A DNA stretch of 64,000 nt from Marsupella aquatica (Eukaryota > Plantae > Marchantiophyta), in contig OZ316897.1 of assembly GCA_973895155.1 (NCBI GenBank), forward strand, positions 14,321,375 to 14,385,374. Reading direction: 5' to 3'. The position numbers and the translations under genes were made by a program. This document shows, piece after piece, positions 1 to 64,000 of this stretch (position 1 is the first letter of the stretch; each line of letters starts with the position of its first letter). The notes under the pieces are model-generated. The model did no database searches and was not told where the DNA came from. It saw only the letters and a program-made list of their open reading frames with translations.

Positions 1-664
1 GATGGTTGTAGCACAAAATTACGGGTGAGTTTCTGCTGTGCTAACCACACCTGCCACTATAAAAGCCCCATTCCATGTCTCACTACTCACCATAAAATGT
101 GGAACACTGGCACCTTTTTGTGAAGCACTTGCCAATAAAACGTTTTGCACTTTACAATGAGAGCTTTGTAGGGACAGGACGTGTATGCTGGCAACTGCTT
201 TAATAGAGACATCTAGTTCACCTATCTCAAGAAGAAAGTTTCCTAGTACTAACTCTAACGAGCTCCAGTACCGTCATGTACGGGACTCCAACTATTCTTG
301 TAAACCAGCAATTAACCACTCGACAATATCTCGTGACATTCAATGTGCTTCGAAACAAATTTCTGCAACTAAAGATGTTTACTGGCGCGTGACATTTCCT
401 CCCGGAAAAAATGTGCAACCACCGTGAGGGACTAGCTGGTTGCGGACTGTTCGAGACTTGAGGTTGAAATGGAAGTACGACACACGGGAGCTCCCGGCAA
501 CGATGACTGTCGAATGTAGGCGACATGGAAATTGCGGGGGAAACTGGCGGGTCGTGCCTCTGCTCTGAGTATACGCGTATCCGCAACTAACACTTTCCCA
601 AAAGTTCTAAAACAAGGTTGACAAGTCCAACAAGATCCAACACCATTAGACCCCAGGAATCCGC

Positions 665-1891
665 TCAAATTTGAAGAAGGGACATTGAACAAAGACTGGG
701 ATCAACATCGGCCCCGTTAAACAGGTCAACTGGCACTTTCTCGAGCTGAAACTCCATTGTGTCACCACTGAAGCCCTTGCTATGAAGAAGAAAGACATAC
801 TCCAATCTGCAAGACCAATGACATAAAACGAAAATCTCGCCTTCCACAGCTTTAACACAAATTGGCATCATGTAGTTGTCATCGATACCATCCTCCGTCA
901 CAAAAGTGGGCCGAGTATTTGCAGCAAACGCAAATGTATGCAGCTGCCTCCATGAATTTCGTTCAATATCGTAGATATAAACGTCATTAGAGCTCATCGT
1001 ATGCAAACTTCCTTGTGCCACAAACGGGCATCCTTCGAGCCGACCATAATGTTTCTGGTCTCCCCACTCATCCGTGACTGGATGATAAACCAAATATTCT
1101 GGGAACTCGTCCAGCACAGTGTTGTTACGCTTGTCCGGGAGAGTGTACCCATAAAGAAAAAGCTCCTGTCCCAACGCTTCGATCGTATCAACTTCATGCT
1201 CGAAGTCTTCGAACATCTTCACCTTGATCGTGGACCAAGTATTTTCCTTGGGATCATACACCTCTCCTCGATGACAATGGTCGCCGTCTTCGGTCCCAAA
1301 TACGAAAATCTTGCCATTAATGACACCACATCTCATGCGAGGTCTTCCTACGCTCATACTCGCACACTCTTTCCACTGCCTCTGCCCCGCGAGGTCCAAC
1401 ACGTATACGGTATGACTGTGAAGATCGTCAATAGGAAGTTCGTGTCCTCCCAGGACATAGACTTTGCCATCCAATGGAACACATTGGCTGAACATTGGGA
1501 TTCCCCGGGAGTATGCAGACGGGATTGTTGGAAGAATATAACAAGACATGTCTCGAATCGAATAGAGAACGATTTCAGCGAAATAACTATAACAGCCATA
1601 CGAAATCAGAACGAGAGGCTCTCTTGTTTCCGAGCGGACTCTCGCATCGTACACCCGACGACTTCTGATTGCGTGACGCCAGCTACGACTAACTGATGGG
1701 AGGACATGAAAATCTTTCAAGGATAATTTTGTAGCAATTTTGTCCAAGGTAATGTCATCATGAATCCCTGGAAGAAGTTCCTCGAGTCGCAGACATCTGT
1801 CGCTATCTTGCAGCACGTCCAGAGGCGAAATTCCGGCTAATGGTCCTGAGCTACATAATGGCCGCCAAAAGTTGCACCGATTATCCTCCAT
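665..1891 (-). CDS. F-box/kelch-repeat protein (cluster copy 1, intronless)
   Basis: First ATG (MEDNR) at 1891 within ORF 665..1912. F-box-like LLPGIHDDITLDKIA...VSRSWRHAI, then kelch motifs (LDGKVYVLGG, GVINGKIFVFG, GEVYDPKENTW). Confidence 0.9.
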   Translation of the reverse strand: MEDNRCNFWRPLCSSGPLAGISPLDVLQDSDRCLRLEELLPGIHDDITLDKIATKLSLKDFHVLPSVSRSWRHAIRSRRVYDARVRSETREPLVLISYGCYSYFAEIVLYSIRDMSCYILPTIPSAYSRGIPMFSQCVPLDGKVYVLGGHELPIDDLHSHTVYVLDLAGQRQWKECASMSVGRPRMRCGVINGKIFVFGTEDGDHCHRGEVYDPKENTWSTIKVKMFEDFEHEVDTIEALGQELFLYGYTLPDKRNNTVLDEFPEYLVYHPVTDEWGDQKHYGRLEGCPFVAQGSLHTMSSNDVYIYDIERNSWRQLHTFAFAANTRPTFVTEDGIDDNYMMPICVKAVEGEIFVLCHWSCRLEYVFLLHSKGFSGDTMEFQLEKVPVDLFNGADVDPSLCSMSLLQI

Positions 1892-3426
1892 TACAACTGA
1901 CTCTCTGTTCACTTCAACAGTTGAAATACAAACCAGTTAACTGCAAATACGCATGTCTCTCAATCATGGAAGATATCAATAAAATAAATCGGGTTGACAA
2001 AATTGATCGAGGTGCACAACACGAATTGAATTCAAACGCATGTACCTCATGGCTGGCATCAACAACGAAATTAGCTGCCGAAATTGAGAGACCGGAACAA
2101 AACGAATTTGAATACAGCAACGCAGAGAATTGTCCGAGCTCACAAAAACAAAATTAACCGGAGAGACCAGGACCAGAATTGCACGCACCAGACAAGAGTA
2201 CCGAGTAATTGAACCCACAAGAAATTAAGTGTCGTCTTAGCAGTGAGTCAAACAGGTCTGCCTACGCGATACAACGGCCTCTCCGTTCAGAGTTCAGGGC
2301 AGCTCTGGGTTGTCCTCTCGTTCCTCCCCGCTCTCGCACCTTCTGCGCTGTCTCTTGATTCGCTCTCTCGGATTCAGAGTCTCTCAGCTACCTTCTCTAG
2401 CACTCTCCTCTGTGAGTTTACTACTTGATGGAAGACAAAATATGATTCTCTGCTGAGCAACAGCTTGTCAGCTTCTGCTTCTGCGAAGTGTTCTCTCATG
2501 CGCTCACCGTGTGAATTCACTTTCTTCTACACAACCAGCTCGGGATTGCTTAGCTACCTGCTCTCGCACTCTCATCTGTGCTCAGTGAGTTCAGCAGTAG
2601 ATGGAAGAAAGCTTCCGGTTCACTGGTGGGTAATATGTCTCGTCAATCAGCGTCTTGTTCTGCTACGCTTGAATACTGTTTCGACCGTTTCCGGAGGAAG
2701 AGGCAGTGTTGCGCTGCTGCGCCATAGACGACCTCAGCAGAAATCGCACATCGGTGCTCTCGCCGTTGTTTTGCCGTTCTCCCTTTTGAAAGAGCAAGTT
2801 TTCTTTCAATCCGATGAGTGAAATGAACCGAAGGAAAATGGCGGTCGCAAATTGCGAGACTAGCGCGACGGCCGTTCAGGCGACGGTTTTGGGAAACTAC
2901 CGGCGGGGAGAGGTGTCATCCAGTGCGTCGATTGCGGTCGCGACGGCCGTTGAGGCTGGCGTATAGTTATGTGTTTACGGTATATGCTTAATTAATCAAC
3001 CCCCATCCATTATTTCTGCCCAATAAATCTCCAAAGTCTTCTTCTTACCCAATTGACCCCCTTATGCACTTTTGTTCAGAAAGTACATGTACTGTCTTCT
3101 TATATTCTCTAGTACTGGACCCTTGAACCTGGTTCATGGCATCACCGTGTACTATGACTACAGTCTACCCAAACTATGAACGCAAGCAACTTGACTGTCA
3201 TTTTCACTGCCGAGACTTTGACGTCCAAGAATTTCAAAAACCTTATTAATGCAAAACTAATAATGTCTTCATATGTTTAGGGCTAGTTAACGCGTCCTCA
3301 TAGAACATGCTCCAAGCTTTCATTATCTCACATTCTGTGAGGACAATTTCTATGGATCACTGTTCTTGGCCATCAGGAAATCCATGGAGCCTGTGCACAT
3401 CACTTGAAACTGTGAACTGGTTGCAG

Positions 3427-3567
3427 AGACTGTCTGCAAAGGGACAATGGAGAGTATCAGAGGATAAATTGCTGAGTAAGCGTGTGAAAAATCAAGGCAC
3501 AAAAAGATGGTCATCAATTGCAGCGTTCAAGGCAAGTGAGTAAACCACATGCCATTTCTCCAATAGC
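3427..3567 (+). pseudogene. Captured fragment of MYB exon 2 (R2 repeat start)
   Basis: KGQWRVSEDKLLSKRVKNQGTKRWSSIAAF plus a gtgagt donor; homologous to 25430-25575. Confidence 0.85.
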
Positions 3568-4089
3568 TTGCACCCAGGACAGCCAAAGATCCTTGATTAG
3601 GAGCGCCTGAAAGACGTTAATCTCTCCTGAAGATAGACAAGTTGAGCCATTTCCAAGCCGGCGCCTTCCTAACTAGCGAGCAGGGATAATAGAAAGATAT
3701 TTAACAGCCCATAAGAAGGCAACAACCGTTGGGTGTGCTAGAAGCTCCTGATGGCATGCAGGCAACAGATTTTATGGCCCTGAGGTTGTCAAATCAAACA
3801 ATTCAATGGTTCCACACCAAAAACACAAGCACATTTCATGTTTACACAATGAAGTTTAATCTAATAAAATCACCCTTCCCTATTTTATGCTAAACAAACT
3901 CAACCAGGGCCAAAACTTCACTGCCACTTTGATAGAACTGTAGCTTCCCTACTCCTCTAGCATATCCCCCCAAACTAGAAAAAATTCTTTGAATTTGTGA
4001 ATATCAAATTAATAGATAGAGTCTTTTGGGAAATGTGGTCCATGACGGTTTCAAAGACACTTTAAACTCTTCTTCTGTAGATAAATACA

Positions 4090-4360
4090 AAAAGCAACCC
4101 TCTAATAATAAACACCCAGATAATCATACTGCAGCCTCAACGGCCGTCGCCACCATTACCGTCGTACTCGATGACACCTGCCAGCGCTGGTAGTTTTCCA
4201 AACGACGCGAAGCCTGAACGGCCGTCGCCTGAACGGCCGTCGCGCTACTCTCTCCTCCCTTCGCAATTCCCGACCGCCATTTTCCTTCCTCACATTTTTC
4301 ACGCACCGGAATGAAACGAGACTTCTCCTTTCTAAAGGCAGAGCGGCAAAACAACGGGGA
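4090..4360 (+). promoter_or_regulatory. Conserved upstream (putative promoter/5'UTR) element of the F-box genes, with repeated AACGGCCGTCGC motif
   Basis: Homologous copies lie upstream of every unit: ~2760-2980 (-), 4090-4360, 8680-8945, 13170-13445, 18460-18725. Each has 2-3 palindromic ACGGCCGT cores. Regulatory function is inferred from position only. Confidence 0.5.
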
Positions 4361-4687
4361 CATCTGGTCGTGCAATCCCTTCGTGCAATTCTGGTCCTGG
4401 TCTCTCCAGTTAATTTTGTTTTTGTGAGCTCGGACAATTCTCTGCATTGCTGTATTCAAATTCGTTTTGTTCCGGTCCCTCAATTTCGGCAGCTAATTTC
4501 GTTGTTGATGCCAGCCATGAGGGACATGCGCGGGGACATGCGTTTGAATTCAATTCGTGTTGTGCACCTCGATCAATTTTGTCAACCCGATTTATTTTAT
4601 TGATATCTTCCATGATTGAGAGACATGCGTATTTGCAGTTAACTGGTTTGTATTTCAACTGCTGAAGTGAACAGAGAGTCAGTTGTA

Positions 4688-5869
4688 ATGGAGGATAATC
4701 GGAGCAACTTTTGGCGGCCATTATTTAGCTCAGGACCAGTAGCCGGAATATCGCGTCTGGACGTGCTGCAAGATAGCGACAGATGTCTGCGACTCGAGGA
4801 ACTTCTTCCAGGGATTCATGATGACATTACCTTGGACAAAATTGCTTCAAAATTGTCCTGGAAAGATTTCCATGTCCTCTCATCAGTTAGTCGTGGTTGG
4901 CGTCACGCAATCAGAAGTCGTCAGGTGTACGATGCGAGAGTCCGCTCGGAAACAAGAGAGACGCTCGCTCTGATTCCTTATTGCTGTATTGGGCGTTTCT
5001 GCAAAATCGTTCTCTATTCGATTCGAGACATGTCTTGTTGTCTTCTTCCTCCAGTCCCGTTTGAACAGTGGGGAGGAATCCGAATTCACAGCCAATGGGT
5101 TTCATTGGACGGGAAAGTCTATGTCCTGGGAGGATACGTAGTTGCTGGTGACGATCTTCAAATGTACGTGTTGGACCTCGCGGGCCAGAGGCAGTGGGAA
5201 CAGTGTGCGAGTATGAGGGTACGAAAATCTCGCATTAGATGTGGTGTCTTTAATGGCAAGATTTTTGTATTTGGGAAAACCTATGACTTCGACCGTTCTT
5301 ATGGAGGAGAGGTGTATGATCCCAAGGAAAATACTTGGTCTACGATCAAGGCGACAATGTTCAAAGGCTTCGATCGTGACTTTTATGCGGTTGGAGCGAT
5401 GGGACAGGACCTTTTGCTTTATGGCAACACTGTGCGGGACAATTTCCCAGAAGTTTTGGTTTATCATCCGATCACAGATGAGTTGGGGGAATTTAAACAT
5501 TTCCGCCGGGACGAAGAATGTCCGTTTGTGGCACAAGGAAGTTTGCATTCGATGAGCCTTGATGGTATTTACATACACGATGTTGACGGAAATTCATGGA
5601 GGCAGCTGCATACATGTTCGTTTGCTGCGAATGGTCAGCCCATTGATTTGACAGAGGTGTTTTTGAAGCCAATTTGTGTTAAAGCTGTGGAAGGCGAGCT
5701 ATTAGTGTTAAGTCATTGCACTCCCAGTGTCAGCAGTGTCGTTCTTTTTCATAGCAAGGGCTTCGGTGGTGACAAAAGGGACATTCAGTTGGAGAAACTG
5801 CCAGTTGATCTATTTGCCGGGGACAAGGTTTTGTCCGACCTTTGTTCATTATGTCTTCTTCAACTTTGA
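4688..5869 (+). CDS. F-box/kelch-repeat protein (cluster copy 2, intronless)
   Basis: First ATG at 4688 within ORF 4667..5869. Same F-box and kelch motifs. Inverted paralog of copy 1. Confidence 0.9.
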   Translation: MEDNRSNFWRPLFSSGPVAGISRLDVLQDSDRCLRLEELLPGIHDDITLDKIASKLSWKDFHVLSSVSRGWRHAIRSRQVYDARVRSETRETLALIPYCCIGRFCKIVLYSIRDMSCCLLPPVPFEQWGGIRIHSQWVSLDGKVYVLGGYVVAGDDLQMYVLDLAGQRQWEQCASMRVRKSRIRCGVFNGKIFVFGKTYDFDRSYGGEVYDPKENTWSTIKATMFKGFDRDFYAVGAMGQDLLLYGNTVRDNFPEVLVYHPITDELGEFKHFRRDEECPFVAQGSLHSMSLDGIYIHDVDGNSWRQLHTCSFAANGQPIDLTEVFLKPICVKAVEGELLVLSHCTPSVSSVVLFHSKGFGGDKRDIQLEKLPVDLFAGDKVLSDLCSLCLLQL

Positions 5870-7592
5870 GCGGACTCCTGGGGTCTAATCGTGTTTGATC
5901 TTGTTGGACTAGTCAACCTTGTTTTAGAACTTTTGGGAAACTGTTGGTAGTGGGTACGATTAAGATTGCGACTACAGGGCAGAGGCATATATGCTGCCAT
6001 TCGCCCCTACCTCCGAAGTATCGTTGCCGGCGGTTCCCATGTAACTCAATCAAGTCTTACACCCGCCCCAGTCTCTTCGTCAAATTTGAGCGGACTCCCG
6101 GGGTCGAATCGTGTTTGAACCGGGCATCTTGTTAGACTTCTCAACCTTGTGTTAGACGAACCGTGTTTGAACCGGGCCTCTTGTTGGACTTGTCAACCTT
6201 GTATGAGACCTTTTGGGAAAATGCTGGTTGCGGATATGTGTCTACTACAGAGCAGAGGCACGCGCCGCCAATTTCCATGTCGCCTACCTCCGACGGTCGT
6301 AATTGCCGGTAGCTCCCGTGTGTCGTACCTCCATTTCGACGTATATGTCTAAAAGTGGCCCCACCAGCCGGCCGCTCACGATGGTTGCAGACATTCTGGG
6401 TCTCTGGGAGGAAGTGTCACGCGCGAGGAAACCTATTTCGTTTGCAAAAATTTATTTCGAAGCAAAAATTGAATGTCACGAGATTAGTCAGGTGGTTAAA
6501 TGCTGGTTTACAGGAATAATTGTAGTCCCGAACATGACGGTACTGGAGCTCTTAGATTAGGAGGTAATTTTCTTCTTGAGATAGGTGAAGTAGATGTCAC
6601 AATTAAATCCGTTGCCAACATTCACGTCCAGATTACGAGCACAGCAGAAACTCGCCTGTAGTTTTGTGCTACAGCCATCTCCCTAACCTTCCGGGGTAGG
6701 AGTTGAAAGGAGCGGTATGGGAACTGTATGCTAGCCAATCTTGAATAATAGATGTGCCCACGTTTGAAAATCGTCATTTTGGCTGCTACCTTGCCTTTGA
6801 TTATAAATTTAGAGCATGAATGGTAACAAGGATTTGGGTAAAGGTTTCGTTTCGTCCAGCTTTCATGCGTTATGGATAACTTTTGACCTCGCTCGCAAAA
6901 TCCAGAACTGCAATTCTTGTCTGTTTTCCAACTGTAAGAAGTGTTTGACCCTCTCGTTACGTGCAATACCGAGTTCTATCACATGTGCTGAGCAAATCCG
7001 AAGCCATCTTGATGTTCCATTGCAAGCTCTTCAACACAATGCAATCCACGGACTTCAGCAATTGTACGTAGGAAGTTGTCCTTCACCAGGCGCAGGACGA
7101 CAACTATCGCCGACGTTTCGGATTAGTTTAGCTCACCAATTTGAACCGCGAGGCTGGATGGAGAGAAACAGGATCGGAAGTCCTTGAAATCAAACTCAAG
7201 GGATGGAAAATAATATACTGCAAAAAGGGTGTTCTCATTCATTCATTTACTTCCAAGAAAAGACCCAACCGTGTCCTGATGGTGTTCTTGTGCGACCAGT
7301 TAAATGAAGGTGCAGAAATAATTCTACCTCCGGTCACCAGTTTAATAACGTGCGGGGACTGGCATCTGTGCTGTATAACAACTGCAAAACCTCTACAAAC
7401 CGCGGTTTCGTAGTCTGTCCCACCCACCATCTCAGCATTTCATCACATCCCTCCGCTCCCGGCCAACTCTTCACTTTGTATCATCAGCTGCAATGCTATT
7501 GCTGTTCTTTATTCCCCTCCTACTCAAGAAGAAAATCTTCACAATGGTCCAATTCATCCGCCCAGACTACCTTGGAAAGCAATTTGAAGAGG

Positions 7593-8012
7593 TTCACGAG
7601 TCTATTCAGTACTAATGCTTTCCCAAATTCCAATCCCTACTTTATCTGGTATGAAGTACCCAGAATGAGAACAGGGACAAGATAGCATGTCTTTATAAAT
7701 ACAGGATGGGCTATGTTAAGTTTGTCTCATGGGACCCATGCTCCCAAGGTCACTTTTAAATATCTCTCTGCATTTACCTTGTTTGAAATTTGGTCCGGTA
7801 ATCAGGAATGTATTTTGAACGACCCGGAGACATTACAAGGATTGCAATCCCAGAATTACCTTCATGTCCAGCAGAGGTATTTGGAAAGGGCCAATGGAGA
7901 ATGTCAGAAAGATACATTGCTGGGTAGGCTTGTTAGTTATGGCACAAGACGGTGATCATTCATTGCAACGTTCATGACAAGTAAGTAGAAGACATGTCAG
8001 TTCTCCAATAGC
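7593..8012 (+). pseudogene. Captured MYB intron 1/exon 2 fragment (frameshifted, internally deleted)
   Basis: Homologous to ~25093-25575 (e.g. tggtatgaagtacccagaatgagaacagggacaaga; ggcacaagacggtgatcattcattgcaacgttcatgacaagt). Confidence 0.85.
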
Positions 8013-9052
8013 TTGCACACAGGAATGCCAAAAATCCTTGATTAGGAGCGCTGTGACGACATTTAAGTTCTCCTGAAGATAGACATGTTGAGCCATTTCC
8101 AAGTCGGCGCCTTAGCCAGCGGGGACTGCTGGGATGCCAGACAAGCAGAGGTAATAAAAACATATGTAATACACATGAGAAGGCAACAATCTTGGGGTGA
8201 GTGGGATTGCTCCTCGCGGCGTGCACGCAAGAGATTTTATGGCCCAGGCCTGAGTTTGGCACATCAAACAATTCAATGGTTTCTATCCCCCGTGTGTCAG
8301 ATTCACACACTCCCACACTACTGGTTGGCTATTGCAGGGTTGATGGGAACTTCTAGCTCAGGAACTTAGTCTGAGTACTGAGACTAATTCTCAGTACTTA
8401 CCCAACCTGTATGCAATTGCTCCTTGCCAGTTTGCAAGTGACAACTAGTATAGATTTCAGTATAGATTTCATATGCATTAAAAGTTTTGAATGAGAAAGC
8501 AATGATAATGCGCACAAAAATTGCATGCACGCACAAGTTTTACAGAAGTGAATTTTACCCTAAACCAAGTTACATGATTCTCTGTCAACATATATATCCA
8601 ATGGCTAAAATAAATCCAACTGTAAAATTGGCATTATAATAATTAATCTAAACAAGGTGGCAACTCTAGATATTTGACAAAAAGCAACCCTTCAATAAAC
8701 ACCCAAACACCCAGACAACCATACCGCAGCGTCAACGGCCGTCGCCACCATTACCGTCGAAATTGATCACCTGCCCCCGCTGATAGTTTTCCAAAACAAG
8801 CGAAGCCTGAACGGCCGTCCCACTACTCTTTACTCCTTTCGCAATTGCCGACCGCGATTTTTCGTCCCTTCATTATTTCACTCACCGGAATGAAACGAGA
8901 CTTCTCTTTCTAAAGGCAGAGCGGAAAAAACGACAGCGAGATCACCGTTTTTAATCGGCACACAATTGCGTCGACAAATTTCGTTTCTGATTCGAGCGAT
9001 GTATGGCATATGTTGCTGCATTTGATTTCGATTTGTCACTTGATTTTTTTCA

Positions 9053-9202
9053 TTGATACCTTGAGTTCCGTTAAAGGCATGAGTTATTGCGTTCAATGTC
9101 GTTTTGTAATGTGCTCTAACAGTCGACATTAAAAATCAGAGCACATTACAAAACGACATTGAACGCAATAACTCATGCCTTTAACGGAACTCAAGGTATC
9201 AA
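9053..9202. repeat. Perfect 65-bp inverted repeat (foldback hairpin, 20-nt loop)
   Basis: Arm 9053-9117 (ttgatacc...gtgctct) is the exact reverse complement of 9138-9202 (agagcac...ggtatcaa). Confidence 0.95.
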
Positions 9203-9204
9203 AT

Positions 9205-9489
9205 ACGCAGCTGCATACAATTTCGTTTGCTGCAAATTCTCGGCCCATTTTTGTGACGGAGGATGGTATCGATGACAACTACATGGTGCCAATTTCTGTT
9301 AAAGCTGTGAAAGGCGAGATTTTCGTTTTAAGTCATTGGTCTCGCACATTGGACGATGTCTTTCTTCTTCATAGCAAGGGCTTCAGTGGTGACATAATGG
9401 AGATTCAGCTGGAGAAAGTTCCAGTTAACCTGTTTGCCGGGGCCGATGTTCATTCCAGTCTCTGTTCAATGTCTCTTCTTCAAATTTGA
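9205..9489 (+). pseudogene. Truncated F-box/kelch copy 3 (only the C-terminal ~95 codons remain)
   Basis: QLHTISFAANSRPIFVTEDGIDDNYMVP...LCSMSLLQI* matches the C-termini of copies 1, 4 and 5. The F-box and most kelch repeats are missing and replaced by an inverted duplication. Confidence 0.9.
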
Positions 9490-12400
9490 GAGGACTCCTG
9501 GGGTCGAATCGTGTTTGACCTTGGTGGACTTGTCAACCTTGTTTTAGAGCTTTTGGGAAAGTGTGGGTTGAATGCGGATACGTGTGTACTACAGAGCAGA
9601 GGCACGAGCAGCCAGTTTCCCCCGCAATTTCCATGTCGCCTACCTCCGACCGGGCGACGGTCATCGATGCCAGGAGCTCCCGTGTATCGTACTTCCATTT
9701 CAACCTTAAGGCTCAAACAGTCCCCAACCAGCTAGTCCCTAACGGTGGTTGTACATATTTCCGGGAGGAAATGTCACGCACGAGTAAACCTGTTTAGTTG
9801 CAGAAATTTGTTTCGAATCAAAAATTGAATGTCTCGAGAATAGTCAGCTGGTTAATTGCTGGTTTACAAGAATAGTTGGAGTCCCGTACGTGACGGTAAT
9901 GGAGCTCGTTAGAGTTAGTAGGAAAACTTTCTTTCTGAGATAGGTGAACTAGATGTTGCAGTTTAAACTGTTACCAACATACAAGTCCAGGTTAAGAGCA
10001 CAGCAGAACCTCGCCTGTACCTTTGTGCTACAACCATCTCCCTAACCTTTCAGGGTAGGACTTCATTTAAGGAGCGGTATATTAGGGAGCATGCTAGCCA
10101 ATCTTGAATAATAAACGTGACCAGGTTTGAAAAGCACCATTTTGGCTGCTACATTGCCTTCGATTACCAATTTAGAGCATCGAAACAAGGATTTGGTTTG
10201 ACGTCTCGTCCCGTCCAGCTTTCATGCGTTGTGGGTAACTTTTGACCTCGCTCACAAAATCCAGAACTGGAAGTCTGTTTTCCAACTGTAAGAACTGTTT
10301 GACCCTTTACATGTGTTCAATGCCGATAATTGTATCACATGTGCTGAGCAAGATCCGAAGACATCGTCATCGACCATTGCAAGCTCTTCATCACTTCCAC
10401 AGACTTCACCAATTATAGGAGGTTGTTCTTCATCAGGCTCAGGAAGACAATTATGCCTTCCGTTTCGAGTTAGTTGAGCTAGAGACTATTCACCAATTTG
10501 AACCGCGAGGCTGGCTGGAGAGAAACACGCTCGGAAGTCCTGAAATCAAACTCAGGGAATGGGAGGTTTTGTACCGCAAAAAGGGTGTTCTCATTCAAAT
10601 GAATCATTCATTTACTTGCGGCTGCAGCCGAACGAGATGAAAAGACCCAACTGTGTTCTGATTGTTTTCTTGTGAGACCAATTCAATGAAGGTCCGGACA
10701 TAATTGTACTGAAAGTGACCAGCTTAGTAACGTGCAGGGACTGGCATCTGTGCCTTATAGCAAGGCAGTCTCCCGAAAGAATGAATTGGACCATTGTGAA
10801 GTTGTTGTTCTTGAGTAGGAGCGAATATAGTAAACAGCAATTATAGCTTTGTAGGCAATGGTACAGCGTGAAGAGTTGGAGGAGCGGAGCGATGTGATGA
10901 AAGGCTGAGATTGTGGGTGGGACAGAAGAGGAAACTGCTGCTTGTATACTTTTGGCAGGAATGCGATTTCTTCTTGGCCTTCTTTATGGGTTTCTCTGCT
11001 TGTATTTGCCTCTTTTTATGTTGGCTGTTTGTCCTCCTTGGACCTGTTTTGCTTTTCTTTTCTTGTACTTTGTTTGTTCCCTTTTCTATAAATTATGGTT
11101 GGTTGTTTGTGGAGAATTGCTTCTTCTTTTTAGTTCTCACTGGTTGAAATTGCCTGTGGAGAATTGCTTCTTCTTTTTAGTTTTCACTGGTTGAATTTGC
11201 CTGTTTATTGTTATGTTTGGTGTTAGTTCTTTGGACCTACTTTGCTTTCCCTTTCATTATACTTGGACGGTGTATTCCCCTTCTGTTTATATTATAATTT
11301 GTGGAGATTTTGCAGGAACACTATTTCTTGTTCTGACTTTTTCAGTTTCTCTGGGTGCATTTGCCTTTTTTTAAATGTTTGGTGTATGTCATCTTTGGAC
11401 CTCTTTGGACTAGTTGGACCAAACATAACCACTCAGAGAACAGACATGTTCAGTCATGAGAGAGAACGGGAAAAAAAGTAACAGTGAAATGGAACCAGTC
11501 CTACCGTCACTCATAAAAGTTATGATCCTCAAACGGAGACTGCACATGTGAGGGCTGACCCCTTCCAGAGTCCAGGAAGAGATCAGGCCAAAAATACTAA
11601 GATCTGAATTACTGAACTCCGACAAAAGTCCACAAGAGGATAGTCCATCTGCAAAGGCTGCTAGCTAGTACCATATTAGGCTCACAGCAAAAAAGAAACA
11701 CACTCTAGTTCCCAGTCTAGTTCAAGGAGGATAAAAATTTGTCAGATCTTTTGCAATTCACGAAGGTCAAGCAATTAATCAGTAACCTGGAAAATTGGAT
11801 TGTGGATATCAATCTAAATAACGTGGCAATTCTGAAACTAAGCCAGTTGGACAGGTGCTCCTTTGGACCCCAGTTGGGAGGTCCATGGGAGTTGGGGGCT
11901 CATAATTTGATGATTATGAGCCCTAATATGTTTTATATTTACACCTGCAAGGCAACTAGAGAAGGAAGAGACTTTAAAAAAGACAATCCCAAATGACTCA
12001 TGTTAGCACAGTGAAAATTAATCTAATGAAACCACAAGATGGAACCAGATGCAAAGATTGCTGCAACAGGATACCACATTGACAATACCTCAAGGTTCCC
12101 TATATGAAGGTATTGTTGCTGCCATTCAAGTGCACAAGTGGAAACCGGGCCCTCTGGTTCTGACCATGGCCTGGAGTTGTGTTCCAGTATTTGGAACGAG
12201 AGAAATGGAGCCATATATGCATTCTCAATTTCCCAGCCCCCTTCCCGGTTGACAAATTGAAACCCATCTCCAAACTATGATTGACATATATATGTCATTC
12301 TGAGAGGAAAAGGGAACAACTTCAACATGCTATCACCCAACTCTAGGTTGTTCTTAAGCCTTGGGAGAAAATTGATAGCCCTCTAGCCTTGAATCTTGAT

Positions 12401-12842
12401 GATACAGATAGCTGACAAACATCCCAACACTGAGGTGGAATGACCCAAATGAAGTACATACTGCCCCCTGCACTAAGGGCGTTATTCATTGGGGTAGCTC
12501 TTATGACCTAAATGAACTGGGAACAACCTAGTTATATCAACACAAACAAGGTAGAGAGTAAGAGTATTATGTTTCTGTCAGGTCGTACTAGACATACTAA
12601 TGATCATTTGGATTGGGAGAAGTTAACAGAATAGATAAAGGACTGTCTGGAACGTCAATGGGGCCACCATTTGGTGATTTCTTAGGGTTCCATGGCCTAA
12701 CTAGTGGTTTGCTTGTTTCTTGGGGTGGCTCTTGGCAGGGCTCTTGGCCCTCGTGTGTGTGGGTCCCAGTTTGTGTCTTTTGCTTGGGTGGTTTTTGTCC
12801 CCTTGTCTGGTATTGATGGGTTTTGGCACCCCCTTCCTGCCA

Positions 12843-12845
12843 CCC

Positions 12846-12876
<31 letters not shown>

Positions 12877-12907
12877 AAAAAGAAGAGAAAAAAGAAGAAG
12901 AAGAAGA
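12843..12907. repeat. poly(C)24 / poly(A)15 / (AAG)n low-complexity tract
   Basis: Directly visible. It ends a ~300-bp segment that is absent from the paralogous spacer near 18170. Confidence 0.85.
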
Positions 12908-13640
12908 CTGCATTGGCACCAAAAAGATATTTCAATTTACAATCCTGCCTGTGTGTTTTACTATATTTGTAAATATGCCATGATGTTTTAATATGGTTAC
13001 CCTGGTTAGGTTGGTGATTTTGTCATCTGCATATTTATGAATACAAAAAGCAGTAACAATACTGTCAATTTAAACATCTTCAGTGTGAGCTTAGTTAAAA
13101 ACTGTCTTTCAAAGATTAGTCTTGTGCTCCACGGGCCCTTCAAATTCTGGCAAGTCTAGATATTTGAAAACAAGCAACCCTCCAATAAACACCCAATACA
13201 TACCGCAGTCTCAACGGCCGTCGGCCGCCATTACCGTCGCAGTCGATGACAACTGCCCCTGCTGGTAGTTTCCCGCAACAAGCGAAGCCTCAACGGCCGT
13301 CGCCTCAACGGCCGTCGCGCTACTGTCTCCTCCCTTTGCAATTCCCGACCGCCATTTCCCTTCCCTTCATTTTTCACGCACCGGAATGAAACGAGACTTC
13401 TTTACTCTTTCAAAAGGCGGAGCGGAAAATCAACAGCGAAATCACCGTGTCTGATCGACCCCTCAATTTCGTCGACTAATTTCGTTTCTGCTGCCAGCAA
13501 CGTATGACGTGCTGCTGCATTCGATTTCGTTTTGTTACTCGGTCTTTTCCATTGATACCTTCCATTCGAGGCATGGTTGTTTTGTAATGTGCTCTGATTT
13601 GTAATATCGACTGTTGTAATGAACAGAGATTCAGTTGTAA

Positions 13641-14876
13641 ATGGAGGAATATCTGCGCAACTTCCGGCGGCGCCACTGCTGGCGGCCATCCGCAACATTG
13701 CCCACAATTTCACCTCAGGACATGCTGCAAGATAGCGAGAGATGTCTGCCTTTCGAGAGACTTCTTCCACGGATTCCTGATGAGATTACGTTGGACAAGA
13801 TTGCTACAAAATTGTCCTGGAAAGATATTCGTGTCCTCTCATCAGTTACTCGTGGCTGGTCTCACGCAATTCGAAGTCATCAGGTGTACAATGCGAGAGT
13901 CCGCTCGGAAACAAGAGACAACTTCGCTCTGATTTCGTATGGCTGCTATAGTTATTTCTCTGACATGGTCCTCTATTGCATTAGAGACTTGTCTTGTTAT
14001 CTTCTTCCTCCAATCCCGTCTGAAGGGAAGGAAGGAATCCCAAAGCACAGTGAATGTGTTGCATTGGACGGGAAAGTCTATGTCCTGGGAGGACTCGAAA
14101 GTCGTGATGCCCATCTCCACAGTCTTAACGTATTCGTGTTGGACCTCGCCGGGCATAGGCAGTGGCAACGGTGTGCGAGTATGAGCGTACGAAGATGTTG
14201 CATGAAATGTGGTGTCATCAATGGCAAGATTTTTGTATTTGGGAATAACGAAGACTGCGACGGTCCTTATCGAGGAGAGGTGTATGATCCCAAGGAAAAT
14301 ACTTGGTCTACGATCAGGGCGGTGATGTTCAAAGGCTTCCATCATGTTGATGCGATCGAAGCGCTGGGACAGGAGCTTGTTATTTGGGGGTCCGCTTTGT
14401 CGCACGAACATAGCTACGCTGAGGAGAAGAAGTTCCCAAAATTTCTGGTTTATTATCCAGTTGTGGATTGTTGGGAAGAACAGAGCTATATTGGGAGAGA
14501 AGGTGAATGCCCATTTGTGGCACATGGAAGCTTGCATTCGATGAGCTATAACAATGATATTTATATTTACGATGCTGACAGAACTTCATGGAGGCAGCTG
14601 CATACAGTTTCGTTTGCTGCGAATTCTCGGCCCAGTTTTGTGACGGAAGATGGTATCGATGACAACTACATGATACCAATTTGTGTTAAAGCTGTGGAAG
14701 GCGAGCTATTCGTTTTATGTCATTGGTATCACAGTTTTGACGATGTCGTTCTTCTTCATAGCAAGGGGTTCAGTGGTGACATAATGGAGATTCAGTTGGA
14801 GAAAGTGCCAGTTGGCCTGTTTGCGAGGAACGATGTTGATCCGGATCTTTGTTCCATGTCTCTTCTTCAAATTTGA
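13641..14876 (+). CDS. F-box/kelch-repeat protein (cluster copy 4, intronless)
   Basis: 411-aa ORF with LLPRIPDEITLDKIA F-box and kelch motifs (LDGKVYVLGG, GEVYDPKENTW). Confidence 0.9.
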   Translation: MEEYLRNFRRRHCWRPSATLPTISPQDMLQDSERCLPFERLLPRIPDEITLDKIATKLSWKDIRVLSSVTRGWSHAIRSHQVYNARVRSETRDNFALISYGCYSYFSDMVLYCIRDLSCYLLPPIPSEGKEGIPKHSECVALDGKVYVLGGLESRDAHLHSLNVFVLDLAGHRQWQRCASMSVRRCCMKCGVINGKIFVFGNNEDCDGPYRGEVYDPKENTWSTIRAVMFKGFHHVDAIEALGQELVIWGSALSHEHSYAEEKKFPKFLVYYPVVDCWEEQSYIGREGECPFVAHGSLHSMSYNNDIYIYDADRTSWRQLHTVSFAANSRPSFVTEDGIDDNYMIPICVKAVEGELFVLCHWYHSFDDVVLLHSKGFSGDIMEIQLEKVPVGLFARNDVDPDLCSMSLLQI

Positions 14877-16553
14877 GCGGACGTACTCCTGGGGTTTAAT
14901 CGTGTTTGATCCGCGCATCTTGTTGCATGAATGTCACGACAATAGTCAGGTGGTGAACTGGTGGTTTACAAGAATAGTTGGAGTCCCGTACATGACGGTA
15001 GTGGGCAGGAGTTAGTAGGAAATTTTCTTCTTGAGATAGGTGAGCTAGATGTTTCTGTTAAAACTGTTGCCAACATCCACGTCCAGGTTAAGAGCACGGC
15101 AGAAACTCGCCTGGAATTTTGTGCTATGACCATTTCCCTAACCTTTCGGGGTAGGACTTGAAAGGAGCGGTATTGGACTATGCTACCAATTGTGAATAAT
15201 AAACGTGCCCATGATTGTCTGAAAACGGCTACTTTGGCTGCTACGTTGCCTTTGATTACCAATTAAAGCATCAATACCGATTTTGTTCAACCTCTCGTCC
15301 CGTCCAGCTTTCATACGTTACTTGTAACTTTTGACCTCGCTCGCAAAATCTAGGACTGGAACTCTTGTCTGATTTCCAACCGTGACAACTGTTTGACCCT
15401 GTAAAGCTTCCAATGCCGATAATTGTATGACATGTGCTGAGCAAGATTCGATAACATCGTGAGCGACCATTGCAATCGACCATTGCAAGCTTTTCAGCAC
15501 GATGTTATCCAGAGACTTCAGCAATTGTAGGAGGTTGTTTTTCACCAGGCTCAGGAAGACAACTATCTGTCACGTTTCGAGTTAGCTTAGCCTGAGACTA
15601 TTATTTTTAACCAATCTGAACCGCGATGCTCGATGGAGAGAAACACTATCGGAAGTGCTGAAATCAAATTCAAGGGATGGGAGGTTGTATACCGCGAAAA
15701 GGGTGTGCGCATTTTATCATTCATTAACTTCCCACTGCAGCCGAACGAGATGCAATGACCCAACTGTGTTCTGATTGTTAAAGGAGGTGCAGAAATAATT
15801 GTACCGAAAGTCACCAGTTTAGTAACGTGCAGGGAAGTACAAGGTAGTCTGTGGGGAATGAATATATTGGACCATCGTGAAGTTTTTGTCCTTGAGGAGG
15901 AGGATATTAAAAAAACAGCAAACGCTTTGTTGCCAATGATACAAAGTGAAGAGTAGGCGGACGCGGAGGGATGTTATGAAATGCTTACATGGTGGATGGG
16001 ACAGAAGACGAAACTGCTGCTTGTGTACATTTTACAGGAAAGCGATTTTCTCTTAGTTGGCCTTCTTTTAAGGTTTCCCTGCTTTGCATTTGCCTCTTTT
16101 CTATGTCTGGTGTTTGTCCTCATTGGACCTATTTTGCTTTCCCTTTCGTTGTACTTGTTTATTCCGTTGTTGTATAATTTATGGTTCATGGTTCCCTTCT
16201 GCATACTTTATGGTTCGTGGTTTGTGGGGATTTGCAGGAATGTGATTTATTGTTGTTTTTAGGTTTCTTTGGTTGCAGTGGCGTCTGTTTCGTGTTTGGT
16301 GTTTGTCCTGTTTGGACATATTTTGCTGTCGTATTCCTTTTACTTTTTGTATAATTTATGATTGGTGGTTTGTGGAGATTTTCAGGAATGCAATTTTTTC
16401 TTCTGTTTAGGTTTGGCTAGTTGCATTTGCCTCTCTTTTCAGTTTGGTGTCGGTACTCTTTGCACGTATTTTGCTTTCCCTTTGATTATAATTAGTTTAT
16501 TCCGTTTTGTAGAAATTACGGTTCTTAAATAAAAACAATGTCATCTGAAGAGG

Positions 16554-16992
16554 TTCATGAGTTTATTCAGTACTGTTGCTTTAACTCGAACCTATACTTT
16601 ATCTAGTATGAACTACCCAGAATGAGAACACTGACCAGATAGCATATCTTATAAATACAGGATGGGCTATGTTAAGTTTGTCTTCTATTACACACGCTCC
16701 TAAGGTCACTTTTAATACCTTCTATGGATTTACTTTTGTTGAGATTTGGATCTGGTAACCAGGAATGCATTTTGAACTCCTCTGGACGTCACAAGGATTG
16801 CAAACTGGGATGTGATGTCACACAAGTACCTTCCTGTGGACGAGAGGAGCCTTCATGTACAGCATAAGGAAGGAACTCCCTGCGCACTGAGGATACATTG
16901 CTAAGTAAGCTTGTGAAAAACTATGGCACAAGACTTAGTCATTCATTGCAACGTTCATGACAACTGAGCAATAGACCTGTGATTTCTCCATT
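16554..16992 (+). pseudogene. Captured MYB intron 1/exon 2 fragment
   Basis: Homologous to ~25093-25570 with deletions and stops. Confidence 0.85.
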
Positions 16993-18745
16993 ACCTTGCA
17001 CCCAGCAATGCCAAAATTCCTTGATTAGGAGCGCTAGGAAGACATTTAAGTCCTCCTGAAGATTGATGTGTTGAGCCATTTCCAAGTCGGCTCCTCCCAA
17101 CCTAGGCAGCCGGGATTGCTGGGATGGCAGACAAGCACAGAGGGAATGAAAAGATATGTAATAAAACATGAGAAGGCAACAACCTTCAGGTGTGCTTGGT
17201 TGCTCCTCACATGCATGCAGGCAAGAGATTTGATTGTCCTGGGGTTGTCCCATCACACAATTCAATGGTTTTGATATATTGCTCTTGTGTCAGGTTCACA
17301 CAAAACCCACTACTGGTTTGTTATTGCAGGGTTCCACCCTTGCCTCCCTATTTCTTGAGTGCCTGTTTGCACCCTGGCAGTGGCCTCCTCCTGAGCTCAC
17401 TCTATTTGTTTATCTTGAGCGGAACACTTTACTTATGAGAAGAAAAACCCAATAAAACAGGGAGTAATTGAGCAAACCAAAGATAACTACTTAGATACCA
17501 AACACATTCAGTAATGAGAGAGAAAGGCAAAGAAAGGAAGAGTGAAATCAGGCCAAAAATACCAAGATCTGAACTACTGAACTCCAACCAAAATCTACAA
17601 GATCAAGGATAGTCCATTGGCAAAGATCGCTAACTACAATACTTGGCTCACAGCAAAAAAGAAATATGCTCTAGCTAGTTCAAGGAGGATTGAAACTGTC
17701 TGATCTCCTGCAATTTCACCAAGGTCAAGCAATTAATCTGTAACCAGAAAATGGGATTGTACATATTAATGTGAATGCTGTGGCAATTCTGAAAGCCAGG
17801 ATGGACCACCATGTTGAACACTGTGCTCCCATGGACCACAATTTGGGGGTCCATGGGAGCTTGAGCCCATAACATGATAATTATGAGAAAATAGGTTTAG
17901 GTTTGCACCCGCAAGGTAACTAGAGAAGGAAGGGACAATAAAAAACAGAATCCCAAATGACTCATGTTAACACACTGAAAATCAATCTCATGAAACGTAC
18001 CCGGCTGTAGTTTATGATGAAGAATCCAACTTAAATGACCAAGAATTTAGTGTCACTTTGGTGGAAGTGTAGCTCAAGTACTCCTCTAGCATATCCGCAC
18101 AACTAAATAATATTTGAACATCAAGTTACTACAATTCAAAGTCAACCCTTGGGAAATAACTATTAACTAGTACAATGACACTAAAGATATTTTGAATTAT
18201 AATCTTGCCATTGTTTTTATTGTATTTATAAATACAATATGCATCATTTTTGTATATGTTACCCTGGTTAGGTTGGTGCCTTGTTGTCTGCATAAAAAAA
18301 TAAAATTGTTAACAATATTGTCAAGCTTAACATCTTTAGTCGCACGCTAATTAAAAATTGTTTTGAAATATGTGGTCCATGAAGGTTTGAAAGACCAGCC
18401 TTGCTGCCTTGTGTTCCATGGGACCTTCAAATTCTGGCAAGTCAAGATATTTGAAAAAACGCAACCTCCAATAAACACCCAGATAACTATACCGCGGCGT
18501 CAACGGCCGTCGCCACTATTACCGTCGCACTCGATGACACCTGCCTCCGCTTCGTAGTTTTCCAAACCAAACGACCACTCAACGGCCGTCGCCTCAACGG
18601 CCGTCGCGAATTCTCTCCTCCCTTCGCAATTCCCGACCGCGATTTTTCTTCCCTTCATTTCACGTAACGGAATGAAACGCGACTCTCTTTCTAAAGGCAG
18701 AGCGGAAAAGCAACAGCGAGTTTCACTCTGTTTGATCGGGACACA

Positions 18746-19022
18746 ATTCCGTCGACAAGTTTCGTTTCTGATTCGAGCCATGTATGTAATATGTTGCTGC
18801 ATTTGATTTGGATTTGTCACTTGATTTATTTCATTGATACCTTCCGTTAGAGGCATGAGTTATTGCGTTCAATGTCGTATTCCGTCGACAAATTTCGTTT
18901 CTGAGTCGAGCCATGTATGGCATATATATGGCATATGTTGCTGCATTTGATTTGGATTTGTCACTTGATTTATTTCATTGACACCTTCCGTTAGAGGCAT
19001 GAGTTATTGCGTTCAATGTCGT
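18746..19022 (+). repeat. Tandem duplication (~133-143 bp x2) just upstream of F-box copy 5
   Basis: attccgtcgaca...gttcaatgtcgt occurs at 18746 and 18879. Confidence 0.9.
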
Positions 19023-19084
19023 TTTGTAATGTGCTCTGATCTGTAATATTGACTGTTGTAATAAACAGAGAGATTCAGTTATAA

Positions 19085-20308
19085 ATGGAGGAAGATGAGC
19101 TCAACTTCTGGCGGCCATCACCAACATTGCCCAGAATTTCACCTCAGGACATGCTGCAAGATAGCGAGAGATGTCTGCCATTCGAGAAGCTTTTTCCACG
19201 GATTCCTAATGAGATTACTTTGGACAACATTGCTACGAAATTGTCCTGGAAAGATCTTCAAGTCCTCTCATCAGTTAGTCGTGCCTGGTGTCACGTAATT
19301 CGAACTCGTCAAGTGTACGATGCGAGGGTCCGCTCGCAAACAAGAGAGACTCTCGCTCTGATTCCGAATGGCTGCTATGGTGATTTCTGTAAAATAGTTC
19401 TCTATTGCATTAGAGACATGTCTTGTTGTCTTCTTCCTCCAATCCGGTCTGAAGGGAGGGCAGGACTCCCAACGCACAGTGAATGTATTGGACTGGACGG
19501 GAAAGTCTATCTCCTGGGAGGACTCGACAGTGATGGAGACGATAATCACAGTCTTAACATGTACGTGTTGGACCTCGCGGGGCAGAGGGAGTGGAAGCAG
19601 TGTGCGAGTATGAGCGTACGAAGATTTCGCATTAGATGTGGTGCCATTAATGGCAGGATTTTTGTATTTGGGAGTACCGCAGACTGCCACCATTCTCATC
19701 GAGGAGAGGTGTATGATCCCAAGGAAAATACTTGGTCTACGCTCACGGAGTTCGTATTCGAAGAATTCGAGCATGAAGTTCATGCGGTCGACGAGCTGGG
19801 ACAGGAGCTTGTTATTTATGGGTACAGTTTGCCGGACGAAGATAGCGACGATGAGGAGGAGATGTACCCAGAATTTCTGGTTTATTATCCAGTCTCGGAT
19901 CATTGGGGAGAACTGTGCCATTCTGGCCGGGAAGATGAATGCCCATTTGTGGCACAAGGAAGGTTGCATTCGATGAGCCGTAATAATGAAATTTATATTT
20001 ACGATTTTTACAGAACCTCATGGACGCAGCTGCATACATTTTCGTTTGCTGCAAATTCTCAGCCCATTATTGTGACGGAGGATGATATCGATGACAACTA
20101 CATGATGCCAATTTGTGTTAAAGCTGTGGAAGGCGAGCTATTCGTTTTATGTCGTTGGGCTTGCAGTTTGGACGATGTCATTCTTCTTCATAGCAAGGGC
20201 TTCAATGGTGAGATAATGGAGATTGAGTTGGAGAAAGTTCCAGTTAACCTGTTTGCCAGGGCCAACGTCCATCCCCGTCTCTGTACAATGTCTCTTCTTC
20301 AAATTTGA
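19085..20308 (+). CDS. F-box/kelch-repeat protein (cluster copy 5, intronless)
   Basis: 407-aa ORF with the same architecture as the other copies. Confidence 0.9.
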   Translation: MEEDELNFWRPSPTLPRISPQDMLQDSERCLPFEKLFPRIPNEITLDNIATKLSWKDLQVLSSVSRAWCHVIRTRQVYDARVRSQTRETLALIPNGCYGDFCKIVLYCIRDMSCCLLPPIRSEGRAGLPTHSECIGLDGKVYLLGGLDSDGDDNHSLNMYVLDLAGQREWKQCASMSVRRFRIRCGAINGRIFVFGSTADCHHSHRGEVYDPKENTWSTLTEFVFEEFEHEVHAVDELGQELVIYGYSLPDEDSDDEEEMYPEFLVYYPVSDHWGELCHSGREDECPFVAQGRLHSMSRNNEIYIYDFYRTSWTQLHTFSFAANSQPIIVTEDDIDDNYMMPICVKAVEGELFVLCRWACSLDDVILLHSKGFNGEIMEIELEKVPVNLFARANVHPRLCTMSLLQI

Positions 20309-20469
20309 GAGGACTCCTGGCGTCGAATGATGTTTGACCTTGGTGGACTTGTCAACCTGTTTGCGATTGACGATGTCAACGCCGATCTTTGTTCAATATC
20401 TCTTGTTCAAATTCGAGCCGACTCCTGGGGTCTAATCGTGTTGATCCGGGCATCTTGTTGGACTTGTCA

Positions 20470-21780
20470 ATCTTGTTTCGGAAAGTCTTGGTTGCCGATA
20501 CCTGTACACTTGTCCGCCTACCTCCGACGGTCATCGTTGCCGGTACCTCCATTTGAACATCAAGTCTCGAACAGTCCCCAACCAGCCGGTCGCTCACGAT
20601 GGTTGCATATATTTCCGCGAGGACATGTCACGAGGAAACCTCTTTCGTTGCAGAAATTTCTTTCGGAGCAAAAATTGAATGTCACGCCAATAGTCAGGTG
20701 GTTAATTGGTAGTTTATAAGAATAGTTGGAGTCCCGTACATGACGGTAGTGGAGTTCTTTAGAGGTAGTAGGAAATTTTCTTCTTGAGATAGGTGAGCTA
20801 GATGTCTCTGTTCAAACTGTTCCCAACATCCACGTCCAGGTTGAGAGCACAGCAGAAACTCGCCTGTACGTTTGTGCTACGACCATCTCCCTAACTTTCG
20901 GGGTAGGACTTGAAATGAGCCGCATTGGAGTATGCTAGCCAATCGTGAAGAATAAACGTGCCCACGTCTGAAATGGGTAGTTTGGCTGCTACATTGCCTT
21001 TGATTATCAATTTAGAGCATCAATACAAGGATTTTGTTCAACCTCTCGTCCCGTCCAGCTTTCATGCGTTATGGGTAACTTTTGACCTCGCTCGGAAAAA
21101 CCAGGACTGGAGCTCTTGTGTGATGTCCAAACGTAAGAACTGTTTGACCCTCTAAATGCTTCCAATGCCGATAATGTGCATGTATGACATGTGCTGAGCA
21201 AGATCCGAAACTATCGTGATCGACCATTGCAAGCTTTTCAGCACGATGTTATCCAGAGACTTCAGCAATTATAGGAGGTTGTTTCTCACCAGGCTCAGGA
21301 AGACAACTATCGCCCAGGTTTCTAATTAGTTTAGCGAGAGAGACTTTTTCCCCGATTTGAACTGCAAGGCTGGATGGAGAGAAACATGATATGAGGTCCT
21401 GACAGCAAACTCAGGGGATGGGAGGTTATAAAGCGCAAAAAGTGTGTTCTCAGCTATTCATTTACTTCCCACTGCAGCTGAACGAGATGAAAAGATCCAA
21501 CCCTTGTTATTGTGAGACCAATTAAATGAAGGTGCAGAAATAATCCCATCGAAAATCACCAGGTTATTAGCGTGCAGGGACTGGCATCTGTGCCGGATAA
21601 CAAGGTAGTCTGGGCGGATGAATTGGACCATTGTGAAGTTTTTGTTCTTCAGTATGAGTGAGAATAAGACGGCAATGTTGGAGGGAGCGGAGGGATGCGA
21701 CGAAATTCTGGGATGGTGGGTGGGACAGAAGACGAAACCGCGGTTTGTGGAGATTTTGCAGGAATGCAATTTGAAGAGGT
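20470..21780 (+). repeat. Conserved ~1.3-1.7 kb block downstream of each F-box copy
   Basis: Homologous to ~1-640 (-), ~6200-7590, ~9500-10950 and ~14930-16050. No intact shared ORF. Confidence 0.8.
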
Positions 21781-23680
21781 TGATGATCGATAATGCTTAA
21801 AGATGATGCAAATGGAGGCGAGTCAAAGGGAGTCCCGAAGAAGTAGGAGATGCCACACAGTTTTTGAAAGAATTGATGCTAACGGCGAGTGGAATCCTCG
21901 ATTCTAAGAGTCGTAGAAAGGTAATGAAACGCAGGAAGCAGCGAGATGCAAGAAGGGGCAAGTTGAAAAGCTATGCAGGACAGAGGCCAGAGCTAGGAAA
22001 CTGCGGAGAAGTTAACTGTTGAGCTCCTAAAAAACGCTTTGAGTTATCACATCCTGTTAGCGTCTTGCACCTCTTCGTTCCCTCCAAATCGCTCTCCTTC
22101 CAAGCCACTACAGCTACTTACTTCCCTACCGATCTCTCCGTCTAACACCGTGACCGTTCTTCTCGCCAGTGTACCTTGCTCTACTTACTCTCCCTCGAGC
22201 ATTGTCAAGCTACTTAAGAATCAATCTGATGAGCTCCCTCCCTGACTCTCCCCATCCCTTCAGCGATTCAAGGTTTACCTTCCTCGCCGTCATCTCCCCA
22301 TTTCTCCATCTTGATCTGCACCTTTCTAGCCCAATAGCTGTCAGGAACTGCTGCCTTTTACTTCCTCATTCTCGTTGTACCGTTTAAAGATCGGAATCGC
22401 TTTGCTTTTCTCTTCAACACCTGTTGCTGATTGATTCAATACAACCTTTGTGAGCTCCTTAATTTTTCATTTTGGCCCGCAGGCAAAGGTTACTTCTCAC
22501 CGATTCTGCTCGTCCTTACAACTTTTACAGCCGTGACCTGAGTATCTCATTCCGTCGACTTATTTTCAACCGAGCTCTCTGCACATTTACCCAACGCGTT
22601 CCTGTGTCCTTCCACGTCTCCCTACGAGGACCTTAGAATGGCTTATAAGATGTAAAGCTACCTAATTTCCGTCGTTTCTGCTTTAAAAACAACACTACGT
22701 GAACCAATTGGCACCTTCTTGTCAATTGAGTAGTGCTAAACTCAATTGGCAGAGTAGATTTGGAAGCAGTTGTTGTTTGTTGTATGAATGCTCGCTGCAC
22801 ATGAGTTAATGCCACTAGAGACAGGTGACGGAAGTCCAGAACCACCTTCTTCCATCACTTATAGGAATAGTTACTCCCTAAACTGTCTGGGTGGTTCTCC
22901 CCTCCCGTCCGTCTGTCAAAGTAGGCTCTGCAGAAAAGCGCGCGGATGGGTGATGTTCAAAATGCTATTTCGTATGTGTTTGTGCTGCTCTGCTCGTTGA
23001 TTTTCGTATCTGTTGTACTCGGGGAGTGACTTCACGGAATATCACAATTCCAGGGGGACGGAGAAGCAAGCAGAGCAGCAAAGAGGGCAGATTTCCTTAT
23101 GCATCATCTCAGAATATGCCCAATTTCGTCTTGTCGTCTTACCAGATTGCAGGAACAGCATTGAAGCAATTGGCTTATGCGCAAGCCCCTACTGTCTTTG
23201 TACATTATCAGGAGAAAGGGGTGGTCTCTAGGAAGGCGCAGCTGTTTTTGAAGGTGGCGTCATTTAGGTGGCAAGCTTCCCTGCAGCAGCAGCAACCGCT
23301 CCCATGCGTTTGAGGAACGTTGAGATTCAGCGAGGTAGGTGCATTGCTGCAGAAACGGCTCTCCGCTTGTGATTCTGTAGAGGGAACGTCAGTGTTAGTA
23401 TGCAAGAAAAGTTGTGCTTCCGCTGTACGTGGAAACTCACGAGGGAGAGTTGCATAGATTACTTAATTAATTCCCGCGTATCCATCGAATGATTTTCAAC
23501 GAAATTTTTGTCGTAAAGACTTCGCGCTGCTGGCGTTTCTATCGAATCCTTTCTTGATACTGCCTTAATCCTGGTCCCCCAAGTCATACATAATCCACGT
23601 TGATGAGATGGGCTCACAGGTCACGTCGGGGGATGGGGACACTTTTCACAAATTAAGGCAGTGTGACGGACTTGCGGCAA

Positions 23681-26600
23681 ATGGCAGAGGGTGTGCAGAC
23701 CCTTGCGTCAGCGCTTGACACCCAACCACGTCCCACTCTGCCTCAATGTCCAGTACCTGTATCTTTACATGGCTTCCAATTGTTTCCTATGGAGGGGGAA
23801 GGCATTGACGCCTTGACTTCAACTCGGTTCCACACTGTCTCGCAGTTGAAATCATGGCAGCATAGGCGGGCTTTTGAGTCCTATACATCATCTCCTCAGG
23901 TAGCTTCTTCTGGCTCTCCCAGTATCTGTGGGCTATCTGAAAGTCGGATGAAAACTGGTGTCTTTCGCCAGGACGGATCAATGGCTCTTCCATCCTATTT
24001 CCCTGGTGATGACCAAATCGGACCACATCAGCAAATTAGACCAGTCTCTATGCCGGTTGTACCTCGGCAACCTCTACTGCACCCAGGAGTTACATCCTAC
24101 GGGTCTAATGACGGCTTGAGGGGTCCAAGGCAGGACTGTTCCTGCGAGGCATTCCGAGTGAGACCAGAGAACATGTCAAGCGCTCCAACAGTCCAGCTCC
24201 AGCCAGCCGCTACGCCCAGTTCACAATCTTTTCTGAGTTTTCCTGACTCTCCAACTGGAATGCAAACGGCACCCAGTCGCCCTCAATCTGTTGCCAACTT
24301 CCTTCAATGCCCGGACTTAAAGCAACTGTGGCAGTCCAATCATGCCAGCCTTCTTCATTGTTGGTATGGTTTGCATCAGCAGAGACCACCACCTATGCCT
24401 CTGTCACCTTCTGATCAGTTCTTGCAGGCTCACTACAATGGCCAATTTCCTGTTCATAGTGGTGGTGGCTCTTTGGTTGATAGTCGCCTTCCGCAAGGTT
24501 CCCACAGGTCTTGTAAATACTGCTCGCCCTCCTTGCCCTTTTTAAATATGGGTCAAACTGCTCATGACTCATATACTCCTCCAACTGTATCTATCCCGAA
24601 TACGATGGCTACTGCAGCTCACTCATGGGGTGTGGCGTCTCCATTCTACCTTTTCCCATGCCAGAGAGCTACACCAACCCACACACTCCAAACACCGGTT
24701 GCCGCCTTTGCCTCACCATCAGACAAGCTTTCTGCTCTTTTCCACTCTCTCCAAGGTTCAAGTAGTTCACCACTTGTATATTCTTCCACTCTCCAGCTAT
24801 CAGCACAAAGTGCTTTTGGCTATGTGAAACAAAATACGCATGAAGCTCCATGTCTCACTGGCCTACCCAAGGTGGCCGACTGCATGTGGGTGAAACAAAA
24901 TCAGCCAACGCAAGATCTGGCTCCAATATCTGTGGGTATCAACCAACAATTGAATCCTGCAGCTAAACAGGATCAGTTGGAGGACCATTCTATCCGTTGC
25001 AGGCATCAGTGCCTGTCCATGAAGGTTTCAAACTTTGGCGAGCCATTGACTGCGATATCTCCAGTTACAAATCACCCTACGGTCAGCTGTTTTCATGAGT
25101 CGATTCAGTACTATTGCTTTCCAAACTCGAACCTTTACTTTATCTGGTATGAAGTACCCAGAATGAGAACAGGGACAAGATAACATATCTTTATAAATAC
25201 AGGATGGGATATGTTCAATTTGTCTCATGGGACTAGTGCTCCTAAGGTCCCTTTTGAATATCTTCTCTGCATTTACTTTGTTTGAACTTTGGATCTGGGA
25301 ATCAGGAATGCATTTTGAACTCCCCGGAGACGTCACAAGGATTGCAACCAAGATGTGACGTTTCACAACTACCTTCGTGTGGACGAGAGGATCCTTCATG
25401 TACAGCAGAAGGAAGGAACCACCTGCAGAAGGTATCTGGAAAGGGACAATGGAAAATATCAGAGGATAAATTGCTGAGTAAGCTTGTGAAAAATTATGGC
25501 ACAAGACGGTGGTCATTCATTGCAACGTTCATGACAAGTGAGTACAAGACATGCCATTTCTCCTTCTCCCATAGCTTTTTACTAAATTAGATGATCACTA
25601 GCCTCACGAGGAACATGAGCTGAACCGACTTTTAAGGCAATGTCATTTGCAACTGGAAGAGTAGGTGAATCCAGGCTTGAGCTGCATCTAGAAATTTTCT
25701 AATGGCTTCGACAAATTCTAATCTGCTTTACGGTGTCTGGATCCATGCTCAGAAGCCTACTCAGTCTTTGCAACTATGATTGAGGCAAATTAGGTTCAGT
25801 GCTTGCGAGTTTGGCTTTTTCCGCATGCATGATGGATGGTGTCTTACATCTTAAGAAGCAAACGGCGCGCATCTAGATCGAGTCCTGGTAACTCTTATGA
25901 AGCTTTGCATCGTTTCTTGAGCAAATAAATTGGGATTTTTCAACTAGCACACTAAAAGACGTTGGGCGGAAACGTTCAATTTTAACGTTCGAAGGTGTGG
26001 AGATTTCTTACTTGACTTTGTTAAGACGAGAAATATACATGAACCCAATTTGATGAAAACTACTGTCCTTTCCACCATGAGCTATTCTAGGCTGCTTGCA
26101 AAATGTTCGTCTTGCTCGCCTGAATAGGAGCCATGAGTCCGGAGTTTTTCCGAAATTGATACCGCGGAATTTTGGAAATAGTAGATAAAAGAAATCCACC
26201 CGCATGCTTTGCTCAGATCGATCAGGGAAGCAGTGCAGAGAGCGATGGGTGAATCACCTTCAGCCTAACATAAGAAAAGAATGCTGGACTGCCAAGGAAG
26301 AGGAACTTCTAGTTCATGCTCATTCCACCTTTGGAAACAGATGGTCAGCAATAGCCAAGGTCTACAATCCTTGTTAACCCTCATTCTCAGTGGGCGGTAT
26401 CTCGTCTGCTTAGTCCGCAAGTATTGGTCACAGTTTTTGAGTATCAGCGAGCTGAATTGATGCACTTTGCACCGGTTTATTTAAATGGTTTTCGAATGAT
26501 CTCATTTCATTAAGACCAATATGTGCGTGATTACATAAATGCAGATGCTTCCAGGGAGGACAGACAATTCCATAAAAAACCACTGGCATTCTGCTCTTCG

Positions 26601-27008
26601 GAAAAAGGTGCCGATATCCTCCACAACTAAATCTTTTAGAAGCAATAGTTGGTTGGTCATCTTGGGTCAGGCGACTTCTATCCTGTACCCTATTGTAGGA
26701 CTCAAACCAGTTATTATTAGCATTTCTTTAATTTTTTTCACACTGAAATGAATGCAGTTCATGCGAAAGGAACCGTCGGAGTCATTTGATCAATTCAATG
26801 GTCTAGTGCGAGGATTCTGTCAAATTGATCATGATTTCTGAAGCAGAAATTTGCTGCGTTGCAGGGTCGTCACGGACAGTCTCGACCAAGCCTTTTGAGA
26901 GACTACATTCAGCAAAAAGCAACTGCTAGTCTTGACACCTTATCTCAAAACGTTGGCAGCTTGAGCTCGTCGCCCTTGCCAGTTAGAGATGCCTCACTTG
27001 TCAGCTAA
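23681..27008 (+). CDS. R2R3-MYB transcription factor, MYB98/MYB64/MYB119/FGMYB-like clade (~641 aa). Exons 23681-25024, 25306-25537, 26217-26359, 26545-26607, 26865-27008
   Basis: Spliced product: KGQWKISEDKLLSKLVKNYGTRRWSFIATFMTNRSGKQCRERWVNHLQPNIRKECWTAKEEELLVHAHSTFGNRWSAIAKMLPGRTDNSIKNHWHSALRKK, followed by RPSLLRDYIQ (resembles the SLLQDYIKS motif after the MYB domain in MYB98-type proteins). All introns are GT-AG and in phase. The long P/S/Q-rich exon 1 and the start codon are less certain. Confidence 0.85.
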
Positions 27009-28618
27009 GATGAAAAAGCAAGTTACAGAAGACATAGATTCTTGCAGCTTCATATGATTCTCAATTCCACAAGGAGAGCAGCTAGAAACCTCAAAAAAGC
27101 GATTGCTTCTTTGACCATTTGCAATGACAGGCCCAACGTTAATAATTTTGGATGGATTTGAGTGATGGTGGGAGAGTTCGATAGGAACTAGTGAGGCATT
27201 CTCCCTGATAAATATTACACCCATTAGCCAATTTTAGCATATGGTTTAGAATATGATTCTAGACCATGAACTCCGAAAATCCATTTAAATCAATGATGAA
27301 AGAGTCATCTCTGTTTTGTTCCTTGATATGTACCTTGTCTCTCTACATGTGATCTGGTCATTTATACATTGAGGCTCCAAGCGTCCAAGCCCTTATTTAT
27401 GCATGTTCTTGCCATGAACCCGCAAGATCTCAAGCTTTCCAGTTTCGAGTAAACGAAGTGAATATCATGCCTGTGTAGCAATCTAAAAGCACACAACTAA
27501 TACTTTGATCTAAATTGATGCTCCTTTTCTCAGCGTCGACATTCCCGATCCGCCAGCTAAGGTTAGCAGTAGAGTATTCACTGTCACACCTTCCGTGCCT
27601 TTCTGTGTGGCCAACGCTCCTTTGCGAAAGTCGACATCAGCGGTGAATTCTCGGTGATCGGTGGTGGTTTAGATCGATCGGGTCGATGCTTCATATGTGA
27701 TTTAAAGTGCTTCATATATAACACAATAAAGCCTTGATAATGTTGGAGGGGAATACAGTATAATTCTTTTCATTTTCCGAGCAATAATGTCAATCGACAA
27801 TCCAAAGCTTGAACTCCAGAACTTAGGTTCGTTTATCCATTGTTCCCAGATTTTCTGAACGCCCAATTTTGCATAGACAGTTTAACGTTTAATGTTTTGT
27901 GAGTAGCAAAAGTACCCAGGTGCCAAATTGCTGGCCATTTGTCTCCAAAAGATGTTTGATTGACCGACTCCTGATGATCTACACGAAGTCAGGATTCCTA
28001 CTTTAGGAATGACGTGACGCAGAGAAGAAGCCGATCTAATCTAACTATGCAGAGTGGCCTTGAGTGATCACTGAGCTCAGGTGGGCCCTGGGGCTCAGAA
28101 AACCCAGAAATTTCAGATCAAAACACATCTTACTCCGAAAAGTTTGCACTTCAGGACCTTACAACGCATGGAGCTTCTTGGGTTCATGATCAGAAATCAG
28201 AACCCAAGACCTACTCAACGGAGACGGTAGCTGGCGACTAGTGTCCTATAATCTCTTTTGCCAGATCTGCAAAAGGTCACACTGTTTTTGTCTTCCATGA
28301 GCCACAAACCCCACTAGCAGAAATAAAATGTTTACACCTATAACTAGAGAGAACTCACTGTCACAAATTCATCTAGGAATATTAGATGAGCAATATTCCT
28401 GGCATTCTCTCCTAAATTTGACGCATGGACCATAAGGTTGGTCCTTGAAATCCCCATGGACCACATTACCCAAAATTAGAGTTTAATTGTAATTTGATAT
28501 GCATAAATTCAAATAGTTTAGAGTTCTGGGGATATGCAAGAGGATTGGGTAAGCTACACTTCCATCAAAGTGAGAGTGAATATTTGAGTATTTGGGTTGA
28601 GTTTTCCATCACAAATTG

Positions 28619-28748
28619 GGTGATCCATCTTGGCTTCAGTTTCATTTTCTCCCACTGTCCAACATGGTGGTCCATCTTGACTGCAGTTTCATTTTCTCCC
28701 ATTGTCCAACATGGTGGTCCATCCTGGTTTCAGTTTCATTTTCTCCTT
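28619..28748 (+). repeat. Short tandem repeat (~47 bp x3)
   Basis: tccatc(t/c)tg...cagtttcattttctcc repeated three times. Confidence 0.8.
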
Positions 28749-30350
28749 TACATATTGTGGAGTGGTGGACCACGCCACCCAGCGCCCTCACCAATCCCAG
28801 CACTTGCGCCTAAGTGCCCTTGGTGCCCGAACGCCTCCACGGAATACCTCGAGCAAGCATCCAAGCACCATTTGCGCCCACTCCCATACGAAGCCGCACT
28901 TGCTCACCTACACGACCGCTACTCAACGGTCCTCACTGTCTGCACAAACAACCAAGCACCTCGGTAAGTAACCCCTCCGGATCTAGAACTCACCCAGTCT
29001 AGCATCCTAACTCAAGTTCAACAGATGTTGGTAAATAGGTCAGCGATAGGTCCTCCCGATGCCATAAGTCGTAACTGGAACCCACGCCCCCTGTCCGTCC
29101 AGGACAGCTCCTTCCTTGGGCGTGGCCCGGGTTCCCCCTCGTACCTATCCATCACCAACTGACTGCCCTGACCTCAGGACATGCTCATGGCCCAAATAGC
29201 GTAGCTTGTCCCAAGCTTGTCTAAACACGCCGGGACCAGAACGGCCTCGACTCTAACAACCGCTCCCGGTTTGCCCCACTGACGGTCTAGGGACCGAGCG
29301 CCCCTGGGACTCAGCCTCCATACCTACTTGGCCTTGCCTCCCCAACGCAAGCTCCCTTGGGAGGCTGAACGCGGCTTGGCTGCTGTTCGACAGGATTTGG
29401 CAAGCGGGCGAGCTAACACCCACAAACCACAAGAACCCATGCACCCCTGGACCCATCTGAGCTCAGGAGAGCGTAGCCCTCCCCAAGAGCTTTCCAACGC
29501 ACCCAAGAAGTCCTCCAACAAACTATATCGCCATTTCCGTTTGGCGGTTTCCCTTAGTGTCGTGACCGCCGCGGCTCACGACTTCGGCTCGGCCTTAGCC
29601 CCCAGGGAGACACCACTTCCCTCATATATGCTTCTGGAGACCTGCCACCCTCGGACCAGTTTTGGTCCCTAAACATTTGGCCCCAAACCCGGATCTCATC
29701 GCGCATAATGGGCGCGCCACCAACTGGCAATGCCCATAACTTTCTTGATAGGCATCCGCAAGTGTAGTGCCTTAGCCCGTTATGACCGGGCCAACCCAGT
29801 GCTCATGCCTAGGCCCTCAGGTCTGATCGTCGCTCGGGGCCCCCGACCGGCCCAACCCGGATTGGGCCACAACTTGCGCCCCAAGCGTCCGTTGCCAATG
29901 GCATCAACTCCATCGGCCTTGGGCCCAAGAGGGGCTCACTCCCAAGCCCTCAGAACTCAAAGCCCATCCGACGGTCCAGACGGCCATCCTTGAGCCCGGC
30001 CCATTTGCCCTTGACCCAACCAGCCATAGGCTAGTCCAAGTCCTTAGTGTGTATCCCTAGCTTGGCCCCTTGCCTCGCTAGTGCCACGTCTCATTGTCCA
30101 CAAGTCTCCCCGTGCTAGTCCTCCCCGGATGGCCTATCCGGGCCTGGACCATAAGGGAGCTCGACGTCAGAGTCAGCGACGCCGGAGCTAAGTGTTAAGA
30201 TAATCGAGTTCCGCGTCTTGTGGCCATAAAACTATTGGTGAGGAAAAGGAAGCTAGGATAGACAACTAAGTTTGTCACTATGGTCCCATGGATTTTTGCA
30301 ACTCACATAGAGGGCATTTAGTATATATATATCAAAGTGCCCAAGGGCAA

Positions 30351-30406
30351 AAACAGGTGAACCCGGAAAAAACGGTGAACCCGGAAAAAACGGTGAACCC
30401 GGAAAC
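30351..30406 (+). repeat. 18-bp tandem repeat x3 abutting the transposon left end
   Basis: ggtgaacccggaaaaaac repeated. Confidence 0.85.
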
Positions 30407-32014
30407 CAATAGGGCGTCTCAAACTTAAGCATTTGGAATTCCGAATGGCACCCGGGATTTCACAGTCGCGGGCCGCCCGGATCAGGTGGTCGGCCCACCG
30501 ATTTGGTGACCGAAAAGTTTTTACCGGGTTTTTTTGGTCACCCGGTCGTCCGCTATGGACTAACCCTGGGTTGGATAGGCAGGTGGCAACTAACTGAAGC
30601 AGCAGACGAGGGCGACTCGAGAATCAAAACCGAACTAGGTGGAGCACTAGACGGGACGAACACGAGAAACGAACACGAACGCGAGACTAGCCCAGACGGG
30701 ACAACTGCTAAGAAACAAACACGAACTCGACATTCAACTCGAGGGCCTCCACTTTTCGTATGATTGCGTGGATCAGTCTGTTTCTGTGCTCTCGATTCGG
30801 ACGCAGAAAGCAGGAGGACGAGGAGGAGCAGCAGCAAACCTCTCTGTCGCGGGTTCTCTATCGCAATTCTGCGTCAAGGGAAAGGATTCTGGCTGTGAAT
30901 CCGGGAGCTATGGAATTCGAGGATCCATGAGCAGGAGGAGAGCGATTCTAGTTGCTGGAAAGGTTTAGGGCGTGATGGTGGCCGGTCGATGACAGAGTGA
31001 TCGTTGTGATGTCGAATTTGGAATGGCTGCTCCACCAGGTGAGAGATAATTTCGAGGGCTGCAGGGGATTAAGGGGTTTCTCGGTTGCGTGAATCCCCTT
31101 CGAGTGTTTGAAGAATAATCTATCCAGGGGATCTAGTTTCCTGTCTCTTTCGATGAAGTTTCTTGTCTCTTCCGATGAAGTTTCCGCCCTCTGTGTAGTG
31201 GTTTGCTCTTCAAATTGCCTGCATAAATGTATGCTTGAAATTTCTGGAGAAATGAACCTTAATGGCAGCTTTACGATGGGCCGTATGTGCTAAACTTTCC
31301 ACGCCTGTTCAATTTCTTTGTGCGCAGACGTTAAGGCGGGTTGAGAGTGAGCGATACAAGTGCTGGTCTGCCCGAATAGATTGAGATTTTCGTCGTCGTT
31401 GAGCTGAGATTACATTAGCTGTGGTGATCAAAGATGGCGACAGAGAGAGCAGCAAGATGCTTTTGCAACCACGGCCACGGGCACGCCTATCACCTTCGAG
31501 CGCCCTCTTCCCACCGAGCTCAAGTTTGCAAAGTCATGTAAGTAGAGCTTTTCTTTGGCAAAGTTATTCGAGTTTGAACCTCGTTGTATCATTTTGCATT
31601 AATGTCTGCAAGTTAATTAATTAGCCCTTAGATTAGACAGACAAACATGTGTCCCTAAGATGTTTTTCTCATAATGAAATTTATGAGTGAGACGAGTAGC
31701 AACATGTACCTGGCTGATGTCGAGCATTAAATTCAAGTTAATTTTAAAATGGTCCTTAGACTGGTACTGCTCCATCTGCAGTAGCTAGTGGAACTTCATG
31801 ACGATCATCTACGCGTTGCCTTCTGGACAAGAGGAGCGTCTAGGGGGGTACCTCACTTGATCCTCATTTTACCACATTATCGAAATTACATCACCGAAAG
31901 CTAGAGCCCAGGGTAGAAGGTCAAGACTGTAAGCAAACAAGGAACATCCTAGTTTAATTGGGTAATGACAATGTCCTATCGTGAATTGTGTTTGCAGTAA
32001 CTTGATCTGACACT

Positions 32015-33558
32015 ATGCCTCGAGTTTCACAACGACAAATACAGCTCAGGGCTGTAAAACAGAAACTTGAGCTTAACATTGCCCTCCTCAGCGACAGTGA
32101 TGAGTCTGACGAAGGTGAGAAGGTGTTTCATAAGATGCCTGGACAACTGAAGTGTGCAGGGATTGGAAATTTCAGTAATGAACTGTCTGATGATAGTTGC
32201 CTCCAGCTTGATTCATCTGGAGACAGTGACCATGACGAGTATGACCAAGACGACACAAGACCTGAGGACTTGCTAGAGTTGTATTTTGTGCTATATAACA
32301 CCAGGTATTTCATGCCTCGTCATGTGAGTCTGAAGTCCAATGACTTTGCCACTCAATTCTTCCATAACCTGCCAGAACTACTTTTCAGGCAACTTACAAG
32401 GATGAATAAGAATTCCTTTTTCCATTTGCTTGACTTGGTATCGACTCATCCAGTCTTTCAGAACAGGTCCCAATTTGAGCAAGCTCCTATAGTCAGGCAA
32501 ATGGCAGTTTGCCTTGACCGTCTTGGGCATGATGGTAACGGGGCTTGTCTTAACCATATGATCCCTACCTGGGGTGTAAGTACCGGTTCTTTGGTGAATT
32601 TTTCGAAACGATGCTTCTGTGCACTTGAATCTGTTCTTGCAGACCAGATCCAATGGCCAACTAGGGATGAGCGTCTTCAGCTGAGTGATGGTTTTGCCAG
32701 ACTTGGATTCCCTGGATGCATTGGTCTCATAGATGGGTCTCTCCTACCTCTTGCACAAAGACCTGCTCTCCATGGTGAGTGCTATTACGACAGGAAGTCC
32801 AGGTACTCAGTTAATGCTCAAGTGGTTTGTGACAATCGACGCAAAATCCTCTTCATGTTTACAGGTCTGTGTTGCTCCTCACTTCATAACCAGTGCTTGT
32901 ATTCTGTCACTGGCATGCTCTTTAACCATTCAATTCCGCTTAGCGTTTAATGTCTTTATCTTGACTTTGTTACAAATCACTCCTTACAGGAATGCCAGGC
33001 TCCTGTAGTGACCTCACATGTGTGAAACGCTCCCCACTATTCCAGTACTGCAATGGAGTTGGTGGAACACTTCTTTTCGATGAAAATCAGTACCTGCTAG
33101 GTGACAGTGGGTACCAAGCTCTTCCCCACTTGGTCTGCGCTTTTAAAAGGTCTGACTTCTGTCAAGACAAGGAGGACTTCAATACTTGCATTGCAAAGTG
33201 CCGGGTCACAAATGAGCACTGTATAGGGGTACTAAAATCCCGTTGGCATTCACTGAAGGAGGTCCGCACTCAATTGAACAAGAGTAAGGACTCTCTCTGG
33301 ATGATACGGTGGGTTTCCTTGTGTGGCAAACTGCATAATTACGTTATGAGCATGAACGACGAATGGTCTGAATCTGACATGGAAGAGGATAATTGTGATG
33401 AGCCCCCAGCTGTAGTGGAGGAGGCAGACATAGTCCCAGACCCTGCACGTTCCTCAAGGCGGAGAACTGCTGAGGCTGGTCACGCTATTTTACTCAGGGT
33501 TATGGACGATGCTCTCACATTCTACCGCCAACCAGGAGGATTTTTGCACCATGACTGA
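32015..33558 (+). CDS. Harbinger/PIF DDE transposase (HARBI1-like, ~472 aa). Exons 32015-32864, 32990-33558
   Basis: Motifs CIGLIDGS, YYDRKSRYSVNAQVVCD, GMPGSCSD, YLLGDSGY, RVTNEHCIGVLKSRW, LHNY. A 125-nt GT-AG intron joins the two ORFs in frame. Confidence 0.92.
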
Positions 33559-35332
33559 AGAAATAGCTTTACAGTGCTATTGTCTAGGAAACAGGAGTGT
33601 TCCTATGTTGGGTTATTCTGTGGAGCCCGAACTTGTCATTTACTAAAGTTGATTGTTTTTTAAACTCGATTTCCTTCTATTGTGGAGAGGAATTGATAAA
33701 CAATTACTTGTCTATGTGTTCAGACAAATTGCATTACAACCTCCGTTGTACCCTAAGATTCATTATCGTCTCTTTTCTACTCGACTGTGTGAATTATGTG
33801 AAGATGAATTGTGTGAATTATGTGACTCTCTGCTGTGCTCTGAGTACCTAGCTCTTGTTGAGTGACTTGACTTGGAATCCTTGAGGCTTGATCGTTTCTC
33901 AGACGTGTTACGCGCACACTGTTGTCGTAATTGTTGATCATCGCGCGCACACTGTTGTCGTAATTGTTGATCATCGCACTGTCTCACTCTGGACCCTAAG
34001 CAATCGTTCCGTAAGGAATTGGAGAGGTGTCAGATTGTTGGGACTCTTTGCTTCGGTTCTGGATCTAGCTCTTGCTCCCCAGTTATTGCGCACAATGTTG
34101 TGATAATTTGCTTTTTGTCTCTCAAGCACCCTACGCAGCTTGTTTCTCCATGGAATTGGAGAGAGGTCGGGTTTCGGGTTTAGCCTGGATTCTGGTCGGG
34201 CGACTATGGCGACGCAGTTCGTTTCGATGATATGTGGAAGGAGCTGGCAATGAAACGCCTGAGAGAGCAAGGAAGAGGTATTTCCTACGATGCAGAGCAA
34301 TTCACACTTCAGATGGCCGCCGACCTTTCTGCGCGGAAGCGAATTGTTGTTAGGGAATGTCTACAATGTAGTTGTGTTGTTGGAGATCTTCTAATGCATG
34401 ATTGGAGCCCTGACAACCTCATGCGGATTGATGACCAGTGCCGGTGATGTGCGCAATTCATTTAACAAGGGGTACAAAATTATGCAGTTAATTATTCGAC
34501 AGGGATTGGAGTTTGGGCTAACTTGTTGGCCTTCAGTTGTGTTTGAGGAGGAGAGTTCAATGCATTCGTCGATGAATCCAGCCTCGGACCTGAGATGTAG
34601 GAGGTGAATCCGTTTATGTCACTCTGTATCTCCCCTCTTCGTATAGCTCAGGATCGGATTATCAGATATGAGGACCGAAAGGGATGTAAAAGACCCCTTG
34701 ACAAGAACGTCACAGCGACGAAGGACGCTGTCGAATATCACCAACCTTTCTCTCTCCGCCAGTTGGGCCAGCGATGCTCGAGAGGGTCTGAAGGCCAAGA
34801 CCCCAAGCAAGACACTTAGTTTCAACGAGTCTCAGCACGGACCAATCGATCCCCAGCAACATATCAAGGAAACTAAGGAGTAGAAGTGCACAAAGGCGAC
34901 ATTCAATTGGAAACATCGTAATGGACGAGGACTGGAATGATTCGACCAACGTGGACAGTAGAAGCCAAAAGGATGGCGTGAGGAGGTCAGACTTAAGCAG
35001 ACGGCGTCCGGCAGTCTCGAAAGAAAGTGGTGGATAATTTAAACCTGATTTGAATATCCACATTCCTCATGGAAGCAGGGAACGAAACAACATGAAGGCA
35101 GTTATGATGGCAACGGAGCCTTAAAATTTGAGAGCCATGAACAAAAGTAGTCTACGGTGACAGTGGAGTTCCTGAGAAACAGGCATCGGCCTGGAGGAGA
35201 GTGGTGTAAAGTTCCTGCGTCTAATCTGCTCAAGTGCTTGGCTTAATTACGGAGAACTATTCCCCCCTGAAGAATGAACTAAGTACTCACCATCGAATGA
35301 ATCTACCTCTACTCTAGTGTACTGATCTACAC

Positions 35333-37571
35333 CTAATCTAGGTCGATTGAATCACCATCTTGTTGGTGAAGCCCAGACTCGGGATGTGTGGTGGAATCGG
35401 ACATTGGATTCATCGCTGCAGTAGCACAGAGAACCTTCGGAATTATCCCAAGGAGGGTTTGCATCTCATCACATGTTCTGTTTGTCTTGATGAGCTCTGT
35501 CAACAATGCAAGTGTCTGTTGAGAGTTAATACACCGAAGTTGATGATCATGCTCCACTTTTGCCTTCTTTGCTTCGTGCAATCTGGTGGATCTGTCCCTA
35601 TCTCTACTTTCTCGTGCTGTGTTCTCTCGCAATTCATTGGCATCTCGTGCAACAGCTTCTCTTGCCTCCCTTGCTTCTCTGGCAGCAGCTTCCCTGAACT
35701 CTTTTCGTTCCCGCATGTCCTCTAATCTCCATTTATCCTTTGCTTCGATGATCTGCTGCTTAAACACATTTTTCTCATTCAACTTCTCAAGGTAAACTTC
35801 GGCCAAATTAGGCCTGGATGTAGCTTGTGAGGGAACTGCCCTCCTTGGTGTTCCTCGTCGTGGGCCGTGTGGTGTTCCACGAGTTGACTGAGGCAAAGAT
35901 CTGGGTGTTGCCTGAGAAGCATCGGGAGATCCTGTTCCCAGTGGTGTTGGCTCAGGTCCCTCTGGTCGAAGATAACCATGCTGTGGAGACACATCTTCTG
36001 TTGATTCAGGTTCCTCTGGTCGCTCTGAAAAATCATCCACGGGCTGTCCATCAAGGCAGGATTCAGTCCTACATGGCATATTTGTAGTGACATCTGCAAT
36101 CATAAATTCGAAGTTAAATACCACAATCTCCACCCGACAGACCCTAGGCTGACCTTCTTCATCGGCCACACAGCAGAGGCAAGAATCTACGCTACCATCC
36201 GCAAATGCTGGCATCCATCAGTGACAAGGCAAAATAATTATCTACTCCATTTTCTGACCAGCTAACTACGCAGCTCAATCCGTGATGGGTTGACGGTATT
36301 CGGCTTGAACATTGAGCTTCTACATTGATGCCATGTTAGAGGACCACACCCATTCAGACTCTGGTATATATTTCAACCTCTCGAATAGACCCATTCTGAG
36401 AGGAGGAAAACATGGCTCGAGGGCCCAACGAAAAGAGATTAGCTAAGATCAAAGAAGATTGAGAGGCACGATCAAAGGGCTAGGGAGATTGTTGCAGAGG
36501 GTCTAGAGTCCGTTTGAAGACTTGTTCTAAGATCTCTGACTGATTAGACACAAAAGATCGCAGCCTCTGCAAATTCCTCTACAGCACATTTGGAGATCGT
36601 CCCTAAACAAGAATTATTTGAAGTATATAAAAAACTACGCCAGAAGGTCAAGCAAATAGACATTTCCTTACTATGCCTGAGAAGCGACTGGAACTCTGGA
36701 CATGACTTCTTCGCTGTCTAGTACATCTAACTACGCAAATATAGACGACTACTCCAATCCAGGAAAATCTGGGGGCTGCCGATGAGCTAAAACAATGTTG
36801 ATAACCTCCCTGTTACCTGATACGATAGTTCGCAAATGCCATATGAAGGGTTTCTCCTCGTCTCTTACAAACCAAGAGTTGCAGACCATAGTCGTTAAGT
36901 CAGACATTGAATTTGTTACCTGATGGCGTTGGAGCTGCGATGTGTGGAATTTCCTCAGCTTCACCACCATCATCGTCATCGGAGCCCTGATCCACAAATA
37001 TTTCGGAATGTCCAGGCAATCCAACACAACCTGTGCTAGGCGGGGACACATTCGCCCTGTGCCCATACAAGGCATGCATCCTCTCAAAATGAGGGCAGAT
37101 TTTGTCAAGTTTGGCTTCGATAGTAATCCCCGCTCTTATTTCTTCCATGGTAACCCCAAATCCTGAGTCTCGCTTCATACCTAGAGCTTCCTTGTATTTA
37201 GCGACATATCTACCAAATCGTTTACCCAGGTTGTCTCCATTTGCTACGAACGATGCAAAGCCTCTTGACTGAATCCAAACAAGCATCAGTCTAAAAACTG
37301 TTTTCTTATTTGGATGCTTGGTGGCTGCTCCCTTATCACGCACTCTGTCTCCTCCGTTCAGCATTGCAAAATTATCACCTTCCTCCAGCCATTCAACAAT
37401 CAACAATAAGTTTGCCGGTGTGAGTTTGCGCCCTTCAGAGCTCCCTGCCTGGGTTGCGGGAGTAGTCACCATGGCTGGCAATTCGTGAATGTGCACTGAT
37501 TGGGAATCCTGTGCTTCTTGACGCTCATCAAACAGAGCGCGTTGTCTTGAACCCGACTGAGGAAGCTCCAT
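35333..37571 (-). CDS. Harbinger ORF2, Myb/SANT-like DNA-binding protein with C-terminal coiled coil. Exons ~37571-36920, 36093-35333
   Basis: LLLIVEWLEEGDNF...YKEA...SGFGVT...LDKICPHFERMHALYGHRANVSPP domain, acidic linker and R/E-rich coiled coil. A phase-1 GT-AG intron joins ORFs 36900..37745 and 35333..36214. Start codon uncertain. Confidence 0.75.
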
Positions 37572-38119
37572 GTTCCTGCTATGTATCCTTGTGTTGTGTG
37601 ATTCTTCGATAAATCTTCGAGGCTGAATTCTTGATTTCAAATCAGACGCTCCTCTTAGTGCAGCCGCGGCCCGCGGGGATGTGCCACTGAGGATTGAGGA
37701 AGACGCTCCTCTCAGTGCAGCCGCGGCCGTGAGCAAGTCATTCAAACGGAACCCCTACGTGGCACTTAAACACATTTGATAAACCCAGGTTTAACCCGTG
37801 CCGGGACTCGTTTTAGGTGCGAGATAAAGTTCAGACCCCCGGTTTTTTGGGACCCGATTTTGGGTACCGGTGGTCAATATCGGGCGGCGACCAGAGACAT
37901 CCGGGTGACCGGAAGGAGTCCTGTAACGCGCAGGGTTGAGACGCCCTAATGAAGGGGAGGAAAGAGTGGAAAGGGCATTTAAAAGGAACAAAAGAAACAA
38001 ATAAATCTCAAAATAGACGAGCCCAAACGCCCGAAACAGGGGCCTACTGTACCACGTCAGAACGAAACCCTGTACAGATACAGTAGTTGGCGACTGCGTC
38101 AGAAAAGCGACTGTTCTCT

Positions 38120-38945
38120 CGAGATGCAAAGATCCCCCCGTGCTTTCGCAACAATAATTAATCGTCGACAAGAGAACAAGAAGTGGACAAGATGGAGACT
38201 ATTTCGCCACCCTGGACAAACGGATCGTCTGCCACTCTCGCTCTCGCGATGCAGTTATGCCGTTCCCCGATGCAGCTCTCTCGAGTCTCGACTGCAAGCC
38301 AAGTATGGAGAAGACTGCAGGATCTGTCGTTGCTTCTTCGACGCCCTCTCGTGCTTTCGCAACAGTAATTGATATTCGACAAGACAGCAGGAGGTGGACA
38401 AGATCGAGACCCTTCGCCCACCCTAGACAAACGGATCGTCTGCCACTCTCGCTCTCGCGTTGCAGTTATGCCGTTCCCCGATGCAGCTCTCCCAACTTCA
38501 AGCCAAGCATGGAGAACACTGCAGGATCTGTTGTTCAGTTGTTGCTACTTCGATGCCTCTCGTGCTTTCGCAACAGTAATTGATATTCGACAAAACAGCA
38601 GGAGGTGGACAAGATCGAGACCACCCTGGACAAACGGATCGTCTGCCACTCTCGCGCTCGCATGCAATGCAGCTATGCCGTTCCCCGATGCATCTCTTTC
38701 GACTGTAAAGCCAGGCATGGACAAGGCTGCTGGGTATTCGTTGGTTCGACCTTTCGTTGCTTGCTCCAAGCCCCTCATGCTTTCGCAACAATAAATTAAG
38801 CGTCGACAAAACAACAAGAAGTGGACAATATCAACACTATACGCCACCCTGGACAAACGGATCGTCTGTCAGTCTCGCTCTCGCAATGCAGTTATGCCGT
38901 TCAAAGATGGATTGCATCTCTCTCGACTGCAAGCCAGCATGGGGA
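38120..38945 (+). repeat. Tandem array, ~211-bp unit x4
   Basis: Anchor gctttcgcaaca at 38142, 38353, 38564 and 38779; shared acaaacggatcgtctg core. Confidence 0.9.
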
Positions 38946-38987
38946 CGACTGCTGATCATTGGTTCATTCAGTCGTTCGTTGCATACT

Positions 38988-39335
38988 GGAAGCCGGGAAA
39001 GGTATAAGATAATGAAGGTCTGGACATTCGCTCACTCGAAGCTGGGGTGAAGGTATAAGATAATGAAGGTCTCGTCATTCGCTCTCATTTGTTGCTTACT
39101 CGAAGCTGGGAAGGGTACAAGATAATGAAGGTCTGGTCATTCGCTCATTTGTTGCTTACTCGAAGCTGGGAAAGGTATAAGATACTGAAGGTCTGGTCAT
39201 TCGCTCAGTTGTTGCTTACTCGAAGCTGGGAAAGGTATCAGATAATGAAGGTCTGGTCCAGACCAGAAAGTGACCAGAAAGTGAAGATAAAGTGTGACCA
39301 GAAAGTGAATAGAAAGCGAAGATAAACTGACCAGC
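38988..39335 (+). repeat. 60-bp tandem repeat (~5 copies) followed by 11-bp gaccagaaagt repeats
   Basis: gata(a/c)tgaaggtctggtc at 39121, 39181 and 39241, plus two shorter copies upstream. Confidence 0.9.
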
Positions 39336-40662
39336 TTTTTTTTTAGCACTTTGAGAGCAGGGGTTCAGTCTGGAACTAAACATGATCCTGAAAATAGGTA
39401 CCCATCATGGCTTTCCTGGCAGGAGACTATGGAAATTAAATAATAGGGATCTCCAAAATTGGAACTAAACATAATTCTGAAAATAGTTAACCATCATGGC
39501 TTTTCTGGCAGGAGATTACTTACAGGTAACATTTACTCCCTACCAGATTTATGAAAACCTGAAGGGGTAGCTCCCAGAATGCTCATTTTCTAAATTTATT
39601 GTTTAATTCTGGTTGTCTCGTTTTCCGGGCTCATTTTGCTTTAGCAGAACTGCCTATGACTTAGAACAAAGCACATTCCAAAGCCATCTGGCAGTTTCAG
39701 CACTATTTAAATATTGAGTAGTTCAAAGCATTGGTGATTTAGAACAAAGCACATTTATTTGAATCCTAAGTATTCTGTGTACTTATTAGAGAAACCAAAC
39801 TCCATCATTCCTCTTCCCACACTTGCCCCCTTCACCCCCATAAACTTTAAACCCAACCCTTAATACTCACAAATAGCCCCCTGTAGTAGCCTTAGCAAAT
39901 ATTTTATTTTATCACTAATAAATCCCTATCTACACTAAGCACATGACATGTGGACCAATCAATGCATGACACATAATTCCCTTTCATAAAAATAATAACA
40001 ATAATCAACATTCAATATTACAAACTCTTTGCTTTCTTACACACAAATACACAGAATTTAATTATTGCCTTCATTAGACACATCACATTATGACTAAAAT
40101 TTAAACAAAATCGAAGAGAGGGTAGCGAAAGCCCCAGCAAAACAACGCCTCGAGGGATCCGTGCCTTAATGAGTGTACTCACCCAGATTTGGTCACCCTC
40201 AATGCAAAAAGAGTGGAGGGTAGAGACGACTGATCTTGTAAGGTGTTTGTCCTCTTTGGAATTTATTTTTCCTTCCTTTCATTGATTTATAAATTCTGAT
40301 GCGCCTTTTATATTATCTTGTGCACAACTCCTTGTCTGGGATGCATTATTTATTATTTGTTTCGGTTGGTGCCCCAGAATTCTAGAAAAAATAAAATAAA
40401 GAATGACTTGAAAGCCTCGTTCGAAGCACCAGGATTCTAGAAAATAAAAATAACATAAAGAATGACTTAAAAGCCTCGTTCGAAGCACCAGGAGCGCCTA
40501 GATTTTGGGTATAGTCATCCTCCAAACAAGGGAACGCATTATTTATCACCTAGCTCGATCAACGCATCCATTCGTTAGTCGTCTCAGCCTGAAAAAAAAA
40601 ATACCCTAGCCTGATTGCGAAGCCGAAGCACCAAAAGTGCCGACAGTAGGTTTTGTGACTGA

Positions 40663-41090
40663 TCACCGTCAAAAGTGTGATTACCCCGTTTTTCACCCAG
40701 CTCGATAAACGAATTCTTTCCCCGCAGTGTGGGATTCGAATGTGTTAGAACCCAACAAATCACCGTTAAAGTGTACGATTACATTGTTTTTCACCCAGCT
40801 CGACGAAACAAATTCGTTCCTCACAGGGTGGGATGGAAATGTATTATAACCGAGTAGCATGGGACGACTTTCACCCTCCATCTCTTTTCCCAATGGAGAA
40901 GAGCAAGTCAAGTAACGAATTCTTTCCCCGCACGGTTGGATTGGAATGTGTTATAACCCAACAAATCACCGTCAGAAATATGATTGCATTGTTCTTCACC
41001 CAGGTCGACGAACGAATTCTTTCGTCGCAGGGTGGGGATCGGAATGTGCTATAATCCAACTGCATAGGACAACTTTCACTCGCCATCCCT
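40663..41090 (+). repeat. Degenerate ~100-bp tandem repeat (about 4 copies)
   Basis: Recurring atcaccgt...ttcacccag(c/g)tcga...gaattc...gggat...aatgt. Confidence 0.7.
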
Positions 41091-43023
41091 TTCCACAAAG
41101 CAGCAGAGCGAGTCAAGAAGAGTGGAAAAGGCTGAAGGTTCTTGACCTTAAACGCCTTGTCACGATGGATTTTCGCCCATCTGCATGGATAAATTGACTC
41201 ATTCCTCCCAGCCTGGGGATTGATGGAAGGAGGCATGGGTCAACAGACTGCCAGTCTCCATCCCGTGCCCCAAGTGCCAACGCGGCTGAGCGCGTCAAGA
41301 AGACGGTGCAGTGCAGATTGCTCTGCAACTTCACTTCTTGCCTCACTGGGGTGCATTATTGCTTTTACTCTGCACGGCCAACTGTAACTCTGTTTCATCA
41401 ACACATCGTATCCCTTACTGCGAGGATGATGATCGATCATGCCTTGCCTGGAGGGGTGGTAGTACTGTGCTGTACTGTGTTTCCTGTCTGCGTGGAACAA
41501 CTGGCATTGTCATTCTCCAACGCATAGCAGCGAGTCAATCGACTCCCCTCACCTAGCACAGGGACGGACAATAACCACTTTGGATAGGCGGATGCCAATT
41601 ACAGCGGGTGGTACGTCTCTCTACTTTCGCCCGCCGTGTATTGGAAACCGACCGACGTGAGTGATGGCAAAGAGAATTCACTTGCAGTCAGCAGTGAAAG
41701 GCAACGACGTACTTGGGGGCCGACAGACTTCGTAAGGAGTGAGTCTTAACTGTTGTAGTGACCACAATATGTGTTCTGAAAATGCTCACAGGACGCATGA
41801 TCATACCAGTTCTCTAAAGAATCTCCTTAGCAGGCGAGGCAGGACAACATGCCTCGGTAGGACACCATGCCAGTTCAATTAGGCCTCCCCCAAAACTCGT
41901 GGAGCAAGTTGATTGCTGTGTACGAGTCTAATGCCAGCCTGCCGTCCGCTGAAGGTCTTTCAAACGAGCAGATTTGCGCAATTCATAGCGTGTGTTTCCA
42001 TGACGAAACCTTCCTATAACAAGATATGATAACAAGCGTCACGTGCATCCGTTGCAGCTTAGTACGAAGCAATTTGTGGACCAGACAATGAAAGAATGTA
42101 CCATGTTAACGGACGCGACAAGAAATCATAGTCATTTCAACATTGGTACACCAAGATAACAGCCAGTTAGAGAAATTCACCATCGCGGGCGAGACATTCA
42201 CAGGACCAACCGTTTAGGAAAAACGTCAAGAAATGAGACATTCACAGGACTAACCGGCAAAAACGTCATGAAATCTCGTCAAGAAGAGATCATTTCCCGG
42301 AGACATCTAGAGGCCCTGTGGGTTGCTTGAAACAAATCATCCGCTGCTCGTAAGGTTGTACAGCCATTTGGGATTAAACATGAGCATGAAGTATCACACA
42401 TCAAAGAATACAAGAGAGACATGACAAAAGTCTCAAGAATGGTCCGTCCAGAATAAAGGAACCTTGAAAGAGGATTGACCCCACCCGCTGCACTATCATA
42501 CACATTCTATCCAGTGAAATTAACCTCGTTCCACACAATACTCTTGAGTTCAGGATTTCATCTTCCGCGGCAGTTCCATTGGAAGTCGATCATCGGCATG
42601 TCATTCTCCTCGTCCTCAAGTATCGAGGAAAATGTGTCATCCTCGTGTCCCGTCCAACGCCACCTCAACATCAACTTCTATGTGCTACTTTTTTTTTCAA
42701 GTTACGAGTGTTCCCTGTCCATCCACAGCCTCTGGAATCCGGGACTGAAAAAGGTCGTGCTAATCCTCACTGCCTGCAAAACATCATGGTAGGCCCCCCA
42801 TACGTCACCTATTCCTTGTCATCGCAAGCATTTTGCCCCGACTATGCAAGAGCATGTGTGGATGAAAGGAGCTCCAGAACACATGCTCGAGTCTTCTCCA
42901 TCGACATTCGAATTGAAACGTCGCCATGCCACAGGTGATGCACATGTCGAAAACCAGACAAGGATTTCTTTTCATCTATCCCACGAAGAAAAACTGGCCC
43001 GCCGCCAAATAGGACCCCCCGCC

Positions 43024-44127
43024 TTACACATTTTCGTTTTCGAGAATTGGCTTGGTTCTTGTGCCTGCTGCTGAAGGAGCCCGACTGGCTCCAAACCAGG
43101 TATGATGCAATGGTTCTCCTTGGTCCGACTTCTGTTCCATTCCTGCGAATCTGTGTTTCTTTACGTACCATACAATTAGTATGGCAGCCAGAATTAAGAG
43201 TACAATCGCTGCAAGTCCACCCACAACTGATCCCACCACTATCTTCCAGGTGTTGCTCTTACTGTGATAAGGCGGACCCAGAAGCGAATAATCCCCTAGC
43301 ACACTCCACGAACAAAGAGATGAACCAGTGACATTCTTCACTACGCCGGTGTTTGTGCCACTGACAGTATTATTGTACGAAATGCAGACCAACTCATTGG
43401 AGGCTATGTTGCGTGAAGGTTGCAATTGAACTTGAATGGGCGTGGGACCTGCCGTAATAGTCAGCTCTGTTCCATAATTATTGGTGTAATTCCTGATGTC
43501 GTTGTAGTTGTAGACCATAATTCCAACCACAGGAGCCACAAAATCCGTCCCGTTTGTGGAGCTGTAGTAATTATACTCCTTGAACCTCCTGTAGACAAGA
43601 ACCACGGACCGAAGAGATGGGACAACTGTCGTTCCTATCGGAAGGTTGATCTCATTGATAGTTATTCCGCGTCTCTTGAGACTTCCGGTTCTCAGCCGCA
43701 CCATTCGGATGGATTCTAGCTCTACCCCGTTGTTTGTGATGTTACTTGGCAGAGACGCATTGTAAGTTATCCCAGTCTGGATTCTGCTAATGTTAAGGGC
43801 GACAAGAGAGTCGAAAGCCTGGAAAAAAATCTGTTGATTTAATGCAGTCCGATTCTTTGCAAACCCATCTAAAACCTGCGAATGAGCTGAAAGAAGAAGA
43901 CTGAGAAAGGAGAACGAGAAGAGGAGCAGCACTACACTTCTTGGCCTCCATACACGGACCGGCACTCCTACTGGTACTGGTGCAACCTCTTCTTGCCTTG
44001 TTCCTGCATGCCTCCATGCCCCTGCTGTTTGCCTACTTCGGTCCAGAAATCTGGATGAGCACTGGATGCTCATGTGACTAGAATCTATGGCACACGAAGG
44101 AACAATCAGAACGCTGGTGGCCGTCAT
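43024..44127 (-). CDS. DUF1191-family plant membrane protein (intronless)
   Basis: Hydrophobic signal-like segment, RLRTGSLKRRG, VVLVY, APVVGIMVY, a C-terminal TM helix and the tail GEPL...GASRAPSAAGTRTKPILENE typical of DUF1191. Confidence 0.85.
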   Translation of the reverse strand: MTATSVLIVPSCAIDSSHMSIQCSSRFLDRSRQTAGAWRHAGTRQEEVAPVPVGVPVRVWRPRSVVLLLFSFSFLSLLLSAHSQVLDGFAKNRTALNQQIFFQAFDSLVALNISRIQTGITYNASLPSNITNNGVELESIRMVRLRTGSLKRRGITINEINLPIGTTVVPSLRSVVLVYRRFKEYNYYSSTNGTDFVAPVVGIMVYNYNDIRNYTNNYGTELTITAGPTPIQVQLQPSRNIASNELVCISYNNTVSGTNTGVVKNVTGSSLCSWSVLGDYSLLGPPYHSKSNTWKIVVGSVVGGLAAIVLLILAAILIVWYVKKHRFAGMEQKSDQGEPLHHTWFGASRAPSAAGTRTKPILENENV

Positions 44128-47100
44128 AGAGGCCCCGACGGAACTACCCTACAAGGAAGTGGGCATGGACAGTCCTCCCTCTCCGTGGGGAGCATCACAT
44201 GATCCAAACCCTAGAAATGAGGTCCCTTCTCATCCAAATCCAAGGCCTCCCCACGCTACTCAAGTCATCCACGTTGGCATGCGCTTCCTCCATCCGAATC
44301 CTTCCTTCTTCCGAAGGAATCCTGTGCGATAACCAGAACTAGCAAGTTCTTACAATCCAAGCTTGCAACAAGGCCCCAAGACGACCCACCCTGTCTAGAA
44401 GAAATGCAGGCAACTGCCGCCACCTGGGAAGCAAGTACAATACACTAGACCACACGGGTGCCGAGATCGTTGCACACAAGAAGCCAGTGGCAAACCCAGG
44501 GATTGCTCCAAAATTCGTCGACGCTCCAACCTCCCCAACTTTGTTACCAAAGTCGAAAAAGGTGGCACGGGCAGTACAGCATCCTACGCCGTGACACCAG
44601 TCACACCCATCCCGCTGATAGCAGCTCGTGCTTTCCTTCTCTCCCAGCTCTATCTAAAACACAACCACCAACTCACACACTCACAGGAGCTCTAGTGCAG
44701 TACCTCACTGCGCTCAATGCACAACCGTGACCCCACTGTACTTCCTGCTCCAGCATGCGGCCTGCTGCATGTACTTCCGGACTCCAGCTCTACATAGAAC
44801 ATGGGTGGATCTCTGCTGAATACACTCTACCGTACTTCCACTTCCAGCTCCTCCTCTTCCTCTTCCTCCTCTAGACCAGCGGCAGCAGTGGCATCAGCAG
44901 GGACCAGTCATGACACAACAAGGCCAGAAAACAGCAAGAAGCTGTAGCAGCAGTGGTGGCGCTCTACATTTTGCATTAAAACATCCATGTAAAATAAGCT
45001 TCTGCTGCGCTGCTGGAAGCATCCGGTGCAACCTTGCGCTGTTGCGAAGGAAGAGAAGGAGGGATGGACGAGCTGGCAAACCAAGACAAAATCGTAAAGA
45101 AGTGAACGTAAAGAACTCCTCTTACAGCAGAAGCTTGGCCATGACAAGACAGGAACTGCTGCAGCTGCTGCTGCTGAAAACGGCTAAATGCATGGCACGA
45201 ACTCACGAAGGCGATCTGTGATGATGAAGAAGGAGGCGCGCTTCTAGGGCGGGAAATTCGGAAAGCGGTCTGAAAATAGACGGATCGTAAATCTAGCTCG
45301 TCGTCTCGCGGATTGATGGCGAGAGCACAGAGAGAGAGAGTAGTAGTGTCGGTCTGACGAATGCGAGGAGGAGCCACGGGTAACGAACCGGAAAGTCAAG
45401 TTCTACGTGGTGGGGACTGACGCCATCGCTGCCGAGGACTCCCGCAGTGCTCGGCTTTCCCCATACTCCAGTCCTACACCCTCCATAGCTTTTTGGCGTC
45501 CCTCCGTCCCTGGGCCCCGGCTCTCCGGCTCTCTGCTGTTCCACTACTGACCGACTACTCTCACTACTGACTACTGGCTAGCTAGGGGTCGGGACATGGG
45601 GTCGGGGTCCTCCCAGTCTCCCACACTCCCAGGTCCCCAAGATTTTATTCGGTTTTGTTTTGTTTTGTTTTGTTTTGTTGGGGGGTTATGACTGCGTGAC
45701 TGGGTCCCAAGGGTTGGATTTTAGGGCCCCATTGTTTTCATTGTTTTACGACGCTTCACATGCGAGTTGGGTCTAATAAGAGTCTTTGGAATTTTTTATT
45801 AGTGAGATTTATCAGTGTACATTGTCGTGTTTCGTGTGTTTCGTTTCAGTTTAAATAGTTCTTTGCCAGCTTTTCTCAGCATTGGTTGAGCAAAGTAACT
45901 CCGGTTAGTTTGGAGCAATTTTTCATCATTAGAGGGTCAACACCCTTGACCGTGGGGGCCCGGAGTGGGCTATCCAGGATGAGGCGGGGGAGGGAGCAAT
46001 GTAAGAGACCTAACCCAATGTTGAGGGTTTGAAAGGGTGCTGCCAATAGTGAAACCTGACCAAATATAAGCGTCAAGATTGCTTCAAGATAACTCTAGTA
46101 AGTCTACTTAACCAATAGTGGAATCAGGATGGCAACGTAATAATAAACAAAAACAAGCGGAAAAGTATGAATTTGGATAAAGAGTGGTTATCTAATAAAT
46201 CTCATTTCTTTACCAAGTGGCCGGTTCATGTTTGTTAGCTAGGCTAATCCAAAGGGGGATGGGGACATGGGGTCCTCACAGGTCCCTAAGCATTTTGTTT
46301 TGTTTTGTTTTGGAGGATTCCTCCAAAATTTAACGGATATTGTTTGTTTGACGTTGTGACTGAGTGACTGGGTCCCAACTCCCAAGGGTTAGATAAATGA
46401 GCCTATGTTCGTTACCTTGCCTTATCCATATCTCCCAAGACATTTAGGAATTTATATAAAAAATCTACAACTATAATAAGGGATCTTGCCATTTTAGTCC
46501 TTTGCCCCAATACAAAAAAGTTCTTGGGCGGGAAAGATCCTCAGCCGTTGGATTCAAATAATTGTTTTCCTTGACCAATGATGGAATAAATGTGCACCTC
46601 TAACATATATGTGCATGCAAACCAGCTGTGCAACGGTTTCCCCATTTGAAACAATTAAGTTCCCACAAAACAAGTCCCAAAGCATTTTGTTTTGTTGGGG
46701 CCCCCAAGAGTGCCAAATATCTTGTTTGCTTGGCGTTGTGACAGGGTTCCAAGGGGTCAGGTTAAAGGGCCTTGTTCCTTGTTTGTTAGCTTGCCTACTT
46801 CAAAGGTGCCAAAGCAAAATTTTTGGGTGGGTTCCTCCAAAAAGTATTTTCTTTGTTTGATTGTCTGCTTGTTGTTGGGATCTCCCACTTGGTTCTAAGG
46901 GCATACGAGTTAGATATATTCCTATTCTCAGGTCCATCACTTAAATAGTATTTTTTGTGAGATTATAAACAATTTTATTGCCATCCTACAAAGGAATAAG
47001 CATGGGGTCTTCATTTCTTTTATTCCGACTTGTCATATGTGAACAAATATATGTTTTTTAATTGGATTTAGTGAGAGACTTATAATTTTCTGTGGATGGA

Positions 47101-50100
47101 CGGTTGAGGATTTTTTGATAAAATTTGGGGTATAATGAGAATATTGGGTCTTAAGACCAATTCTTTTGAATAACATAAGTGAAGTGGTATTCTATTGGTG
47201 AAGGGGGAGAGTAGGAGGGACAGGCTCTGGGAAAGTGCCGAGAAGGTTTGAGGGGGAGGGGAAGCAAAGCAAACGCTAGGGCTGATAGAGGAAACAAGAG
47301 AGGAAAAGGGTTGGTTCATTTTTTGATTTTGATTCGTCCACTCTGCCAAAAGTCGTTGCCACCACTATCCTCTCCCCACCAAACAATCCACAAAGAAAAA
47401 GTCCACTGCCCACCTCCCTCCCAATTCCCCAGGCCCTTCCTGCAATACACCTCCCAGTAAATCTATCCCAATGCCACTTTCTGCCATGAATTGTGGATCA
47501 TGGAGGATAAGGTAGAGAGCAACCGAGGTGAAGGACCTTAGGGCAACTTTGACCAGGAATGAATCCAAAGACAAAAACTAGTAACACAAAAGCCATTCCT
47601 TCATTAAAAAAAACTTGCAAATGAAAGGAGCTTTTGATGGTAATGTATGGCAAAATATGGTCCATAGTATGTTTAGAGCCACATTCCCTTCACCGGATGA
47701 GGTGAGATCTTACCAGCACATAGAGCATGTAGAAACTCATCTTCTGGAGAACACATGGAAAACCGAGATCATAATACTAATTGAAAATTCTACAAATCTG
47801 AGGGGGGGATCTTTTTTGAAAAAAGTCTGTTGCAAATGAGATTTTTGGCAGACAAGAATACAAATACTGCAAAAAAAAATAGCGCCACATTCCCTCCAAG
47901 GATGAGCTCAAACTTTTCAAGTGTATAGAGTAGGTAGTAAGGCGTCTTTTGGAAAATATTAGATCAAGTTATCTAAGATTTAGAAATGAAAAATCTGCAA
48001 GACGGGGCAAAGTAGTTTCTTGAAGAAAAAACAGAATGATATGGAACACACTTATTGATTGGATATCTGATCGGGGTGTTATATACGGTTTTTGAATGAT
48101 ATACACATTATTTAGACTATAAAAAATACGGTCGCCTCTATTCTGACAATATTATCTGGGGCCAGCTCCCATCATTACACTGAATTTTAGTTCAACGAAT
48201 GACTCGCGTCAAAATAATTATTGTTAGTTAACCAAGGGTAACCCAACCGGTTTAGTTATTCTTGTAGTTCGAAAGGTGCATAACTTTCAAACTTTGTCCC
48301 GAGCAGATTTAAAGGTGGGCGACTTTTCCTTCATGTGTCTCTATACGCACCCTTTTCAATTATTATTTTCTTTATGAAAGTAGGGTACGCCACAAAGTAG
48401 GTTCATGACATATGCACCTAGAGGTTTAACTAGCAACATTCTACTATAGTCTATAGATTCTCTCTACTGTAGTATACTTCATCGAGTCCTCACCTTGCTG
48501 AGCCTTTTATTCTACTCGCACTGTTCAAGGGTTCGAATACTCCAGGGTGGATAATGTCACCTTTGTGTGAAGAAGAAGATCTAAGAATAATACTTATCTA
48601 ATTTTTTATCATTAGATCTTCTTACATATAAAGATAACCATTAGATTCTGCCTAGTAACTTAGTAAGGTCTGTGGGTTGGTTGGAAACTGGTTAATGGCA
48701 GACCAAAAACATAATTAATTTGTTTTCTGAAAAATAACAGCCATATCATCGAGGTTGAATCTAGCTAAGTTTAGCCACTGGAAAAAAACTTTGGTTCGAG
48801 TGCCCCCCTTTGGATTTTGTATCTAACTAATAAAGTGCAACCAAAAGCTACTTAGTGGGCCTACTGTCTAGAGTGAAACCTCTAGACCAGAACTCAAAAC
48901 CAAGGCGTAACTTAAAATGAGGGTGAAGAGGGATGGGGGCAAAAATCAACAGGAAATAAGAGGAAATCGTTTTTTTCTTCAAGCCAGGTGTTTTGGTCTC
49001 CTCTCCTCATTTAGGTTCAGAACACGGGTAATCAGGCTACTCCTTCAAATTGACTACCATGCAAGTATTTTAATATAAAATATATTACCACTCCACTGAA
49101 AAAGTTACAAAGGATGTCAAAACCAGGTGACATGGTACAAAAATATGGAGTCGTACAGGGGGAAAAGGAGTCAAATGGGCATCATTGTGTAGGTAAGGGA
49201 CCATCTTGCTTGTCATCTGACCTTAATCAACCTCATGGTTTCTTCGAAGTAAAACAGGAACTAAACCACACACAACCAGAGTCAAGCATTGGTGCCAGGG
49301 AACAACACTCTACTAACCACATCTAAATCAGGGCAGGAAGCCACCTTGGCAATTGATTGAGGTGTAATATTTTTTCAGCATGAGAGAAGGGTCTAGATCC
49401 TTTCTGTGCCAATCCAGTCATTCTCCTTGCTTGCACATTCTTTGAAATCCACTTGCTAGACCAACTTGCAGACTCCCCTCAAAGTTCAATTGATTGCCCA
49501 TCTCACTTAAACTCATAATGCTTCACCCCAACATCATTTATTATCAACAATAATATTGTGCAACGCACATTAGGCCAGTACTCCAAACCCACAACCTTTT
49601 GCAGTTACTCCTTATGGCAACCAAACCGAGTAACCTTTGGAAATGCGCTTATTATGTACCTTTTGGAAATGCTCTTATTTTGTACCTTCGGAAATGCTCT
49701 TGTTATCTACAGGACTAGAACGTAAATTGTACCACCTTGCATTTATTCCCTCACATCTTTACGGGGAAAGTGGCACTTTTCCTGTACCAATATGGACCAC
49801 TTGCAAAGTATTAAGTTCTGTGGTTTCGTCAGGGATGGACGCAGAATGGTGGAAAATCACTACAGTCGTAGTACTGAATGAGTCTTCCCGTTCCTCTTCC
49901 CCCACCTCGATCGCTGTTTGTCCTTCGCGTGGTGCTGGGCTGAGTCCACGGCATGCAATTCGCTTCACCAGGGTCTGATACTCTGATGAGAGAAAGTCTG
50001 GAAGCAGAGAGGAATTGACGGAAAGGTAGATCGATCAGGACCAGCTGGCTGGCTGGCTGGCTGGCTGACAGATTCAGTATGACATCCCTTTGATGACAAG

Positions 50101-52439
50101 ATTCGTGAACGAGGAAATGGTAATGTCGCAGAGGAGAGCCCGACCTATCCGCTTGGTGCCCTGGCTGTGCTCGCCTTCCTTTTCCTGAACCTGGCGTCTC
50201 TCAACGCACTGTCTCAGTAGCATGAGCTGGGCTTGGGATGATCTTTGTTGGCACCGGCAACGGTCGGGCTGCAAATGCGGTATGATTATTGTGCTAAACT
50301 TTCCATCATCCTTGCTTCTGCCAAAGACTGATTGATGAGGACTAGAGACTGATCTCTCGTGTTATCGACTCCGTTTCCATAGACTGTGGTCGAAGAGGTC
50401 GGTTACAGTGGCGATATGTGAATGCGTGAAGGATTTACTGTACGTTCCTGAATTCCACGTTTGAGCTCCCAGTCGTGTTCTGTAGGTCCCCCTCGGACAA
50501 CATTGAAAGGTTCCTGTCTGGTGCCTCACCTTGGCTTTCCCCTTTCAGGTAGCCGTGAAATTATTGTTGGGTTTTGAATTTGCTTTGCTGACGGAGAATA
50601 TATGCAACTGCCAGGAAAGGTGAATATGTCACCGGAAGCAACTTGTATCTCTTGACCATCTCAAACTTAGGTGGCTGGTAGGACCACCATGACTATTTCC
50701 GGCACAACGAGCAAATTGAGCTTGAAAATGACCGTCAAATTCACGAAGAAAACACTGCAAATTATATTGATTTGGCCTGCTTTAACACCAAGTTCAAGTC
50801 GGACTCCTGAAAAACTGTGAAATTCATCAAAAGGGCACATCAGATTGTGTTTTGCCTCGAAAGATTTCAGAGGATTTCATTCCAAGAAACAGGAAGCCCA
50901 AACCAGAGGGGAACCCGAAGAGGGCCGACGGTTGAAGTACAGTATATTGTGTTGCATTGTCCATCTTTGGTACAACTTACAAAGTAACCTCCTCCTAAAG
51001 GCTGTCCAATTAGCCTTGACAGATCGACCTGAAATTCATTTAAAATGACAGCATACAGCTTGGGCGGCCGGCAAGGGGAAGTCTGTCCAATTCATCGAGA
51101 ATTAAGCACAGAGGACAGATTGAGTTCCCCAAAGACTGCCACATTCATCATGGATGCTTCGGAACTTTGATACTAGCAACTAGCCATTCCTAACTTACCC
51201 AAGAAACCCATCCTGTTATCAGCCCAGCTCTGTATCCAGGGAGATTCATTTGCTTTGAGAGGGATCAAACGCAATGCAAGTAGCCGAGCAATTACATCTC
51301 GGTGCTGGCATATAGACACAGAGAGATGCAGTGCACTCTTGGAATGCCCCGGGACCCGCAGGGATCACCGACGCCAAACGATTAGCCACGCCATCAGCAG
51401 GACAGCTGGAGCGATTCTTTGATTTAGACACTGTGGCGGCAGCTGTGCATTGGTTGGATCTCGATTGGGTCTACGCCGTTGTGAAGCACGTTCTATAGAG
51501 GTCCGACTGAGTATTATTTTGTCGCCTAGACTGTTGTGGCCCGCGTCAGTATTTTCCAGGGAAGGTGTACCTCTAACCGGAGTTTGACAAAGAACTACGC
51601 CGACGGGTTGAAATTCCACGAATTTACAGAGCAGGAGTCCGCCAAAAGTCCACCATTTCCTGTCGAGCTTGTGCAAATCGGAGCTGAAGAAGATTGAGGA
51701 AGAGCGCTGATCGCAACATGGAAGGATTGGACCATGGAGAAGCGTATCAGCTAAGATAATTCCTTTGTTCAATTGAGGTTGTGGTCCACTGTGCAAGCAG
51801 CTCTCGCAGGGAGTCGACCTCGTTAACAAGGTTGCGAGAGCAGAAAGTTTGGGGGCAATTGGAGGAGGAGCATATACAACGCACAGTTGTCTCTCCGATC
51901 TACTTTACCCGCTCATGGCAAAAGTCTGCTGCCTCAACCCTAATTGATGAAGCTTCTTCCCTATGGAACTCAGAAATTCAAAATCAATCATGTCCTGCAC
52001 TGTGGCTCCATTAGCGCTTGGGCAAACGGAATTGGTTTGTACAACATCCAGCAAGATCCACTTGGGAAAGCCCAAAGAAGATCTTGTACAAACCCATCAA
52101 GATCCTCTCGAGAAAAGCCCAAATGAGTTACCAGCAGGGGATCGGTCCGCTCGATCAGGCAACATGTTGGTAGAGTACTTTGCGAGAGCGTGTGAGTGAC
52201 GCATCGGATCGCCAGCATGGATGCAATGAATGGAATCAAGGGGTGTGGTAAACACGGAGCGGCGTCATTTGGGGGCGTCCAAGATCCTCTCGAATATCAA
52301 GGCAAGATTTGTTCAAGTTAGTAGCCAGAATTGGAACTGTTGCTTTGCACAATGTGACTTATTGAATTGTTTATTTGGAAGTGGGTTAAAGGAGACAGTG
52401 AAAAAAGCATTCCCGCAAAAGCAGATTGTAACCTTTCAT

Positions 52440-53240
52440 CAGTGGATCTCACTATAATCAGTGATCATTGAAATAAACGAGCGAAAAGAATTACTGATAA
52501 ACAACTACTAGATTGTTGCAAAGCATGCAAAGGGCGGACCAATTGAAACTTGCTAGATTGTAACTTCTCATATATGCTAACTGAGTAGGAATCAGTCATA
52601 ATGGACTTCATTCTTGAAATCAATCAGTGATTATTGATTTCAAGGGGTCGAAAAACAAATGTGTGAGGAAATTGAACTTAATGGACACTGAGCAGATTGT
52701 AACCTCTCATTTCTGCTAACGAAGTGAATCAGTGATGCGGATATCAATCTTGCTCACTGAGCGCAATCAGTGATTACTGATTTCAAGGGGTCCAAAAATG
52801 AATGTGTGGGAAAGTGAATTTACTGCAAACTGACGAGATTGTAACTTCTCGTTCTGCTATCTGAGTGCAAACCGGCAGAGCTCCTTATTGCTCACTGGTC
52901 ATCCTTGCTCACTGAGTGCAATCAGTGATTACTGATTTCAAGTGGTCGAGAAACCAGCGTGTGAGGAAAGTGAACTTATTGGACACTGAGCAGAACTCTC
53001 ATTTCTGTTGACGGAGAGTGAATCAGTAATAGCGGATTTCATTCTTGCTCACTGAGCGCAGTCAGTGATTACTGATTTCAAGGGGTCGAAAACTGAATGT
53101 GCGGGAAAGTGAAGTTACTGCAAACTCACAAGATTACAAATTCTCACTCGTGCTCACTGAGTGCAATCAGTGGTTACGTACTGATTTCAATGATTCGTCA
53201 ACTTTATATTACTGGTAACCAAACAGATTGTAATCTCGCA
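52440..53240 (+). repeat. Degenerate ~140-160 bp tandem array with palindromic core
   Basis: tgctcactgag(t/c)gcaatcagtgattactgatttcaag recurs near 52750, 52905, 53045 and 53150, with partial copies near 52457 and 52621. Confidence 0.8.
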
Positions 53241-54894
53241 TTCAAGCTCACTTTAATTAGTGACGATACACTCCCGTACCCCGTCAGCATGCAAGCTGAA
53301 TCTCACGTCAACATGCAAGATGAGCGTGAATCCTCGTTAACTCTTTTTTGTCAGGTGAGTAGGTGCATGTGATCAGGCTCACTGGCTGCTGCCGAGAAGG
53401 CCAGAAGGGTGTGAGAATCTCTGGACTTCACGTGAGATGCGCACGAGGAAAGACAAAGAGCATAGAAGGGGTCAAAAGGGGTGTTTGTTGACAAAGCAAG
53501 TCCAAACAATCTTTAGGGAACCTTGGAAAGGTAACAGTTTGGTTGTCAAAGATACAGGAAAAGGAAAATGGACAATTCAGTTCCAAAGTTACTTCCAAGC
53601 AAAAAGCCTTAATGCTTGCTCTTTGAACAGAGATAGACCAAGGAGATTTAAGCATGCCGAGTCATGCTCGTTCTTTGAGCACATAGGTGAGGACATCCAA
53701 GCTTGCTTCACCATTTACAGAGCCCTCTAGACCATAGGGCCTGAAAAGTAACTTCACGGAAGTTTCTCCATTTATTGAGATGTGTATCAAAATTGAAAGT
53801 CTATACCTCCTAGAAGTTCTATTATAACTAGCAAGTAACTGCTACATTGGGGCCCCTCACTACAGTAAATTGGGACCGTTACATTGCCTTCAATGGTGGT
53901 AGTGGGAATGAAAGTAGCTAGTAACACTATTTTGGACCAAATAAGAAGTGTGACCACCCTTCTTGTTTTTTCCCAACCCAATTTTTTTTTTTTAAGTAAT
54001 GCAAATCCCAATACAAATCATGCTTAACAACCAAATCAAGACCCTTGTGCAACCTAGCTTGGAGGGAGGCAGAGAAGGAAATGTATTCATAAAACCGTCA
54101 ACACAAAAAGTAGGAAAATAGTAGAAGTGTTTGAAACCACACAATTGCCAAGCAATCACGCCTTCTAATTAGGGTCAGGTGAATTAACCCTGGGTTAGGA
54201 TAGTTTTTTTGGTTTTTTTGTTGTTGCTGAATGCGACAACTTTATTCATAGGAGAAAGTAAGGACAATAGCACATGCGCTATCCCCCAAACATACCAAGG
54301 ACACCAGAGCCCAGCCTAGGGAAAGGAGGCCGGAAGAAGCAAAACCAATGACTGCTAGAAGAAGGAGTGCGTCAAGAGACAGGAAAAAATCGGTTAGCAT
54401 AGCTTTTTACCACAGTTAACATCAAAACTACATATCTGAGATAGTCTTTGCCACATAGATCTGCCTAGTAGTAAGGACCTCATAAACCTTACTACTAGGC
54501 AGACCCTAGATTCTGCCTAGTAGACCCTAGATTCTATGGACTCATTCTAGAGGGTTTAAGAATTAAAATTACACAATAGGAAAGCTTATTTGGAGTAGGT
54601 AAGAAAAGTAGCATCTTATCAGATTGAAGGAAACATACTTTAGATAAGTAACATCCTGTCCCAAGGAAGCATACTTTAGACAAACGACAGGAGTGCAGGT
54701 TTTCTGTGCAGCTTGCTCATTTTTCTCATTAAAAGATATGAATTTATCTGGTTTTGTGTTCCAAAATGTGTGTTGTTCTTTTCCCTTGAATGAGGTTTGC
54801 ATTTCTGTTCCCTGAGTGTGTTTTGCATGACTCTATAACATGTCATTAGATACAATAACTCAATAGAGATGACTGCATAGTTGGGGTCTCGGTT

Positions 54895-55177
54895 GGGGTT
54901 ATGTGACCAGAGGGGAGCTAGAGCGGTGATAATACTCAAGCAGAAGGCAGGAGATGAAATATAGGGGGTTATGTGACCAGAGGGGAGCTAGAGCGGTGAT
55001 AATACTCAAGTGGAAGGCAGGAGATGAAATATAGGGGGTTATGTGACCAGAGGGGAGCTAGAGCGGTGATAATACTCAAGCGGAAGGCAGGAGATGAAAT
55101 ATAGGGGGTTATGTGACCAGAGGGGAGCTAGAGCGATGATAATATTACTCAAGCAGAAGGCAGGAGATGAAATATAG
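54895..55177 (+). repeat. 70-bp tandem repeat x4 (near-identical)
   Basis: atgtgaccagaggggagctagagc at 54901, 54971, 55041 and 55111. Confidence 0.95.
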
Positions 55178-55259
55178 GTACAGGGTAGTCCACAAGACTT
55201 GATAAAAAAATGTGGGGTGGAGTAGGACTTGATCAAAACCTACACTTTCCAAAAAGAGT

Positions 55260-56085
55260 AAACTAAATTACTCATATCTGGTGTGAAAATGATCCAACAA
55301 GAGACCCTCCACACATCCCATGCTACTACAGTCATTTTGGTACTAGAGAAAATGATCATACTTCTTTCAACTCATTTCTGATGTGAAAATGATCCAACTA
55401 GAGACCAGCCACATCCCCATGACTCTACGGTCATTTTGGTAGAGAAAATTGTCATACTTCTTTTCAATCTTTCGATAACAGATGAGTTCACTCACTTTCA
55501 GGTGACCATGAGATAATGGTGTCAAACTGCAATCGAAAGTGAGCTTTGGGCTTTTCTTATAAGGAGTCATGATTCTGGGGCTATGTGCATTCCTTTGGGC
55601 ATAATGGACAAATGTGCCCAGTTTCCAATGAATATCTTCCTAAGCTTTACCCTTTCAGAAACGCACATAAATACATCCTATGTTTGGACATTGTTCAACA
55701 TTGTCAACCCCTTCAGGAAAGCACATGCACAAACTTCCAACAGAGGCATCACTTACTTGTCACTTCATAAGATTCTGAATGCCCATTCTTTGAATGACAA
55801 CAGAGATGATGACAAAGTCAGCCTGCATGACATACCATACATTTTATCCTCCTCATTCAATACATTTGGTAGGGCCCCAGAGCTAGGGTCTAGAGGCTTC
55901 ATTCTAGAAATCTAGACCCTAACTCTAGCCTAAATGCCCATTCTTTGAATGCCAACAGAGATATAACAAAGTCACTATGCATGACATTCCATACATATCA
56001 TCCTCCTCATTCAATACATTTGGTAAAGCCCTAGAGTTAGGTCTAGAGGGTTCACCCTAGAAGACTAGACCCCAACTCTAGCTTG
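55260..56085 (+). repeat. Two adjacent local tandem duplications (~100 bp x2 at 55270-55465; ~155 bp x2 at 55777-56083)
   Basis: gtgaaaatgatccaac...tcatacttcttt occurs twice; aatgcccattctttgaatg...aactctagc occurs twice. Confidence 0.8.
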
Positions 56086-56614
56086 AGGTTCAGGCTTTAT
56101 AACTAAGATGATTGGAGCAACTTTTGTAACCTTTTGTTACACACTGTCCATTATTCTCACAAGTGTATATCTCCAGTTGTTGCTTTCGTTTGGTATAATG
56201 TTGTCACACGCCATATTCCTCACAGTCAAAGTAAATCACCACAGTAGGTGTCCTGGCTTTTGTGAGTTCATTCCAAAATTGGACCATATCCAGCAATCTA
56301 CATGTTCATATCTACACATCTACAACAGGTTTATAGACCAGTTTTCTCACAATAGTAGAACTCACCAGGTGCTGTTTTCGTTTTTGTGAGTACATGAGAA
56401 AATGGGAACGCAATTTTTTTCCTGAAGTTAAGTGTCAGATTCTCTTAGCAGAGCAGAGTACCCAAGTATATGAGCTGAAGTTATGCTCCAGGGAAACTTC
56501 CAGAATTCGCTGCTGCTCCTTCATCAGCATATTAAGCTCTTCCTCCCTAGATTTCATTATGTGCCTGCTGCAGCTCCGCATACAAGTAAATTCTCTTGTA
56601 GCTTCATCACAGTT

Positions 56615-58084
56615 TCAAGGTACTAAAAAAGTGCAGTTCCACATTACACTCCTTGACAATCCAAAAAACCCATCCTCAGTTTTTTCCTTTGCAAGAGTTT
56701 CGAGAGTTTGATAGAGGATGGACACGGTGAGAAAAATTCCTGTTCCTGATCCAATTGCACCCATTAAATCTGCCATGATCGTCAATGCCCCAATGCACAT
56801 TCCACCAAACGCAGCTGCTGTTGGAATGTAGCGATTGAGCTCCTTCTCCACGCTTGATTCACGATGGCCAGGCATCACCATGTTTTGTTGCTTAAGCTGT
56901 TTTGCAACATCCCTCGCTGAAGAACCAGACACTTGAATCCATGTCTTTGAGAAAAGGGCGCATGCTGTCAACATAAATACTGTGTAAAACAAGGCATGGA
57001 ACGGATCAGCCCAAATGCTTCCCAAACTGGTAGGAGGAGTGATGTAATATACAAGCCCTCCAGCAGGAATCAGTTGTCCATTTCGGAAGTAGTCCGACTC
57101 CTTCCAATCTCCAAGGAGTCGAACGAGAAAGAGACCACCGAAATTCTTGTACAGCAGTTGTGAGACGAAGTAGACATTGGAAACCAAGGCAGACTGGAGG
57201 ATGATGGGCATATTGGAGGTGTAGAAGAGCTTGATCGGGTAAGATTGCCGCCCTCCACGACCGTTGATTGAACGAATAGGCAGAACCACCTGGAAGCCTT
57301 GGAAGTAGACAACAATCAAGAATACCACAACCGTCGTCAGTAAACTGCTCAAATTCGGAAGGTTTTGTCTGAATAGTGCCTCCTTCAATGCTCGCACTTT
57401 GTCGGTCCTTGAGATAAGACCCTGGAACAAAGAAACCACAGCCCCTTCAAACTCCGCTCCACGGCCATAGTTGATGGTTGTCGGGCTGAACGCTCTCCAG
57501 ATGATGTTCTCACAGCTGTTGGTGGCAATGAACAAACTGGTGGCAGATCCGAGCCCATATCCTTTCTGCAGTAGCTCGTCCAAACAAATCACAAGTATGC
57601 CAGAGAACACGAGCTGAGCGATGATCAAGATGGCATTTCCCGCTCCAAGATGTCCAACGTTCCCATACATTCCAGTTAAAACGTAGACGACCGCTTGTCC
57701 GAGAGTGATTAGAATCCCCAACAGCTTCTGTGCACCGTTCAATAAGTCGCGATCCTCCTGTATGCTGTTGTCAACTTTTATGATCTTAGACCCCACTAAG
57801 AGCTGCAAAACCATCCCCGACATGACGATAGGAGTAATGCCAAGCTCCATAAGTGTTCCCCTGTTGGATGCTAGAATCGCTCTCGTCCAGTAGAGTGGAT
57901 CTGAACCCGTCGCTGAGTGGATTCCATAGAGAGGTAGCTGAGAGCATACTAAGAAAATGAGCAACGTAATCACTGTGTACAGCAATTTCTCTCGAAGTGG
58001 CACCTTTCTCTTTGCTGCCTGCACTTCCGGAAGAAAGGGCAGAAATGGCTTGATCAAATTGAGAATTCTAAAACCTTTTCCCAT
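56615..58084 (-). CDS. SEC61A: Protein translocon subunit Sec61-alpha, divergent intronless copy (489 aa)
   Basis: Full-length SecY/Sec61a motifs: [91 protein letters not shown]. Single uninterrupted ORF. Confidence 0.95.
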
Positions 58085-58520
58085 TGTGACTTCACGTTAC
58101 TTGAGGTCTACAGCAGTACAAACCCCGTCCTCCTTGCTGCAAAAGCCTCTTCTGGATGAAACCTCCACTCCACTACAGCTACTAGTATTTTGATTGACTC
58201 GACTCGATATTGCAGCACAAACTGAGGCAGCATGCCACGGCCCTCCCTTATATGGCCATCCACGCATCTTCTCAAATGCACACCAGCACCTTCCATCCTC
58301 TAGGACCTTCCGTTCCCGCGGAGGTGCACGTACACTCGACGTTTGACGAGTGACTGTCAAAACTGATATTGACCTGGTGCAGGTCCCTCGTCCAACCCTC
58401 TTCAAACACATGGGACTTTTTAAGTTTGACGAGGGAGAAAAAGAATCTTCACATCTAAGCAAATGCTCCGTGCATAGGATGTGGTACGCGAACAATTCGC
58501 TGAGAAGCCCCTGAGAAGGT

Positions 58521-59140
58521 GCTGACCATGCTTGCGAATTCCTTTGAATGACTATAAATGCCTAAACCTATCGTGGATCAATTAAAAGTCTGCTGACCAT
58601 GCTTGCGAAGTCCTTTGATTGACTAAAAATGCCTAAACCTATCGTGGATCTATTAAAAGTCTACAGATTCCATATTTGTGAGGCTGAAAATGGTATGCCC
58701 ATCCACAGCTCCCCAACCCAACCAGCCAAGAGGAGGATCGAGGCTGTCAGTTTCGCGCTGGAGTAGCGCGCACCGGGATGATGGGCACTAGAGGCTGTCA
58801 ATTTCGCACTGGAGTTGCGCGAACCGGGATCATGACAACTGAGATTAAATTGACGTATCACCCAGTCACATCGCGGCCGCTCCGTGATTTCTCGTTAGAA
58901 GTAAATCCAGGAGGCACATCAATCAATTAGGTTTGGTCTTTGAGCCGGATCCATGCCCACCCAAAATATCCTCCAACTGTTGTTTTTGGAAACATTCGAA
59001 GCTCAGACGAGTCGCTCAGAGGTGATTGGCAAGAGAGGTGCTGCTGGGAAGGACACCGTAGGTAGTTGAGGCTGAAGACGCGTCCCTCAGAGGTGATTGG
59101 CAGGAGAGGAGCTGCTGCCAAGGACACCGTAGCTAGTTGA
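58521..59140 (+). repeat. Three short tandem duplications (~70 bp x2, ~51 bp x2, ~69 bp x2) upstream of Sec61a
   Basis: tgctgaccatgcttgcgaa..., gaggctgtca...accgggat and ctcagaggtgattggca...aaggacaccgtag each occur twice. Confidence 0.8.
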
Positions 59141-59999
59141 GTCGATAGGCGTGCCCTGCTCTAAGGACAAGGAACTTGCACGTAGCGGAGATTGATTGGA
59201 GCAGGGCTTTACGAGTTGGATGAAAAATCTCAGTACTGCAAGCCATATTCTATGGCAATCGTAGATTGCTTGTAAATCACCCGCTACTAGTAGATACTAG
59301 TATCGCTTAGAAATTCAGCCTATTTAGGAACAGTTTCTCCTACAAATGTTAACCACCAATATCTGAGAGAAGGTTTAAGAAGAGAACTCGTTTTCTTTTC
59401 ATGCGCTTTGTAAGACAAAGACTGCAACTTTCCCGAATCGAAACATATTCGAGAAGACATTTTAATGAGAAAGCATAGCACTGTGAGATATTAGTATGTC
59501 GACCACGTCGGACTGCTACAACCTCCACCCTCGTGTTCTCTAGAAATTAACTACACAACAGACGAGGACAGACAAGAAACGAAGTACAAGAACCAAACAT
59601 GTTTTTGAAGTGATAGTCCTCTTCCGACCGTCGCGATTCCAGGAGCACCTACTTGTGTTTCCTAGAGTTTACCAAGAGCTCTTGCTCTGCAATGCCCTTT
59701 ACATAGGGACAAATCGAAGAACTTATTCCAATTCTTTCGACATCTAAACCAAAGCAGGGGAACAAGGCCCCACTTTCATATAATCTTTCCAGATACTTAC
59801 ATCATGAAAAACCCTCACGGAAAGCTTCTGTGAGACAAGTGAGAAGATTTGACCTCAATTTCTTCAAATTAAGATATGAATTGGCTACTTACATACAGAA
59901 ACATATTTTAATCCTAGTTCCATTCCCATGGTCCACCCAGATCAATTTGCTTGTCCGAGGCATCATCTTTCCAATACGCTGTTATTCCCTTGAATAGTT

Positions 60000-61574
60000 T
60001 CAATCACTCTTGGCGGTCTTTAGCTTGGTCTCGTCCAATAGTTTCTCCAACTCTCCAGTCTATAGGTAAGAGCATTCGTGTTAGCCAAATAACATGATCA
60101 ACTCAAACCGAGTTATAGCCAGCAGGTATCATACCAAGTAGCGCATACCGAGACCTAAGGAGTCTCCGTTAAGACAATGTTGTAAAAGATACCCATAGAT
60201 TGTCTGACAATACAGGATCTGATGCAATGTTGGGACCAGCAGCAGGCAAGAGTAGATAGTAGACTAACCCTGTGCATATTGATGAGGATGTCCGAACCTC
60301 CAACAAATTCACCATTTATGAAAACTTGTGGAATGGTCGGCCAGCGGCTGGTGCAAACATCAAAATCAAATTTGGGTGGCAATGATCAGAACGGGGAATA
60401 GCCTCAATTATGTCAAGTTATTCACCAAGTTCCCATTCGCTTGAGTACAGACAATTAAAGGAAAAGTTACACCGTATTTTCTATCTTAATCACCAACATT
60501 TTCATGAACCAGCTCACCTAAATTGCTTGATGCCATCTCTGAGTTCAGGGTCCGCCAAAACATTTCGTGAGTTATAACTTACATCTGCAATGTTCCAGTT
60601 GAAGTCAGGCAAAGTTCAGACTGCATGGGACTTTGGTTCTCGTGAGCTTGTAGCCAATTACAGGATCCTTCGCAAACTGAGTTACAAAATCGAAAAGTAC
60701 AATCAATACTCGGGGAAGATGTCAGCTCACCGTACTCTTTCAAGATACGAACAACCATTGCACTGAATCCACACTGGGGAGCATCTGGTACTCCCTTCAT
60801 GTACACGATGACTGCATTATCTTTGATATCCTGCAGCCAGTCAATTCGTCTGTGAATATCCCCAACCCTCTTCCTGGGAGAAAGTAGTCTCCATCTTGAA
60901 GTACTAATTGGAATTGGATGGCACCATCCTTTGACTTGTCCTCCGCCGTAGAGGGCTGATACAGTCTCCAATAATGTCGAATCATAGCTTTGCGAAAATG
61001 TGACTAGAATGGAAATTTGTTTTCCAGCTCCGTTACAGAAATATGTTAAGAGGATCTCGTAGAACATATGAGACAGTTCCGTCGAAGAGAAAAGTAAAAT
61101 GGAAAGAAAAACAGAAAGGAAGGGACGGGCAAACGAAACACGAACCTGCTCTATATGGTCTTGCACAGTTTGGGTTGCTTTTTCGGCCTTGACTTGGGGC
61201 TTAAAATCGTCATGCGAGTCTGCCTCATCACCTGCAGATACAATACCAGCTCGCTGCCCTACACGCCATGATGCACCTATTATGCCCACAGCCAGAAATT
61301 GTTCAAGATGAATTCTTCCCCTAGCTCGATCGAATTCTTCAGAAATTGAAACGCCAGATGCTAACTATTCCCTGTGGGATTTGGGCCGGAATTTTCAGTT
61401 CAATTAGACTATCGAGCCCTCAATTTGGAGAAAGAGCTGTTCAGGTAAAAACTTGGGAACAACGAAAGAGAACAGTAAAATGGTAACTGAAGAGGAGAGA
61501 ACCACACCTGTTTGAACAAGAGCCCCACGAGAAAGTCTGAGGCTCGTCGCCGCTGCCCTACATGCGGACAACAT
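60000..61574 (-). CDS. GRXS15: Mitochondrial monothiol (CGFS) glutaredoxin, GRXS15-like (~167 aa). Exons 61574-61508, 61276-61146, 60830-60731, 60584-60518, 60347-60269, 60059-60000
   Basis: Transit-peptide-like N-terminus; DSHDDFKP; [14 protein letters not shown]; [38 protein letters not shown]; TGELEKLL. All introns GT-AG and in phase. The exon 2 acceptor has an alternative in-phase site. Confidence 0.9.
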
Positions 61575-62105
61575 GGTGACCTAGCCTCTCCGTCAACCGG
61601 CTTTGGTCCTGTCCTCCGGCGATTATCCTAGACTGGATACTCGCGTTGGAGTACAAGCAGAAACCCTAAGCTTGCCTCTGCACAAGAAGCCGAATTGGCT
61701 CCTGACGGAGATCATCCGCAATTTCGCAAATCTCGGTCTCGTCAGCCAGCAGTAACCGATTCCCTCCACAACTAGACTCCACCAAACATAAAACAATGCA
61801 CATACTCAGGTCATTCGGCAATTACGCCGAATCGGTCCAAAAGGATTGTTCGTCACCTCAAAACGCGCATCGAAGCTAATGTAATGAACGCAAATCAACC
61901 AGAACAAGAGGACAGAGGCCCGAAACTACCAAAAGCGTCGTCGTCGTCGTCGTGGTCGTGCAACAGCGCGAGCGGCTCCCAAATCCCAATTCTACGACAC
62001 ACATCACGTCCACTGCATAGCAGAGCAAAGCAAAGCAGAGCACTGAGCTCTCGATTGCCGCAAAATCTGTCGATCAACGAAACAACAAGAGCAGAATCTG
62101 TGGAG

Positions 62106-62280
62106 CATCGAAAAAGGAGGTGAAGTGGGATTTAGTACATTGTCATGATATTTTATTTATTTATCAAGTTGTTATTATTATTGTTTTCGTCCATCGAAAA
62201 GGAGGGTGAAGTGGGATTTAGTACATTGTCATGGTATTTTATTTATTTATCCAGTGGTTATTATTATTGTTTTCGTCCAT
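62106..62280 (+). repeat. ~86-bp tandem duplication
   Basis: catcgaaaa...gtgaagtgggatttagtacattgtcatg...gttttcgtccat occurs twice. Confidence 0.9.
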
Positions 62281-62332
62281 GGGTCAAGAAAAATAACTCT
62301 GAGTGAATGCAACCCCATCATATCTCTGATTT

Positions 62333-62712
62333 GACCACCCTTGGGTCAGTTGGCCTGAGGGTGGGTCAGGAGTTTTTGTGGACAAAAAATTAGCCAATCA
62401 TTTACTTAAGAAACAGGGAGACTAATGACACTCACGGTTGAAATCTCAATTGTTTTTGTTTCATTTGCCACCACCTAATGCCCTATAGTTATGTTAGCCA
62501 GGAAAGACTCAACAATAGTCAGAAAGTACTCTGTAATCAAATATTCCATAACCAGACTTGTGCTTGTCTGTAGGGTCAAATAATAGCCACCTTGGCTAAT
62601 GTTCAAAAACAAACAAAAAATGGCTGGTCGAGGGGGCTGCAGTTGGGCTGCAGGTCAAGGCGCAGCTGAGGTCAGGGTACCCATCTTTGGGCCAACTGAC
62701 CCAAGGGTGGTC
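62333..62712. mobile_element. MITE-like element, 380 bp, with 23-bp perfect terminal inverted repeats
   Basis: gaccacccttgggtcagttggcc (62333-62355) is the exact reverse complement of 62690-62712. Non-coding interior. No clear TSD. Confidence 0.55.
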
Positions 62713-64000
62713 CATGCCAAAACTGAGGGAATCCGTGACGCCACTGGATCTTGACAAGGGGAACACAATAGCCATTAGATGTGGAGGAGATAACCTGAGT
62801 TACTTTTCTATATTTACAAACAAAAATAGTGGCAATTTGATCAAAAGCCAAAAAATCATGACAATGTGCTATTATGATTTTTGTATGTGTTGTTGCCTTT
62901 TTTTTTTTCTTGCCTTGAAACTGAAAGCCTACCCATCCAACAGAGGATAGCTCCTGTAGCCACAAGGGGACAATACCCAGGGAGGATAGCCCATTTGTAA
63001 GGTAATCACAAGGGGGCATACCTAGGGATTGGACAGGGACCTAAACCAGGAGGGAAAGGGTTAAACCAAGGTCCCAAAGAGGACTAGCCAAGGGCTCACC
63101 TCTACACCACTACACCTCATCCACAGACACACACACATGCACTCAACAGCCCTTGCATGTGAAGAGGGGATTGAGTTTGGGACAGATAAGTAAACCTACT
63201 CATGATTTTAGTAAGTGATGGTGCTTCTTTTGAAAAACCTTTTTACATCTATTTGGCTGCCAGAAGAGTTTTGAAGCAAATCTTTCCTTTCCAACTCCTT
63301 TGGTCCTTTCGTCCCCATTTTTGTCACAAAAGAGCCACCAGCCATGCTGGTTAAGCAAGTTTGTGGATAGTCTCTTTTTTGGTAAACTTTTTGGAAAATT
63401 TGCATGAAAACTGTCAAAACCTTTGCAGATGTGTGCCACAAAAGATGTCAGATTTACAAAGAAAATCGGTCCGTAAACCATGATTGTCTTTGGAGCATCT
63501 AGCTTGCTATTATTTGGCGAAGTCTGTCTCACGATTGCTCTCCGAAGGTGGTATTACCATGTCCTCGCTCGCATTCAGTTGATTATTTAACGATTGTGAA
63601 GTTCTGGTTTAAAGTCGACGTCATAGATTTGAAATGTTCACGTCTTGTCGAAGTGGATTGAAGAGTCGGCGACTACAAGATGCGAGACAAGATGGTGGCG
63701 AATCATGTCCCTTTCATTCCGTCAGACGCTTTTAGATAGTTTTCGAAGCAGAATGGCCACTCCGTCATAGTTACTTATATACATATATATTCCCCTTACA
63801 ATAGATCATAACATGCAGATCTCCTGTCAAGCTCGAGCTCAGGATTTCTACATGGTCTGTAATCACGGAACGTAGGTTACATTTCTGAAAGATAAAATGC
63901 TGTTCGAGTTCCGATCGATTTCGTTTGCAAAAAATATGATGATGGTAAACCATTCGTTTCAATTGAATATAATGATGGTAAAGCTACTCCTCCAGAATCT

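What the first reader, a model, noticed from the sequence alone, without database searches (positions are those of the whole stretch)
56615..58084. Sec61-alpha copy carrying the natural equivalent of an inhibitor-resistance mutation (T86M) and other plug/pore-ring changes
Seen: TM2 reads GITPIVMSG (M88, codon 57823-57821) where eukaryotic Sec61a normally has PIVTSG. The plug reads [11 protein letters not shown] instead of [27 protein letters not shown] replaces GLGSGISLFIATNICE (pore-ring I179 equivalent becomes T182). TM3 has GQA where plant copies usually have GEA. Known (from memory): human T86M confers apratoxin A resistance, and the plug/lateral-gate pocket binds cotransins, decatransin, mycolactone and ipomoeassin F. 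Inference: this may be a toxin-insensitive or specialised translocon (defence against microbial Sec61 blockers, self-resistance, or altered signal-peptide selectivity). The protein is divergent throughout, so relaxed selection is a real alternative.
Basis: partly seen in the sequence, partly recalled or inferred. Interest (0 to 1): 0.75.

Follow-up and report, generated by a model that had tools for sequence, protein, structure and literature searches.

The report
Fast-evolving spare liverwort Sec61 copy
This is an intact, intron-free extra copy of the gene for the cell's main protein-export channel, likely from a leafy liverwort; it carries a change matching a lab drug-resistance mutation, but only in this one copy of a fast-changing family, so the match is likely a by-product of relaxed selection rather than a toxin defence.

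Summary
ORF 58084-56615(-) is an intact 489-aa Sec61-alpha with Met88 at human T86; 267 Thr and 2 Ser among 269 covering relatives of at least 55% identity. The gene is intronless and groups (100/100) with three divergent Calypogeia fissa copies on a branch over 20-fold longer than the canonical gene's. In DNA runs holding this locus, an intron-bearing canonical gene and a 92%-identical sister copy both encode Thr88, as do the Calypogeia copies; Met88 recurs in alleles from a second study. So T86M is recent and private to one copy. Changes are not enriched at 14 known resistance sites (2/14 against 42/465, P=0.37). GQA is the human state (Q127) and SDPLYW is wild type in fungi. The lineage was long under purifying selection (dN/dS about 0.10 against the canonical gene over 46 codons; about 0.5 against the sister, too few changes to tell from 1). 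Best reading: a retained, relaxed retro-paralog, likely a working channel with looser gating, T86M tolerated. Selected toxin resistance about 7%. No earlier scan note on this was found.

The parts
56615..58084 (-). Intronless Sec61-alpha ORF, 489 aa (P0001); Pfam SecY PF00344 and Plug_translocon PF10559
   Evidence: predicted model matches mammalian Sec61-alpha, TM-score 0.92, rmsd 1.5 A
57821..57823 (-). M88 (ATG), equivalent of human T86M in the lateral-gate polar cluster; private to this copy (sister and canonical copies have ACC, Thr)
57884..57886 (-). T67 (ACG), equivalent of human M65T in the plug apolar patch; Met in the X1 sister, the canonical gene and Calypogeia
57695..57697 (-). Q130, same residue as human Q127 (plants usually Glu); shared with the Calypogeia divergent copies
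57539..57544 (-). A181-T182, equivalent of G178A and pore-ring I179T; shared with all three Calypogeia divergent copies, so an old change of the lineage
57515..57517 (-). S190 (human I187), not in Calypogeia copies; a related contig in runs X1 and X4 has Ile
57176..57178 (-). N303 = human N300, main polar inhibitor contact, unchanged
57738..57743 (-). Site where the canonical gene has an intron (exon R-A-L-L followed by GTGAGT in the loose end of the 82%-identical contig, in all four runs) and this copy reads straight through
   Evidence: tables 7 and 8
56615..56656 (-). 13-aa C-terminal extension starting with TCA where relatives stop; likely a lost stop codon (inferred); low model confidence
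58085..58373 (-). Upstream region with a TATAAG at 58252-58247, homologous to the upstream region of a related copy on another contig (20 substitutions and 10 gap letters in 107 bp at 58267-58373)
   Evidence: table 8 record 6

Best explanation
This is an intact, intronless second copy of the Sec61-alpha channel gene, likely made by retroposition in a leafy-liverwort ancestor and kept under weakened selection, and its T86M-equivalent is a recent change confined to this copy that is likely tolerated rather than selected against a toxin. Shown: intact ORF; an intron-bearing canonical gene and a sister copy with Thr88 in the same DNA runs; one clade with three Calypogeia copies; much faster protein evolution; no clustering of changes at inhibitor sites. 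Inferred: the canonical gene does the bulk of ER import, which frees this family (perhaps expressed in few cell types; untested) to drift. It would still assemble with Sec61-beta/gamma and translocate. Polar changes in the plug (M65T) and pore ring (I179T) would loosen gating in the way of yeast prl alleles, while a non-polar residue at T86 has little effect on translocation in yeast and may partly offset them. Lower sensitivity to apratoxin-type compounds is plausible as a side effect but was not measured.
For: Intronless where the canonical gene has an intron. Clade with Calypogeia P0006/P0122/P0123: SH-aLRT 100 (quick mixture-model tree of 43 rows) and 100/100 (LG+G4 tree of 25 rows); 60 shared derived residues in 465; path about 0.30-0.37 changes per site against 0-0.013 for the canonical Calypogeia end branch. 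Thr88 in sister, canonical and Calypogeia copies. No enrichment at 14 resistance sites: 2/14 against 42/465 non-shared changes, P=0.37; 1/11 against 19/323 at sites at least 95% conserved, P=0.49; plug/TM2 region 3/41 against 39/424, P=1.0. The sister has its own TM2 changes (I86L, L93V, I101V or F, I102M). Long-term constraint: dS 0.89, dN 0.088 against the canonical gene over 46 codons (Fisher P=3e-7); 0 of 2000 neutral simulations kept the ORF open at 0.2 or more substitutions per site. Yeast T87A/I/V cause no significant translocation defect, and polar changes at L66 give prl phenotypes (PMC3518225, Results parts 1-2).
Against: Met88 needs two base changes from the ACC of its relatives and is kept in alleles from two studies, which fits selection as well as drift. 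The site is Thr in 199 of 199 relatives at 70% identity or more, including other fast plant paralogues. The dN/dS against the sister rests on 11 substitutions in 47 codons (0.49; Fisher P=0.16-0.48 against neutrality), so present-day constraint is not established. The enrichment test has little power for a single selected site. That Calypogeia copies are intronless was not checked.
Confidence: 0.58

Rival explanations
1. The copy is an incipient pseudogene: the lineage was functional, but this member became redundant after the sister duplication and is now decaying neutrally, T86M being one of the first hits.
For: Likely stop loss with a 13-aa extension; 19 changes at sites at least 95% conserved that Calypogeia copies do not share; dN/dS against the sister not distinguishable from 1.
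Against: The ORF is open; neutral survival is only 0.045-0.11 at 0.045-0.067 substitutions per site and 0.01 at 0.1, even without indels. Coding pieces differ from the related copy by 35/385 and 17/204 bases with no gaps, while an upstream piece differs by 20/107 with 10 gap letters (whether these contigs are one and the same sister is not shown, and gene conversion could also lower coding divergence). X2 allele differences in 128 bp are 2 of 2 synonymous.
Confidence: 0.2
2. The copy is a selected, specialised translocon: M65T and T86M form a compensating pair that, with I179T, resets the hydrophobicity threshold for signal peptides to serve a particular client set or cell type, as Ssh1 does beside Sec61 in yeast.
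For: The changes hit the plug apolar patch, polar cluster and pore ring, which set the threshold in yeast, where L66S/N suppress the defects of non-polar polar-cluster mutants Q129L and N302L (PMC3518225, passage). I179T is kept in both species. Adiantum has an independent divergent copy with I179S (3 proteins). One of the two distant proteins with Met at 88 also has Ser at 67.
Against: Thr or Ser at 67 occurs with Thr88 in 6 of 7 other proteins, and in run X2 the Thr88 sister appears to share Thr67 (collapsed contig), so the two changes are not obligate partners. Suppression was shown for Q129 and N302, not for T87. Gating sites are not enriched for change.
Confidence: 0.15
3. The copy was selected as an inhibitor-insensitive channel that protects the plant from microbial (or its own) Sec61 blockers.
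For: Exact residue match to human T86M; M65 is also a listed decatransin-resistance site (PMC8585047 Table 1; the substituting residue is not given there); T86 and I179 contact mycolactone (PMC7427319); an ectopically expressed resistant allele can protect cells that keep the wild-type gene (N300A, PMC10449633); cotransin and decatransin are fungal products.
Against: Private to one copy; absent from sister and Calypogeia copies. Eleven of 14 resistance sites are canonical, the third difference (Q130) is the human sensitive state, and N300 is intact. With 42 non-shared changes in 465 sites, two hits among 14 are expected by chance (P=0.37). No biosynthetic neighbour recognised. No Sec61 blocker acting on liverworts turned up in my paper searches, which were not aimed at it in depth.
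Confidence: 0.07

Closest known systems
Eukaryotic Sec61-alpha (SecY family, PF00344 + PF10559), canonical land-plant form
   Same: Full-length match, 365/465 identical to canonical Calypogeia P0129; same predicted fold; five of six pore-ring residues, R66, S71, G80, Y131, M136 and N300 kept.
   Different: Intronless, over 20-fold faster protein evolution, non-polar residue at T86 (all 264 eukaryotic sequences of PMC3518225 had Thr or Ser there), M65T, I179T, 13-aa C-terminal extension.
Calypogeia fissa divergent Sec61-alpha copies CAM6117956.1, CAM6117946.1, CAM6127465.1 (unnamed proteins)
   Same: One clade; 80-81% identical; share SAT (I179T), GQA, DPLYW and 60 derived residues.
   Different: They keep T86, M65 and I187 and carry 49 changes of their own, among them V102F; exon structure not checked.
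Human Sec61-alpha T86M laboratory allele (apratoxin A resistance; Paatero et al., known here through the review PMC11695074)
   Same: Same residue change at the aligned position.
   Different: Here it sits among about 100 other differences from the canonical plant protein, and no inhibitor data exist for this background.
Yeast Ssh1, the second, divergent translocon
   Same: A non-canonical second alpha subunit beside an essential one; Ssh1 has its own substrate range (PMC10233368, abstract).
   Different: Not orthologous: much weaker match to the 2ww9 chain (249 bits against 514-656 for Sec61 proper); the liverwort lineage arose inside land-plant Sec61-alpha.
Other fast-evolving plant Sec61-alpha paralogues (Arabidopsis P0059, Vicia villosa P0115, Adiantum P0042/P0463)
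   Same: Independent divergent copies with GQA (Arabidopsis, Vicia), DPLYWT (Vicia) or a polar residue at I179 (Adiantum).
   Different: Separate origins on the tree; all keep T86.

Membership tests
Sec61-alpha / SecY | SecY and plug Pfam domains over the full length | tested here: met
   PF00344 E=8.5e-72 (model 1-306/306), PF10559 E=5.5e-17
Sec61-alpha / SecY | Clamshell helical fold | tested here: met
   Model pLDDT 78.5, pTM 0.79; TM 0.92 to 7tm3. The model leans on a 62-row alignment, so it cannot show that the channel works.
Sec61-alpha / SecY | Six hydrophobic pore-ring residues | tested here: inconclusive
   5 of 6 canonical; I179T. Yeast has Thr at another ring site (T185; passage).
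Sec61-alpha / SecY | Polar cluster T86/Q127/N300 | tested here: not met
   T86 replaced by Met; Q127 and N300 present. Aliphatic changes at yeast T87 stay functional, so this marks a variant and does not remove it from the family.
Sec61-alpha / SecY | Translocation activity with beta and gamma subunits | not testable with these tools
   needs complementation or in vitro translocation
Retrogene | Lacks introns present in the parent gene | tested here: met
   One intron position shown directly; ORF uninterrupted
Retrogene | Poly(A) remnant and target-site duplication | tested here: inconclusive
   Only a 7-A run near 56420 and no AATAAA in 1.6 kb downstream; no flanking direct repeat pair stands out; such marks would likely have eroded at dS about 0.9
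Retrogene | Transcribed and under purifying selection | tested here: inconclusive
   Long-term purifying selection shown; recent selection unresolved; expression not tested
Natural-product self-resistance gene (resistant duplicate of a housekeeping target) | Lies in or beside a biosynthetic gene cluster | tested here: not met
   Neighbours recognised: glutaredoxin, DUF1191, Kelch-repeat genes, DDE transposase (frames under 75 aa, so short exons, were not scanned)
Natural-product self-resistance gene (resistant duplicate of a housekeeping target) | Changes concentrated at the inhibitor site and kept across the lineage | tested here: not met
Natural-product self-resistance gene (resistant duplicate of a housekeeping target) | Measured insensitivity to the inhibitor | not testable with these tools
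   needs IC50 assays

The most novel reading that the evidence does not exclude
Leafy liverworts keep a second, retroposed class of Sec61 channel with retuned gating (polar pore ring, converging with a fern paralogue), and this copy has gone on to gain M65T plus T86M, making it a naturally evolved inhibitor-insensitive translocon that shields the plant from fungal or cyanobacterial Sec61 blockers.
Probability: 0.08. Interest if true: 0.75.

Novelty: new variant of a known kind. Interest (0 to 1): 0.3.

Why it matters
[quoted passage not shown] It is a natural experiment in how far the gate of an essential channel can drift, and it gives a ready-made panel (canonical, sister with Thr88, this copy with Met88) for testing gating and inhibitor binding. 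If resistance were selected, it would show natural target-site resistance to Sec61 blockers and point to unknown blockers in bryophyte-microbe interactions; the present data make that unlikely.

Tried and rejected
No whole genome is held for this window, so copies were read from contigs of four public runs. Expression: no RNA holder listed; this says nothing either way. The exact protein is not in the 15-billion collection. A metagenome scan gave 9 loci at 50-66% identity, none of this clade. Searches for more clade members among shorter proteins (best 120 of 3396 listed), by region 55-262 (best 120 of 4305) and among 50% representatives (best 150 of 4952) found none: on 24 mostly clade-derived residues the Calypogeia copies match 22-23 by construction and the next best protein 42%; unlisted hits were not examined. 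No second copy in the window. Rejected: assembly error; GQA and SDPLYW as resistance signs; long-branch attraction as the sole cause of the clade (60 shared derived residues, 23 at highly conserved sites). The careful mixture-model tree did not finish (one search is the quick tree), and the bootstrap had not fully settled. A poly(A) tail or target-site duplication was not found. Contact distances between residues 67 and 88 could not be measured, as no coordinates are returned. Supplements of PMC3518225 and PMC7427319 could not be read, so whether yeast L66T or T87M were ever tested is unknown to me; Table S2 of the bioRxiv paper was not seen. Paper searches showed no report of this family or of natural Sec61 target-site resistance in their listings (38 listed 15 of 267; one listed 15 of 22). 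Earlier scan notes: one unrelated hit (5S rRNA), none.

Full report
Observation. The ORF at 58084-56615 on the minus strand is uninterrupted and encodes a 489-aa Sec61-alpha. The AlphaFold model (pLDDT 78.5) matches solved Sec61 channels with TM-score up to 0.92; this shows the fold is compatible, not that the channel works. Met at 88 is rare: 157 of 157 other proteins have Thr; of 468 proteins retrieved in all, 347 cover the site, and only 2, both at most 40% identical, have Met; at 55% identity or more the count is 267 Thr and 2 Ser of 269. These sets are the top-listed parts of larger hit lists and are redundant. A review confirms that T86M gives apratoxin resistance and cotransin cross-resistance (PMC11695074, passages); I did not read the primary paper.

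What is less unusual than it looked. GQA is the human state Q127, a polar inhibitor contact whose loss, not presence, gives resistance (bioRxiv 10.1101/2022.08.11.503542, passages). SDP is normal in bryophytes and SDPLYW is wild type in two fungal structures. Five of six pore-ring residues are canonical.

Origin. The closest near-length relative is a cluster of three unnamed Calypogeia fissa proteins at 80-81% identity; Calypogeia also has a canonical protein, P0129. The window is therefore likely from a leafy liverwort (inferred from this kinship only). The window protein and the divergent Calypogeia copies form one clade in both trees, share 60 derived residues in 465 positions, and lie about 0.30-0.37 changes per site from the canonical group, where the canonical Calypogeia end branch is 0-0.013. 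In one search the clade's nearest outside row is canonical Calypogeia, but the backbone is unresolved. I179T, G178A, E127Q and the plug Leu belong to this old shared set.

Copies in the same DNA. Laying four public runs on the plug/TM2 stretch gave three classes of contig. In X1: one identical to the window (X1 may be the window's source); a sister with 16 differences in 199 bp (35 in 385, no gaps); and an 82%-identical contig at higher depth that leaves the alignment at 57750 with R-A-L-L codons followed by GTGAGT, a splice donor. The third translates to the canonical plant residues F64, M67, V69, V78, T88, L91, M93, A97. So an intron-bearing canonical gene exists and this copy lacks that intron, as expected of a retrocopy. 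Both the sister and the canonical gene have ACC (Thr) at 88; the window has ATG, two base changes away. Contigs in X2 and X4, from a second study, differ from the window by 2 and 4 bases in 128 and keep ATG. T86M is thus real, shared between samples, and younger than the sister duplication. The sister has drifted in TM2 as well (I86L, L93V, I101V or F, I102M). In X2 both copies appear to merge into one contig over 57843-57944, which suggests gene conversion and would give the Thr88 sister a Thr67.

Selection. Against the canonical gene, 46 codons give dS 0.89 and dN 0.088 (ratio 0.10; P=3e-7), and no neutral simulation of 2000 kept the ORF open at 0.2 or more substitutions per site. The lineage has been a functional gene for most of its history. 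Against the sister, 47 codons give 4.5 synonymous and 6.5 non-synonymous differences (ratio 0.49), which cannot be told from 1 (P=0.16-0.48) nor from the older ratio (P=0.15-0.27). Neutral survival of the ORF over that recent span would be about 0.01-0.11, and coding pieces are about half as diverged as an upstream piece and gap-free, which leans towards continuing constraint; gene conversion weakens that argument. A likely lost stop with a 13-aa extension and 19 non-shared changes at highly conserved sites lean the other way.

Is the inhibitor pocket targeted? I took 14 resistance positions from PMC8585047 Table 1 and PMC11695074. Changes not shared with Calypogeia hit 2 of 14 (M65, T86) against 42 of 465 overall (P=0.37); all differences from the canonical protein hit 3 of 14 against 102 of 465 (P=0.63); at sites at least 95% conserved, 1 of 11 against 19 of 323 (P=0.49). 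Adding the six ring residues, or testing residues 60-100, changes nothing. The test cannot exclude one selected site, but the match needs no special explanation, and yeast scanning found many more resistance positions (19 and 14 new ones), which makes chance hits easier still. No biosynthetic gene was recognised in 72 frames at 40-64 kb plus 9 larger ORFs elsewhere in the window.

Likely working. In yeast, T87, Q129, N302 (polar cluster) and L63, W65, L66 (plug apolar patch) set the signal-sequence hydrophobicity threshold. T87A/I/V cause no significant defect, polar changes at L66 give strong prl phenotypes, and L66S/N suppress Q129L and N302L (PMC3518225, passages and Results parts 1-2 of 4; supplementary tables not readable). 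Equating window T67 with yeast L66 is inferred from the T86/T87 offset and the fungal alignments. From this I infer a channel that still translocates, gates somewhat loosely through M65T and perhaps I179T, and tolerates T86M, which may partly tighten it again. Compensation is a hypothesis: Thr or Ser at 67 occurs with Thr88 in 6 of 7 other proteins. Reduced apratoxin-type sensitivity is plausible as a side effect. A resistant second copy could in principle protect a cell (ectopic N300A does; PMC10449633, passage), so defence is not excluded.

Verdict. A real, exact natural match to a laboratory resistance allele, sitting in one member of an old, relaxed, intronless paralogue family. Relaxed but functional copy 0.58; recent decay 0.20; selected gating specialisation 0.15; selected inhibitor resistance 0.07. 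Ten paper searches were run; those aimed at this family or at natural resistance listed no description of it, but the library lacks most subscription papers. Novelty: new variant of a known kind; interest 0.3.

Noticed in passing
window 665-20308: Array of at least four intronless Kelch-repeat (F-box/Kelch-like) genes (665-1891 -, 4688-5869 +, 13641-14876 +, 19085-20308 +) plus a fragment at 9175-9489; the first two lie head to head.
   Followed up: partly
window 32015-37571: DDE_Tnp_4 transposase split over two ORFs (32015-32950, 32992-33558) with two ORFs on the opposite strand (35333-36214, 36900-37571) that have no Pfam match; looks like a PIF/Harbinger element (label recalled).
   Followed up: partly
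window 60000-61600 (-): Intron-containing glutaredoxin with a CGFS motif, the upstream neighbour on the same strand; a synteny marker for orthologues.
   Followed up: partly
window 43024-44127 (-): DUF1191 protein.
   Followed up: no
window 55775-56085: Two copies of a roughly 154-bp unit that attracts about 50-130 times the local contig depth in all four runs: a high-copy dispersed repeat just downstream of the gene.
   Followed up: partly
window 58520-58661, 58740-58834, 59005-59146: Three short tandem duplications (71, 51 and 71 bp period) in the upstream intergenic region.
   Followed up: no
window 57843-57958: Sister and window-type copies collapse into single contigs here (44 bp in X1, 122 bp in X2), a hint of gene conversion between the paralogues.
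   Followed up: partly
P0042, P0399, P0463 (Adiantum); P0115 (Vicia villosa): Independent divergent plant Sec61-alpha copies repeat some of the same changes: polar residue at pore-ring I179 in Adiantum; M65T, E127Q and I187T in Vicia.
   Followed up: partly
window 23681-25183 (+): 500-aa Ser/Pro/Gln-rich ORF with no Pfam match.
   Followed up: no
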